NCBI GenBank assembly: GCA_040285825.1 | Contig: JAUPSS010000004.1 | Span: 1,240,001-1,304,000 of the forward strand | Source of the DNA: Eukaryota sp. TZLM1-RC | Lineage: Eukaryota; Protista; Metamonada: BaSk clade | Length of the DNA stretch: 64,000 nucleotides | Direction of reading: 5' to 3' | Shown: piece by piece, positions 1 through 64,000 of the stretch | Numbering within the stretch: the stretch's first letter is position 1 | Layout: each line of letters opens with the position of its first letter | The notes under the pieces: generated by a model | Databases searched by the model: none | Seen by the model: only the letters and a program-made list of their open reading frames with translations | Told to the model about the DNA's origin: nothing | Position numbers and translations under genes: made by a program

Positions 1-984
1 TCAAAACAAGTTTTTTTGAGGATTGTGAAGCATAATAAACTTATAACTTGTTCTGTATGGAGCTGTTAAAGGCTTATCTGCATCAATGAAGGTACTCGCC
101 AAAAGTTTGGGATGTCCAGAGGTCAAGTTCCGCTGATTAGGTCCTACGAAAATTGCAAATACTTGAACCTGATCGTTGAAGGATTATCATGTCAGTATCT
201 GTAGGTATACTTTCGTATGTTCAAACAGCTTTAATTCTCAAAATTCGAGTGGACTTATTCAAAGAGAAATTACCCAAAAGATACTGTGATTGGAAAACGG
301 TTGGTGTTGGAATGTCGTTTGGAAATTTAGGTAGCGAAATTTTGGTACTAGGTCAATGGGTTAATATAGAATTGTTATTGCAGATCTTTAAAACGATTCC
401 TGATGTTGTCATGACAGTTCCAAGCTAAGACGAGGAAATCTTAAGAGTAAACGAAAGTACTAATCGAACCATCAACTGCAATAACAATGAATATTGATTA
501 TTGTTTTGTGAGCGTGGAAAATAGAAATATTATAAAAGAAAAAAGATTATCCACATTCAGTGGGTAGAAATACAGTTGACACGTGAGACAGCGAATTATC
601 TTGTGTTTGCCCTGAAACATAGTTGAAGATTAAGTAATGACGAAATGACAAATCATGAATTTTGTTATGGTTTTATTTTGAATGTTATACTCGCTAACTA
701 ATTGCATAAAGGAATACGCAAACTTTGAATAAAGATGATTCAAAAGGTTTGTTTGCAGATGTGATAGAGGAAATATGTCGTGAAGAGCCAGGGAGCGACA
801 GTGATGATAAGGTAGTGGAAGAACAAGTAAAAGGAACGATGTGTTTGAGTAGAAACAAATTGCCGTTTGAAGAAGATTATGTCTATATTGGGGAACAATC
901 TCCCGAACCGAAACATTCTTGACTTTGATGATGTAATTTATGATTATTGGTCTCGAAGATCTATTTGGCAATTCTTTATTGTTT

Positions 985-1430
985 TATTGAAAAAAGATGA
1001 CTATATCTGAAGAAACAATTTGCAGGGAGTGAACACCCCGTACAAACTGCTGTCATGACGTCATCACAAATTGGGTTTGAGTGAAAATTTCAACAATTCA
1101 TTCCACAAACCTATGTTTTGGAAAGATTCAAACACTTCAGGGTAACGCGTGTGCACCTTTGTGTTGTTATAGGTCAACTATTTTCCATTGTATTTGAGCA
1201 TCTGTGGGCATGATATTAGTAAACAAACACAAATGCAACAAAACCTATTGATACTGAGCTACTGGCACATGTAAATGTACCAAAATGTGCTTTTTGGTCA
1301 CAAAAACCACACATCACAGGGCTTCCAGATGCCCTCCACTTCTTGTTCTTTAACAAGTGCTCTTGGATAACACAACAGTAATACATACAACGTCACTTGT
1401 GTTCATCTTTAAGACTTTTCGCTTAACTTT
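985..1430 (-). pseudogene. Degraded Cys/His-rich (zinc-finger-like) ORF remnant, copy 1
   Basis: Manual minus-strand translation gives CGFCDQKAHFGTFTC...HAHRC...CTGCSLPANCF with internal stops. A diverged copy lies at about 2625-3130. Confidence 0.45.
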
Positions 1431-1471
1431 TCATATTTGCATCAATATAAAAACCATATAGAATTCAGTCA

Positions 1472-1572
1472 GCGATCATGGTCTAGTGGGAGGACGGGAT
1501 GTTTTCACTATGATTTCATAATTATCAATTATTTCAAATGTCCAAACCCGGGTTCGATTCCTGGTGGTCGCG
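1472..1572 (+). tRNA. tRNA-Glu(TTC)-like gene with 30-nt insertion (intron) in the anticodon arm
   Basis: Acceptor stem GCGATCA/TGGTCGC, D arm GTCTAGTGGGAGGAC, loop TTTTCAC, T arm CCGGGTTCGATTCCTGG. Second copy at 50099-50198. Confidence 0.75.
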
Positions 1573-1619
1573 TATTTCGAATTGATTTCCATTGCCTTAA
1601 TTGTTTATGTTATGGTATT

Positions 1620-2070
1620 TATTAGATTTGGAATGTGTGTCACTAATGAAGCATTTGTAACAAAAATGAGATTATTTTTGAATATCCCCATTAATCGACT
1701 TTTATCAAATGAAAAATGTATTTGTTCGAATTCACCTCAACTCACTTTGCGCCATGCTCTGAATTGTTCGAAATTAGTAACTTATCGTTCTTCATTACAT
1801 GGTGCTGTTAAAAACACTCCTTTTAAAGCAAAAGAAAAACATAGAAAATATGACGAAGATATCGAAGAAGCTAATGCTGGTAGAAATACACAACTAGTTT
1901 TTATTGCTTTCCCATTTTCTATAAACGGAAGGCTCGTTTTTTCAATCAAATAAGAGAAGCTTTAGCTAGACAGGGAGCAGATCAAGTTTTTGTGGAGGAA
2001 ATCTTGGTTCAATCATATTCGTCCCATTAGTTATGAATTAATTTAATTAAGTGTGCGTGTTCAATAAATA
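1620..2070 (+). mobile_element. 3' fragment of CRE-like RLE non-LTR retrotransposon (family ending EILVQ), internally deleted
   Basis: CICSNSPQLTLRHALNC zinc knuckle, KHRKY, and the 3' UTR cgtcccattagttatgaattaatttaattaagtgtg shared with 55485-57090. Confidence 0.85.
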
Positions 2071-2169
2071 GTAATTATTTGATTTTTATTTTCCACCGTA
2101 CAAATAGATGTTTGATATGCCACTAAATTTGTGTGGATTTGTGTGATCATTTGATGTTTAAAATAGTTC

Positions 2170-2590
2170 TTTTACAACATTAGCTCAGTCGAATATAAGA
2201 ATCCGCTGTTTATTGCTGACAACACTAAAACTAGCAAATATACTGCAAAGTTGCTATCCTTGAATGCTGAATTGCATATTCTTTATGTCATTTGTCCATT
2301 TATTTTTCTTTACATGGTACGTTTGGAACACTTGCTTTATTTGAGTTAAATGATTTTTTGAAATTGTGAAACAACGTACAGGAAGAATTTTTGACACAAC
2401 GTTTTCACAGAACAGAATTATATTTTCAATTCATGAAGGTGTTGTCCAATCATTGTGTCTGCTTTATTATCTTTTGATCACTGATATGAAGGAAAAACTT
2501 CCAGTCAATTCTTGTTTGCTGATTTAGGATATGATAATTTGAAACTTTATATTCGGTGTTTAGATTTTCGGTAAAATAAATAATTGAAAA
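2170..2590 (+). mobile_element. Degraded RLE endonuclease 3' fragment (other family)
   Basis: NPLFIADNTKTSKY...CPFIF...KQRTGRIF-type remnant. Inverted copy at about 48750-49160. Confidence 0.65.
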
Positions 2591-2624
2591 AATAAAAAAT
2601 AAATTTTGCATTGATTTATTGTTT

Positions 2625-3130
2625 CATTGAAGAAAGTTCATTATAAGTGAAGAAACAATAGTGTGCATGGACGGACACCCCATGCACACTGCTTTCATCA
2701 CCTTATGGCAAAATAGGTTAGATTGTAATCTTCAACTATGTTTTAAATAACGAAACATAGATTTTACCATTTATAAAATCTAAAATGATTCAAACACTTC
2801 AATCATTTTACGGTAACACGTGTGCACCTTTGTGTTATTCTATGTTATCAATTGTAGGCAGCTTCACCATTATATCTCTGGGCATGATATCACTAAAGAA
2901 ACACAACTTTAACTAAACCTTTTATTACTGACATGTGAATGTATTGTTTCCTTCTTGGTGGCAAGAACCACACCTCACAGCACCTACACATGTTGTTCTT
3001 TAGCAAGTGCTCATGGATACTAATAATACTTAAATACTAATAAAAATAAATATATATAGTATTAATACTATTAATACTATTAATACTTATAACGTCAGTC
3101 GAGCTCCTCTTTATGACTTTTCTTATTATC
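2625..3130 (-). pseudogene. Degraded Cys/His-rich ORF remnant, copy 2
   Basis: Shares blocks with 985-1430 (ggtaacrcgtgtgcacctttgtgtt, gggcatgatat, caagtgctc). Confidence 0.45.
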
Positions 3131-4439
3131 TTTTGTCTTTCACTTTAGATGTTTTCTCATGTTGTCGTTTGGATCTAGGATCTCCCGTACTCAGTTTTGC
3201 TTACATCTTGCACTTTGTTCCCCTTTGTTACAAAGTCTTCTCAATTTGATGTCTCCTGTTGATCTGATGGAATCCACTGATGGCTCACTTCTCTTTGGCA
3301 AATCTATCTCTTGCTCTCATTCATGACGCCTACTTGTTGTCAAGTCGCTCCTCTGCTTGAATTCTACTTCTACCTTTCAAAAATGTATGTTGTTCAAAAA
3401 TGTAGGCTGTTTTCTAACTGCTGTTCTGTGTTATAATGTGGATTGACAATTGTTGACTTATCTCTGTTTTTCTCTATTTTTTCACGACACTCAGAATTGA
3501 ACCCTGGACTAATGAAACAATTTATTTTTTATCGCGTTTAGTTTTGTTCTTTCAATTGAATTCTATTGAAGCTATTTGTAATATATTTTGTTTAATTGCT
3601 CAATCGAGCCAAGCAAGCGAAATACTAAGCTCAGTCCAATGATATTTAATGTAGAGTCTCTACCAAATATTGGGAGTAATTCTCTTTATTTTGAGTTTCT
3701 ATTAACAAATACATAAACGACTGAGTAATCATCAATCTTTGAGTTGCCAACTCTTTGAAGTTGAAAACAGTCATGATCGTTCTGATTACATGTATCTGTA
3801 TAGTTTATATGTTTTTGGATCTTTGTGAAGCTTCAATAAGTGTTTAACATTCTGTATCTGTTTTTCGCAGATGTTTCCTTTGATTCATGCAAGAATTTTT
3901 CAAAAATTAGCTTGAGTCTCAACAACAACACTTTATTTTATCTCATGTTTTTTTATTATTTTCAATTTTTTAATTTTTTTATTATATGTTTGCAACATCT
4001 GGACAACGACTTTTTTCTTGATTTTATGTTCTACATTCTATGAATTTGGTTTCAAATTTGTTTATTTTTTTATCTTTGCCTTGCTCTACTTTTTGATAAA
4101 CCGTTCTTCTATGGTCCTTTACAAAACATGGTTTAATTGTTCCATTTGTCCACCCTTTTCATTATTTATAATTTTATTTAGCATCTTCATTATTTATGCG
4201 TGACCAGCTTTCCCCTAGAAATAATCAATTGTGTTTAAATTGAATAACTGAATAGTTTTCTCACCAAGTGTTGATTTTGAGTCACATACCAGGATTAATT
4301 TCGTCACGTTTTATTTTATTTGTTTAAGATCTTCTGATTCACTTGGTTGTAATTTTTGCAAGTACTTCCTGTTCAGAGTTTGAATGTTTTTTCCCAAATC
4401 ATTCCATGGAAATATTCCTGAAAAGAATTTTTTAAATTT

Positions 4440-4506
4440 ATTATTTTTTATTAATTTTCTACGAAGGAACAAAAACAAAACAAACTAAAACACATAAGAA
4501 ACAAAT
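4440..4506 (-). mobile_element. Tiny 3' tail of RLE family ending SYVF
   Basis: Matches 57660-57720 and the reverse complement of 46055-46105. Confidence 0.7.
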
Positions 4507-5217
4507 TTATTATTTTATATTTTTAAATTATTATTTTGAATAATTTTTTCAACCAAATCTTTTTTGAACCAGCAACGATATTGAATCATCATTTGCATGT
4601 AACATTCCATAAAAAAACAAAAAATAATTGGACATGGTGGGCTAAGGACATTGAATCAGACACTAAATACTGAAGAAAGGCGATCAGGTGTCATGTTTGT
4701 ATGGTTGAATCTGATGCAAAAAAAATAAAGTTGAAAGTTTTGTACAATAGGGAGAATTTTAACTTTGTTTTTCAGAGCAGCAGTTTCAGGCAACTCTGCA
4801 GTTATTGTGCCCTAGTGTTTTGATGTGTGTTAGAGATTTTTAAACCTATCTATTGGGAAACAGTTGGGAAGTATAACAAAATAACCCTGGGTATCTTTTT
4901 CACTTTTCACAATTGTGTTGATACAAACTGCAATCAACAATAGTTTCATTGGATTTCCAGAACAATCTAGTCTTCTCAGAAACAGCTTTGTTTTGGTAGT
5001 CGTTTTGTATTATTATTTTATCTCATATGAGGCGCCCAGCAACATAACTTTGGGGGTGAAACATTCAGTAGAGTCAACAAAGAAGAGGGAGACAACGTAG
5101 AGCAGTATGCTATAATGGCTAAGAAAGCAATAGGAGGACCTGGACCATAAATAGGGAGGTTTTCAACAATCATGATGGAGAGCAATATACTTCGATACAA
5201 GGGGAAAAAGGGATAAA

Positions 5218-5298
5218 TGTTGCCTTAGGTTGCAAAAGTGGTTGAGATAAAGATAATTTATTTTTTATTCATATTATAAAAGCCTTAGGGCTCCAACA
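5218..5298 (-). repeat. Very short LTR (81 bp) of Gypsy family A
   Basis: TGTTG...CAACA termini, preceded on the minus strand by the polypurine tract gaaaaaggggaagaagcag. Homologues at 14350, 39968 and 41667. Confidence 0.75.
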
Positions 5299-5412
5299 CT
5301 GCTTCTTCCCCTTTTTCAAAGATAATAGGCTTATATAAATATGAATCTAAACTATAAATTAATAACTAAATAACTACAAATAATCTAAACTGATCTAAAC
5401 TAAGAATTAGCG

Positions 5413-7057
5413 TCACTTCCTAATTCTAGTACTGCGTCTAGGCCTCTTGCAAGGCGTAGAGTTATTGGAGGTACTTTTACGTTGACTAGTAGTACGTTTT
5501 CCAATTTTCTTGTTATTCCTACTGAACAACTTGTAAGCTTCTGAATGTTTAACTGAATGGAGAGGCTCTTCTGTTGTCTCACCGCCAAACCATTGAACAG
5601 TACAGAAACTACCTGAGTCAGAATTACATTCTGAGAGGATTTTCTCTATAACATGTTTCTCAGCATTGCCTGCTGCGACTGCCTTAAGAAATTCGATATC
5701 CTGGGGATTTTCAGCGTTATAGATTTTGCAATCCTTCTTAGCAGCCTTTAATTCGATGCCAGTGATAAGATTTTTTAATAATAAAGTAGAGTTGGAAGGT
5801 TGGTCTATTACTAAAAAGGGTCCATTCCAAGATCCATGCAATTTATTATTCTGTTTGGTTTTACGTAGGACATAGTCACCATTATTAAATACTATAGAAC
5901 GCGAATTAGTATTGTCTACTGAAATCGGAGTATTTAATGATTGATGACGCTCTGCTTCTTCCATTTTTTCTTGCAGACGAGTATTTTTCATTTTAATATC
6001 GTCTAATAAAGGTATATTGGAATCAAATTTTGATAAGTTTCCTAATATGTTTGCAGGGTCCGATCTTGGACTAATCGAAGATCCAAACATTAGTTCGTTA
6101 GGTTTAAAACCTGTCTTTCTGCTTTTAGTGGAATTTATTAATAGTTGGGATATGGGTACATAAGTAGACCAATTTCCATAATCATTAAAATCTATTAATA
6201 ATTTCCTCAAGCATTGTAGAACGTCTCTATGTTTTCGTTCTACGAGTCCATTACTTTCAGAGTAGTGGGGTATTGAGTTACTCATCTCAATAGCTAATAT
6301 ATTACACACTATTTTAAAAGTCTCATTGGCGAACTCAGGACCATTATCGCTATGAATTAACATACTCTGCCAAAAATTGCGCAAACGTTCCAAATCAAAG
6401 CGTCTGCGGTCTCTAAGGCATTGAGTTCCTTTAGAGGGACTAAAATTGAATATCCAGTAAAAGAATCTACAAATACTAATAAGTATTTATTACCATCACT
6501 ATCAGTATTCAGAGGTCCAATTGTGTCGACATTTAATCTAGCAAAAGGACGATCTGCCCAAAGGGAACCTGTGGAAGGTGTTTTTATTCTTTTAACTGGT
6601 GGCGTTTTTTGACAAGTTGGGCATCTTTTGATGTGGTTTATGAGGTCCTTTCTCATATTAGGCCAGAAAAAATCGCTTTTGGACAGTTTATGTAGACTGT
6701 CGTTTTTGCTGGGGTGGCCTGATTGAACCAATCCATGAATTAATAATAGTGCCTGTTTTCTGAGGCTTTTTGGAATTAAAATTTTATCTTTATTGTTTTT
6801 CCAAATTTGAGTATTTTCATGTAGAATTGCATTCTCAAATAGAGGGTCATTATTATTTTTGGCTATTTGTTGTTCAGATCTTATTTTAGAGAACCAAGAA
6901 GAAAAAATAGGTAAGTCCTGGTGTCTACTTAGGGATGCAATTGATGGGATGTCTTCGAAGTCCGAATCAGAATCTTCGTCTATAGGAGGTATCTCGTAAT
7001 TCGAAAGTAAAGTATCTGGTATATTTATACTACATATAGAATTAATGGAACGAGAAT
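5413..7057 (-). mobile_element. Ty3/Gypsy family A pol 3' part: integrase (HHCC, DDE, GPF) plus chromodomain-like tail, frameshifted
   Basis: GHP...FFWPNM...CPTCQ, VDTIGP, HSDNGPEF, NGLVER, WNGPF, VIEKIL...VQWFGGETTEEP. Confidence 0.9.
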
Positions 7058-7185
7058 TACTTGTTCAAGACATCCAGAACTACGTCTTGGCTGGAAGATT
7101 TAGAAGATCTTCACAAACCTCTACAAGCCCAGCTGCAGAACTTAACTTTGCTTCTTTTTCGAATGTCCAAGACTTTCACCAGTAA
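7057..7185 (+). pseudogene. 3' remnant of an accessory ORF convergent with the IS630 transposase
   Basis: Open frame ...AAELNFASFSNVQDFHQ* resembles the C-terminus of ORF 15874-16662 (...AANVTDPHMF*). Confidence 0.5.
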
Positions 7186-7244
7186 TCAATAACCGTTTCA
7201 AAGATCAACATTTGCGAAAAACTTTATATAAAACAACGTATTGT

Positions 7245-7839
7245 CTAGTCAGTTAATGCATCTAACAACTTGGAACCAGGCCTTGAATAAGGAGAATCGA
7301 CATTTCGCAGATCTATCCATCCACTGTGATTAAAAAATCCTCGACAGTCAAAGTCAACCAAACCTTGCAAAGCACTTTGGACAACTTCAATACCACATAC
7401 TTTATTTTGGTGATGAGTAACGTCCCTAACTTTTCGGCGTAGAACAGAGAAGAACATTTCTATAGGATTCATGGCAGGACAGTATGGAGGTAATATTCGA
7501 TAGTGCAAGCCACACTTACGAACAGCATGGATTAAGTTATCAGAAGTGTGAATACGACAGCCATCAAGTACTAAGACAGACCGATGTCCAGGAAAGGTGT
7601 AGAGGTTCTTTGAATTGATTAAATCGTGTAAGAAAGAAGCAAAGCCTTGTCGGTCAAAATGACCTTCTTGAACATGGAAAAAAAGTGCCCCTGTGACATC
7701 AATAGCAACAACAGCACTTACTTGGACCTGTAGCATTTCAGGTTGTACAGTGTATATGGATTGTCCTTTGGGAGAACGACCATAGGAACGAGCATTGACT
7801 TGTGTTTTAAACGAAAGTTCATCAATAAAAACCAGTTGA
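7245..7839 (-). mobile_element. IS630/Tc1-like DD34E transposase, 5'-truncated
   Basis: FIDELSF, VLDGCRIH and LPPYCPAMNPIE motifs, with 34 residues between the second D and E. Confidence 0.9.
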
Positions 7840-7918
7840 CTGGAGAAAAATCCACAATAGGCATGATGCTGACAACGAGTTCGGTCGTTATGTAGAAGAT
7901 TTTGGAGACGTCTTAAGA

Positions 7919-9367
7919 ATGACCATCTACATGACCGACCTGACCATCCCTGATTTAATTAGAGGAAGCAGTGGGCTGATAACCATATATCCCGCTCTAA
8001 TAGCCGAGTACTTCCTTATGGGTTTGGATAACTTTGCTATATCGAGCGAACTCCTCCTAGTATGGACTAGGGAATCCTTGTGGGACTCGCCGAACAGAAC
8101 AACTCTACTCGATTTAATATCGACAACGAGAAAGCACTTCCTCGCTTGGTGTTTCACGGCAGGAAATAAGCCCACAATGAATGTACTAAGGAGCAGGGCT
8201 AACGAAGAAGATATTCCTTTGGGACTCACGGCGATGACAACTTATTCAAGAAAAATAACCCCATCAGCCCAGGCTCCAGCAAAACGAGCACGACGATCAG
8301 GTAAAAAGTCGAGAGGAACCCCTCAACACAAGTACATTCCTGAAAAACATGAACGAGAAGGGTCGAAATTCTGTACATTCTGCAGTAACGTCGAAGGTAA
8401 CAACCATGTTGGCTACACTGTATTCGAATGCAAAGACCCTCGTTGTGCTAGAAGCAGAGTTTCCAAAGAAGAAAGATTTAGATTGGGAGAACAGGAGGCG
8501 CCTGCTAGTAGAGGCAGTGTAGAAAGGGGTCGAGGTGGCCGAGGTAGACGTGTACATAGATTTGAATTTACAGGCCGTGGAGGCCGTTTTAGAGGACATA
8601 AAGGAAGAGGTCAGTATAGACCTATATATAACACCAACACAACAGAGGATATATCATCAAACGCATCCCCTACTGAGTCAAAACCGACCCGTTTGAGTAC
8701 GGTTCCTCACAGACGGATCAACAACAGCAACCGGAATAGCAGGACATGCAACTTACCTAATCGGGTACATATCAATGCAATCATTCACAACCAATCAACA
8801 ACCGATTTAGGAAACCCGGTCAACAACTTTCCAACAGCTCAACAAAATCTCTTAATTCCTCTACAAATTCACCAAACCAGCTCTGATATCAATAGTATTT
8901 TTGACATTAATTTTACGGTTAGTGAAAACCACATCAGGTCCCAGCGTTCTCCATTTCTAAGACTAAAAATATCAATAAATGATATTAAAATGATTGCAAC
9001 TATAGATTCGGCTGCGTTTTGTTCAGTTATTACTGCAGATTTAGCTGAACAATGCCATATGTCAATCAATAGCAAGGATACTATTCAGTTCTTACCAGCT
9101 AATAATGTATCCACAAAATCGCTAGGGAGTGCGACTGGTATTCTGTCGTTCAACGTAGGAAGCATTGCGCAACAAGTTCACTATAAACATACTCTTCCCT
9201 TAATCCCGGGTACGAACAAATTATTAATAGGAACAGACATGTTAAAGCACTTCGGCTTTAGACGGATGATGGTCTTTTTATTAGATGAGACAAAGAACAC
9301 CGCACTTTGTCAAATGCAGAATCAGAATTCGACTCTAGAATCGCTCAACATTCGATTGGAAACTTAG
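7919..9367 (+). CDS. Gag-protease polyprotein of Gypsy family B
   Basis: 482-aa ORF with CCHC-like knuckle, RGG-rich segment and retropepsin DSA/IGTD motifs. Confidence 0.8.
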   Translation: MTIYMTDLTIPDLIRGSSGLITIYPALIAEYFLMGLDNFAISSELLLVWTRESLWDSPNRTTLLDLISTTRKHFLAWCFTAGNKPTMNVLRSRANEEDIPLGLTAMTTYSRKITPSAQAPAKRARRSGKKSRGTPQHKYIPEKHEREGSKFCTFCSNVEGNNHVGYTVFECKDPRCARSRVSKEERFRLGEQEAPASRGSVERGRGGRGRRVHRFEFTGRGGRFRGHKGRGQYRPIYNTNTTEDISSNASPTESKPTRLSTVPHRRINNSNRNSRTCNLPNRVHINAIIHNQSTTDLGNPVNNFPTAQQNLLIPLQIHQTSSDINSIFDINFTVSENHIRSQRSPFLRLKISINDIKMIATIDSAAFCSVITADLAEQCHMSINSKDTIQFLPANNVSTKSLGSATGILSFNVGSIAQQVHYKHTLPLIPGTNKLLIGTDMLKHFGFRRMMVFLLDETKNTALCQMQNQNSTLESLNIRLET

Positions 9368-10880
9368 ATAACCAATCATCAAGTCCTTCTGATTTTGAGC
9401 AGCAATTAACAAGATCTGGATGTGAAATAAAATTAGGTGATATTAATAATAAATTAAAATTAATGAGTCTACTGAAATTATTCAGCGATGTTTTTAGTGA
9501 AACTCCAAATAAAAAGGTTTTATTGTAGTCCTCTTACAATCCCCTTTCGCGATGAAAACGCTATTGTACACAAACCTGCTAGATGGTCAAACCCAAGCAA
9601 ATTAGAAATAGCCAACAAAATATTCGACGAATTGATAGAAATGGGTTATGCAGTTGAATCCAATTATAGATTCAGCTCTCTTATTGTCCTAGATTATTTA
9701 CCCAGATAATAGAAAACCTAGATTAACTAGTGACTTTAGTGGTAAAGAAGGTGTTAATGCCCATACAATTTCTGTCGAACCTAATTTACCGCGGATTAGT
9801 GATATATTAGAATTTTTAAGCAGAGCTGATTACATAGCCACACTTGATTTACCAAAAGCTTTTTGGCAAATGAATGTAGCAGGAAAAGATATTGCAAAAA
9901 CATCAATTTCAATACCTGGAAGGTCCATCATGTTTAAAAGAGCTTGCTGACATCAAAGCTATTACAGTAGCTGACGCAATTATCACCCGAGTTTACGCAA
10001 TTTTTGGAGCCCCTCAAGCCATCCACTCCGATAATGGAACCGAGTTCAGTAATGCCATATTTGCCTGCCTTTGCCGAAAATCTCCCACTCTACATCTATT
10101 CTCCACTTCCACTAGTCTAACGGGTTAGTTGAAAGGCAACATCGAGTTATCCTCCAGAATCTGAGAAAAATCCTTTTAGATTTCGCTGACTACGATAACT
10201 GGTCTGATTATCTCCCATTTTGCCAGTTAGTTGCTAATAGTACTTACAGGAAATCACTCAACGCCACCCCATATAAATTAATATTTGGATCTGATGTTTC
10301 CCCTAGATTGCTACCCTTTGAAATTCTTCAAGCCTTGTCACCAAAATCAGATAATCTAGATGTCCCAGAATATATGACTTACCTAGCAAATATGTCTACC
10401 CAGTTGTTAGACAAATGGAATGCTGAACTTGAACCTGAGTTGACCCATATTGCTCCACCAGAACTTAAGTTTAAACCCGAAGTTGGATCCAGAGTTTTCG
10501 TCTTACGAGAAACTCCTAATAAACTGCACGGACACTATGTAGGTCCGTACGTTGTTAAAGAAGTAACTACTCGAAGTTCACTCCTAGTGGAAAACCCAAT
10601 CACTAGAACTTGCCTGAAGACATCTATCCATCTAATCAAGTTCTGTCTGTCCTCCCTGCCCGACAATATCCTGAACGCGTATGTCGCCGCCGACGCAGAA
10701 GAATTGCTAGTAGATGCAATCTTAGATGTCTCTGATGGTCAAGCCACCATCCTTTGGTCTGATGGTACTCAGACGACTCAACCCGAGACCACAGTCAAGA
10801 ACACTACCGCCTATCATCGTTATATAAAGATGATGAACCTGGACAAGCCCCGAAGAAGAGGCAGACGGAAGAAGAGGTAG

Positions 10881-11077
10881 TGTAGGCTTATGCCATTATA
10901 GTTTATTATAGTTTATTAGAAGTTACAGTATCACGTGATGACACGTCATCACTAGTTTATCTGCAGAGAGAAATTCTTTTTTCTGATTATTCCCGTTCCT
11001 TGTTATAAACCCCTGTTTCATAAGTTCTGTTTATACAAGGTTCCTTGGATGCTAGCAAACCCCACAATAGTGTAACA
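10881..11077 (+). repeat. 3' LTR of Gypsy family B (197 bp)
   Basis: Starts TG directly after the PPT and integrase stop, ends TGTAACA. Core agttacagtatcacgtgatg is shared with 31810-31998. Confidence 0.7.
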
Positions 11078-11448
11078 GATTAGCTATTGAGACGAGTAAC
11101 TCAATACCCCACTACTCTGAAAGTAATGGACTTGTAGAACGTAAACATAGAGACGTTTTACAATGTTTGAGGCAATTTTTAATAGACTTTAATGATTACA
11201 GAAATTGGTCTACTTATGTACCTATATCCCAACTATTAATAAATTCTAGTAAAAGCAGAAAAACTGGTTTTACCCCCTACGAACTTATGTTCGGTTCTTC
11301 GATTAGTCCAAGAACAGATCCTGCTAATATTTTTGGGAATTTATAAAAATTCGAAACTAATATCCCTTTATTAAATGACATTAAAATGAAAAACACTCGT
11401 CTACAAGAAAAAAGGGAACAAGCAAAACGTCACCAAACATTTAATACA
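11078..11448 (+). mobile_element. Additional Gypsy family A integrase fragment
   Basis: Diverged nucleotide match to 13330-13705 (PHYSESNGLVERKH). Confidence 0.85.
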
Positions 11449-11449
11449 A

Positions 11450-12385
11450 AACACGGCAGGAGAAGATACTTGCCGGTCTTTATGTTAGTGAGGAGCAATC
11501 TGCTGATGAAGACTGCCTATCACATGATTGCCGGTGTATCTTGACATCTGAAGAAGAAGAGGAACTACTAGCTTTCGTTGAAAAGGATCCGCTTTCTTTC
11601 TCACGAGAAATCCGTTCTTTCGTCCGCTCCAAGTTTAATAAAACCATTTCCATAACAACTGTTCACAGAATACTTGTTAGACATGGGTACTCATACAAAA
11701 AGTGCCAGAATCTTGTCCGAAGGGCGAAGTTGTTGCTTATAACAAAGTTTGAGACTAATTATATGCTTGACATTGGACTTGTACTACATCATCAACTGGT
11801 TTTTATTGATGAACTTTCGTTTAAAACACAAGTCAATGCTCGTTCCTATGGTCGTTCTCCCAAAGGACAATCCATATACACTGTACAACCTGAAATGCTA
11901 CAGGTCCAAGTAAGTGCTGTTGTTGCTATTGATGTCACAGGGGCACTTTTTTTCATGTTCAAGAAGGTCATTTTGACCGACAAGGCTTTGCTTCTTTCTT
12001 ACACGATTTAATCAATTCAAAGAACCTCTACACCTTTCCTGGACATCGGTCTGTCTTAGTACTTGATGGCTGTCGTATTCACACTTCTGATAACTTAATC
12101 CATGCTGTTCGTAAGTGTGGCTTGCACTATCGAATTTTACCTCCATACTGTCCTGCCATGAATCCTATAGAAATGTTCTTCTCTGTTCTACGCCGAAAAG
12201 TTAGGGACGTTACTCATCACCAAAATAAAGTGTGTGGTATTGAAGTTGTCCAAAGTGCTTTGCAAGGTTTGGTTGACTTTGACTGTCGAGAATTTTTTAA
12301 TCACTGTGGATGGATAGATCTGCGAAATGTCGATTCTCCTTATTCAAGGCCTGGTTCCAAGTTGTTAGATGCATTAACTGACTAG
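11450..12385 (+). mobile_element. IS630/Tc1-like DD34E transposase, one frameshift, N-terminus truncated
   Basis: Winged-HTH region (ISITTVHRILVRHGYSYKK), FIDE, LDGCRIH, NPIE. Near-identical inverted copy at 7245-7839. Confidence 0.9.
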
Positions 12386-12572
12386 ACAATATGTTGTTTT
12401 ATATAAAGTTTTTCGCAAATGTTGATCTTTGAAACGGTTATTGATTACTGGTGAAAGTCTTGGACATTCGAAAAAGAAGCAAAGTTAAGTTCTGCAGCTG
12501 GGCTTGTAGAGGATTGTGAGGATCTTCAAAATCTTCCAGCCAAGACGTAGTTCTGGATGTCTTGAACAAGTA

Positions 12573-14231
12573 ATTCTCGTTCCATTAATTCTATATGTAG
12601 TATAAATATACCAGATACTTTACTTTCGAATTACGAGATACCTCCAATAGACGAAGATTCTGATTCGGACTTTGAAGACATCCCATCAATTTCATCCCTA
12701 AGTAGACACCAGGACTTACCTATTTTTTCTTCTTGGTTCTCTAAAATAAGATCTGAACAACAAATAGCCAAAAATAATAATGACCCTCTATTTGAGAATG
12801 CAATTCTAGATGAAAATACTCAAATTTGGAAAAACAATAAAGATAAAATTTTAATTCCAAAAAGCCTCAGAAAACAGGCACTATTATTAATTCATGGATT
12901 GGTTCAATCAGGCCACCCCAGCAAAAACGACAGTCTACATAAACTGTCCAAAAGCGATTTTTTCTGGCCTAATATGAGAAAGGACCTCATGAACCACATC
13001 AAAAGATGCCCAACTTGTCAAAAAACGCCACCAGTTAAAAGAATAAAAACACCTTCCACAGGTTCCCTTTGGGCAGATCGTCCTTTTGCTAGATTAAATG
13101 TCGACACAATTGGACCTCTGAATACTGATAGTGATGGTAATAAATACTTATTAGTATTTGTAGATTCTTTTACTGGATATTCAATTTTAGTCCCTCTAAA
13201 GGAACTCAATGCCTTAGAGACCGCAGACGCTTTGATTTGGAACGTTTGCGCAATTTTTGGCATACCTATGTTAATTCATAGCGATAATGGTTCTGAGTTC
13301 GCCAATGAGACTTTTAAAATAGTGTGTAATATATTAGCTATTGAGATGAGTAACTCAATACCCCACTACTCTGAAAGTAATGGACTCGTAGAACGAAAAC
13401 ATAGAGACGTTCTACAATGCTTGAGGAAATTATTAATAGATTTTAATGATTATGGGAAATTGGTCTACTTATGTAGCCATATCCCAACTATTAATAAATT
13501 CCACTAAAAGCAGAAAGACAGGTTTTAGACCTAACGAACTAATGTTCGGATCTTCGATTAGTCCAAGATCGGACCCTGCAAACATATTAGGAAACTTATC
13601 AAAATTTGATTCCAATATACCTTTATTAGACGATATTAAAATGAAAAATACTCGTCTGCAAGAAAAAATGGAAGAAGCAGAGCGTCATCAATCATTAAAT
13701 ACTCCGATTTCAGTAGACAATACTAATTCGCGTTCTATAGTATTTAATATTGGTGACTATGTCCTACGTAAAACCAAACAGAATAATAAATTGCATGGAT
13801 CTTGGAATGGACCCTTTTTAGTAATAGACCAACCTTCCAACTCTACTTTATTATTAAAAAATCTTATCACTGGCATCGAATTAAAGGCTGCTAAGAAAGA
13901 TTGCAAAATCTATAACGCTGAGAATCCCCAGGATATCGAATTTCTTAAGGCAGTCGCAGCAGGCGATGCTGAAAAACACGTTATAGAGAAAATCCTCTCA
14001 GAATACCACTCTGATTCAGGTAGTTGTTGTACTGTTCAATGGTTTGGCGGTGAGACAACAGAAGAGCCTCTTATTGGATTAAACATTCAGAAGCTTATAA
14101 GTTATTTAATAAGGATAACAAGAAAATTGGAAAACGTACCACTAGTCGACGCCAAGGTACCTCCAATGAGTCTCCGCCCTCTAAGAGGCCTAGACGTAGT
14201 AATAGAATTGGGAAGCGGAGCTAATTCTTAG
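12573..14231 (+). mobile_element. Ty3/Gypsy family A pol 3' part (integrase plus chromo-like tail), frameshifted
   Basis: Inverted near-identical copy of 5413-7057. Confidence 0.9.
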
Positions 14232-14349
14232 TTTATATCGATTATTTATATTATGTCGATTATATATATTTATAGTTATTTCGTTATTTGTATATAGTTT
14301 TGTTTCATATTCATATAAGCTGATTTATTTTGAAAAAGGGAAGAATCAG

Positions 14350-14427
14350 TGTTGGTGCCCTAAGGCTTATATAATATGAATAGAAAATAAATGAACTTTT
14401 CCTTACTACAATAGACTTTAGGCAACA
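14350..14427 (+). repeat. Very short LTR (78 bp) of Gypsy family A
   Basis: PPT gaaaaagggaagaa followed by TGTTGG...GGCAACA. Confidence 0.75.
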
Positions 14428-14715
14428 GAAGAGATTGCTCTCATTCTTTGTGACTTTAAAATTGAGTTCGGTTTTCTCAAATTATGACAAACAGATTCAG
14501 TGAAATTCTAAGGGCAATTAAGGAATGGTGATAGAAACTTTTTTAAGACATGACAGGGACACTAAGATGCATCTATGTCTGAAAGGCAGAAGGGATGTGC
14601 AGGTTCACAAAATGTACGTACTGTGGTTGAATTTTAGGTTGAATACAAATCCTTTTTTTTTCCTTCCCTCCCTAATCCCTCCCTAATCCCTTTTTTGTGT
14701 TGCTGAGTTATTGAG

Positions 14716-15793
14716 ATGCCTTTGACCTTTGAAATTCTTTCAAACATCAATTCTCTCCGTCAGCTGTTGTCTATAAAACTTCACGCGTCTGAGGACACTC
14801 GATCTCGAGCATGCGTTGCATTTTACTTTCAATCTCTTTCACAGTCTGAGGTAACACTTCTATTCGGAGCTTCACAATCTTCTCTGTCACGTTGGCTAAA
14901 CCAAGCTATCAATCCTGATCTGTGGGGCCATACAAACGCAAACGAACCCGCATTATAACCCAAAAGGAAATCATTATATTATGTCAGCTTGTTGACAAAC
15001 ATCCACAGCTTTTTTTATATCAAATGCAACAGAAGACTATCTATCTATTTGGTAAATATGTTTCCCTCAGCACAATTCGAAGGGTGATAATCAATGCTGG
15101 TTACACTCACAAAGTGGCAACCAAACTGGTCAAACACTGTAAAAGGAGGTTAATTGAAAATTTCGAAAACTTATTTACTAATCTAATAGGAACTGTGGTT
15201 CATTCACAATTATTGTTCATTGACGAACTATCATTTAGGCAAGAACAGTTTTGTCGTAAGACTGGTTGGTCACCTGAAGGTGAACCTGTTATCATTCCAG
15301 TTAAGCAAATGAATGCAATGCATATCTCTTTGGTTGTGTGTATAAATCAATGGAGTTATGTTACGGGTCATATGAAAGAAGGCCATTTTAACCGTCATGA
15401 ATTTATTGGTTTTTCAAAAGATATTATTGAATCTGGAATAACACACAGATTTCCAGGAAACAGATCTGTTTTGGTATTGGATGGATGTAGAATCCATACT
15501 GGACCTGAAATTTTCCATGCAGTTCGTAAGGTTGGCTAAGGTATTTGATATTGCCACCATACTCACCTAGGTCTAATCCAATGGAAACTTTTTTTGCTAT
15601 ATTACGCAAAAAAGTTCGAACGGAGGCACAACTTTACCCACAAGCTCCTGCTACCCAACTCATTATGTCATCGCTCGAATCTTTACGCAAATACAATAGT
15701 TCTTCTTTATTTGAGAGGGCAGGATGGGTTCATGGTGAGTGTTATAAATCACTATATTTGTCTAATTCGAAACTAGCAGTCTATGTCGAATAG
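14716..15793 (+). mobile_element. Second-family IS630/Tc1-like transposase, full length with two frameshifts
   Basis: HTH (FGASQSSLSRW), VSLSTIRR, FIDELSF, FPGNRSVLVLDGCRIH, LPPYSPRSNPME. Confidence 0.9.
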
Positions 15794-15873
15794 AATTACC
15801 ACATTTGTTGATGTTATAAAGACTCGTATGACTTACAATTAAACGGAATTTTTATGATAATTTCAAACTAATA

Positions 15874-16831
15874 CTAGAACATATGCGGATCAGTTACATT
15901 TGCTGCACAATTAAAAAGTTTCTCCGCATCTTTTGAAAGATCAGTTGGACAGGGAGGTGAAACAAGTAAAAAGCGAATAAATTCTCCAATTTCGATATCA
16001 ATTTTCTTTGATAAAACCTTTTCATAATTGGCCAGATCTTCTTTCAATTGTATTCTTTTTTTACCAATAAATTGGATAATCTGTTCTTCAGTCTTAGTTT
16101 TAGCAGTGTTTTCTGACAAATCTTTGAGTAATCGAAACTTCAACACAGCAGCTGGCACAACACTCAAATCATTTAGCTTATTATTTTCATAAAGAGTTTT
16201 AAACAACACCCATCCTTGAGTAGACAAAGCCAAATTGGGATGAAGTTGTTGTAGACTGTCAATGCTTATAGCACGAGCTATTTTCAACCTGTGCTTTTCT
16301 AAATCGAGTTCGTATTGAGACTTATCCATGTTGGGAAACACTTTGATCAAACAGTTATTATCATCTTTCAGCCATTTTTGAAAGACTGAATCTGTTAGAG
16401 ACTTCCAATTTTTGATGGCAGCTGTTCTTTTGGCTAGAATCAACAAATCAGTAGTAAATAAGTATGTTTTGTTAACGTTAGCCTGTTCAACAAAATGGCT
16501 AGATAAAAACTTAACAAATTCATTGAGACGAGCATCACTGTTGTTGAACCAAAACCCCATTTCCTCTTCATAAAAAAAAGAGGCAGAGGACTTATATTTT
16601 GCAAAATATCCACTTACGTTGTGTCCAGTTATCCATGTTGGACCAACTGAAAGAGTCAACATTTATAGAAGTGGATGTGTCTGAAGAAGATGTTTCTTCC
16701 AATGTTTCTGCTTGCCTTGTTTCATAGGTGTGCATTGGTAGTACATCATCATAAATACTCCAGTCAGTCTCGTTAAAGTCAGTATTGCATTTTTTTGTAG
16801 GTGTGTTGTAGTTTTCTGAAGGAAAAGACAT
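15874..16831 (-). CDS. Hypothetical accessory protein convergent with the IS630 transposase (probable frameshift near 16660)
   Basis: 262-aa open frame plus an overlapping upstream frame starting ATG at 16831. Tail-to-tail, 80 bp from the transposase stop. Confidence 0.55.
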
Positions 16832-16966
16832 GTATTTTGTAGAAGAGACAAAAAAGGGATGAAAGTGGGAATTGGAAGGGGAATTCACCTTGAGTGAATC
16901 TCACACTGTTACTGTGAGACTCACAGTAGCAACAGCCATTATTCATTCCATCTATTCTCCATTCAA

Positions 16967-19018
16967 ATGACTCACCATCACCATCTTGAGCAATGTACTT
17001 GTTCCTGTAACTCAAGAACACACGGTTCAACAAACCTCCCTCTCGATCAACTGCATCATGCTACGGTTGGGCATGATGTAGATAGAAGTCGAACTTGCTC
17101 TCCTCAAACGGTTCTTGATATATCTTCTATGACAATCCCCGAATTCACTGACATCTCTCCCACACATGAAGACCGACCCCTTTCTACTCATTCTTACTCC
17201 CCTCCGATCGATCGGAAGCTAGGAGTTGAGGCAATCTTCAGTTGTGATTCACATACCCTTCTTCTCACTTATTCTGGTGAAGTTTACGGTTGGGGGTGGA
17301 ATTATGTAAATCAAATAATACATAAACGACTTTTAACAATCAAATCACCAATCAAATTACCCATACATGATATCGTCACCATTTCAGCTGGTCACTTTCA
17401 CTCACTTGCCCTCTCTTCTGATGGCAAGTTGTATGGTTGGGGTGAAACTAGGTTTTACCAAACCAATATGTCAAGTAGCCTGTCACTTCCAATTACTCCA
17501 ATAGACATTCCTTATATTATTAAGGAAATTTATTGTGGATCTAGATGTTCATTTGCTTTAACCCATGAAGGTCAAGTTGTGAAATGGGGAAATGGTAAAT
17601 CATTTGAATTAATTAAAGGATTAAATAATATTGTGTCTCTTTCTTTGTGCGATGGTTCTTTTGTAGCTGTTGATAGAAATGGTGCTTTCTTTTTCTTGAA
17701 TAAGCAAATTAAACACTTACAGGTTATTAATTGTCTTATTCCCAAACAACCATTCCAGGGTTCTTTTTATTTTGATGATAATTGTCTACTTGTTGTTGAT
17801 GTTAATGGTGATGTGTGGTGGTTCAATGTGGATGATCCTTTCAATAACAAACCCACCAAGGTTGAAGGTTTAAGTAATATTGTCTTTATTAGTGGTTATG
17901 ATGGTATTTATGCTGCCATTGACAATAGTGGTAAAGTTTTTGTTTGGGGTAAGTTGAGCCGAATAAGTGATTTTTATAAAGATATTCATGAACCAAGATG
18001 TATTGAAGCATTCACTAATATAGAAGGTATTTCAGTAGGTCGTAACTTCCTTTTCGCATACAACAAAAACACTGTTTGGGCTTGGGGAAGGAACGATGAA
18101 GGCCAATTAGGTACTGGTGATTTGATTGATCGACCACAACCTGTCAAAGTCTTTGGGTCTGAAGTACTTGGCAGTTTGAATTCTCCAAAAGAACCTTTGA
18201 ATAGAATGTTTAGTGGTCTTATCAAATTAATTTACTTGGAGTATTTACAATATTTGAAAAACTTGTTTGGTAACCATCCTTATACAAAAGCCAGATTCTA
18301 TACCAAATGTGCAATTAGCAAGAAAGTGACTAAATTTGCTAAACAAGTGATTAATGGTTTAGAATTTTTAAAAGATCCTCAAGATTTAACTTTAAACGAA
18401 AATATTTGTGATTTACAATTGCAATTGTCAAGTGATTATAATGGTCCTAAAGTAATTAATACTAGAATCAAAAAACTTGATTTTTACTGTGATGAAGTTG
18501 ATTATGATCCTCAATTATTGTCATTTTTCCCAAATGTTGAGGTGGTTAAGCATGTTAAAAGGACGAGACTTGGCAGAAAGTTTAAGTTTTCCTTAAACTT
18601 GTCAAATTTCTCAAATCTCAGATGCGTTGATGTTTATCGATTCAAAATACTACAATTACCCACTTCACTAGTGAAGTTAGTTCTTACTGATGTTGACCTT
18701 CAAGATGCTGATTTAAGCTATCTTACATCATTAAAAGAATTGTTGGTGTTATCTTCTAGTCAAAATTGTACCATTTCAAAACGAGTGTGTGAAGGGCAAT
18801 TAGCTGTCTCTCCCTCCATTGTTAGATTGGAGTTCAATTTTTTGTTTGATGTCACTATTCAAGTTTGTTTTCCAAAATTGACGGAATTGATAATTCATGG
18901 CAATGTTCCCAATAATATCACTAAACAAAACTTCCCTTCTTTGAACTTTGTTCAACTGAAGAAAGTTATTAAAGAAAAACAGTCCAGAGCTTTCCCAACT
19001 TCATCAAAAAAATTTTAA
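16967..19018 (+). CDS. RCC1-repeat plus leucine-rich-repeat protein
   Basis: ISAGHFHSLALSSDGKLYGWG and VWAWGRNDEGQLGTGD repeats, C-terminal LSYLTSLKELL-type LRRs. An A-rich insert near 19005-19045 cuts off the family tail. Confidence 0.85.
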   Translation: MTHHHHLEQCTCSCNSRTHGSTNLPLDQLHHATVGHDVDRSRTCSPQTVLDISSMTIPEFTDISPTHEDRPLSTHSYSPPIDRKLGVEAIFSCDSHTLLLTYSGEVYGWGWNYVNQIIHKRLLTIKSPIKLPIHDIVTISAGHFHSLALSSDGKLYGWGETRFYQTNMSSSLSLPITPIDIPYIIKEIYCGSRCSFALTHEGQVVKWGNGKSFELIKGLNNIVSLSLCDGSFVAVDRNGAFFFLNKQIKHLQVINCLIPKQPFQGSFYFDDNCLLVVDVNGDVWWFNVDDPFNNKPTKVEGLSNIVFISGYDGIYAAIDNSGKVFVWGKLSRISDFYKDIHEPRCIEAFTNIEGISVGRNFLFAYNKNTVWAWGRNDEGQLGTGDLIDRPQPVKVFGSEVLGSLNSPKEPLNRMFSGLIKLIYLEYLQYLKNLFGNHPYTKARFYTKCAISKKVTKFAKQVINGLEFLKDPQDLTLNENICDLQLQLSSDYNGPKVINTRIKKLDFYCDEVDYDPQLLSFFPNVEVVKHVKRTRLGRKFKFSLNLSNFSNLRCVDVYRFKILQLPTSLVKLVLTDVDLQDADLSYLTSLKELLVLSSSQNCTISKRVCEGQLAVSPSIVRLEFNFLFDVTIQVCFPKLTELIIHGNVPNNITKQNFPSLNFVQLKKVIKEKQSRAFPTSSKKF

Positions 19019-19104
19019 AAAAAAATAAAATTAAAAAATTTAGATTCATTTATCAAGGTGTTATCAAGTCCGTTCAGCCAGTCAAGAATGAATATTTAGT
19101 TGAA

Positions 19105-19422
19105 TTGTCTTGTTTTCCATGGTGGATTCAGTATGAAACTTCTGTTTTTGAAGCTAATAAGGGAGAAGCTATGTTCAACTTAGCCGTTTGTTATTTTCAT
19201 GGCAGCAGTGTTGATCAAGACCATCAGCAAGCTTTTTGTTGGTTTCAACAAGCTGCTGATGCTGGTCATGCTGGTGCTATGTTTGGATTAGGTGTTTGTT
19301 ATGAACACGGTAACGGTGTACCTAAAGACATTCATCATGCTCTTCAATGGTACGAAAGGGCCAAGGATGCTGGCAGTGAAGATGCTGCTGAAAAAATAGA
19401 AGATTGTAAAAGACAATTGTAA
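19105..19422 (+). CDS. Sel1-like repeat fragment fused to the RCC1-LRR family tail
   Basis: AMFNLAVCYFHG...AADAGHAGAMFGLGVCYEHGNGV. Confidence 0.75.
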   Translation: MSCFPWWIQYETSVFEANKGEAMFNLAVCYFHGSSVDQDHQQAFCWFQQAADAGHAGAMFGLGVCYEHGNGVPKDIHHALQWYERAKDAGSEDAAEKIEDCKRQL

Positions 19423-19559
19423 TGTTTTACGAATCAAATATGTGTTAAATATATTCAACTTATAAGAGTTGGAACATTGTTTGGAAAGAGTTTAATCAAT
19501 TGAAAACAATCACCACACCCTGGTCTATTTCTAAATATGGAAAACAGAACCAATCTCTT

Positions 19560-20053
19560 TTCACACATATGTCGAGAACATAATGTACAGATATGTTCAT
19601 CATCAGAAAAGCGAGGCTAAGTTATAAAAAAGAATGGCTAAGAAACAGTGGAAGCAAGAAGACACTATCCTTATGTTTGGTGACAATCACAATAACTCAA
19701 AGAATTCAAAGCATCATCGATCAAGTAGATGTGTTGGATGGAGAAATTTCCTTAAGAGAAATGATTACACAATATGTTTAGTTGATGAATGCAAAGTGTC
19801 CAACTTGCCAGTAAATGTTTTTCTTGACGTTAAGAATTCTATACCATGGATGAGAAAGAACTATCCTACTGTGAAATGTCATGCTTTGTTAAGATGTCGA
19901 TCTGATGTTGGAAAAGAATGTGATGGAAAGGATAAGGTATGGAATCGTAACAAGTTAGCATGTATCAACATCAAGGCACTTGTAGATTATTTTGTAGAGG
20001 ATAGTGTTGGTGATAGGTCTTCATATTTGTCTCAAGTTATAGTTTTTTACTAG
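19560..20053 (+). pseudogene. Decayed Fanzor1 C-terminal (RuvC-II, zinc finger, RuvC-III) fragment
   Basis: QKSEAKL...ILMFGD...CLVDEC...VKCHALLRC...WNRNKLACINI...GDRSSYL. The catalytic NRD motif is altered to NRN. Confidence 0.8.
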
Positions 20054-21589
20054 AAAATTGGAAGCATTTTTTGGATTTTTTTCAAAGGAAAGTACTTTTT
20101 AAGACTTTAGTTCATACAGTGCATATAGTGAAATCTAAGTAGAATTCTCCCAACTTTCATACATAAATTAAAAGTACACGTTACCTCTAATATTTACCCG
20201 ATGTAAAAACTATTCAAGACTAAAACTATTAGTTGAAGAAAGAAATTGATTTACAAATTCCCAAATTCCTAAGGAAATTAAAGAAACCCAATCAAAACTT
20301 GGCTTTTGAGACCATTTCTTCAACCTCAAAAGATGTTGTTGCTTAAGTTGAATTTTGTCATAATATATAACATGTGTGGTAATAAGTAACTGCAGTTCAA
20401 CACGTTTCAAGTTCTAGTATGGTTCTATTTTGTATCAAAAAAAGAGTGGTTATCTATTTTGTAATGGACTAAAACACCTTAATCATAATTGTAATACATT
20501 GACAAAACGTTTATTGAGGAATGTTCATCTGAAATTGGAGAGGGCAGATTGGAGAACCAAACTTTTGAAAACATCTTGTTTCGATGATGTCACAAATTGA
20601 ATTTATTTTGTGGTTGTAGTAGTGTACTTAAGAATTAACAAAGCGAATGTATTCTCTAAAAATAAAACTAATAACAATTTAATTGTAAAACCATCTCATT
20701 GCATCAACAAAATTTAGCTTCTTGTATCCTATTTTTGGTGAAAGTCACGCTATTAAAAAGAAAACAGTCAAACATCAGTAAATGATGATTGAAATGTGTA
20801 AATAAAAAAATATATAAAAACAATCAACAATGATTTAATTTCATTGAATCACTCAACAAACCAAAAAAATTTAGGGAAAGTATTCACACCACTAAAAAAT
20901 TTAGAATCATAGTAAAAAAATTCTATTATAAAAACTTATTCATCTTAATAATATATCTTAATATTTTATTTGATGATGTCATCATGTCTGTGTTTTTAGT
21001 TACATGAAAGCTACAATGACTTAGTACTTCAATTCTTACATCACTAAATTCATCACAAACATAACCCTCTATCATCATGTATCATACTTTATACGTACTA
21101 AATCTCTATTGATCTTCAAATATTTTTTTAACTGAGTGTATTTATTAAGAAATAAGTCTTTCAAAGCAGAAGATTCTTCCGATTTACTCCAATCTGAATC
21201 ATCACTACTGTCTTCCACATCAAACTGAAAAGCATGAGTTCTGGAACTGAAACCGGATTGAGGTCGAATAGCATAACATTCAAAGGCACAGATGTTGTTT
21301 GGGCAGCGAGAATGGATTCTGGTGTGTTCTGACTTGTTGTAGACAAAATAGGTACTGTTTTTGACTGAATCTAGGCTATGATTCAGGAGTTGATGACGTC
21401 ATCATGTGTTTGCAGCGTGACCAGCAAAAGAAGTTTTAGTCATGTTTAACTAAAAAATCGTGGGTAGATTTGGACATGTCCCAGGCCCTTTTATTTATTA
21501 TTATTCTAATAATTGACTCAATAATCACTCAGACTAACTTCACCAGTGAATTAAGTAATTGCTCTGTAATAAAGTAATAATTTCAATCA

Positions 21590-23700
21590 CATATCCATAA
21601 GTGGGATACTGAATCCACCATGGAAAACAAGATAATTGAATCAGATACACATTGTGGAAATACTGGACAGATCAAATTACATTTTCATCAACAAGTTTTC
21701 TAGGAGATAGAGAGGAATTCAACAGACTTTGCTCTGCTTCAATCAATTGAATAAACTTTAAAGAAGGAAAGTTTTGTTCAGTGATATTAGTAGGAATACT
21801 GTGATGAATTATCAATTCCTTAACGTTTGGTAATATTGCTTGCACATTGGTTACATGTACCAACTCGACTTCCAATTTAACAATACTTTTAGTTAAAAGT
21901 ATTTCCGCTTTCATTATGCCCAAGGAAGTACCGTGAGATAACACCACCAGTTCCTTTAATGATTTCAGATGACTTAAATCAGGGAGCTCATTGATGTTTG
22001 GTAATTGAATTTCAATATTAACAGGTTCTTCCAACCAAATATCCGATCTAACAATGGATTGAGGTAAAGAAATTTGACCTTCTACTATGTATCGTGAAAT
22101 GTTTGGAGACTTCACAACCAGCTCCTTTAATGATGCAAGGTAGCTTAAATCAATACCCGCAATGTCAAAATCTTTAAGCACCAACTTCACTAGTGAAGTG
22201 GGTAATTTTTCTATATTGATTTCAAAGTCAAGTTGCAGACATTTGAGATTTGATAAATGTGCCAAATTTAAGGAAAATTTTCGACCAGATCTACACCTTC
22301 CACCAAGCTTAACAACCTCAACATTAGGGGAAAATGTCAACAATTGTGGATCATAATCAACTTCATCACAGTAAAAATCAAGTTTTCTAACTCTAGTATT
22401 AATTACTTTGGGGCCATTATAATCACTTGATAATTGCAATTGTAAATCACAAATATTTTCGTTTAAAGTCAAATCTTGAGGATTTTTCAAAAATTCAAAA
22501 CCATTAATCACTTGCTTAGCAAATTTAGCCACTTTCTTGCTAATTGCACATTTGGTATAGAATCTGGCTTTTGTATAAGGATGGTTACCAAACAAATGTT
22601 TCAAATATTGTAAATATTCAAAGTAAATTAATTTGATTAGACCACTAAACATTCTGTCCAAAGGTTCTTTTGGAGAATTGAAACTGCCAAGTATTTCAGA
22701 TCCAAAGACTTTGACAGGTTGTGGTCGGTCAATCAAATCACCAGTACCTAATTGGCCTTCATCGTTCCTTCCCCAAGCCCAAACAGTGTTTTTGTTATAG
22801 GCAAAAAGAAAGTTATGACCTACTGAAATACTTTCTACATTAGTGAAAGCATCAATACATCTTGGTTCATCACTATCTTCATAGAACTCACTTATTCGGC
22901 TCAACTTACCCCAAACAAAGACTTTACCACTATTGTCAATAGCAGCATAAATACCATCATAACCACTAATAAAGACAATATTACTTAAACCTTCAACCTT
23001 GGTGGGTTTGTTATTGAAAAAGGTCTTATTGAAAAAGGTCCCTGATTGAACCACCAAACATCACCGTTAGCGTCAATAACGAACAATAATTTATCATCTA
23101 ATAAACAAGAGTTTTTAACAAAATCTTTAAGATTTAAGTACTTAGTAATTCGTACCGTAAACGGAAAATAATGATAAGAATTACGAGAATGATAGTCATC
23201 AATATAACAGAGCAAAGCACCAATTTCATCAACAGCTACAAAACAGTTAAGAAATACAGAAAGAGACACAATATTACTTAATCCTTTAATTAATTTAAAT
23301 GATTTATCTTTTCCCCATTTAACAACTTGCCCTTCCTAGGTTAAAGCAAATGAACATCAAGATCAACAATAAATTTTTTTTTAATATTATAAGGAATGTC
23401 TATTGGAGGAATTGGAAGTGAATGATTTTTCGACATGTTTATTTGATTGTCCCAGCCGAATAACTTGCCATCAGAAGAGAGGACAAGGGAATAATCATGA
23501 CCAACAGAAATAGAAATAAAATTGGTGATTGGCAATTTGATTGGTGTTTTGATTGTTTGTCCATTATAAAAATTATATAAAACTTGACCATTTTTATTGT
23601 ACCCCCACCCATAAACGCCCCCAGAAAAGGCAAGAAGAAGACTGTAGTCAAAATATTCCGACACGTCGGATTTCCTTCAGTGATATTGACATTCACCAAA
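21590..23700 (-). pseudogene. RCC1-LRR paralogue, frameshifted
   Basis: Highly similar to 16967-19018 and split over several ORFs. Confidence 0.85.
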
Positions 23701-23739
23701 TGTCACTATTATCTTGAAATGACTTTTATGATCAAATCA

Positions 23740-24420
23740 GTAAGATGATTGATAAACATTATTTATTTGGAGAATTGCCACTCAAAACCAACGTTGAGAA
23801 GACCATCGGTCCCGGGACTACTAAATCTGCCTTTTTTCAACAAAAAGATTCGTCAGTGTGTTCTGAAGACAGCTTACGTACTAACGGTTCAATAAAAGCC
23901 TCAATAGTGATACTTTTGCACATAGCATATAATTGATCACGAACTGAGTCATGAACAATTGAGCGATAGGTAAGAAAACATTTGCAGTTTAAAATATGGG
24001 AAAGCGTAACCACATTCCCACAACGACAAATTAATTCATTTGGTTACGAACATGGTCATTAGAAACATCTCATTCTCATAATAGTAGTCCATTGGTGATC
24101 ATTGAGTAGAAGGCCATAAATGTTGGGAACTTGGGAGATTAGGCAACTTGAACAACTGTCTTAAAGGTCAATCAAAAAACGTACAATATAATCCAAGTTT
24201 TCTAAAACATTCAAGATTTTTTGCTGCAATTTTGCAAAAGTCAGTGGTAAGGAGAGCAAGCTTCTTGGAAAAAGTTCCACAATATCAGAAGGGAAACATT
24301 TAGCCCAAATATTGGGTAAAAGAGTTTTAATTTCCTGTTGCAAAGAAATAAGATAAGAGCTGCCACAATTTTCAATGAGATGAATTTTTTTAGGAAAACG
24401 ATTCACAAATTCATAAATAA
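23740..24420 (-). mobile_element. Degraded RLE non-LTR fragment
   Basis: CKCFLTYRSIVHDSVRDQLYAMCK...IEPLVR...ADLVVPG. Confidence 0.75.
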
Positions 24421-24699
24421 AATCTAAAATAGAAATAAATAGAAATAAAGTAGGGTTCTTTCTTTAGCCAAGCTAAAACGTACAAGATGTCCAAGTGTTC
24501 TAAAACTTCTAAGATTTTTTTCTGTCATTAAATAAAACGTTAAAATCATTGTTAGGTGTCATTAGAACTAATGTGGATTATTTGTAGTTGCCCAAATGTT
24601 GGTCTTGATTTTCCTAGTTCTATTGTATTGTATAAAAAATGGCAGAATCAAAAATACCACATTTTGCAAAATTCTTGTGGTCCTGATTCGTAAAATGAA

Positions 24700-25560
24700 T
24701 TGTGGGAAAATCGGAAACTTTTATACACTTTGAAAAGTTGGAGAAATAATTTTTTATGGTTAAAGTACAATGTCAATTCTGCAATGCCCATAGTTGTGAG
24801 AATTTTTGCTTTTTTAAATTTAAAGAAATTTACAGAAATGCCAACACACTTATGAAGGACAAAAATCAATTTTCAATGAACAATGTCATATTAAATTCAT
24901 ACAATATGAACATTTATCATCACTGGTTGTCCTTGTTGAATGATCTGCCTCCCAGAATCATTGAGTTTACAATTAATTTTTCCTTGAATGTATTACCTAC
25001 TGCTGAAAACATATATCGATGGGGAATTTGTTGGAAAATGCCTGATTGTTCTAAACTATTGCCTCTAGTGTGCCCATTTGTCAATCTAAACCTGCTACGA
25101 TGTGTCACATTTAATGCATTTGTCCAAATTATTATATCCTAGAAACAAACATGAGATCTAAATTGAGACATAATTCAATTCCAAATAGTTATGTTAACCT
25201 CTTTCGTACTTTCCTAGATCATGATCATCTGTATTGATATTTTCCTTATCGCACAAGTCATTGTATAAATTTTCCTTTAGTTTTTTGGTTGTGACTGGAA
25301 CTGCGCCACCGAACACTAAGTAAAAGATGTTAACATAAAATCATAATTTATTTGAAAAAAACTAATAATTTTATTTAAAAGGGTAAAATGGTAGAAAAGT
25401 GGTTGTACTTTAATGGAATATCATGATCCACACTTTGAAAACAAGAACTCATCTACACAGAAAATTCAGGTAGAAAGAGCTAAAAGTAACATATGGATTC
25501 AGATAGTAGAAGACAGCAAAAGCAAAAGTGAAAAGATGTAGGTGTCTCGCTGGTGAGTTC
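24700..25560 (+). mobile_element. Degraded non-LTR retrotransposon C-terminal remnant of a different clade (HERO/R2-like zinc knuckle)
   Basis: LNVLPTAENIYRWG...C motif followed by decayed knuckle and endonuclease sequence. Confidence 0.5.
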
Positions 25561-25638
25561 CTTAGTGAATCCTGTCTAGGTTTAAGTAAAATTATGTATT
25601 TCCTAATCCACCATGCCTAACCCATATCTACAACCAGT

Positions 25639-25990
25639 ATGCTCTTCGGCAATAAAGAGACGTCAGAATATTACAATGAAATCAAGAGAAGAAATTGTGA
25701 TAGAAATGAATTGGAACCAACAAATATTTCTATCAACTGCAGAATTGGTAAAAGTATCGTACTTTCATTAAAAATACGATGCACAAGAGTAAAAGAAAAG
25801 CAACATCAAAGTTCAAAATCAAAATGGATGATTTAAACAACCACAAAAATAGATAAGCAGTCCCATGGGATCTGATGTATTTTAATCAATACAGCACGTT
25901 CTGCTTTAAATATTCATTTGTTGGCCAAAAACATTCTGCTTAGGGAGAAAGAGAGATCCGAAGTGTTCAAAAGACAACATTCTCAAGTCA
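25639..25990 (+). pseudogene. Highly decayed Fanzor1 C-terminal remnant
   Basis: Manual translation: SHGI*C then INTARSALNIHLLAKNILLREKERSEVFKR, resembling the HGLLxC...NRDxxAAxNI...RPxxFxR tail. Confidence 0.55.
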
Positions 25991-26540
25991 ATGTTTTAGA
26001 AGTTCTACCAGTCATGCTGAAGGAAACCCATTTTGCCTTCGTAACTACTGTACATCCAAGGTACATGTGTCGTTTTTACCCTCCAAGATCATGATATGGA
26101 GGAGTGGTTTTCTCGAAGAGCTTAAGCACAACTCATTGTTTTCAAATGTGGAGCAGTGGAAATAACTTTGTTTTATCACAAAAACCACAGTCTATTTAAT
26201 TATTATTGGATTCTCCATTAGAAATAACTTTGTTTACATTTTGGATAAGAAGGAACAAGTTTGAGCATAAAAGTTTGATTGCTATTCACAAATTCCAAAT
26301 TCACTTGAATTCAGGTTGGCGAAGCACATTCATTTTGTGTTCAGCTGAATTTGGGTTGTCTCCTGACAGTGTTTTGATTAGTGTTGGAACCACCGACTTA
26401 GATCGTCGACTAGTCAAATGCCTGGTCTGAGTTTACTGTGGTCAAATGAAAACAAAAGCTGGATTTCATTTGACCGACCCAAATTATGTCGGCAACAATG
26501 GTGGTTTTGAAACACCAATCACACTTTTCTTCACCATCCA

Positions 26541-28394
26541 ATGCCAAGATTACCTTCCTTGCTCCACCAAAACTCTCCTCTCACTCAAAATCCAAGACCT
26601 TCTTTCAGTCGTCGTACTCGTTCTCGCCTCCTTCCCAAACCAACATCTCAACTTGACTCTCTTCAGCATTCCTTTAACCAAACCCTATCGCGTTGCTCCA
26701 ATACTCGTCCACCTTCAGGTTCTTATCTTGAAAAGTATAAAGTCATTTGCCAAGAAGATCTCAGTTTGGAAGGAATTCCTGGATCTTTCGTCATGTCATC
26801 ATCTAGAAAGTCCAAAGATCTGTCAAAATCACGTATTTCTGAAGCTCAGTCTCATCCAGTCAATACAGTCAATGAAATTCTCAACTCATCACGTGATGTA
26901 ACACGTCAGTACACGTCACGACCTCGTACCAGTTCTAGTTGTTGTCATCGGTTACATCGTTGGGAGTTAAAGAGCAAGGTCTCTACCCCGGAAACGAGAA
27001 GTCTATCCAGTCGAGTGATCAGCAGCAGGGGGTTAAAAACTGGTAATCGATCACGTCATGGATTGGTGATGAAATGCTCTCAATCGGAAACTCAGTTAAC
27101 TACAATAGGGAATGAGATGAACGAATTATCGGATATTGGTCTGGTTGAGCAATCAGATTTGATTGATCAACATGATTTGATTAAACATTCGATTGATGAA
27201 GAGGTGAGGGAGTTAAATACAAATAATCAATCAAAATCAACCAATCAATCAAGTTCGGCTAAGAAACCGCCTGAAACAGGTCAATTTGACAACCCTGATG
27301 AAAATTTGGATAGTGATGGCATAAGGACCAAATCTTCTATTGATTGCCATAGCGGTCCTTTTAATCAATCAAATTCAACCAATCAATCAAACCCAAAAAC
27401 TCATTGTTCGTCACCAACACCAAGCCCAAATCCTCAATCAAATGATTGTCCTACTGAGAATTTGGATCCTGTTGCTGTTGAAGGTGATTCAATTGAAGGA
27501 GGGTTGGTAGCCGATGATCCTGCTGACCACAATAGTCAATCAATTAGTCAATCAAATTCCAGTAATGTTGATCTAGATGACGTTTCAGTTACCAGCTATG
27601 TTGATGATTCTGAAGTTTGCACTATCCAAGACTCTAACCCTAACCCTAAGTTTTCTGATGGCATTCAAGACTCTCCAGTGGATGTGGAGCAAGACGATTC
27701 TTTAGAAGGTGGCAAAGATCAATCAAATATGATTGATAGTGTTTATGAAAGTTTGCAAGTTGTACATGAGGAATATCCTTCAATTGAATCAGAAAATCAA
27801 TCAATTGACCAGTCAAAAACTGCTGATTATGATCTTGATGATGATTTTAAAGCTGTTAATGAATCAGAAAATCAATCAAATGACCAGTCAAAAACTACTG
27901 ATTATGATCTTGATGATGATTTTGAAGCTGTTAATGAATCAGAAAATCAATCAAATGACCAGTCAAAAACTACTGATTATGATCTTGATGATGATTTTGA
28001 AGCTGTTAATGAATCAGAAAATCAATCAAATGACCAGTCAAAAACTACTGATTATGATCTTGATGATGATTTTGAAGCTGTTAATGAATCAGAAAATCAA
28101 TCAATTGACCAGTCAAAAACTGCTGATTATGATCTTGATGATGATTTTGAAGCTGTTAATGAATCAGAAAATCAATCAATTGACCAGTCAAAAACTGCTG
28201 ATTATGATCTTGATGATGATTTTGAAGCTGTTAATGAATCAGAAAATCAATCAATTGACCAGTCAAAAACTGCTGATTATGATCTTGATGATGATTTTGA
28301 AGCTGTTAATGAATCAGAAAATCAATCAATTGACCAGTCAAAAACTGCTGATTATGATCTTGATGATGATTTTGAATTTTTATCAGATGATTAA
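26541..28394 (+). CDS. Low-complexity protein with basic N-terminus and acidic tandem-repeat C-terminus
   Basis: 617-aa ORF with eight 25-aa repeats. Confidence 0.75.
   Translation: MPRLPSLLHQNSPLTQNPRPSFSRRTRSRLLPKPTSQLDSLQHSFNQTLSRCSNTRPPSGSYLEKYKVICQEDLSLEGIPGSFVMSSSRKSKDLSKSRISEAQSHPVNTVNEILNSSRDVTRQYTSRPRTSSSCCHRLHRWELKSKVSTPETRSLSSRVISSRGLKTGNRSRHGLVMKCSQSETQLTTIGNEMNELSDIGLVEQSDLIDQHDLIKHSIDEEVRELNTNNQSKSTNQSSSAKKPPETGQFDNPDENLDSDGIRTKSSIDCHSGPFNQSNSTNQSNPKTHCSSPTPSPNPQSNDCPTENLDPVAVEGDSIEGGLVADDPADHNSQSISQSNSSNVDLDDVSVTSYVDDSEVCTIQDSNPNPKFSDGIQDSPVDVEQDDSLEGGKDQSNMIDSVYESLQVVHEEYPSIESENQSIDQSKTADYDLDDDFKAVNESENQSNDQSKTTDYDLDDDFEAVNESENQSNDQSKTTDYDLDDDFEAVNESENQSNDQSKTTDYDLDDDFEAVNESENQSIDQSKTADYDLDDDFEAVNESENQSIDQSKTADYDLDDDFEAVNESENQSIDQSKTADYDLDDDFEAVNESENQSIDQSKTADYDLDDDFEFLSDD
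27786..28376 (+). repeat. Coding tandem repeat, 75-bp unit x8 (last unit partial)
   Basis: gaatcagaaaatcaatca recurs at 27786, 27861 ... 28311 and encodes ESENQS(I/N)DQSKT(A/T)DYDLDDDFEAVN. Confidence 0.97.
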
Positions 28395-28724
28395 TCTCCT
28401 AGTTATTTTAAGTTCGTTTTGTATTTTAAATCTAGTTTTTTTAGTATTTCTATAAATGTAGTTATTTATACATATTTTAATAAAATTAATTCAATGTTTT
28501 CATTTTCTATATTCGATCACTTTTGATGTTGTGCCAAGATGTTTTGTTTCGAAAATCATCATCGACTTCACAACAAAGTCAATTAATTTTTCTCAATTAT
28601 TTTTAGAATTTTCACTTTAATTTCAAGTGTTTGGCATTATAAAAGTCAATAATATTGATTTCATGTCTTTATGAATAAATAAGAATATTTACATTTACAC
28701 CAAAATAATTTTCTAAAGAAATAC

Positions 28725-29420
28725 TCTTTCCTGTGCTTTTCAAAGCCACATTTGTTTCAATCAAATCCTTATCAGGTGGATATTGAAGCCATGGTGGAAC
28801 ACCAAATAATTCAACTAGGCGTCAATTCTTGATGTATCAGATTCAACTACATTTAGGTTAACATTGTTGGAGAATTTGGTAGACGAAACTGAAAAAAGAA
28901 GCTCTTTACGTCTTATTAATTGAGCAAAATTTAAATAGGGTCACGTTTGTTGAGGGATGTTTGTAGGAACTGTACCACCAATTATCGTTTGCTTCAAGTT
29001 TGGTATTTTGATTTGTAGAGGGAGGAATTTGTCAAAGGAAATTACCAATCTAACTAAAGATTGAGGTAGAGTTACTTGGCCTGTGATAATGAATTCTATC
29101 AAATCTTCAACCTCAACTGATAATAATGTGAGATAGCTTAAATCAGCCACCTAACTGCCAATCTGAACTAACTGACTTCACTAGTGGAGTGGGTAATTGT
29201 TCTATAGCAAAGTGATAAAGCAGATCTATTCCGTTCAGATTTATCAAATGTGCCAACTGTGAAACAAAAACTTTATCGCATTTGAATGATCATTAAGCTT
29301 AACAACCTCAACTTTTAAAAAATGACAATAATTGACAACTATATTCAAAGTCATCCTATTGAACATCATGGTTTTCAATTGTTGAACTTATAAATGTGGC
29401 ACCATTATAATCAGTAGGTG
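28725..29420 (-). pseudogene. LRR-region remnant of the RCC1-LRR family
   Basis: EQLPTPLVKSV, ADLSYLT, LPQSLVRL and PPWLQYP motifs. Confidence 0.7.
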
Positions 29421-29573
29421 GTCAAAATTAAAGATCAAAAAATAATTTCAATTCTAATTTCAATTTATTATAATTAGGTTTGTGGACTTCTCAAAAACAT
29501 CTTTTGAATCTGATAAAAATACAAAAAAATTATAACAGAAAGAGTGAACTGTAAACGTCAACTGAAGTGCTGC

Positions 29574-31436
29574 TCACTGCCGAGTAAAGCGAAATTCACA
29601 CAGTAGATTTTTGTTCAAATGTTCGGCCAAATCTTCACTCTTGACACATAGCTGTTTTGTGAACTTATCACTCCTTACACGATCAATAGAACCCCTTATA
29701 TTACTGCAGACTTCAAAATCAAACTCATCTGATGGATTGAAAAACTGGAACTTGTTGTCAGAAATTGGACCAATCAGAGACAAATTTTGAACTCGCTGTG
29801 ACATATCTTTCTCCTTTTTTCCATCAGAACGAAAATAGGTCACTGCCTGAGACCATTCAGAACGAGTTCCGTTATTGCACTGATGATCAAGTTGATGACA
29901 TGAACTCATATAGGCAGAAGAAATTTTGTAAACCAAAACAGAACATTCTGTGCGCACGAATGAAGCTTTTGGTGCGAAACCCCAAGATCTGGCATATAAA
30001 GGTGATTGTGTAAGGTAAAAAAATGGCTCGCATGATTTGTGAAAATCACCCAATCCATCTGGATTCATAAAAAGATTTATACCTCTATCCATAATTACCT
30101 TTGCAGAGTTGGTTGTTGTTCCATGAAACCAAATATGCTCATCCGACGCCAGATCTTTCTTTATTTCTCCTACAATACACTTTAACTTTTCGTCGTCTCC
30201 AGCGCCAAGTCTATGAAAATTAGAATCAATTGCTGAGACGTTTAAATCTGAAATCTCTTGACACACTGAGTCAAATGATGCTGACTCCACATTAGCACAA
30301 TTAGTGGTTCCAAAAAGATTAGCACACAAGAGTAATAGGGAATGATGTGTGGGTTCCTTGCTGCAATAGTTTTTAAGAAATTCAGTGAGCATTTCACTCA
30401 CATGGGGTTTGAGACATAAATGAGTAACTAAAAAGTCGATATCTTTCTTGGCATTGTGCAAATTGTCTACTAAACTTGTGGATTGGCGAAAGACCTCAAA
30501 TGTAATACTAGAAATATCCATATTAAGAGAATCAATAATAGAACAATCAAACCATGTGGGCAAATCAAATCCAAACAAAGACAATGGTGATTCTTCAATG
30601 CTTTCACCGTTTAACAAATCAAAGACTTTGTTTGTTGCATCTGATAAAATCGAAGCTAGTTTCTCCAAAATGGTTTGTTTCAATTCACTAGATATCTGGG
30701 CCAAAAAGAGCTGGCAAATACCAAGTTGCAGAATGGGATATAACCCCATAAACAAAGACTTGTCATCAACGTGGAGCTGGGACAAACCTTGTAGATGAAC
30801 TTCCAATTGATTTTCATCGTTGTCTAAGAGAGTATAAAATAATGATTGCAAAATCTCAACTGCAGTAGAACTGCAAATTAAAGTTTCAGTTGCCTTATGT
30901 TGCCATGCTCTAGCAGCTTTATCAACATCGGCAATTATGTTATGCAAATGTGTCAAATCAGTAGTTGATAATCCCAACTCCGTTTGTGATTTTGACAATG
31001 AATTATAAAACGCACGAATACCTTCACAAAATGAATGGGCTACGGCACGTTTGCGACAGCCTAAGTGAAAAGAAGAAGGAACAACAATGGAAGAATAACC
31101 AGCCAATTCCTGGCGGAACCTACTTAGAAGATTATTGCGTTGGGCAAAAAATGTTGCAGAACCAAAACGGCTGATGAGCGAATTGAGTGAGCTTGACTTG
31201 TCTAATAGAGGAAGATGAGCCAAAAAGAAACCAAAATCTCCTTGAATGACATCATTTAGAGACACTTCAACCTTTTCACGACAGAGAGGGCAAGATACAG
31301 TTCCATTGGTTTCTGAAGAACCGGAGATCAGATCAAAAAGACAAAGAAGGCAGAAGCAGTGATCAACAGAGGTGGAATGCAGAACAATCAGCTCATGAGA
31401 AGGCCGAAACAAACAAATAGGGCAGTGATCTGACAT
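29574..31436 (-). CDS. RING-finger plus C-terminal ADP-ribosyltransferase-like (DUF3990-like) protein
   Basis: N-terminal CPIC...HCFCLLC...CPLCR. C-terminal WFHGTT...GDF...FFYLT...ARSW...IGPIS...QLCVKS. Confidence 0.7.
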   Translation of the reverse strand: MSDHCPICLFRPSHELIVLHSTSVDHCFCLLCLFDLISGSSETNGTVSCPLCREKVEVSLNDVIQGDFGFFLAHLPLLDKSSSLNSLISRFGSATFFAQRNNLLSRFRQELAGYSSIVVPSSFHLGCRKRAVAHSFCEGIRAFYNSLSKSQTELGLSTTDLTHLHNIIADVDKAARAWQHKATETLICSSTAVEILQSLFYTLLDNDENQLEVHLQGLSQLHVDDKSLFMGLYPILQLGICQLFLAQISSELKQTILEKLASILSDATNKVFDLLNGESIEESPLSLFGFDLPTWFDCSIIDSLNMDISSITFEVFRQSTSLVDNLHNAKKDIDFLVTHLCLKPHVSEMLTEFLKNYCSKEPTHHSLLLLCANLFGTTNCANVESASFDSVCQEISDLNVSAIDSNFHRLGAGDDEKLKCIVGEIKKDLASDEHIWFHGTTTNSAKVIMDRGINLFMNPDGLGDFHKSCEPFFYLTQSPLYARSWGFAPKASFVRTECSVLVYKISSAYMSSCHQLDHQCNNGTRSEWSQAVTYFRSDGKKEKDMSQRVQNLSLIGPISDNKFQFFNPSDEFDFEVCSNIRGSIDRVRSDKFTKQLCVKSEDLAEHLNKNLLCEFRFTRQ

Positions 31437-31809
31437 AAGTAAGAGGAATTGGTTGTCTTGGTGTGGAGAGGCAGCGAAGATGACTCATCTTAGATGAGCA
31501 AATCTTTTGAAAGATTATGCTATCCTTTAACATTATTTTTATGTTGAGTTCCATTATTCTTGGAGCACGTGTTGAAGCACTTCAACATATTTCTATTTTT
31601 GCAGAAGTCGCTCCTTTGTTTGAATTTCTGTTCACTCATCATTGGTTAGGAAAACTGATTTTATATCCTCGTGTTCATAGTTGAAACAAGGTGACCCAAT
31701 GAGATTTTTTCTTTGTTAATCCAATTTTTGTTCAACTCAAGTCACAATATCCAAATCATGAAATTGTGGTATAAATGGGTGTTGTTTCCTTAATATGTCC
31801 TTCTCTTAT

Positions 31810-31998
31810 TGTTCATGTGCTATATAGGTTATAGTTATATTTGTGTATTAGTAGTTACAGTATCACGTGATGCCACGTCATCACTTATTTATCTAGACTC
31901 TTGTTCAAATTCTCCTGATTATTCACACCCTTGTGATAAACACCCTGATTTCTGTTTATTACCTCGATGCATCCCCATATTGACCCAACACATGAACA
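31810..31998 (+). repeat. Solo LTR-like element related to the Gypsy family B LTR
   Basis: Terminal inverted repeat TGTTCATGTG/CACATGAACA, internal similarity to 10881-11077. Confidence 0.6.
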
Positions 31999-32669
31999 AG
32001 AAATTTGTTTGAAATTTTAGCTTTTCGTATTGGTTTTGATCTTTATCCTTCCAAATGCCCAGTTCTTGGTAGACATAATGATCCTGTCTTTTTTGCGAAA
32101 ATCGAATTGCCATTTGTGAATTCTGATGATGATTGCAATGAGTTGTTGGGAACATTGATTAGGTATTGAAGAATGTATTGCTCAATCACTTCAACAAAAA
32201 CAAGAAAAAGCTTCTGTCTGAACTCAAACAAACTCTTGTTTCAAATTGCCAATTTGGTGAGTTCTTATTCTGTTATTTTTATGGCTTCATCATATAGCAT
32301 GATGCGGCGCTCTTAGACTAGTGAAATAACTAAACGATCAGAATTCAGTAGCCCAAGTTGTTGTAACATGTCTACTTTGAACCTGGTATATTGACTGTGT
32401 TGTATTGAAATTTTGTTCGTGATACTACTAAAATTGAATGTCAGAAGTCCACTTATGAACGAATTGGCTGCTACATTGCTAGAAGGAAAATGTTTTCTAT
32501 GTTTTTTTTGTTTTCATTTGATTTCATTTATGGAGAGTGAACCCATACAATTTGTATCCATTTGTATTTTTTCTATTTGGTTCACTTGCTCTAACGGTTT
32601 TACGTATTGTACCAGATTTTAAAATGATTGATAAATCAAAGGATCCATAGGAATTTTTTTTCAGAATTT

Positions 32670-33040
32670 TATTTTTATTCAACAACAAATATGAAATACA
32701 CAATTAAAACTCCACATCCTCAAAACCTGCCTCCCCTACATCAAAACAATTAATTGCTAAAGATTCAGAAAATTTCCCAAAAGAAGATAGTGAATCAGAA
32801 ATTAGTTTTACCATTCCCTTAAAAATAGAAAATACAATCCTGTTTTGCCAGTAAACACGATTGAAAACCGTTCCAGTTCTTTCCTTTACAACTACAACAA
32901 AATCCTCAAGGAAAGCCATAGCAGCCTTACCTAGAGATCCAAGCAAAGAAAAAACAAATGGACATAAATTATATTGGGCATGAGAATTTTCATTAACCGA
33001 GGAATTGGGTTTCGCATATTTAGCAATTTTATATTTTTCA
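32670..33040 (-). mobile_element. RLE 3' fragment (family ending EDVEF)
   Basis: KYAK...CPFVFSLLGSLG...WQNRIVFSIF. Homologue at 60865-61510. Confidence 0.8.
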
Positions 33041-33064
33041 ATATATATCAATAGGAATAGTAAA

Positions 33065-33235
33065 TTACTGGTACATCAGAACGGTGTTTTCTATCTTTAA
33101 GGGAATGTTGAAGTTGGTTTCTGATGCTTTGCTTTCTTCTGGATTTCACAATGAGAGAGTTGCATGTAGTTGTATTGTTTTTTGGAAGAGATGGATTATT
33201 GAAATGTTGATTTATAAGTTTTTTAATAAATAAAT
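33065..33235 (+). mobile_element. RLE extreme 3' fragment (family ending VDL)
   Basis: Similar to 53620-53790 and 48000-48030. Confidence 0.55.
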
Positions 33236-34146
33236 ATAATGAAAAATAATAATGGTGCCATGAAGTTAATTCATAAATTATTTATTTATTTATTAATATT
33301 TAATTAAGAAATTTCAGTTAGATGATTGGTGTTTGGAGTCGAAAGTTTCCGATCGATCGGTTTCAAACAAAGTGTCCATCTAAAGGTAAAAATGTAGGAA
33401 AACACTTGACATATGCCGGATAACTTAGTCAATGAGGCTCTTAGTTCAAAAGACGTCATTGCTGTACTAAAAAATTAGGGAAAAAGGGGAATTGTTTTTT
33501 GGGACAAAATGATGACCAATTCTCTGAAAAAAAATTGATCTCAATTGAATATAGAGACGGTTGTCAGAAAAAGTTTTGAACATTATGTGTAGATTCAAAT
33601 GCAGTACAAGAAAAGATTAAAGTCGCGTTGAGATAAATAGAAGACCTCGTTATAGGTATAAGTAGTATAGACAAAGAAGGAAAAGAAGAAGAATTCTAAT
33701 AATGAAAGGAAGATGAATCTGAAAGTGTAACCAACAAGAGGGTAAGAAATGGAATTTCAAAGCTCTTTGAAACTATTGTTTAAAAATAATATTTGTTTCT
33801 TGGAATAAGTGACTATGATGTTAGGCAAGTAGTTTCAAAGGCTCTGAGACAGTGTATTCAATGCAATTTGATCTGGAATTAAGAAACTAACACAGTTCTA
33901 AATATTCCTTTCTTGGCTGGAGACATGCTGACTGAAAGAGATAGACCATATGATATTGACCCCTGATGAAAGCTGGAAAGATATGAAAGATCTCACGAAA
34001 AAGATTTGATGACACACTGGCACATTAATGAGACCGATTCTACAACTAAACAACACAATATTCGGCTGGAAAAGAAACAAAAAGTATCATGAATTGAGTT
34101 GAAGAAGTTCAACTATCAAACTTGCTTCTACATCTGAGTTCCTCAA

Positions 34147-35193
34147 ATGGCTGATAAAGCTCCCACCCTGACACACTGTCTTATCTCCCACAAAAAGTCA
34201 TGTACTGGGATTGTCCACATAGGAGACAATTCTCACATCATCAGTTCGAGTGAAGATGGTACTCTTGTCCTCTGGCATCTCAGTGGATCTCAAGGTGTAC
34301 CCCTCTTCGTTCTCCCATTTCCCTGTGCCATCGCCTCCATTTTTTACGCATCTAAGCTCAATGCCATTGCTGCTGGTCTTGAAAACGGCCATGTCGCCAT
34401 CATCAAGGTCTGCGAGCGCTCCCTCGAACCTGTCGCTCACGTCAAGGTCCATTCCAAGAAGGTTTCTGGCGTTGCATTTGACCCAGCCCATGACCGCTTT
34501 ATCACCGTAGGACACGACAAGAAACTCTCACTGTTTGATTGCCCCGAGCTCCCCTCCTCTGATGCCACTTTTGACGTTCGTTCCTTCACCATTGCCTCTG
34601 CATGGCCTGGTTGCCTCACCGTTACCCCTAGTGGTGACCGTGTTTACATCGGTACATATGGAAGAGACGTAATTGCTGCTGATATCATTGATGGCCAAGT
34701 TGAAGTTGTTGGTGCTCTCCATGGACACCGCGGCAGTGTCCGCTCTTGCGTTTTTGACCCGGTGACTTCCTTCCTCATGACTGGTTCCTTTGATAAACTT
34801 GTCTTTGCTTGGGAAACCAACGTTCGTGTTGTCTCTTCCATTCGCCCCATTGCTAAGCTCTCCGCTCATTTCAAGAAAGTTAAAGCTATGGCAATTGAAC
34901 CTACCGACAGAGTTCTTGTATCAGCATGTGACGGTGGTATGATTGCCTGTTATGAACTAAGATCTGGTAAAAGGGTTCGATTCTTCAAGGGTAGTGGTAA
35001 TAAGGTACTGTCACTGTGCATTATTGGTAATAGGTTAGTGTCTGGTGATTCGAAGGGAGTACTGAGAGTGTGGGATCTAGGTGATGACGGTGTTGCCGAG
35101 GTTGAAGTTGGTCATGATGTTGTTGAGGAAAAGCAGGAGAGTGGGGAAGAAGTTAGTGAAGAAGAGGTGGATGATGTAGTTGTTGCTGAATAG
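34147..35193 (+). CDS. WD40-repeat beta-propeller protein
   Basis: GH...WD/WE/FD repeats, acidic tail, GC-rich host-type codon usage, downstream AATAAA. Confidence 0.92.
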   Translation: MADKAPTLTHCLISHKKSCTGIVHIGDNSHIISSSEDGTLVLWHLSGSQGVPLFVLPFPCAIASIFYASKLNAIAAGLENGHVAIIKVCERSLEPVAHVKVHSKKVSGVAFDPAHDRFITVGHDKKLSLFDCPELPSSDATFDVRSFTIASAWPGCLTVTPSGDRVYIGTYGRDVIAADIIDGQVEVVGALHGHRGSVRSCVFDPVTSFLMTGSFDKLVFAWETNVRVVSSIRPIAKLSAHFKKVKAMAIEPTDRVLVSACDGGMIACYELRSGKRVRFFKGSGNKVLSLCIIGNRLVSGDSKGVLRVWDLGDDGVAEVEVGHDVVEEKQESGEEVSEEEVDDVVVAE

Positions 35194-35713
35194 GTTTATA
35201 TAATTGTAAAGAATAATAAATTATTTATGGGTTAATTATTATTGCTTCAACTAATAATAAGAATTTCATGAAATTGGAGAAATTTATGTAACAAACAGCT
35301 CAGCGTGCGAGAAGCGTGCGAGAAGATTATCTTTGTCATTTGTAACAATCAGATAACAATGACGTTGAAAACATAGTCTGAGATTGCATTGATCAATTGG
35401 ATCATGATTATTGGATTGATTGTTATCATCAATCTCTAAAATTTCAAACTCAATTCAGCAATTCCTTTCAATAACCAAGACTCCTTCAGGGTAATATCGT
35501 GAACAGAATAGGTAGATCAGCCAAGCAATTGGTGATTCGATTGGTTAATTGATTTGTATTTAATTGGTGCTTCTTAATTGTTTAAGTTGCTAGTCATTCC
35601 AAATAAAATAGAATTTTACAGAAAACAACAAAACAAAACCAAAAATTTATGCAAAACTAATTCAAAAATTAATTGAAGAAAAAAACTAAATCAAACCAAA
35701 TAAATAAATCAAA

Positions 35714-36217
35714 TTAACAACAGTCTAAAGAATCCTCGGCAATTCTGCGCTGTCTACTCTTATACTTTTTAAAATTATCTCTAAACAAAACAGCCGCATC
35801 AACATTAGCTGGAGAATTGGGGTTGGGCTCAACCAAGACATTGACAATAGATATCAGGACACTCTCTATTGAATGGGCTGGAGACCACCTTTCATCTGGA
35901 TGTTCTCCTGAGAGTTCAATGTCCTGGGTGTCAGAAGCCGAATGGAGGATAGAGATGCACATCTTACCGTCGGGGTATACGTTAGGATGGTACATTGGGG
36001 TAAGAAACTTGAATTCGGGTGGAGAGTGGGGAAAGTCATCTGGGAAAGACATAATACCACGTAAAAGGCCACCTTCTAGCGGGCTGTTTTGTGGTCCGTA
36101 TATGGTAACAGCCCAACGGTAAATGTTATCACCATCTAACCCTATGTATATACCATTTATAGGCCTGGATTGGTAGTGGGAGAACTGTTTTTGAAGGTAT
36201 ATAAGGGATGGTTTCAT
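35714..36217 (-). CDS. Ubiquitin-conjugating enzyme E2, Ubc7/Cdc34 class
   Basis: HPNVYPDGKMCISILH with active-site Cys, acidic loop insertion, ERWSP, SPANVDAA. ATG at 36217 gives a typical E2 N-terminal helix. Confidence 0.93.
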   Translation of the reverse strand: MKPSLIYLQKQFSHYQSRPINGIYIGLDGDNIYRWAVTIYGPQNSPLEGGLLRGIMSFPDDFPHSPPEFKFLTPMYHPNVYPDGKMCISILHSASDTQDIELSGEHPDERWSPAHSIESVLISIVNVLVEPNPNSPANVDAAVLFRDNFKKYKSRQRRIAEDSLDCC

Positions 36218-36507
36218 TGATTGGATGATGGATACTGTGAATTTCACTTATCATGCATTCCCCTGTGAAATTCACTCCTGTTTTCAACTTTCTCAATGTC
36301 TACTCACAGGCTGTAAGAGACATGTAGCATCATTTGACAAAGACAATCATGATCTTCATCAATGGGCTACCTCACTTAAATACACCTACTGCATTCACAG
36401 AACAAAGCCTCGCGACTTGATGTATCTAAGTGGATCTACCAAATGCTACTAAGGTATTTGTAGATCGGTCTCAAAAGTTTTTGTTTCTGTATGCTCACGT
36501 TCCCTAT
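36218..36507 (-). ncRNA. Putative Fanzor omegaRNA (scaffold plus 3' guide)
   Basis: Five consecutive stem systems with G-U pairs that work only on the minus strand, plus a GNRA tetraloop, directly 3' of the Fanzor ORF. Confidence 0.7.
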
Positions 36508-38485
36508 TCATCTCCTCAGCAGAGCATCTGGGCAAATGTATCTTTCCGGCCACAATTCCGCTTTCTTCTTAATTTGAATATTTTTTTGCAGCGGAAATAT
36601 CTCTGTCATATACTATTTGACACTCAGTACAAATACGCATCTGCCATGAGCCTGCTTGAATATTCTCGGCCATGCAACAACTTGACATTTTGCTTGTATT
36701 AAATTCACTGGTTGACAAGTGCTTCACGTCCTTTTGATAACACAACCATTTTCTGAAAGCCCTTGCTGATCCATATCGATTGACTTTTCGGCAATGAGAA
36801 GGGAAATTAGCAGAACCCACAGCAAGATAGAGTTTTTCAGGATGTCCAGCCAGACTTTGAAATTTGTTGAGACTCTCTCTGAACCGTCTCTCTTTTCGTC
36901 TGCGGTTATCAAATTTAATTATTTTCCATTTCTGGCGATTACTTTCCAAATACACTTTCCTCCTGACCAAATTCCAATGGTTCAAATATTGGTTGAAATT
37001 TTGAACGGAATATTGGTTGGGAGAGTGTTTACTGGGTGAATTTTTTGTCATGTATCTTCTGCCAGTTGGACAAGGGATAACTCCACATTGATTATCATTT
37101 AAGAAGTAACCACATAATCTTGATTGGCCAAGATCAACGCCGATAAGGGGCCTTTCAGGTAAAATTTCGACTGGATGTCTACGTCTTCGACGGGGCATTT
37201 TTTTAGTACCCTTCAACTGTGTTTCTCTGGTTTTGTTGGCATTAGGGTCACTTTTCATTTCACTTTTTGATCTTCTTTTCTTTTTCGGTGGTTCATCCAG
37301 CTCATCTGTGTTTTCTGAGTCATTATTTTTACCTTCAAAGGTCAAAAGCAGTTCATTACCATTAGTTTTCAATAAAATTTTGTTAAATCTATTTTTCAAA
37401 CTTTTTCTGTTGATATTGAATTTTTGGTAAGGACATTGTTTGAATACTCGTTTCAGACATGTATTTTTGATGAACTTTGTTTTGGAAGATAATCCTTCAA
37501 TAAGTGGAAATTTTTTCACAGAGTGGAAAATTTGTGAAGGTACCTCAATAAATTTAGAACCTTTATGAGAAGCTAAAGGTATTATTCTAAATTTCTTCCA
37601 GCAATGCATATGAGAAAAGAAAGTGAGTAAGTATTGTGAAATTTTAAGATTGAAGAGAAAAAGCTCACTAATTTCCTTCGATGAAAAAGTGATTTTATCA
37701 TGTGAGGACAGTAGGGAGGCAGTGGTAGGAAATCTTTGAAAGAGATTCAAGATAAACCTACATGCATTCAATAAAAAAAATCTTTCTCTTGAATTATTCA
37801 AATTGAAATTGATGAGGTATTCAAGAACAGAATCAACTACTACTTCCTCGGGTTGGGCTAGTAGTTCATCTGGCAAAAGTGAAAGAATATTATTTGCAAA
37901 GACATTTGTTTTATTCAGGGCTCTACAATGAGCACGAATAAAGTTTTTTGTCCAGGATTGACAAATTTTGGGTAAACATGTCTTAACGTTGGAGGCCAAT
38001 TGACGAGCACGACAGGCAAGATAAGAAGAAAGCCCTTTTCTATTGATAAAATTACAGTTCTGGGACTGCAGCCAATCATTGAGGAAAAGATTGAATGAAT
38101 TTCTGTAAGGCACTAAAGAATTTTCCCACACAGAAACAAGAGACCTGTCTTGTGGGCATTCAGGAAGAAATCCATTGTAAAAGATATGGAGTAATTGGCG
38201 TTGGCCTTTAGATGTGGAAGGCTTTGGAAAAGAACCAGTGGTGATGACGGTCATAAACAGATACCATACATCCTGTTCCACTAAAGCTCTTGATGCCAAC
38301 GGAAAATTTAGAAGAAAAGATTGAAGTAATAAAGACGCTTCATGACAAATCTCGGTGACCACAGGAAGGTCAGTCCGAATTTGTTGCACCGCTGCAGGGG
38401 TCAGCAGCGAGTTAAGTGCACAAGACCGAGTGAATACACGTGATACAGAGGGGTGTCTGACATGTAGTGAGAATAAAGAGCTCAT
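36508..38485 (-). CDS. Fanzor1 (TnpB-like RNA-guided RuvC endonuclease); one extra A in an A7 run near the 3' end
   Basis: RuvC-I GVDLG, RuvC-II SEFNTSK, CC...CTEC zinc finger, RuvC-III DRDISAA. The ORF track ends at 36569. Removing one A gives AAKNI...CPDALLRR* ending at 36508. Confidence 0.9.
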
Positions 38486-38718
38486 CTATCAAATTTTACA
38501 CTTGTCACCCATTTTCGACTTCTGGTTGCCTATTCTGGGAGGTTTTTAACCCTTAACTTGGTTTTGGGAGGTTTTCACTATTCCCACACTTTCCCACACT
38601 TTCCATTTACTTTGTAAGAATTCTCCAACTGAGTAGTTCAGCATCTCAGTTCATTTTATCCACGTCCTCCATTAATCTCAACAGGTTACCACTGTTTGAC
38701 GTTTTGTGTTATTAGCCG

Positions 38719-39129
38719 ATGTCTAAACTCAATTCTTTACAAACCAAGGTGATTCAGCTTAAACACACAATCACTACTTATCAAAACTACTGCAAATCAC
38801 ATAATCTTCCTCTTCCACAAGTAAGTGATGTATTTTTCGCTCCAGACACACTCCAGAAGGTTTCAAATGCGTTCTCGCTTCGTTCTGATCTCAATGACCT
38901 TCGCCATGATATCAATGCAGAACTTACCTCAATTGAATCTCAACTACAGTCCTCTCTTTCCCTTGCTCTGTCGTCTCTACACTCTCATGATGCGCACATA
39001 TCACAACTTAACCAAGAAATGAGCAGTGTTCAATCACTAAACCAGCAACTTGAGTGTGAAGTATCTAAATTAAATGAAACTACTCAATCTCAGAGTCTGC
39101 AGCTTTCCGAACTTGAAAATGATGGATAA
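38719..39129 (+). CDS. Coiled-coil protein, probably 3'-truncated
   Basis: Heptad-rich 136-aa ORF divergent from the Fanzor and abutting an RLE fragment. Confidence 0.5.
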   Translation: MSKLNSLQTKVIQLKHTITTYQNYCKSHNLPLPQVSDVFFAPDTLQKVSNAFSLRSDLNDLRHDINAELTSIESQLQSSLSLALSSLHSHDAHISQLNQEMSSVQSLNQQLECEVSKLNETTQSQSLQLSELENDG

Positions 39130-39219
39130 TAATCCCTCAAATTCAATTAATTCAAATAGACTTAGAATTTGATAAGATTCCAATTGTTTCAAACAAAATT
39201 GTAAAAGACCAAAAATCAC

Positions 39220-39950
39220 TCTCCTCAAACTCCACATCTATTATAGGACACTTAGCTACAGCATTTTCTTCATCAAATTTTCCTAGTGATAACAACGAGC
39301 TAGAAAGAAGGTTGTACATACCCTAAAAATAGCAAAAACAATTCTGCATTGCCAAAAAGTTTAGTCAAATATTCTTCCAGTTGTATTTTTCAGAATAGAT
39401 GAGAAATCGTCCAAAAAAGATACTACATTTTACTTAAGCATTCAAATAAAGAACAAGCACAACAACAAGAAATGTATTGAATATGTGAGTTGGAATTCAG
39501 ATTATTGATTTTTTCTGTGTACTTGATAATTTTGGCTTCTTCTGCTCTACGTAAAGGTGAATAATAACATAATGTCAGTTTTTCATTTGAGCTGTTTGAT
39601 ACATCAGTAAATCTGACATCAATAATGATCATTGATCCATCAAGTCCGGGAACTAGCACATCACCACGGCTGCCACCAAATGAATTTCTGTCAGATTTAT
39701 CAGCCAAACTTGAAAGGGAAAGTTCAAAACAAATTCAATCTGGTAGGATTTAAACATACAATAGAGCTGATCACGAACTGCATCATGAATTTTTGATCTA
39801 AAAGTAATAAAACGATTACATTTAAATAAATGGATTGGAGTGACAGGCTTTCCACATTTACAAATTAATCCATAAGGAAGATTATCAGGCCAAATAAAAT
39901 TCGAAAACGCATAGGCAATACAAAGCAAGTGTCATTGAGAAACAAAAAGA
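39220..39950 (-). mobile_element. Degraded RLE 3' fragment
   Basis: WPDNLP...CKCG...HDAVRDQLY...SRGDVLVPGLDG...AEEAKIIKY. Confidence 0.8.
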
Positions 39951-39967
39951 TTCCAATTAAGTCCGGA

Positions 39968-41755
39968 TGTTGGCGCCCTAAGGCTTATATAACATGAATA
40001 GAAAATAAATCACTTTTCCTCATCGACTTTTCTTTACTACAATCGACTTTAGGCAACAATAATTATTGGCCATTTTAAAGTCAAAAAGTATACCATAACC
40101 TCAGCACATTACCAGCGAACATCCCCAGCAACTTTTACAGCATGTCAGACATCTGTCAGCCAGATATCTCTGACCCTAATCCCCCATCTAACATGCAGCA
40201 GGTACCAGCGACACATATACATAATATAGAGGGTAACGCGGCAACGGACCCGGATCCCACCTCCCTCTCCCTAAAGGTAGAAGAAGATGGAAGAGTGGAC
40301 GAGGTCCCTCCATCTTCAGCAATGGAAGAGGTAACGAGAACGGACCTGGCTCCCTCTCCCCTCAAAGCAATGGAAGAGGTTACGAGAACGGAGAACCCTC
40401 ACAAAAGAAGTACAACCTAGAAGTGAAATCCCACTTTAAATAATCTACTCTGTCAGGAGAGTAAATACCAAAGAAGGGGAAGATGACTCCAGTGATGGAT
40501 CCTCCTACCAAGGACACAGAGCCTTACCTCGAATCAATGGACTTTTATTCAGTCGAGCAGTTCCCTTCCTTATGGAGCCAAACACGAGAAAAGTCGACCA
40601 AATACGAGGTTACGAGTGGAAACTCCACCTCCACTGTTAATGTACTACAATGCAAAGATACGGTTCTTGCTCTTCTGATATTTTTAGTCGTAAAGTCAGT
40701 ACTTTAACAACAAAAGACGCCACCTTCAGGTTTCTCAGGTTTGTCACTTTGCTGACTGTTGTTCTTGATCCAACATAGACCCTGCATAATCATCAGCGAA
40801 TCCATTCTTCGATTCCATGATACCTTTACTAAACGACACTACCACGTTACTCGTCTACGAAAAAGGGAAGAAGCAGAGCGTCTTCATGTAGCGATTAAAA
40901 CATACACAACAAAGTATTCAAACACATAGATCTTGGAACGAGGCCCTTTTCAGTTATTGCTTACTATGTTATACTAACATTATTGTAGTAGAGTCATAGT
41001 ACATCAATTGTCGATCTTGAAAATGTGAAACCCAGTGTTTGTGTGAATCCCAATCACTACAAAGATAATTGTAAACAATAGCAAACATTAGAATTTAGTA
41101 TTTAGTTCTTAGTATTTATAGTAAAAAACTTTCAGTGGATGTTTGCAAAAATTCTGCTGCTCGTTTAGTGTATTCCGCTGATTCGCCGTTATCTAACGCC
41201 GAAAAAAAGAAGATAAAAAAATATGAAGAACCTTTGGCACAGTTAGGTAGAGTGGAACATGTGAAATATCAGTTTGTGCCGTTTGCAATTTCTCTTTTTG
41301 GCAATATTGGACCTTCAGGCTTGCACTTTTTGGAAAATTTTAAAAAAGTGTTACTGAATAGGTCTGGTAAAACAATGAACTCCACTTTCTGGTTAAATAG
41401 AATTGTTTTTTGCATTTTCAAGTCTATTCCAACAATGATTTCAAAGGCACTTTTAGCTATTGGTGTAGAATATGAACGTAATGCTGTGAGTAGGTTCAGT
41501 AATAGTGACGCTTGTTTGGAGGATATTGAATTCTAGATGGTTATTTTTATCTCAATAAATATTCCAGTTTTTAAAAAAAAAAGTATTTATAGTTATTTAG
41601 TTATTTGTTATAGTTTTGTTTCGAAATTCATATAAGCTGATTTATTTTGAAAAAGGGAAGAAGCAGTGTTGGCGCCCTAAGGCTTATATGTTATGATTAG
41701 AAAATAAATCATTTCCTCATTGACTTTTCTTTACTACAATAGACTTTAGGCAACA
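39968..41755 (+). mobile_element. Internally deleted Gypsy family A element bounded by 91-bp and 89-bp LTRs
   Basis: Direct repeats 39968-40058 and 41667-41755 (TGTTGGCGCCC...GGCAACA), PPT before the second, gag-like remnant at 40142-40900. No TSD seen. Confidence 0.7.
41130..41580 (+). mobile_element. RLE 3' fragment (family ending LEDIEF) with A tail, nested in the LTR element
   Basis: AEKKKIKKY...FVPFAISLFGNIG, AATAAA and A run. Near-identical inverted copy at 48180-48540. Confidence 0.85.
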
Positions 41756-42049
41756 GAGAATCTGTAGCATTGATTCATGTGGCTTGTAGTAATTTAATTT
41801 CGCCAAGATGTACTATCATACAATATGTCAAATTGCTGGGGTTTTCTGTTAAAAGCTGCTATTACTCCTCCGTTCCATTCCATCCTTACAAAACGAGATC
41901 GATCCTGAACTGTAACATGTTAATGTTGAAGTTAGATGTAATTGAGTGGAACTTCACAAGTGGAAAAACAATGTTAGTTTTTCTTTCATTGCATCTCATA
42001 TTCATGTTCTTCATTATACCGAATATGTGTTAGAATTGGTTCAAAAATG

Positions 42050-43930
42050 GTAAAATTTTTGAGAAGTTTTTTATGGCGTTCACGGATTCAATTTGCTATT
42101 ATTAAAAGATTACCTCGGTTTTTTAATCGAATAAGAGAAGCTTTAGCTAGACAGCAAGCAGATAAAGATTTTGTAGAAGAAATCTTGGTTCAATGATAGT
42201 CGTCCCATTAGTTATGAGTTAATTTAATTAAGTGTGTAAATTCAATAAATATTCTTTGTGCTTTGTTACAATAAAAATGCAAAAGGAAAAACTTCTGATC
42301 GCTGCTTGAAATGCCGCATAGTTTATAACTACCATCCTCCCATAAGAATACCTCAAGCAATATATGCCGGAATTAATACCGTATTTTCAAACAACATGCA
42401 ACACAAATTCTAATTTGCATTTTGGTTATTCCATTTTGAGTTCATCAAGTGGTGTAAAGTAAGGGGATCTGTTAGGACCTCCTTTGTTTTGTTTGGCCAA
42501 TCATCCTATTTTATTGCAAATTCAAGAGATGGTTCTTCGCTGAAAATGATTGAATATATGGACAATGTGGTTTTTATAGATGATTAAAATATTGTGAAAC
42601 AAGCAACTGTATGTTTTAAAAAATTATTATCCAAAATTGGTCTCCGACTTAATTTACTTAAATGTGTTTTGTTATCGAATTCTCCAATATCCACAGTTTC
42701 TTCAGCGCTATTTGCTACAGATGTACTATTTCGCCAAAATGAATCCAATGTTTGCATGTGATTGGATTCAAGTAATGCAATCAATTCAATCAGTCGTTGC
42801 AGTATTAATGGTGCTTTGTTGCAATATTTGCCAGAATTAATGACTTATTTTTAATCAACTTATAGCATAAATTCCAGTTTGTATTTTGCTAATTCCATTG
42901 TAAATTCATCAAGTGGTGTAAAGCAAGGAGATCCGTTAGGACCTCTTTTGTTTTGTTTGGCCATTCATCCTATTTTATTGCAAATTCAAGAGATGTTTCC
43001 TTCGCTAAAAATGATTGCGTATATGGATGATGTTTTTCTTATTGGTGATTTAAATATTGTGAAAGAAGCAACGTTTGATGGTATTGAAATTGAAGACAAA
43101 TTATATTCAATTGATGCTATTCGTCATTTGGGTTCGTTTTTAGGAAATAATGATGAAATTACCAAAAAATTGTTTGAAAAGTTGAACTCAATTTCTGGCA
43201 AAATTGACCGAATGATGAATTTAGATATACAAAAACACATCCAATTTACCATTATAAGACTGTGTTTTAGTTCCAATTTTAATCATATATTTCGATCTAC
43301 AAATCCTCTCGTCACTAGACCTTTGGCTCAAAAGGTCAATGAGTTACGTGCAAAAGTTCTGTGTCAATTACTGGGATGTAAAATGTTTCAAATTCCAGAC
43401 CATGCTTACCTTAGTCCACATTATGGTGGTTTAGGGTGGACGAAGGCTTCTATTCTTACTTCATGTGCTTTTATTTGTGGATGTAGAAATGCAATTTTTG
43501 AGTTTTCTGAAAGATTTGCTGATTGAAAAGATTTATTAATGACAACACAAAGTTCCACAGCTTTTGCATTAAATGAAGAATTGTCAAAAATTGATGGAGA
43601 TAAATTTGTGAATTTGTAAATTTGAGAGTCATTGAACCCAACATGAATTCTCATAAATGAAACGTAACTACATACCAACCATGTAACAATAACATTTTGT
43701 GTGTAGTTACGTGGAAAATAAATTGTATTCAAATTGGAAAAAAATTGTTTCAAATAATATTTTATATATTTATTGAACTTGCACACTTAATTAAATTAAC
43801 TCATAACTAATGGGACGACTATCATTGAACCAAGATTTCCTCTACAAAATTTTGATCTGCTTGCTGTCTAGCTAAAGCTTCTCTTATTCAATTGAAAAAT
43901 CCAGATAATCTATTAACAATGGCGAAATGA
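42050..43930. mobile_element. Scrambled pieces of the EILVQ-family CRE-like retrotransposon, including the RT core
   Basis: GVKQGDPLGPLLF and AYMDD in ORF 42879-43526. 3' tails at 42050-42250 (+) and 43760-43930 (-). Confidence 0.85.
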
Positions 43931-44148
43931 TGTTATTTTTCTATAGCAACTTTAATTTGACATTTAATCATTCCTTGAAAATTATGAAGCACCAATGTGG
44001 GAATTAAATTTCAAATTGTGAATTGGGACGACGAAATTATTGCAGTGAATTGGAACTACGCAAGTCTTCACATGATCTTCATCTCCCCTCCAATCCAACA
44101 TTTGGTGAACCACCCTTTCTCTCCAAAACACTTGTATCGCCATTTCAA

Positions 44149-45292
44149 ATGGATTCACTCTCTGAAGTCTTGTCCTTTTGGTCCTTTTGTTTATCCCAAA
44201 ACCTTTGCGAATACCTCCAACATCATTTGAATGCTCCGCATTTTACTATTCCAGATAATATAGCAATTTCTGATGCTGTTCTAACAACCCTCTTCAATTA
44301 CTGGCGCACAAAGCCTTCCTTTTTCGAAGTTGTGTCTGAATACGAGACACTGAAACCATGTCTTTTAGACTTGGGATTCAAAGATGACTTTGTTACAAAG
44401 CAGTTTTCCACAGGCTATATCCCTGAACTTGCTGTTTGTGATATTGTCTGCAGGGTCATGAGGTATAGTTCTTCCAGAGAAAATTACCAAAGATAATGAT
44501 ATATTTGCTCAACCAACAGTTAAGGTTGGTAGGACCAGATCACCTGTTCAGGTTGTAAAAATTGGTACTTCTCAACAATTACCAGCTATTTCCTTTCATG
44601 GTACTTTATACTTTCATGCGTCTTCGTATATGGCAGCAGTAAACAAGTTGAAAAATCATTTTGACTTGGATCAGTTCACAACCAGTCTAGGTAAGAGGTC
44701 TGATTTTTCCACCAAAGGAGCCTTGTATCTCACTAAACATTTTGCCCAGGCTTGGAAATGGGCTCAAGGGAAGATAACCTGCGATCCAGCCTCCTCAAAG
44801 GCAGTTATTTATGTTTTAGTTGATGACAATAACACTTTCTGTGATGGTGCTAATAATTTGTTTGAAAATGAATTGGCGTTTGACGTTTGGACACGTATTT
44901 GTCGTGGGAATGAATCCAAGTTTAAGATCGCTTACCCTCCAAATGGTGTGGAAAATCAAGAAGATTTTGAGGAAATGGAAGCAGATGCTGTCATTGGTCC
45001 TCTAGCTAAAACGAGGTCGTTTAGACAATACCCTATTGAAAATTCTGATGCTTGCAACGATGTTGAAGGAACATACTGGAAATTTGATGCAGAGTTTGAT
45101 GACCTTTTATCTGTTTCATCTAGTCATGTTTCCACTAATGATGGTGAAGTTGTCAGGTTTTTCCCCAAAGTAGAAAGAGTTCAAAATTCACACCAACTGG
45201 CTATTTTGAACAATTGGAAGGCCAGATCATTAATTAATTCCTTACAGTATATTATTATTGTGGAAGCCAAGAATAGAACAACTGCTTGTTGA
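44149..45292 (+). pseudogene. ADP-ribosyltransferase-like (DUF3990-like) gene with one frameshift near 44440-44490
   Basis: The frame of ORF 44630 is open back to at least 44462 and includes LYFHASS, then SDF...ALYLT...AWKWA...IGPLA...QLAI. Confidence 0.6.
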
Positions 45293-45329
45293 ATATAGTT
45301 TTATTAATAAATATTATTTTACAGAATTG

Positions 45330-46105
45330 CACTAGTTTAATAGCTCAGCAACCAAGGCCATTTGGTCTTCACTTAACAAATGAAGCTTGGAAACAAAACA
45401 TGCGGTTGAGATTAGGGATGTATCCAAGTGGTCTTTTGGACAATTCTTATTGTAACAAAACACCTACTGCCAATTTCCGTCATATTGTGAGCTGTAAGAA
45501 ATTTCTTCAATATCGGTCAGTTCTTCATAATGCCGTTCGTGATGTGACATATGAAATGTTCAAGTGTTACAATTTTAGTTGCAAAGTAGAACCGTTGTTG
45601 AAGCATTATAGCGATGATAATTTGTTCTATTCACGTCGCGGTGATTGAATTTCTCTTTTTGTGGATTCCTCTCAAGTTATTGTTGATTTTACAACAGTTG
45701 ATCCTTTTGCTTTTATTTATCGTGACGATGTTTTACTTAATTCTTATGGTCTTTTAACCAAGGCCGAGGATCGTAAAAGAGACAAATATACTGAGATATT
45801 AACTGATTTAAACAAGAATCTTTACTCGAAGTTTTCGTTTGTTCCTTTTGCCTTTTCGATTTTTGGCAACATTGGACAGTCTGCCTTGAATTTTATCAAT
45901 GATTTTGGTAATTTATGTCGTTCAAGTGGTAAGAATTTTGCAGGGAATTTATGGAAGAATCGTATCATTTTCGCTTTGTACAGAAGTGTTCCCAAGTACT
46001 TGAGTTTAATGATGTCCAAGCTGTATAAGGATTCATCAAGAGTTGGCGTGGAGAATTTTGTTTCTTATGTGTTTTAGTTTGTTTTGTTTCTTTTTCAATA
46101 AAATT
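45330..46105 (+). mobile_element. RLE 3' fragment (family SYVF)
   Basis: HNAVRD...EPLL...RRGD...VDFTTVDP...AEDRKRDKY. Confidence 0.85.
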
Positions 46106-46129
46106 AAATAATTAGATATAAGTACATAT

Positions 46130-46790
46130 GTAGCTGATTTCATACATATTGTCAGTTGTAAAATGTTCCTTCAGTTCAGGTCAATTTTACACAATTCAGT
46201 TCGTGATGTGACACATGAGATGTTTAGGTGTCATGGTTTTAATGGGAAAATAGAACCTCTACTGAAACACTACAGTGATAACGATATTTTCAATTGTCGT
46301 CGTGGAGATTTGATTGTACCCTTTACTAACTCATCTCAGGCGGTTGTTGATTTTACTACCGTTGACCCTTGTGCAAAAGTGTACTTGTCTTCAGTTTTTA
46401 ATGATGAAAATTCGCATCTGTGTCAGGCGGAGGCACGTAAGAATCAGTTGTATGATGAAGTAATGAGGAATCTTAATCAAAATTTATACTCTTCTTTTGT
46501 CTTCATTCCGTTTGCAATTTCGATTTTTGGAAGTATTGGTAAGATAGGTCAAAAGTTTCTTGATTCTTTTGCCAAGTTATGTCTTGAACGTAACAGATTA
46601 TTTAACATCTCCATTTGGCGTAATAGAATCATCTTTGCTTTATTTCGAAGCTTTCCCAAATACTTGTCTCAGATATTCAAAAAGTTATATAGAAGTGTAA
46701 GGGTAGATGTGGAGAATTTTTCTTCTTATAAGTTCTAGCTCTTAGCTGTATGTTGTCACTCTATAATAATAATAATAATAAATTAAGTAC
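46130..46790 (+). mobile_element. RLE 3' fragment (family SYKF)
   Basis: HNSVRD...RRGDL...VDFTTVDP...AEARKNQLY. Confidence 0.85.
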
Positions 46791-46844
46791 ATATTAAATA
46801 TATTTTTTACAAAATTTTATTAAAGAAGTTTTTGTTGAGCATTT

Positions 46845-47175
46845 GTGTTGAGCATGTCAAGTATCAGTTGGTTCCATTTGCTGTTTCTCTTTTTGGTAAC
46901 ATTGGAATATCTGGCATTATATTTCTTGAAGGTTTCAGAAGTTTAATAAAAGAAAGAGCAGGAAAAGAATTGAATTTCAATTTCTGGCACAATAGAATTG
47001 TTTTTAGTATTCTTAAAGCAATTCCAGAATTGTTGACCAAATCACTGTTACAATTAGGAATAAAGTATGAAAATCGCGCGCTTAAAAGATTTGATGATGT
47101 TGATGCGTGTATTGAGGATATTGAGTTCTAGTTTTTTGTTTAATGTTTTGTTAACGTTGAAAATAAATTTCAATT
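46845..47175 (+). mobile_element. RLE 3' fragment (family CIEDIEF)
   Basis: VPFAVSLFGNIG...WHNRIVF. Homologue at 52630-53380. Confidence 0.8.
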
Positions 47176-47189
47176 GTAAAAAAATTCCA

Positions 47190-48030
47190 CCCAAACCGAT
47201 CTCTTTTTAATTTACAGTTTTGCTGTAAAAAGTTTCAACAAAAATTGTCAAAGATTTTTGAAAGCTTGGATTTTGATGTTAGACTTGGCTTGGCCAAGAA
47301 AAAGAATCCCGCTTTTGCAAATCTTTTACAAGATATGTGTGACAGTACTTCTTTTGCCTTAGTAACAACAATTCCCCAAGTTTATGGTGCTCTCTTAACC
47401 GATTCTGCTTGGACTCTGAATATGAGATTTCGTTCCTTTATCTGGCCTGATAATTTACCTCATAATTTAATTTGTAAATGTTCTCGAGAAATTACAATTA
47501 CTCATTTGTTAAATTGTAAACATTTTATTACTTTTAGAAGCAAGGTTCATGATGCTGTAAGAGACCAGTTATATTGTATGTGTAAGTCTCATAGAATTGA
47601 ATCCTTTTTGGAACCTCTGTTGTCAAATCTGTTTGATGCTGAAGATAATTTTCATAAGAATATTAGAGGTGATGTACTATTACCTGGATCAGATGGAAGC
47701 TTTATTTTATTGGATGTAATGTCTGTTGATCCTGGTAATTCCTCAAATGAAAGGCTAGTTTATTCTGAAATTCATAATCCCCTTTCAAATGCTGAAAATT
47801 TCAAATTCAAAAAATACAATGAACCTTTGTCCAAATTGGCCAGTCTACAGCATGCAAAATACAATTTGTATCCATTTGTATTTTCCCTTTTTAATTCACT
47901 AGCACCAACTGCTTTACGTTTTTTGGAAGATTTTGAAATGATTGTAAAGAGAAGAACTGGCAGAAATTTCAACAAATTGTTTTGGCAAAAAAAATTTTAG
48001 ATGTTGATTTATAGGTTTTGAATAAAATTT
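47190..48030 (+). mobile_element. RLE zinc knuckle plus endonuclease fragment
   Basis: CKC...HLLNC...HDAVRD...RGDVLLPG...AENFKFKKY. Confidence 0.85.
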
Positions 48031-48179
48031 AAATTAATAAAAAAATCTAGAATTCAATATCCTCCAAACAATTTTTTTGCTGATTTATTGGATGTAGAAC
48101 CAAGAATGTTGAAAAGTCACTTATTTTCTTCCAGCAAATTTAGGTGGTATTTTTTTAATCAATTTATTTATTTTTAAAA

Positions 48180-48540
48180 CTGGAATATTTATTGAGATAA
48201 AAAAAGCCATCTAGAATTCAATATCCTCCAAACAAGCGTCACTATTACTGAACCTACTCACAGCATTACGTTCATATTCTACACCAATAGCTAAAAGTGC
48301 CTTTGAAATCATTGTTGGAATAGACTTGAAAATGCAAAAAACAATTCTATTTAACCAGAAAGTGGAATTCATTGTTTTACCAGACCTATTCAGTAACACT
48401 TTTTTAAAATTTTCCAAAAAGTGCAAGCCTGAAGGTCCAATATTGCCAAAAAGTGAAATTGCAAACGGCACAAACTGATATTTCACATGTTCCACTCTAC
48501 CTAACTGTGCCAAAGGTTCTTCATATTTTTTATCTTCTTA
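48180..48540 (-). mobile_element. RLE 3' fragment (family LEDIEF)
   Basis: Protein sequence matches 41135-41536. Confidence 0.85.
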
Positions 48541-48749
48541 TTTTCGGAGTTATTTCTAAATCTAAATATCTGTTACTATATAATCTGTTACTAAATAGGT
48601 CTAGTAAAACAATGAATTCCACTTTTTGAAATTCTTTTTCCTGAAAATTTGTTATTCTGGAAAATTTACTCATATTTTGAGATATAATGAACTTATAATG
48701 AACTTTCTTCAATGAAAATATAAATCAATGCAAAACCTATTTTATATTT

Positions 48750-50060
48750 TTTCAATTATTTATTTTACCGAGAAACTAAACACTGAATATAAAGTTTTAA
48801 ATCATCATAGCTGAAATCAGCAAACAAAAATTGACTGGAAGTTTTTCCTTCCTATCAGTGATCAAGAGATAATAGAGCAGAAGACAATGATGGGACAACA
48901 TCTTCATGAATTGCAAATACAATTCTCTTCTGTGAAAACGTGGTGTCAAAAATTCTTCCTGTACGTTGTTTCACAATTTCAAAAAATCATTAAACTCAAA
49001 TAAAGCATGTGTTCGAAACGTACCATGTAAAGAAAAATATATGGACAAAGGACATAAAGAATATGCAATTCAGCATTCAAGGATAGCAACTTTGCAGTAT
49101 ATTTGCTAATTTTAGTGTTGTCAGCAATAAACAGCGGATTCTTGCATTCGACTAAGCTGATGTTGTAAAAGAACTATTTTAAACATCAAATGATCACACA
49201 ATTCCACACAAATTTAGTGGCATATCAAACATCTATTTATGTTGTGGAAAATAAAAATAAAATAATCATTATTTATTGAACATGCACACTTAATTAAATT
49301 AATTCATAACTAATGGGACGAATATCATTGAACCAAGATTTCCTTTACAAAATCTTGATCTGCTCCCTGTCTAGCCAAAGCTTCTCTTATTCGATTGAAA
49401 AACCGAGGTAATCTATTAATAATGGCAAATTGAATCCGAGAGCGCCATAAAAAAATATCAAATCTTTTCATTGTTCTTTCTTGCACCATTTTTTGGAAGT
49501 CATTCAAAAAAGTTTCTGCTTCTACTGATAGCCTTCCGTTTATCGAAAATGGGAAATCAATAAAAACTAGTTGTGTATTTCTACCAACATTAGCTTCTTC
49601 GATATCTTTGTCATATTTTCTATGTTTTTCTTTTGCTTTAAATTCAAGAGCACTTACAGGATTAAGTTTTCTTCTGTGAACCAAAGTATCATTTGCAACA
49701 TTACATAAGACAAAGTCAACATAGTTTCAGAGTTCTCAATCCAATCACAACATTCATCACCTCTATCATCAAAGCCAAAATTATTTAATGACAGTTATTC
49801 TTTCAGCAGAGACTCTTTGACACACGAGATTCTTGCAATTCGTGTCATATTGAAAGGAATGTCTTTAACAGCATCATGTAATGAAGAACGAAAAGTTATC
49901 AATTTCGAACAATTCAGAGCATGTCGCAAAGTGAGCTGAGGTGAATTCGAACAAATACATTGTTCTTTTGATAATAATTGATTAATGGGGATATTCAAAT
50001 ATAATCTCATTTTTGTTACACATGCTTCATTAGTGGCACACAGTCCAAATCTTATAAATA
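48750..50060 (-). mobile_element. Two stacked RLE fragments (EILVQ family 49270-50060; other family 48750-49160)
   Basis: Inverted homologue of 1620-2590. Confidence 0.8.
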
Positions 50061-50098
50061 TCATTAATGAATAAGGCAATGGAAATCAATTCAAAAAT

Positions 50099-50198
50099 CG
50101 CGACCACCGGGAATCGAACCCGGGTTTGGACATTTGAAATGAATGATTATTTAGATTCATAGTGAAAACATCCCGTCCTCCCACTAGACCATGATCGC
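50099..50198 (-). tRNA. tRNA-Glu(TTC)-like gene with 29-nt insertion (intron)
   Basis: Cloverleaf arms intact, T arm CCGGGTTCGATTCCCGG, followed by a TTTTT Pol III terminator. Confidence 0.8.
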
Positions 50199-52429
50199 TC
50201 TGCCTTGAATGCCGTAATTCTACTTCACATTGATGAAATTATGAAGAGTACCAACTTATCATTTGCCGAACCTTCTTTCGGCTCGTCACCATTATGTCTT
50301 CATCCCATCATAACCTTTCCTGTCCTGAGATCAGTGCCTCTTGAAATCGGACTCAGCGATAAGATCGGCGAAGTGGCTTCCGTCTATGGTGCCTGTTGGT
50401 TTTCCCTTGATGTGGCCTTCAAGATGGCAACTATCACTGAAGAAGGGAAGAAGTTTTTCAAGAAAGATATTGTCCTCTTTTTTCCATCAACAATCCAGCC
50501 ATCCTCCGTGTTTTCGATATTGCTTTTTTGATGATAATATGGGCATTGTCGTGGAACGCGCCTATTCCTCTCTTCCTACTCCTATTACTCTCACGTGAAA
50601 CCCTCCGGCTAGCCAAGGATTTATGATCTGCCATCAAGATGTTAACAAATGAACTATAAATCAAATCTGAGTCTGTTCTATAAAAGTGATAGAAAAAACT
50701 GGAAAGCTTAGGTAAATCAGATTCAATTACATCAAAAATTGCTTTCCCTTCACAGAATTAAAAGCATTTTTGAAGTCAAGATTAAAAATAAAATTATTGT
50801 TTATCGAAATAATATTAATTTATTAATTTAGTTATTGTTTTTTGTATTTAAAAACGTTTCTCTTTTTCTTGACTCAAATCCTCATAAATTTTGACTCTTA
50901 CAGCTCAATTTTGAAAAAATTAAATTTTTTTGTAACTTCATTTTTTTTTAACTTGGGATTGAATTCATTTGTCAAGAAGGGTTTTTGACCATAATTTGCT
51001 AATAAACTCAATTGATGAATTATTTGGTCACTATTTTGTCTACTTGGTTCATTTAGATCTCGATTAATAAGTTGTTGATTAATTATTTATTCAAACAAAT
51101 GAAAACTTAGGAAAACTGAAAGTTGATTCAACCACACAGAATCGCATCTCGCTACAATAATGGTGTCATGAGGTTTGTTCACAAAATTTGAGAAATTTCA
51201 GTTAGATGGTCCAGATGATTGCCTTACAGATTGCCAGCAGCTACATCTACATCTTACTTATTTTGTCTTCATTGCTGATGAACAAATAGAGGTGAAACGA
51301 AACAATAGTAATTTGTTACGAATAACACTTGTTGAGTTTGGTATATTCCCCTTTTAAAATTATGGTGATGGTGTTGTAGAATACATTTATGCACACGGCT
51401 GAGGACACGGCTGTAGGATCTTTGTCAATTATGTGAAGCAAGTGAGTCAAAAAATATTTATTGTTGTTGCAGATAGTTGGCTTATGTGCACGGGTTTCCA
51501 TAAACTAATAATTACAGATGTTTATAGAGAGAGTTAAAAAATCAATATAAATAAAACAATAACTAAATTTAAATTACTGATCACGTGATACAACACGTGA
51601 TACTTTCCAAAGCCAGAAGTTGGCAGTTAGCACTAGCTAACAAGATTGTGTTAGATTTTGCTTGTAAAAGGAATTTATTGTTAATTTGAGCATACTGAAA
51701 TACAATCTGTTGAAAATGTTATTGAGCTTGTTAAAGAAATTGAAACGTATATTTTATACCTACATAGCATCCTAACATATACGAAAGAATTGGCAAACAA
51801 CCAGGGACCATCAATGCAGCTTTGGAAACCTTTATCATTGCCTTGATAGGACAATTCCAATCGACACTTATGTTCCAATTATTGATTTTACGAAAGAAAC
51901 ATAATGATTCAATGATTCTTGTAAAACTTTTGATCTTAACTGCATTTATTTTGGTCGTAGATATTGTGCAAAAGATTAAGTAGTGTCATTGACATAATCA
52001 AAAATTAAACTGTCTTGAGACATTTGTTTGGATTAAGTAAAAGCACGATGTTTTTGCAGAAAATTGATGCTTCAGAGGTAATTTTATTCAAAACACTTGA
52101 GGAACAAGAATTGAGGCATCATCCATATATCCTACTATTTTCAACACAGAATTACCCTTGTTAAATTGACCTATTTGTCAATTGCTTAACAGAATTTAGG
52201 CAATCTTTTTATTTCTGCTTTAACAATAATTCAATGATCACAGCTTTGATTAGAATTATGTCATTAAAAGAAAATAAAGATTAAAAAAAAGAAAGAAATT
52301 TGATTAGACTATATGAAAGCATTACCAAATGGCAACTATCCAATAAGTTATCACTGATATTCAGCGAAAAATAATGGTGACTTTTGGAGTATTTTAAAAT
52401 TTGAAAGTCAATATTTTTTGAACTGTATT

Positions 52430-53380
52430 TTTATTGAACCAAAATTCTGTCCAATATTCAATATCCTCCAAACAAGCATTACAATTACTGAACCTTCTGA
52501 CAGCATTTCTTTCATAATCTACACCAATAGCTAAAAGAGCTGTAGAAATTATTGTTGGAATAGACTTGAAATTGCAAAAACCAATTCTGTTCAACCACAT
52601 AATGGATTTTCTTTATATGATTATAGATTTTTATTTTCAACGCTAACAAAACAACTAAACAAAAAACTAGAACCCAATATCCTCAATACACGCATCAACA
52701 TCATCAAATCTCTGAAGCGCACGATTTTTATACTATTCATAATTGTAACAGTGCTTTGGTCAGCATTTCTGGAAATTCTTTAAGAATACTAAAAACAATT
52801 CTATTGTGCCAGAAATTGAAATTCGATTCCTTTCCTGCTCTTTCTTTTATTAAACTTCTGAAACTTTCGAGAAATTTAATGCCCGATATTCCAATGTTAC
52901 CAAAAATAGAAACAGTAAATGGAACCAGCTGATACTGTACATGCTCAACACATCCTAGCTGAGACAAGGGCTCCTTGTACTTTATGATTTTGCTCTTTTC
53001 AGCAAAGCAGAGCGGAGTTTCATCTTTTTTTTTTTCAAAATCAATTGCTTATTCTTTACAAACATCAACAGTGACAACATCAACAACTTTGGTGATACTA
53101 TCAGACACAGGGGTAATTAAATCAGCACGGCGTTTCCCAAAAGTATTTTCATCTTCATTTTCAGGTGACATTCTACGCACAAGTGGTTCAACAAAAGCTT
53201 CAATGTGATGACTTTTGCACATTGCGTATAGTTGGTTTTTAACAGCATCGTGAACAACTGAGCGATATGTAATATTAAATTTGCAATTAAATGAATGATT
53301 AAGATTGATAAGCTGACCGCAACGACAAGTCAAATCAATTGGCACACTGCATGGCCAAAGAAAAACACCTCATTCTTAAG
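52430..53380 (-). mobile_element. Two stacked RLE 3' fragments (CIEDIEF family 52630-53380; LEDIEF-like 52430-52600)
   Basis: CRCG...HDAVK...RRADL...VDVVTVD, and WLNRI...LEDIE. Confidence 0.8.
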
Positions 53381-53435
53381 CTAGTCATTTAATTTTCAAG
53401 TTCAAAATTTTGTGGTTATTTACACGGAACAAGTG

Positions 53436-53508
53436 TCCCTGATGGCGTAATTGGTAGCGCGTTCGACTTTTAATCGAACGACTCTGGGTTCGAGTCCCAG
53501 TCAGGGAG
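53436..53508 (+). tRNA. tRNA-Lys(TTT)
   Basis: TCCCTGA/TCAGGGA acceptor, TTCGA-CTTTTAA-TCGAA anticodon arm, GTTCGAGTC T loop, downstream TTTTT. Confidence 0.95.
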
Positions 53509-53619
53509 CTGTTTTTGTAGTCCTCTCTTTATTTTGTTATTTTGTGTTAGGTGTTTTGAATCTTGTAGCGGGAATGAAAGTTTCATAACTATAGATAATG
53601 AACCAACCGAAAATTCTAC

Positions 53620-54260
53620 AGATTTCTTTGGAAAAATAAAATTGTGTTTTCTATATTCCAGGGGATGTTGAAGATGGTTTCTGACGCTTTGCTTTCTCCT
53701 CGATCTCACTATGAGAGAATTACATCTAGCGTTTTTGTTTTGGGAGAGATGGATTACTTGGATGTTGATTTAGGTGTTTTCTTATAATTAAATTCAATTA
53801 CAACAAACTTTTAAAGCCAAATGAACTGACACTTGTTATTCTTTTTATCAAAATTTCATTAATTCAGATTTCAATAATCCTCATTTTGCTGGCGAAAAAT
53901 ACAAAAGTTTTGAATACGGCAAATGGATTTTCTCCGTCGTGCAAAATTTTCATGCCCAGTGTAATACCTTTTCCTTTTTTGTCTTTGCTCGGATCATCAT
54001 TGGAATCCCTTGAAAATTTCAATGTAGTTGTTAAGGAAAGTACTGAAAGAATTTTCAATCGTGTTTACTGGCAAAACAGGACTGACTTTTCAATTCATAA
54101 GGAATGGTGAAGTAAATTTCTCTTTCAATTTCTTCTTTTGGGATAATTTCTGAATTTTGCAGTATTATTTATTTCGATCTAGAAGATGCAGGTTTTAAGG
54201 TTTTGAAGCTTTAGTTGTGTATTGGATTGTTCTATTTCTATTATTTGCTTCAAAAATAAA
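53620..54260 (+). mobile_element. Degraded RLE 3' fragments
   Basis: LSLLGS...STERIFNRVYWQNR, similar to the EDVEF and VDL families. Confidence 0.65.
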
Positions 54261-54369
54261 AAATAAAAAATTTGCTTTTAAAACAATCGAATTGAAATTC
54301 TTCTATATTTCAACTCACAATCATACCAAAATAAACTTATCACTAATAGAGCGAAATTTCAAACCTTTT

Positions 54370-54791
54370 ATTGGTATAGCAAGGCAGCTGAAACTGGTGA
54401 TGAATATGCTATGTGTAATTTAGGAAATTGTTTTAGGGATGGTGGACGTGTTCATTAAGACCTTCAACAAGCTATTTATTGTTTCAAAAAAGCTGCTGAT
54501 GCTGGCCATGCTGGTGCTATGAATGCTTTAGGTGACTGATGCAATGACGGTATTGGTGTCGAACAAGACTATTCACAAGCAGTGTTCTTTTTCCAAAAAG
54601 CTGCTGAATTGTGTAATGAGGTTGGATTGTACAATTTAGGTGATTGTTATGAACACGGTAGAGGTGTACCTAAAGACCTTCCCCAAGTTATTAAATGGTA
54701 CGAAAAGGCTAAACATTTTGGCGATGAAGATGCTGATCTAAGAATAGATCGTTGTAAGGAACTATTGGCCAGTTTCGATTGCTCTGTTTAG
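54370..54791 (+). pseudogene. Sel1-like repeat gene remnant
   Basis: AMCNLGNCF...AADAGHAGAM...YNLGDCYEHGRGV with internal stops. Confidence 0.75.
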
Positions 54792-55484
54792 AATTTGCAA
54801 GTTTCTTGCTCATTATTGATCACACAAAATACTTCAAAAATAAATATTGCTAATATAATACTTTTAACAAGTCGTTGACCAACAATAATTTGATAGGTGT
54901 GTTTCATGGTGCCATGATAAAACAACCCGCACCACCAGACATTGTAATATTTTCTTTTCAGCGAAAATGACAATTACGGATAGGATTTTTAGAAAATGTC
55001 AGTAGATTAGTAAATTATGCAAAACAAATTTATCACATTTTAGCAGCTGTTCCCATTCTATTTGATACAGTGTAAACATTTGTTAATATTTCATTTGGAA
55101 ATGGTTGTCCAGTCACATACCAAAAATGCATCATAGTAATACCATCACAAGTTACATAATGTTTATCATGCATTACTTTTTTAGAAGGAAGTGTTCTCAT
55201 AAAAAGAATCCAAAACATTGCAATTGTTAAATCACATTTCTGAATTTGAAATTCTGGATTTTTCTGGATACATAAAATCTGGTAGAAGTTTTTTAAAATG
55301 ATATGTGTACTAGCAATAATTCCTCCATTGTTTATAAATTTTTGTTGTGGACTTAATCCATATAGATGTCCATCTCGTTTTATTTTTTTTAATTGTTCTT
55401 TTAATGATAATTTTTCAAAATCATCTAAAAGTAATGAGTATTCCAATTTCAAAAAAAAAATAAAATCATTTTTATCAAATTTTA

Positions 55485-57090
55485 ACAATTTACTTAAATG
55501 TGTTTTGTTATCGAATTCTCCAGTTTCCACAATAGTTGATGGTATTGAAATTCAAGCCAAATTATATTCAATTGATGCTATTCGTCATTTGGGTTCGTTT
55601 TTAGGAAATAATGATGAAATTACCAAAAAATTGTTTGAAAAGTTGAATTTAATTTCTGACAAAATTGACCGAATGATGAATTTAGATATAAAAAAACACA
55701 TCAAATTTACCATTATAAGACTGTGTTTTAGTTCCAATTTTAATCATATATTTGGATCTACAAATCATCTCGTCACTAGACCTTTGGCTCAAAAGTTTAA
55801 TGAGTTACGTGCAAAAGTTCTGTCTCAATTACTGGGATGTAAAATGTTTCAAATCCCAGATCATGCTTACCTTAGTCCACATTATGGCGGTTTAGGAAGG
55901 ACGAAGGCTTCTATTCTTACCTCGTGTGCTTTTGTTGGTGGATGCAGAAATGCAATCTTTGAGTTTTCCGAAAGATTTGCAGATTGGGAAGATTTATTGA
56001 TGACAACGCAAAGTTCCACTGTTTTTGCATTAAATGAAGAAATTTCAAAAATTGATGTAGAAAAATGGGGTCGATGTTTTCCCCAATCATTCAATGGCAA
56101 TATTCCAGAAAAAAATGTTTTAAATTTGAAGTACACTCTTCGAACATTACAGAAACGATTGACTGGAATGTATGAAAAAGATCTTTATAATAATATATGC
56201 AGCTCGGCTGTTTTAAATCAAGATCTTCACTCATTGTTATTGGAAAAGGGTGTTTGTGAAAGCAAGTCATCAGATTCTTCACTTTTTGTAACCATTCTAC
56301 CACGAAGATTTGGATTGTGTGCACCTAATGAAGCATTTGTAACAAAAATGAGATTATATTTGAACATCCCCATTAATCAATTATTATCAAAAGAAAAATG
56401 TATTTGTTCGAATTCACCTCAACTCACTTTGCGCCATGCTCTAAATTGCTCTAAATTGATAACTTATCGTTCTTCATCACATGATGCTGTTAGAGACACT
56501 GTTTTCAATATGGCACAAACTGCAAGGATATCGTGTATCAAAGAGCCCCTGCTGAAGGAAACACTTTCTCTGAATAATTTTGGTTCTGATGATAGAGGTG
56601 ATGTATACTGTGATTGCATTGATAATTCTGAAGCTATTGTTGACTTTGTCTCATGTAATGTTGCAAATGATACTTTGGTTCACAGAAGAAAACTTAATCC
56701 TGTGGCTGCTCTGGATTTTAAAGCAAAAGAGAAACATAGAAAATATGATAAAGATATTGAAGAGGCTAATGTCGATAGAAATGCACAGCTGGTTTTTATT
56801 GCTTTCCCATTTTCGATAAATGGAAGATTATCAGTTAAAGCAGAAACTTTTTTGAATGACTTTCAAAAAATGGTGCAAGAAAAAACAATGAAAAGATTTG
56901 ATATTTTTATTATGGCGTTCACGGATTCAATTTGCCATTATTAATAGATTACCTCGGTTTTGCAATCGAATAAGAGAAGCTTTAGCTAGACAGGAAGCAG
57001 ATCAAGATTTGTAGAGGAAATCTTGGTTTAATGATATTCGTCCCATTAGTTATGAATTAATTTAATTAAGTGTGCAAATTCAATAAATAC
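55485..57090 (+). mobile_element. Longest copy of the EILVQ-family CRE-like retrotransposon (post-RT region, zinc knuckle, RLE), 5'-truncated
   Basis: RHLGSFLG, YGGLG, CIC...HALNC, DRGD...VDF...KAKEKHRKY, 3' UTR and AATAAA. Confidence 0.9.
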
Positions 57091-57659
57091 AATGTAGAAT
57101 GTGTTCAAAGTTTTTTAAATTTAACCGAAAACAATGATGAATTTGAAAAATGAATTATTATTTTTAGAAGTGAATTTCAAAAATTTTATTTCAGAAAAAA
57201 TATTAAATACTTCTTATAATAACATTGTTTCATTAAAAACATTTATGAATAATATGATTATTTGAATCTATTAAAAAATAAATTTGAAAACACTGACGAA
57301 CCAATTTAAGATGGTTATTTAGAAAGTGACTTTTGAAATCTTTTTAATATTGAAAAGTTACATCTTTTATTTTCCAAACGAAATTTTACTCTACTATTTG
57401 AGTATTTATTTATAAAAAAATTTAAGAGATGAAATAATTCATATGGAAGTAAATACTGAATATGGATATCAAGGTTTAACATTTCCAGATTTTTCAGAAT
57501 ATAAAAATTTTAAATCTTTAAAATTATATAGAGGTTAATCTATAATTAAACTATAGTTTAAATGTACCAACTTTAACATCTCTTTCATTATCTTCAATAT
57601 GGGATGTTGTAACTTTTAAATCTTTAAAATCTTTAGTATCTTTAAAATACTTATTTATT

Positions 57660-58282
57660 TATTTATTTTCTACGAAGAATCAAATAAAAACAAAACAAAC
57701 TAAAACACATAAGAAACTAAATTCTCCACGCCAACTCTTGATGAATCCTTATAAAGTTTGGACATCATTAAACTCAAGTACTTGGGAACACTTCTGTACA
57801 AAGCGAAAATGATACGATTCTTCCATAAATTCTCTGCAAAATTCTTACCACTTGAACGACACAAATTACCAAAATCATTGATGAAATTCAAGGCAGACTG
57901 TCCAATGTTGCCAAAAATCGAAAAGGCAAAATGAATAAACGAAAACTTCGAGTAAAGGTTCTTATTTAAATCATTTAATATCTCAGTATATTTATCTCTC
58001 TTACGATCTTCAGCCTTGTTTAAATGACCATTAGTACTCAGTAAAACATCATCGCGATAAACAAAAGCAAAGGGATCAACTGTAGTGAAATCAACAACAA
58101 CTTGAGAGGAATCCACAAAAGGAGCAATTAAATCACCTCGACGTGTATTAAACAGATTATCATCACTATAATGCTTCAGCAACGGTTCTACTTTGCAACT
58201 AAAATTGTAACACTTGAACATCTCATATGTCACATCACGAACGGCATTATGAAGAACTGACCTATATTGGAGAAATTTCTTT
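57660..58282 (-). mobile_element. RLE 3' fragment (family SYVF)
   Basis: Near-identical to 45495-46105. Confidence 0.85.
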
Positions 58283-58479
58283 AAAATACTTGTTATATAA
58301 TTCAAAAAATATAGCAAGAATACTTAAATATTTACCACTCACTAATTCAGAAACTTTGGGATATTTGGAAAATTAAAGAAAAACATTTTAATGATTGAGG
58401 TTTAATGATAGTCGTCCCATTAGTTATGATTTAATTTAATCAAGTGTGCAAATTCAATAAATACGATATGATTGAGATT

Positions 58480-60860
58480 TAATACATTTAAAACAGTGTA
58501 CTAAATTAAAAACTCTTAAAATTAATGACTTGAATCAAGATAGATTAAAACGTGTTATAACCATTCCATATATTCCATTAAATGTAAATCGAATTATTAA
58601 ATAAAAATCGACATCTCCAACATTTGGAGATTATTAAAAGTTTGTGATTAACATTTCTAATAAATTTTTTTAAAAAAATATTTTTATCTAACAATAATTT
58701 TACTATTGGGAAACATATTCTCGAGAGTTTATTTTATTTCCAATTTGTTTTGGATGTGGTGGGAACCAATGATCAAGTTGAAGTGTATTAAATTAAAATA
58801 TAACAATCATAAAAATACATCAATTTAATATAATCAATGTGATTAATATTAGTTAAAGTAATAAAAGCATCACTTATTAATTTTTTCAATGATTTAATAT
58901 AAGGAATTTCATAATTAATATATGTTTTGTTTATAATTTTTAAACATTCCAATTTTGGACAGTTTGATAAACTATCAGGTAAATGTGTACCATCAATTGT
59001 TAAATATTTCAAATTTGCCAACGTATGAACATAATCCAATAGTTTAACACGATTATTCACTAATATACGATTTTCAATTGAATACATTAACACATCAGGT
59101 AAAACTCTTCCACTAAGTTCAAGTGTTTTTAATTTTGGCAAATTCCCACATTCAACATTAATCTTTCCATATATTTTAAGATAATTTAATTTTGTAAACT
59201 TAGATAAATTAATATTAATGACATATTGACCATTTACAGACTCATTTAAAGTTAATCTTGTTAAATATTCAGGATTTATGTAATTAAGATTGACATATTT
59301 TTCATCCAAAAATTGGAATTGTTAATTCTTCTAATTGAATATTTTTTAAATATGACAAATTCAAATAAACAAAATTATCAGAGGGAATGTACAAACATTT
59401 TAATGAAACAAATCCTTCAAGAGAATATAGTCATTGAAAATAATCATTGTATTCATCAACAAACATTTTATATATTATTGGTTTCAACTTACAGTTTGGA
59501 AAATCTTCATTATAAATGATAAAAATTACCCACTTCACTAGTGAAGTTAGTGCTTAAACATGATGAAATTGAGGTCACTGATTTGAGTTTTTATAAGAGA
59601 CCTTGCTGTGCTTTCTTTAGAAAAAGATTATGTTCATGTCGGTATCTTGAAAGGCTATACACCTTTACCTCAATCCATTGTTAGATTGGAAATAGAATTC
59701 GAATGCACTGTCATTATAAATGACATTTAATTGTATCATATTCAAATCAAAAATATTTGATAATATTGTTTGCAATTCTTCAAACAAAATACCAATATAA
59801 AGTACATTATTTGTGTTTTCAAACTTCTTTTTTGAGAAATCTTTACAATTATATTTTTCAATAAAATCCATAAATTTAATGGGAATATGTGTTTGTGTTT
59901 TATTCAATATTTTATTAAGAATCAAATATTTTATGTCCATTTTGAAAAAAGAAAATCATTTTTATCCAGCAATATTTTTAACATTGGGAAATGCATTAAT
60001 AAATATTTCTTTAATAATTACCGCTTTAGAATAATTCAATTCAAATAATTTAAATTTCAAATGATTTTTTCTTGAATAAATTATTTTAGTAGTTGTTCAA
60101 TTCTATTTCTAGAAACTCTTATCTCAAAATGTTCAATATAATTAAGATTATCATTGAATATGATACCATCATTACATCTTAATTTTTTAATGATTTAAAA
60201 TATGGGATTACATATTCTCCATAACTATGTATATTTAAACGTTCTAATTTAGGTCATTTTCCCGTATTATCTAGAAAACATATTGAATCTATTTCCAGGA
60301 ATTTCAAATTTGGTAAATGATAAACTCGATGAATGTCATAATCAGCACAATCACCTAAAATTAATTCTTCTAATGATTCTTCTGAAATATCAGAGAATGT
60401 TTCCATAGATAATTTTTTTAATTTTGGTAAATTACCTTTAACAATTGTATATCCAACACTCAACTCTATTAAATTTTTAAATCAACAATATTTTTAGAAT
60501 CAATATTTAATGAAATCAAATTACCTGGATTAATATAATCAAGTTCATTTATGAATGGTCTCAGTTCAAATGATAATTTCTCTGATTTTGACATATTCAA
60601 TGGACGATATTTTGGACCGATGGTCACACAAACTTCTTTTAGTGATTCAAATTTCTCAATATCTGATATATCATCATCAGCTAACTCAATTGAATGAATC
60701 TTTGATTTTAATATTCTTGGAATTTTTTCATAAAATGTCGAGTATAATTTAAGTTTATTCACATCAAATGTATTAATTAAGAAATCATAATTTGTATGAC
60801 ATGGATGTATAACATTGTTTGTATTTTCAAATTGTTCTTTCAAGAATTATTTACAATTAT
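58480..60860 (-). pseudogene. Cluster of extremely AT-rich LRR-like gene fragments
   Basis: NLPKLKTLEL, LPNLKFLEI and IKSLKKL motifs. FENTNNV and YINP motifs repeat between fragments. Confidence 0.55.
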
Positions 60861-60864
60861 ATTT

Positions 60865-61510
60865 TTGCGTTTTCGTTGTTTTCTATGGCCAAACAATTTG
60901 TCCAATCATTTAACATGTAATTGTGGTAAACCTCTTTTGTTTACTCATCTTTTGAACTGTAAACATTTTATTACATTTAGAAGCAAAGTGCATAATAATG
61001 TCAGGGACCAAATTTATGTAATGTTTGTTAATTGGTATTTTTACTATTTTGGACGCCATGTCCATTGACCCTTGTTATTCTTCTCAAGAACATTTCATTA
61101 ATTCAGATATAAATAATCCTCTTCTTGCTGGCGAAAAATATAAATTTGCTAAATATGCGAAACCCATTTGCTCGGTTAATGAAAATTCTCATGCCCAATA
61201 TAATTTATGTCCCTTTGTTTTTCCTTGCTTGGATCTCTAGGTAAGGCTGCAATGGCTTTCCTTGAAATTTTTGATGAAGGTTTAAAGGAAGGAACTGAAA
61301 GAATTTTCAATCGTGTTAACTGGCAAAACAGGATTGTATTTTCTATTTTTAAGAAAATGTTGAAATTCAATTCTGGTTCACTCTCTTCTTTTGGGAAATT
61401 TTCTGAATCTTTAGCAATTAATTGTTTTGATGTAGGAGAGGCACGTATTGAGGATGTTGAGTTTTAGTTGCATATTTCATAATTTGTTATTCCTAATTAA
61501 ATAAATTAAA
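60865..61510 (+). mobile_element. RLE 3' fragment (family EDVEF)
   Basis: CNCG...HLLNC...GEKYKFAKY...EDVEF. Confidence 0.85.
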
Positions 61511-61909
61511 TTTGATTAAAAAAAATTTCAGTTATAACATCAGAACAATTTCTAATTTTATGACCAATCTTGCCATGTTTTGAGCAGGTTTGCCTTCTTT
61601 TTTGTATTTTTTTAGGTGAAACATTACGAGCATTACGAAAAAGCGAAGATTCATTTTTTTTTAACTAATTTGGTAACGTGTTTTTGGCAAAATGATTTTC
61701 ACAGGAAGATTCATTAGTTTTAAATATTTGTTTTGCAGATCTGACATTGTTTACAAAACGCACAACTGAACGTGAAGAACGAACAGGAAGCTTTTTTATA
61801 GTTAAATTGAAACTGTTACTTTTATTAAACTTACACACTTGACCAAATTAACTTATGACAATGGGATTTTATTAAACATTTCCAAATGTTGATTGATTGG
61901 TAGAGACCA

Positions 61910-62880
61910 AATTGAGATTGAAGGTGGCAAAAATCAATTAAGTTTGATTGATAGTGTTTATGAAAGTTTGCAAGTTGTACATGAGGAAGAGTCTTCAATT
62001 GAATCAGAAAATCAATCAGTTGACCAGTCAAAAACTGCTGATTATGATCTTGATGATGATTTCGAACCTGTATCAGATGATTAATCTCCTAGTTTCTTTA
62101 AGTTCATTTTGTATTTTAAATCTAGTTTTTTTTAGTTTTTCTATAAATGTAATTATTTGTGCATGATATTTTAATAAAATTAATTCCATGTTTTTATTTT
62201 CTATATTCGATCACTTTTGATGTTGAGCCAAGAGGTTTTGTTATGAAAATCATTATCCACTTCACAACAAAGTTAATTAATTTTTCTCATTTATTTTCTG
62301 TGCTGTTTCACTTTGATTACAAGTGAATAGCATTATCAAAGTCAATAATATTGATTTTATGACTTTATGAATAAATAAGAATACATCTGTTTACACCAAA
62401 CGATTTTCTAAAATTATGAATGTCAGCTAGAAGCATAACTTTGAATTCCGGAATTTCAAAATGAAAAGTTAGAATTTAAAGGTAAGGCTAGAAGTTGTTG
62501 ACGTTTGAAAGAAAAATACCTCAAATACACTAGGTAAACAAATTTTCACTAGAAAGACTTTTTCCTGTGCTCTTCAAAGCCACACTTGTTTCAATCAAAT
62601 CCTTATTAGCTGGATATTAAATCCATCATGGAAAACCAAATATTAACTAAGCGTCAATTCTTGATGAGTCAGATTTAACTAAACCTAGGTTTACATTATT
62701 TGTTGGAGAATCTGTTAGACGATATTGCAAAAAGGATCTCTTTACGCCTCATTAATTGAATAAAGTTTAAATAGGGTAAACAAGTTTGTTGCGGGATGCT
62801 TGCAGGAAGTCTGCCATCATTATCATTTGCTTGAAATTTGGTAATTTGATTTCTAGAGGAGGAATTTGTCATAGACAACT
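61910..62880 (+). repeat. Segmental duplicate of about 27700-29050 with a single 75-bp repeat unit
   Basis: IDSVYESLQVVHEE...DYDLDDDF, 3' UTR and opposite-strand LRR remnant are all conserved. Confidence 0.85.
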
Positions 62881-62889
62881 AAACATAAT

Positions 62890-64000
62890 AATTATTGAAC
62901 ATGCACACTTAATAAAATTAATTAATAATCAATAGGACGAAAACCATTGAACCAAAATTTCCTCTACAAAATCTTGATCTGCTTGCTGTCTAGCTAAAGC
63001 TTTTCTAATTCGATTGAACAACCGAGGTAATCTATTAATAATGGCAAATTGAATCCGAGAGCGCCAAAAAAATCAAATCTATTCATTGTTGCTTCTTGAA
63101 CCATTTTTTGGAAATCATTCAAAAAGGTTCCTGCTTCTACTGATAGTCTTCCGTTTATCGAAAATGGGAAAACAATAAAAACAAGTTGTGTATTTCTATC
63201 AGCATTAGCCTCTGTGATATCTTTGTCATTCTTTCTATATTTTCTTCATCTTTAAATTCAAGAGCACTTACAGGATTAAGTTTTCTTCTTTGAACCAAAG
63301 TGTTGTTCGCAACCTTACAGGAGACAAAGTCAACGCAGCTTCAGAGTTCTTAATCAAATCACAGTATATATCACCTCTATCATCAAAACCAAAACTATTC
63401 AATAACAGTTTTTTCTTCAGCAGAGGCTCTTTGATACACGAAATTCTTGCAGTTTGTACCATATAGAAAACAGTGTCTCTAACAGCATCATGTAATGAAG
63501 AATGATAACTTATTTATTTCGAACAATTCATGGCATGACGCAAAGTGAGCTGTGGTGAAATCGAACAAATACATTTTTTTTGATAATAATTGATTAATGG
63601 GGATATACAAATATAATCTCATTTTTGTTACAAATGCTTCATTAGTGGCACACAATCCAAATCTTCGTGGTACAATGGTTACAAAAAGTGAAGAATCTGA
63701 TGACTTATTTTCAGAAACACCCTTTTCCAATAACAATGAGTGAAGATCGTGATTTGAAACAGCCGAGCTGCATATATTATTATAAAGATCATTTTCATAC
63801 ATTCCAGTCAATTGCTTCTGTAATGTTCGAAGAGTGTATTTTAAATTTAAAAGATTCTTTTCTGGAATATTGCCATTGAATGATTGGAGAAAGCAATGAG
63901 TTCATTTTTCTACATCAATTTGTGCAATTTTTTCATTTAATACAAAAACAGTGGAACTTTGCGTTGTCATTAATAAATCTTACTAATCTGCAAATCTTTC
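62890..64000 (-). mobile_element. Degenerate EILVQ-family RLE retrotransposon copy
   Basis: Inverted homologue of about 55970-57090, running off the window end. Confidence 0.85.

What the first reader, a model, noticed from the sequence alone, without database searches (positions are those of the whole stretch)
36200..36247. Predicted Fanzor guide is the 5' leader of a ubiquitin E2 gene
Seen: exactly 19 nt (AGTATCCATCATCCAATCA, 36236-36218) separate the last hairpin from the ATG of the intact E2 on the same strand. The E2 has no unstructured upstream region of its own. Known: TnpB/Fanzor guides derive from sequence just outside the element 3' end. Inference: the element sits in the E2 promoter or 5' UTR, its guide would target the empty allele (homing-like drive), and E2 transcription may start within or read through the omegaRNA.
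Basis: inference. Interest (0 to 1): 0.75.

Follow-up and report, generated by a model that had tools for sequence, protein, structure and literature searches.

The report
Fanzor insertion beside ubiquitin gene start
A multicopy mobile element carrying a likely RNA-guided DNA-cutting gene (Fanzor) ends 15-17 bases before the start of a ubiquitin-conjugating gene and is bracketed by a 10-base repeat, so its predicted guide would aim at that gene's start in any chromosome lacking the insertion, which is probably the ordinary behaviour of a known kind of element.

Summary
The 19 nt are real and the E2 is intact. Contigs of other copies put the element's fixed 3' end at ...CACAG-TA (36233), so only 15 nt (36232-36218) are copy-specific flank. 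That is the native guide length of Fanzor1, so the predicted guide is the E2 leader. The left neighbour is the 5' piece of a multicopy coiled-coil gene carried along from a donor locus. The unit ends at about 39123, and TATCCATCAT occurs at both ends (0 of 9081 control sites match as well). The inferred empty allele joins 39129+ to the leader and has TTATTA before the guide match, a Fanzor1-type TAM. By analogy the cut would fall on the E2 start codon. A fixed 3' end, variable 5' end with captured DNA and a 7-19-bp duplication are described for the Fanzor1 elements CRe-1/2/3 and MCi-2. A guide taken from the flank is a general Fanzor property. omegaRNA ends, E2 transcription, an empty allele, cleavage and drive are untested. 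Verdict: new (metamonad) member of a known kind, with a clean, testable homing substrate.

The parts
35714..36217 (-). Ubiquitin-conjugating enzyme E2 gene, 167 aa, intact from Met1, with HPN motif and catalytic Cys
   Evidence: Pfam UQ_con E 3.2e-39; 67% to GEMRC1_014045 and 55% to paralogue P9112_005479; cluster of 1 member
36218..36232 (-). 15-nt copy-specific flank = E2 5' leader = predicted omegaRNA guide
   Evidence: contigs of other copies diverge here; G-free like 3 of 5 other non-Fanzor ORF leaders checked, against 8.8% of window 15-mers; guide role inferred
36225..36234 (-). Right copy of the 10-bp direct repeat TATCCATCAT (target-site-duplication-like); begins with the conserved TA
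   Evidence: exactly 2 occurrences in the window
36233..36236 (-). Fixed 3' terminus of the element (…CACAG followed by TA)
   Evidence: 7 of 10 loose-ended contigs leave at 36231-36236; TA present in 6 of these 7
36237..36275 (-). Terminal 11-bp hairpin; its arms plus AG are also two direct copies of a 13-nt motif (36275-36263, 36247-36235)
   Evidence: 2 contigs end at the inner copy, 36263
36233..36507 (-). Structured non-coding 3' region, predicted omegaRNA scaffold
   Evidence: fold z -3.09; no Rfam match; RNA not shown
36508..38485 (-). Fanzor1-like nuclease gene. As assembled: a 638-aa ORF (38485-36569). Family frame: ATG 38463 to stop 36508. One-base slips in a C run (38453-38450) and an A run (36587-36581). 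RuvC D451/E594/D629 present
36233..38595 (-). Fanzor element proper, lacking at least 21-30 nt of the family's 5' end
   Evidence: 4 of the listed loose ends at 38595 and 1 at 38594 continue with a shared other sequence
38596..39123 (+). Captured DNA: 123-bp spacer plus the first 135 codons of a multicopy coiled-coil gene (ORF 38719-39129)
   Evidence: cluster of 8 near-identical proteins, 116-419 aa; X1 and X2 contigs leave the window at 39123 and continue in the full gene
39119..39128 (-). Left copy of the 10-bp direct repeat; its last 5 nt (ATCAT) also match the donor gene (microhomology)
   Evidence: junction set independently
39127..39132 (-). TTATTA, the TAM-like motif that would precede the guide match in an empty allele
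   Evidence: TAM role inferred from known Fanzor TAMs
39129..39306 (-). Probable displaced native upstream region of the E2 (AT-rich); LINE-like repeat from about 39307 onward
   Evidence: inferred from the direct repeat; 39307-39898 matches the LINE-like insert in P0113

Best explanation
A Fanzor1-like element ends at 36233, 15 nt before the E2 start codon, inside a 2.9-kb unit bracketed by a 10-bp direct repeat; the unit was likely copied in by one-ended transposition, and its predicted guide would match the E2 leader of an empty allele. Shown: fixed 3' end, captured host-gene piece, direct repeat, intact E2. Inferred: a donor copy beside the full coiled-coil gene had lost its own 5' end. 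Copying started at the 3' end at a TA, ran past the missing terminator into the neighbour gene, and was joined at a 5-nt microhomology, duplicating 10 bp and moving the E2's upstream DNA 2.9 kb away. Predicted by analogy: an omegaRNA ending in TA plus the 15-nt leader, loaded on an intact family member, would cut an empty allele (TTATTA then 15 of 15 match) at about positions 14-21, on the ATG. It would spare the filled allele, which offers CAGTA before the full match and only 8 nt after the TTATTA copy. The position next to the E2 is most likely chance.
For: Right end: 7 of 10 loose-ended contigs leave at 36231-36236 with different flanks. Left end: X1 and X2 contigs leave at 39123, and the loose letters read (translated by hand) LIEKERLITE, the continuation in P0105-P0108 and P0111. 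The coiled-coil gene occurs at 116, 131, 136, 232, 239, 295, 295 and 419 aa. The 10-mer occurs exactly twice in 64 kb; 0 of 9081 control sites reach 10 nt. Donor: P0036 (tag 008633) shares 7 of 7 covered minority residues with the window copy and P0011 (008625) 2 of 3; the full gene is tag 008627. Same anatomy reported for CRe-1/2/3 and MCi-2 (PMC3627910 passages). Guide 14-15 nt, cuts after 16-17/20-21 (SpuFz1) or 14-17/14-16 (GtFz1), minimal activity at 10 nt (PMC10432273 passages). 3' TSD in the scaffold and 5' TSD in the TAM (PMC13565253 passages; bioRxiv 2023.08.09.552727 passages).
Against: No transposase for this family was identified, so the mechanism rests on anatomy. A repeat was tested at one locus only. 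Of the 8 other coiled-coil places, only 1 has a Fanzor tag within 2 loci among the 29 Fanzor-family tags I saw (14 of the 82-member cluster plus 15 from other clusters). So adjacency of the other truncated copies to a Fanzor is not shown, and one of them (239 aa) ends in a frame slip, not a truncation. Three copies share one end (291 codons), which fits later block duplication as well. The contigs come from 2 samples of 1 study. The X1 piece over 38595 has only 30 letters on the element side, under the tool's 31-letter rule. The window ORF has two frame slips and lacks the conserved last 24 aa as assembled. The family's TAM is unmeasured.
Confidence: 0.58

Rival explanations
1. Footprint of Fanzor-guided cutting. 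A normal copy first sat at this TA on one allele. Its guide directed a cut in the other allele near the E2 start, and repair copied the element from its 3' end, switched to an ectopic copy, and rejoined by microhomology. The retained left stub of the target became the 10-bp repeat.
For: The left repeat starts at the TAM-like TTATTA and keeps 8 nt of target, less than the 14-21 nt cut distance. In Chlamydomonas, variable 7-19-bp repeats are common in Fanzor-bearing CRe-1/2/3 (10-70%) but seen in 1 of 200 Fanzor-less Helitron-1N1, and lie behind a T-rich tetramer (PMC3627910 passages).
Against: It needs an earlier normal insertion, two alleles and a template switch; none was seen. Ploidy was not found in the genome paper's main text ('ploid' 0 hits).
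Confidence: 0.15
2. Retrocopy. A LINE reverse transcriptase copied a read-through Fanzor transcript by target-primed reverse transcription, giving a fixed 3' end, a variable 5' end with microhomology and a 10-bp duplication.
For: Junction anatomy fits TPRT (own knowledge). LINE-like pieces are present in the window (YMDD motif in ORF 42993-43526; 39307-39898).
Against: No poly(A) tail and no donor guide sequence at the 3' end. It needs a transcript starting more than 500 nt upstream, antisense inside a host gene. [quoted passage not shown]
Confidence: 0.12
3. Passive templated insertion or block duplication (replication template switching) that happened to stop at the terminal hairpin; no element-specific transposition.
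For: Microhomology at the left junction (5 nt), and possibly at the right (one contig flank shares 2 more bases). Three coiled-coil copies share one end.
Against: The right junction coincides within 2 nt with the end that 7 of 10 loose-ended contigs share, which random switching would rarely give.
Confidence: 0.1
4. Assembly chimera joining repeats of different loci.
For: Repeat-rich window; both frame slips lie in homopolymer runs.
Against: A mis-join would not be expected to produce a 10-bp direct repeat in register at two independently defined junctions.
Confidence: 0.05

Closest known systems
CRe-1/2/3 Fanzor1 elements of Chlamydomonas reinhardtii (non-autonomous Helitron2, 'one-ended transposition'; PMC3627910)
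   Same: Intact 3' end, truncated or extended 5' end with captured DNA, variable 7-19-bp duplication behind a T-rich motif.
   Different: No Helitron2 ends or partner Helitron were shown here; the shared 3' dinucleotide is TA; single-exon ORF; the captured piece is 528 bp of a host gene.
MCi-2 Fanzor1 family of Mucor circinelloides (PMC3627910)
   Same: Near-identical 3' part, subfamilies of 2-3 copies with different 5' regions, 11-12-bp duplications, no TIRs, mobiliser unknown.
   Different: 10-bp repeat starting TA; 2.4-kb element; no Crypton fragment seen.
SpuFz1 / GtFz1 / KnFNuc / SfAV Fanzor1 (PMC10432273, PMC11423790, PMC10530073, bioRxiv 2023.08.09.552727)
   Same: About 650 aa, RuvC Glu next to the zinc finger, structured 3' RNA region, terminal stem-loop followed by a fixed TA and a variable 14-20-nt flank, AT-rich TAM predicted.
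   Different: Spu-1 has TIRs and a TA duplication; none could be tested here. The first zinc-finger pair is SSCC, not CxxC. Activity untested.
TnpB restorative homing (review PMC13565253)
   Same: Guide from the 3' flank plus TAM from the 5' flank rebuild a cleavable empty site.
   Different: Shown for excising bacterial IS. The passages I read give no eukaryotic demonstration, and a replicative one-ended element may leave no empty donor.

Membership tests
Fanzor (TnpB-like nuclease) | Motif D-X(125,275)-[TS][TS]-XX-C4 zinc finger-X(5,50)-RD | tested here: met
   D451, T597-S598 (145 aa apart), CC603-604 plus CTEC619-622, RD628-629. Deviation: the first CxxC reads SSCC. Pfam TNB: P0013 27.6 bits over the 26.3 cut-off; window ORF 22.8, under it.
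Fanzor (TnpB-like nuclease) | RuvC-II Glu just upstream of the zinc finger (rearranged site) | tested here: met
   E594, invariant in 10 of 10 aligned sequences; aligns with the SpuFz1 DEYKTS Glu.
Fanzor1 (versus Fanzor2 / Cas12f-like) | Closest to Fanzor1 by sequence or fold; enlarged REC | tested here: inconclusive
   Profile A2: best hit SpuFz1 8GKH, E 1.3e-8, over positions 258-611; GtFz1 E 0.018. The profile includes two distant members (P0065, P0066) that may drive this. P0013 alone hit only UnCas12m4a, E 0.013. The model is weak (pLDDT 51, pTM 0.35); Foldseek ranks Cas12f1 first and SpuFz1 seventh. No tree was built. Size and motifs favour Fanzor1.
Fanzor1 | Multicopy mobile element with conserved structured 3' region and variable flank | tested here: met
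   82-member cluster; fold z -3.09; different flanks beyond 36233.
Fanzor1 | omegaRNA expressed and extending 14-20 nt into the flank | not testable with these tools
   Needs small-RNA or RNP sequencing; only contigs could be laid.
Fanzor1 | RNA-guided cleavage with an AT-rich TAM | not testable with these tools
   Needs a TAM screen; TTATTA is only a prediction.
CRe-1/MCi-2-type one-ended Fanzor elements | Fixed 3' end, variable 5' end with captured DNA, 7-19-bp duplication | tested here: met
   Met at this one locus; not tested across copies.
Helitron2 | Hairpins at both ends and asymmetric TIRs; partner Rep/helicase | tested here: inconclusive
   3' hairpin present; the family 5' end is absent from this copy and only 30 loose letters were visible; no Rep hit among the 18 window ORFs scanned.
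Tc1/mariner-borne Fanzor1 | TIRs at both ends with a 2-bp TA duplication | tested here: not met
   For this copy: no inverted repeat pairing the two ends among the 25 longest of 70 listed, and the duplication is 10 bp. The intact family 5' end could not be examined.
Homing endonuclease / gene drive | Empty cognate allele exists and is converted | not testable with these tools

The most novel reading that the evidence does not exclude
The variable 7-19-bp duplications of one-ended Fanzor1 elements, unexplained in the 2013 description, are scars of the element's own RNA-guided cut followed by incomplete copying. This locus would then be a genomic record of Fanzor homing in a eukaryote, aimed at a start codon so that repair without the element destroys the gene.
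Probability: 0.12. Interest if true: 0.78.

Novelty: new member of a known kind. Interest (0 to 1): 0.4.

Why it matters
What Fanzors do in their own genomes is still open (discussion passages of PMC10530073 and PMC10432273). This locus gives a defined natural substrate: a fixed 3' end, a 15-nt guide, a predicted TAM, and a predicted cut on a start codon. It belongs to a young family with at least one full-length member (P0013, 651 aa). A search for 'fanzor' with 'metamonad' found 0 papers in the held library. With the whole genome in hand, the lengths and start points of the direct repeats across copies would test whether they are Fanzor cut scars. On its own, an insertion in a 5' leader is unremarkable.

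Tried and rejected
No whole genome is held, so other copies were seen only as contig ends and proteins. No RNA holder listed. No laid contig covered the E2 or its junction in X1-X5; the tool says a hole proves nothing, and the roughly 9-copy coiled-coil gene at depth 8 suggests single-copy DNA is near the drop-out level there (a rough reading, not a copy number). No joint showing an empty allele was listed. No related loci in metagenome or viral contigs (0 confirmed of 24 and of 2 pattern matches). No Rfam match. Single-sequence fold unusable (pLDDT 33); alignment fold weak. Bacterial promoter and terminator scan empty and not suited to a eukaryote. The loose-end motifs are not elsewhere in the window. 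Rejected: junction at 38600-38700 as the original flank (0-nt score at 38595 versus 10 at 39123). Synteny with GEM-RC1 could not be built; none of the 11 listed GEM-RC1 Fanzor tags is next to its E2 tag 014045 (nearest 014178), a weak hint of an empty orthologous site. Earlier-finding look-ups returned nothing. Paper searches for Fanzor with microhomology/truncated/Helitron/Chlamydomonas gave 0; Fanzor with one-ended and target site duplication gave only PMC3627910. No supplements were read; those of PMC3627910 list the CRe TSDs and could bear on the novel case.

Full report
Observation. The minus strand reads hairpin (arms 36275-36265 and 36247-36237), then the 19 nt 36236-36218, then the E2 ATG at 36217. 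The hairpin piece folds better than 200 of 200 shuffles (z -3.99), as does 36508-36218 (z -3.09). The E2 is a complete UQ_con protein of 167 aa. Among 161 candidates, three relatives passed 1e-40: GEMRC1_014045 (67%), a paralogue P9112_005479 (55%) and an unnamed protein (44%). The two named ones start at the same residue.

The nuclease. The upstream ORF (38485-36569, 638 aa) belongs to a cluster of 82 members; the 14 other listed members are named from Eukaryota sp. TZLM1-RC, which PMC11603281 names Skoliomonas litria, a metamonad (passages). Related families occur in GEM-RC1 and TZLM3-RCL. RuvC D451, E594 and D629 are present and invariant in the 10-sequence alignment. A profile of that alignment finds SpuFz1 first (E 1.3e-8), but it includes two distant members; P0013 alone hit only a Cas12m (E 0.013), and the fold search on a weak model did not separate Fanzor1 from Cas12f. 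I call it Fanzor1-like. Against P0013 (651 aa) the window copy slips frame near the start and before the last 24 residues. Both slips lie in homopolymer runs, and the laid contigs of X1-X3 show the family frame at both places. They may be assembly errors or private decay.

The 3' end. One search lists 10 contigs with a loose end. Seven leave the window at 36231, 36232, 36233 (three), 36234 and 36236, with different flanks; three leave further inside (36246, and two at 36263, the end of an inner copy of the terminal 13-mer). None follows the window past 36231. Six of the seven carry TA at 36234-36233 (one of them read from its loose letters after a mismatch). The runs are 2 samples of 1 study. 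So the element ends in CACAG plus TA, and 36232-36218 is site-specific. That 15-mer is G-free, like the leaders of 3 of 5 other non-Fanzor ORFs checked, against 8.8% of window 15-mers, which fits a native leader. Native Fanzor1 RNAs run 14-15 nt past the conserved region (PMC10432273 passages) or about 20 nt (bioRxiv 2023.08.09.552727 passages), with the 3' duplication inside the scaffold. The predicted guide is therefore the leader up to, or just into, the ATG.

The 5' end. Five listed contigs leave the window at 38594-38595 and go on with a shared sequence (34 further loose ends were not shown), so this copy lacks the family's 5' end. The next 528 bp are not unique flank. ORF 38719-39129 is the first 135 codons of a coiled-coil gene found as 8 near-identical proteins of 116-419 aa. 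X1 and X2 contigs leave the window at 39123 and continue in that gene. The full 419-aa form (tag 008627) lies beside Fanzor pieces 008625 and 008633. These share 2 of 3 and 7 of 7 covered minority residues with the window copy; the next best of the 27 proteins compared shared 4 of 9 and 5 of 13. That cluster is the likely donor.

The direct repeat. TATCCATCAT occurs exactly twice in the window, at 36234-36225 and 39128-39119, in register with the two junctions found independently. None of 9081 control positions reached 10 nt (3 reached 9). Its last five bases also match the donor gene. The simplest reading is an insertion of 36233-39123 into the E2 upstream region with a 10-bp duplication. The empty allele would join 39129 and beyond to the leader through one copy of the repeat, not 38600-38700. 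At most about 180 nt of non-repeat DNA lie there before a LINE-like piece starts at about 39307.

Consequences, all inferred. In the empty allele the six bases before the 15-nt match are TTATTA. Reported TAMs are TTA (KnFNuc, BaFNuc), TTTA and TA, CATA and TTAAN, ATN. In the filled allele the full match follows ACAGTA, and the TTATTA copy matches only 8 nt, below the 10 nt at which SpuFz1 is minimally active. SpuFz1 cuts after 16-17 and 20-21, GtFz1 after 14-17 and 14-16; the ATG is 16-18. A read-through RNA would carry the hairpin and two out-of-frame AUGs (36258, 36254), so it would probably translate the E2 poorly. Expression would then need a start within the last 17 nt. Very short 5' leaders in Giardia and Trichomonas are recalled knowledge, not tested here.

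Is the position special? In this gene-poor window, 4 of 9492 oriented TA sites lie within 20 nt of the 4 host-like start codons I chose, giving 2-7% for 50-170 copies. Tags up to 014239 on about 29 Mb of listed contigs imply several-fold higher gene density, so roughly 15-30% by my rough arithmetic. One such case needs no special explanation.

Comparison. PMC3627910 (passages) describes this anatomy for CRe-1/2/3 and MCi-2 and leaves the cause of the duplications open. The review PMC13565253 (passages) frames OMEGA systems as homing endonucleases that benefit excising elements. From 10.1101/2023.05.03.539051 I saw passages and section 5: the named relatives' assemblies are nanopore-based with Illumina correction, and ploidy is not mentioned. 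Searches found no paper with Fanzor and metamonad or tying Fanzor, microhomology and Chlamydomonas Helitrons; some searches were seen as listings, and the library is incomplete.

Verdict. New member of a known kind; interest 0.4.

Noticed in passing
window 19634-20053 (+): Reads by eye like a decayed C-terminal piece of a second Fanzor1-type family (ILMFGD, CLVDE, VWNRN motifs); no Pfam hit and no hit with the A2 profile.
   Followed up: partly
window 7245-7736 (-) and 15024-15539 (+): DDE_3 (Tc1/IS630-type) transposase ORFs; possible TA-targeting mobilisers, link to the Fanzor untested.
   Followed up: no
window 5249-14399: Two inverted, 96%-identical 2.6-kb LTR-retrotransposon-like blocks and a gag-aspartyl-protease ORF at 7919-9367.
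   Followed up: no
window 39307-39898 (-), 42993-43526, 46163-46738, 47335-48000, 57700-58221: Many pieces of LINE-like elements (YMDD motif; endonuclease-like tails recognised by eye); a relative is inserted inside Fanzor copy P0113.
   Followed up: partly
window 36263-36275: The terminal 13-mer is present twice, and 2 contigs end at the inner copy, so it may act as the recognised end.
   Followed up: partly
window 38575-38604 (-): The junction between the truncated Fanzor 5' end and the captured DNA lies in a short tandem of GGAAAGTGT-like units, suggesting an older microhomology join.
   Followed up: no
alignment A2, columns 841-860: Seven distinct-position Skoliomonas Fanzor rows plus the window copy have xxCC in place of the first CxxC of the zinc finger; the two outside relatives keep CxxC.
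   Followed up: no
window 29574-31436 (-) and 44630-45292 (+): A RING-like ORF and a second ORF with weak DUF3990 matches, below cut-off.
   Followed up: no
P0072 (TZLM3-RCL): A 1323-aa predicted protein joining XPG nuclease domains to a Fanzor; may be a gene-model fusion or an insertion at a gene's end.
   Followed up: no

Follow-up and report, generated by a model that had tools for sequence, protein, structure and literature searches.

Fanzors are RNA-guided nucleases of eukaryotes and are of interest both for genome editing and for the spread of TnpB into eukaryotes. Their canonical RuvC-II Glu is replaced by Gly or Pro (PMC10530073). The published fingerprint combines DPG at RuvC-I, an alternative Glu six residues upstream of the first zinc-finger CxxC and the absence of Glu from the canonical site; for Fanzor1 profile matches the same study used a threshold of E 1e-10 (Yoon et al. 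2023, PMC10711439). The omegaRNA of the Fanzor2 protein ApmFz2 is 247 nt long (PMC11832414). The 2023 Fanzor surveys are older than the genomes considered here, and no report of Fanzors in Metamonada was found in the searchable literature.

We analyzed a window of 64,000 nucleotides from Eukaryota sp. TZLM1-RC. This free-living metamonad protist is the host of the repeat copy at 36233–38595, and the close paralogs of the window gene come from the same assembly. The coordinates of all features are collected in Table 1. Our analysis indicates that 36233–38595 (36233–39123 in one sub-lineage) is probably one copy of a mobile repeat, non-autonomous and restricted to Skoliomonas-type metamonads, which encodes a highly divergent Fanzor-type RuvC nuclease of the TnpB superfamily, in this copy most likely inactive or crippled by an inherited extra A.

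Table 1 Features of the repeat copy and its surroundings, in window positions.
Feature	Position	Strand	Basis or remark
Core repeat common to all family copies in the genome, 2363 bp	36233..38595	-	blastn against L001–L004 and L006–L008
Extended unit common only to L006 and L007, 2891 bp	36233..39123	-	99.3% and 99.0% identity; flanks differ past both ends
TnpB/Fanzor-like nuclease ORF, 638 aa, intronless, premature end	36569..38485	-	Translation
Basic linker (PPKKKRRSK ... PRRRRRH) between WED-like strands and RuvC-I	37175..37291	-	Read from sequence
RuvC-I Asp D451 in GVDLG	37133..37135	-	Invariant in 12 family members of 22–96% identity; relatives DPG or DPN
Gly557 in LAVGSANF, where canonical TnpBs have the RuvC-II Glu	36815..36817	-	Assigned by position and predicted secondary structure only; invariant
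Alternative RuvC-II Glu E594 in SEFNTSK	36704..36706	-	(D/S)E(F/Y)NTSK kept across subfamilies
Cys cluster C603, C604 ... C619, C622, non-canonical zinc-ribbon/TNB region	36620..36679	-	Four Cys nearly invariant
RuvC-III Asp D629 in RDISAA	36599..36601	-	Aligns to RD.NAA.NI of TnpB and Cas12 profiles
A7 run, +1 frameshift relative to A6 copies	36581..36587	-	Comparison of copies
Displaced frame, in which the 24 conserved C-terminal residues and the usual stop of the family are still encoded	36508..36582	-	Translation NIQIKKKAELWPERYICPDALLRR, then stop
Conserved structured 3' non-coding tail, 275 nt	36233..36507	-	Cross-species identity and folding
Terminal hairpin with arms of 11 nt, GTGAATTTCAC and GTGAAATTCAC; four bases separate it from the element end	36237..36275	-	
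Flank just past the right end, predicted guide-equivalent	36213..36232	-	E2 leader and start codon (36215–36217)
Truncated coiled-coil ORF, 136 aa	38719..39129	+	Identical to the N-terminus of the 295-aa L007 ORF

The ORF proposed in a first-pass annotation of this DNA was confirmed, and its E2 neighbor gave a UQ_con match (E 3e-39). The annotation had also seen no adjacent transposase, in agreement with our finding that the ORFs of at least 120 aa between 31 and 45.5 kb of the window include no DNA transposase, only an RVT_1 fragment. It had described the gene as standing alone among host genes. We found instead that the gene lies inside a dispersed repeat with at least eight copies in the genome (n = 8 read) and that its 5' neighbor is part of the duplicated unit. 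This neighbor, formerly taken for a separate coiled-coil gene, is a truncated fragment of 136 aa, compared with 295 aa in L007, co-duplicated with the element, and its similarity to L006 and L007 ends at 39123. Bacterial contamination was rejected, since the contigs with the copies are eukaryotic, megabase-sized and have E2, WD40, RhoGAP and RtcB genes next to the copies.

In blastn comparisons with L001–L004 and L006–L008, the core repeat showed 86–99% identity, with its start always at 38595 and its end at 36233 (± 3) in the copies retaining that end. The same end base was found in all 7 copies with a preserved 3' end, and the flanks differed from copy to copy. Gene models of the family amount to 28 fragments, spread over contigs of 8 sizes. 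The two ends of the element are not symmetric, the 5' extent varies between copies, and a search for a common 5' terminus among them found none. TIRs are absent from the well-defined element of TZLM3-RCL, a sister strain, and no TSD was visible in the 8 copies, a set small enough for weak TIRs to have been missed. Neither Helitron-like ends (TC...CTRR) nor Tc1/mariner-like ends (TA|CAGT) fit the element. A fixed 3' end with a variable 5' end prompted us to consider LINE-like retrotransposition, which was rejected since the copies lack poly(A) and are extended, not truncated, at the 5' end. A recombinase (serine-recombinase TnpA) was absent among the called genes of 12 loci, and at 8 of these loci a host gene on the same strand has its start codon 0 to ~90 nt past the right end. 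Among the TZLM1-RC copies seen, none is fully intact and that of the window is the best preserved; TZLM3-RCL has intact relatives of 592 and 605 aa. The dN/dS of the window gene was 0.23–0.25 against L001 and L002, and a ratio of ~0.25 indicates recent constraint on the gene.

All three RuvC-type motifs named in the first-pass annotation, GVDLG (D451), SEFNTSK (E594) and DRDISAA (D629), are present. D451, G557, E594, the four Cys and R628/D629 are kept across subfamilies of 22–40% identity, and R628, D629, S631 and A632 are nearly invariant across family members. E594 is 142 residues downstream of D451, with a segment of 140 residues between the DLG motif and E594, inside the published range of 120–160. 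The zinc finger reported earlier was borne out as a Cys cluster at that place, but its layout is CC-x14-CxxC and not CxxC...CxxC; alignments match this region with the zinc ribbon of UnCas12m4a and LaTranC. The position of the basic linker, a candidate nuclear localization signal, is kept in all subfamilies, and it is preceded by a predicted beta-hairpin with a conserved (T/S)(N/D)G motif (KTNG in the window protein). Two helices (494–514 and 527–545) were predicted between RuvC-I and the Gly position by AlphaFold2 with low confidence; the AlphaFold2 models themselves were unusable, with a pLDDT of 39.3 for the whole ORF with 12 relatives and 34.9 for residues 296–638 with 37 sequences. With the D...E(alt)...D arrangement, the Cys cluster and a conserved structured 3' tail reaching the element boundary, the earlier identification of a eukaryotic TnpB-superfamily (Fanzor-type) gene is supported.

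The superfamily was assigned from the C-terminus. PF07282 (Cas12f1-like TNB domain with RuvC-III, curated cut-off 26.3 bits) matched 11 of 12 family members, with scores above the cut-off for the paralog P0002 (28.6 bits) and the relatives P0017 (28.5 bits), P0019 (32.6 bits) and P0031 (28.1 bits). The window ORF scored 22.8 bits (E 1e-4), under the cut-off because its end is missing. NCBIfam matches of the family were to guided_TnpB (1.2e-6), IS200_TnpB (4e-4) and IS607_TnpB (1e-3), at 15–28 bits against cut-offs of 100–350 and, for IS607_TnpB, 13–18 bits against 350. Searched against the PDB, the family profile matched UnCas12m4a (E 1.9e-4) and LaTranC (E 2e-3), and phmmer with the window ORF returned only UnCas12m4a (E 0.79); the solved Fanzor chains were absent from the matches of both searches up to E 10. 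Residues 1–570, with the N-terminal pattern that the first-pass annotation had taken for that of Fanzor1, showed no sequence or profile similarity to anything beyond the family. A phmmer search of 1.84 billion representatives returned 28 family members from three Skoliomonas strains and nothing else, and a profile search of 8000 word-sharing candidates returned the identical set. Likewise, only family members were returned up to E 10 when a word index was searched with the last 118 aa of P0019, and the family alignment found no relative among IMG/VR viral contigs. These sequence matches place the family in the TnpB/Cas12 superfamily, only via its last ~60–90 residues (PF07282). As a lead only, protein-language-model look-alikes were giant-virus and fungal clusters with PF07282 and DUF8286 (0.97 for the whole protein, 0.95 for residues 1–445).

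We then compared the family with the Fanzor fingerprint. RuvC-I reads DLG in the window and in all TZLM1-RC and GEM-RC1 copies, while the TZLM3-RCL relatives have DPG in two subfamilies and DPN in two, so that DPG is found only at the level of the family. The alternative Glu lies 8 residues ahead of 'CC', there is no first CxxC, and a Gly occupies the canonical site. Both published Fanzor regexes failed, and a relaxed pattern matched the window ORF and 6 of 9 relatives tested; judged by these motifs, the published fingerprint fits the family only loosely. The Fanzor1 subtype proposed in the first-pass annotation was not upheld, as the sequence link to known Fanzors is confined to the C-terminal TNB/RuvC-III stretch and the fingerprint regex fails. 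We consider it somewhat unlikely that the family nevertheless belongs to the true Fanzor1 clade and merely evolves fast. The length of ~590–660 aa with a large helical N-terminal half would suit such a position, as would the (T/S)(N/D)G hairpin motif, which recalls the 'TDG' motif of the Fanzor1 WED domain, the two long helices predicted with low confidence after RuvC-I, and the presence of Mucoromycota among the look-alike clusters. Yet no Fanzor1 sequence was found by phmmer among the 1.84 billion representatives or by profile among the 8000 word-sharing candidates, the ends are asymmetric, neither TIRs nor TSDs such as mark eukaryotic DNA transposons were seen, and the weak NCBIfam matches favor IS607-type TnpB.

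The A7 run noted in the first-pass annotation is present and swaps the last 24 conserved residues for 4. Comparison of the copies revealed seven A in the window, L006 and L007 and six in L001, L002, L003 and L008, and with A6 the full-length protein comprises 658 aa. The annotation had restored the tail by removing one A; the frame one base on indeed encodes it, and the A6 paralogs read exactly that. This displaced frame is without further decay, and its tail is identical to the P0002 tail and 57% identical to that of the TZLM3-RCL relative P0017, a relative of 31–34% overall identity; conservation is higher in the lost tail than elsewhere in the protein. Because A7 is common to 99%-identical copies and four others have A6, the frameshift is quite likely inherited. 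The window differs from L006 and L007 by 7 and 11 indels, respectively, nearly all of them single-base homopolymer changes, and by 12 and 17 substitutions. Since near-identical copies differ by so many such indels, uncorrected homopolymer assembly errors are evidently common in these repeats.

These errors bear on the earlier suggestion that the frameshift was perhaps a sequencing error, in which case the locus would encode the 658-aa protein and the copy might be active. The assembly was built from Nanopore R9.4 reads with Illumina correction (PMC11316075), the single-base differences among near-identical copies and the lack of further decay in the displaced frame would agree with a homopolymer error, and all short-read Logan contigs crossing the run have A6. 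The latter are silent on the window locus, however, because they are collapsed over copies and carry SNPs of other copies. One contig identical to the window stops exactly six bases into the run (depth 3.5), as it would where A6 and A7 reads branch apart, although this is a weak sign. Moreover, A7 occurs in exactly the three copies of one 99%-identical sub-lineage and in none of the four others with the same local context, and unique flank begins ~350 bp from the run, presumably near enough for polishing with paired reads to work. We therefore regard an intact window copy as unlikely and an inherited A7 as the better account. The description of the gene as possibly active is weakened likewise, as the truncation removes a tail more conserved than the remaining protein. 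Because the extra A replaces the last 24 conserved residues by 4, the window copy is most likely inactive or crippled.

The non-coding tail downstream of the gene was analyzed in the same copies. All full-length copies carry it and end at the same base, which is the repeat boundary, and the flanks of all copies diverge from the right end onward. Its identity to the GEM-RC1 copy is 65.7% overall, on a par with that of the CDS, with long nearly invariant blocks. The tail folds with an MFE of -77.1 kcal/mol (z -3.3 against shuffles); of the 89 pairs in the consensus fold, 6 show compensatory changes. No Rfam match was obtained up to E 1 within 35900–39200. A tail profile run with nhmmer found all eight TZLM1-RC copies and the GEM-RC1 copy, but neither a further tail in the window nor any in the TZLM3-RCL loci. 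Only a short common motif, TTTTG.GACCGATC, could be spotted by eye a little downstream of the stop codon in L010 and L011. By analogy with known systems, the tail is a candidate omega/fRNA (guide-RNA) scaffold and/or right transposon end, and the flank may act as the guide; alternatively, the tail could function as a transposon end or drive the downstream gene as its promoter. The nearness of the right end to the start codon of a same-strand host gene downstream (0 to ~90 nt at 8 of 12 loci) would suit a tail acting as promoter or leader and speaks for a further explanation, that the protein is no longer an RNA-guided nuclease but an exapted or purely selfish remnant and the tail a transposon end or the promoter/5'UTR of a host gene. 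We consider this very unlikely, given that the three catalytic positions and the Cys cluster are kept over subfamilies of 22–40% identity, that dN/dS is well below 1, and that the tail has a more stable fold than its shuffled versions and some compensatory pairs.

In the explanation we favor, that of a mobile repeat with a Fanzor-type nuclease, the tail would be transcribed as a guide-RNA scaffold, as in TnpB and Fanzor, and the adjoining flank, here the E2 leader, would be used as guide. The nuclease would cut element-free target sites, whereby the element would be retained or copied, and mobility would be supplied by an enzyme encoded elsewhere. With the extra A inherited and the C-terminus replaced, the window copy would have been disabled very recently. 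A bolder proposal, which we regard as doubtful, is that the Skoliomonas proteins form a separate unrecognised Fanzor-type clade, neither Fanzor1 nor Fanzor2, with a CC...CxxC metal site and an internal NLS. Copying of their elements would begin at a fixed right end and reach variably far in the 5' direction, upstream host sequence being dragged along, and the elements would settle directly ahead of host start codons, with the host gene leader as guide, which could reflect nuclease-driven (homing-like) copying and not classical transposition.

The family is strongly divergent, nothing outside its own strains having been matched in two sequence/profile searches. If active, it would widen the known sequence space by a different metal-site layout, a different alternative-Glu position and a ~275-nt RNA tail, and would provide a natural system, with intact copies in TZLM3-RCL versus decaying ones in TZLM1-RC, in which to ask of what use the nucleases are to the elements. 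As the window copy is probably dead, its practical value would lie mainly in serving as a template for a family consensus.

Finally, we compared the family with known systems. UnCas12m4a and LaTranC share the zinc-ribbon/RuvC-III stretch (NTSK ... C..C ... RD.(N/S)AA.NI), but only ~55 residues align and both are prokaryotic CRISPR or transposon-CRISPR intermediates; judged by these alignments, the matches are not evidence of a specific relationship. Fanzor2 (ApmFz2) and IS607-type TnpB or 'pro-Fanzors' resemble the family in their asymmetric ends without TIRs, an RNA tail of ~250 nt, putative in the family, and its weak profile matches, which are to IS607_TnpB and guided_TnpB, whereas the family proteins, at 592–659 aa, are ~100–250 residues longer and have no serine-recombinase TnpA near the 12 loci. 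Fanzor1 proteins such as SpuFz1 (PDB 8GKH) are comparable in length, in the large helical N-terminal half and, as a lead only, in the TDG-like motif of a WED-like hairpin; unlike them, the family showed no TIR/TSD-type host transposon in the copies read, and its profile did not match the solved SpuFz1 chain at E up to 10. Compared with Fanzors as a whole (PMC10530073, PMC10711439), the family differs in the DLG of the window and the DPN of two subfamilies, in a Glu 8 residues before 'CC' rather than 6 before CxxC, in an NLS-like segment that is internal and not N-terminal, and in sequence similarity limited to the last 60–90 residues. It agrees with them in its eukaryotic nuclear genome, the Gly assigned to the canonical RuvC-II site, the alternative Glu just upstream of the Cys cluster, the 140-residue segment from RuvC-I to this Glu (published 120–160), the DPG of sister-strain relatives, the basic NLS-like segment, the multi-copy state, the lack of a transposase in the element and the conserved structured non-coding 3' end that runs up to the element boundary.

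The nuclease-like gene of the window copy lies in a repeat. We compared this copy with seven further ones from the TZLM1-RC assembly (loci L001-L004 and L006-L008), all of which have 38595..36233 in common with it at 86-99% identity. The right end reads ...GTGAAATTCACAGTA in every TZLM1-RC copy except the 3'-truncated L004, with three substitutions in L003; the flanks diverge beyond it, and the GEM-RC1 copy has the same right end. The 5' extent is variable, with an upstream continuation of 48-680 bp whose sequence differs between groups: L001, the L002/L008 pair (with an MJ1316-domain gene fragment in common), the L003/L004 pair, and L006, L007 and the window copy. The last group has 39123..36233 in common at 99% identity, a unit that includes the coiled-coil ORF at 38719-39129, a shortened form of a 295-aa ORF in L007. 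The first-pass annotation was thus wrong to call the gene stand-alone. It was right that the E2 gene is a neighbour, genuine and unique, on the 3' side, and that no transposase gene is adjacent, none being found within ~5-7 kb either side of the window copy.

Two AAAACCTCCCA(A/G)AA repeats lie in the conserved 110 bp before the ATG (window 38486-38620), and a duplicated AAAGTGTGGG is found at the 38595 junction. Because the other copies run on past this point with CTAGTTTATGAAGTGAG, the 5' end of the window/L006/L007 sub-lineage is, judged from sequence, rearranged. L002 also holds an isolated inverted 94-bp piece (12703-12792) with 84% identity to window 38453-38545, the element 5' region around the start codon.

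The nearest proteins, all hypothetical, come from Eukaryota sp. TZLM1-RC (77-97% identity) and GEM-RC1 (55%). A complete HMMER search of 1.84 billion representative proteins gave 28 matches in total at E <=1e-3; the close matches whose source could be identified come from TZLM1-RC, and every distant one looked up (six clusters) is from TZLM3-RCL or GEM-RC1. We take TZLM1-RC, GEM-RC1 and TZLM3-RCL to be the Skoliomonas litria, Skoliomonas sp. GEMRC and Skoliomonas sp. RCL of PMC11316075. The code TZLM1-RC is absent from the text of that paper. TZLM3-RCL has several subfamilies with 22-40% identity to the window protein, and its gene models, which include eight of 592 aa and three of 605 aa, suggest that the family was recently active there.

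The 592-aa subfamily element is 2613 bp long at two TZLM3-RCL loci (L010 and L011, both 2273-4885; 97.8% identity between the two copies), with 728 bp 5' of the ATG and only 106 bp 3' of the stop. It lacks terminal inverted repeats, ends in ...GAAAAACACAGA and has, soon past the stop, a TTTTGGACCGATC motif similar to TTTTGAGACCGATC of the window tail. At a third locus, L009, an annotated XPG-family nuclease gene (P0038, 923-2947) lies directly upstream of a TZLM3-RCL copy; since its final residues can be aligned with the N-terminal residues of the Fanzor-like family, the annotation has probably joined the XPG gene to the beginning of the element ORF.

Features of the window copy and the copies compared with it
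Feature	Position	Strand	Basis or remark
Nuclease-like ORF, 638 aa, uninterrupted	36569-38485	minus	translation
GVDLG, D451	37133-37135	minus	read in ORF
LAVGSANF, G557		minus	read in ORF
SEFNTSK, E594	36704-36706	minus	read in ORF
Cys cluster CC-x14-CxxC	36620-36679	minus	read in ORF
DRDISAA, D629	36599-36601	minus	read in ORF
A7 run	36581-36587	minus	sequence read
3' tail, 275 nt	family stop 36508 to right end 36233	minus	conservation and folding
Terminal hairpin	36237-36275	minus	four bases before element end
Copies compared for indels	L006 3340-6237, L007 3340-6237 vs window 36233-39123		99% identity

The ORF, its three motifs and the A7 run were as first described; the reported zinc finger lacks the first CxxC. 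Known profiles match the last 60-90 residues only. Pfam PF07282 (Cas12f1-like TNB) matches 11 of the 12 family members and its cut-off is passed by the TZLM1-RC paralog P0002, the TZLM3-RCL relative P0017 and two further relatives (P0019, P0031), whereas the window ORF, because its C-terminal end is missing, scores 22.8 bits against a cut-off of 26.3. NCBIfam matches (guided_TnpB 1.2e-6, IS200_TnpB 4e-4, IS607_TnpB 1e-3) are all far under the family cut-offs. Among PDB sequences, the family profile matched UnCas12m4a (1.9e-4), LaTranC (2e-3), the 'Transposase' chain 9j09 (1e-2) and an AI-designed RNA-guided nuclease, always within NTSK...C..C...RD.(N/S)AA.NI. D451, G557, the ExNTSK Glu, the four Cys and R628/D629 vary little or not at all across divergent subfamilies. 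ESM-Atlas look-alikes, counted as leads and not as tests, were clusters from giant viruses, fungi and green algae that carry PF07282 and DUF8286 (paralog, 0.97; residues 1-445 alone, 0.95).

Each of the eight TZLM1-RC copies lacks a fully open reading frame, and no annotated family protein there exceeds 584 aa. L001 has an in-frame deletion of 423 bp; the frame of L002 breaks about halfway along the ORF (giving ORFs of 299 and 377 aa) and again at the 37204 A-run; numerous frameshifts interrupt L003 and L004, several one-base indels occur in L006 and L007, and L008 is split by an RVT_1 element. That element is a 2.7-kb insertion (L008 4865-7575) with a reverse transcriptase (RVT_1) gene of 762 aa, and segments of the insertion match window 42052-43605. 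The dN/dS of the window copy against L001 or L002 is 0.23-0.25 (for L002, 629 codons with 24 non-synonymous and 25 synonymous changes), which indicates from coding sequence that the lineages leading to these three copies were under protein-level constraint until recently.

In the window copy the frame shifted by one base (36508-36582) still encodes NIQIKKKAELWPERYICPDALLRR, then a stop. The first-pass annotation took this frameshift as perhaps a sequencing error. Skoliomonas strain genomes were assembled from Nanopore reads with Illumina correction (PMC11316075). Against the window, L006 and L007 have 7 and 11 indels, nearly all single-base and homopolymeric, vs 12 and 17 substitutions; given this ratio among near-identical copies, the indels are most likely residual Nanopore homopolymer errors in repeats that short reads cannot polish, and frameshifts in repeats of this assembly are untrustworthy without reads. 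The run itself is A7 in the window, L006 and L007 and A6 in L001, L002, L003 and L008, in identical local context, as inheritance predicts. Public runs were examined as Logan contigs, in which repeat copies are collapsed. All contigs crossing the run read A6, which speaks for an error, but their SNPs are those of other copies. A low-depth contig that is identical to the window breaks off exactly six bases into the run, which is where a branch between A6 and A7 would be expected to end it. We therefore regard A7 with fair confidence as a real frameshift, and the artefact as probably the wrong reading. The truncation begins seven residues past the catalytic Asp and removes a tail 57% identical to that of a relative only 31-34% identical overall, so that it likely abolishes function. 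The window copy is probably dead and the family real.

The 3' tail is 65.7% identical to the GEM-RC1 copy, compared with 66.1% for the adjacent coding sequence and 59% for the 5' coding half, and includes long, nearly invariant blocks. Its predicted fold has an energy of -77.1 kcal/mol (z -3.3). Of the 89 pairs in the alignment fold, six show compensatory double changes, all from the single GEM-RC1 sequence. Rfam gave no match for the tail. By analogy, its place and form are those expected of TnpB/Fanzor, making it a candidate guide-RNA scaffold. The tail may alternatively be a transposon end or a promoter. If it is a scaffold, the predicted guide would run from 36232 downwards, in the leader of the E2 gene (ATG at 36215-36217).

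At 8 of 12 loci a same-strand host-gene start codon follows the right end at a distance of 0 to ~90 nt (window 36215-36233; L003 8293-8331; L004 8063-8071; L006 6237; L008 8738-8814; L009 4980-5065; L010 4885-4890; L011 4885-4886), and in L011 the host ATG directly follows the last element base. The downstream genes are E2, RhoGAP, an unnamed 664-aa gene, RCC1, TsaD, WD40, PDCD2_C and RtcB. Such placement suggests that the element strongly prefers host-gene leaders for insertion or retention, or that it provides the promoter of these genes.

Fanzors have Gly or Pro in place of the canonical RuvC-II Glu and an alternative Glu ~45 residues further on (Jiang et al., PMC10530073); their fingerprint, as defined by Yoon et al. 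(PMC10711439), combines DPG at RuvC-I with a Glu placed six residues ahead of the first CxxC. The family likewise has Gly at the canonical site, and its segment from RuvC-I to the alternative Glu, 140 residues, is within the published 120-160 window. The alternative Glu lies 37 residues past the canonical site and eight before the 'CC', and RuvC-I is DLG in TZLM1-RC and DPG or DPN in TZLM3-RCL. In the literature, Fanzor1 is marked out by a REC2 built of two kinked helices, by WED insertions that include a TDG motif and by being carried on eukaryotic transposons that have TIRs and TSDs. The initial Fanzor1 label is unproven, since neither of the two published Fanzor regexes matches, TIRs and TSDs were not found in family elements, and no Fanzor chain is among the PDB matches of the family profile up to E 10. 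The kind of gene was rightly recognized. A (T/S)(N/D)G motif (KTNG) in a predicted hairpin recalls the TDG motif of Fanzor1. Taken together, these observations lead us to file the family, on sequence features, as Fanzor-type, an alternative-Glu TnpB lineage in a eukaryote and possibly a separate Fanzor-type clade.
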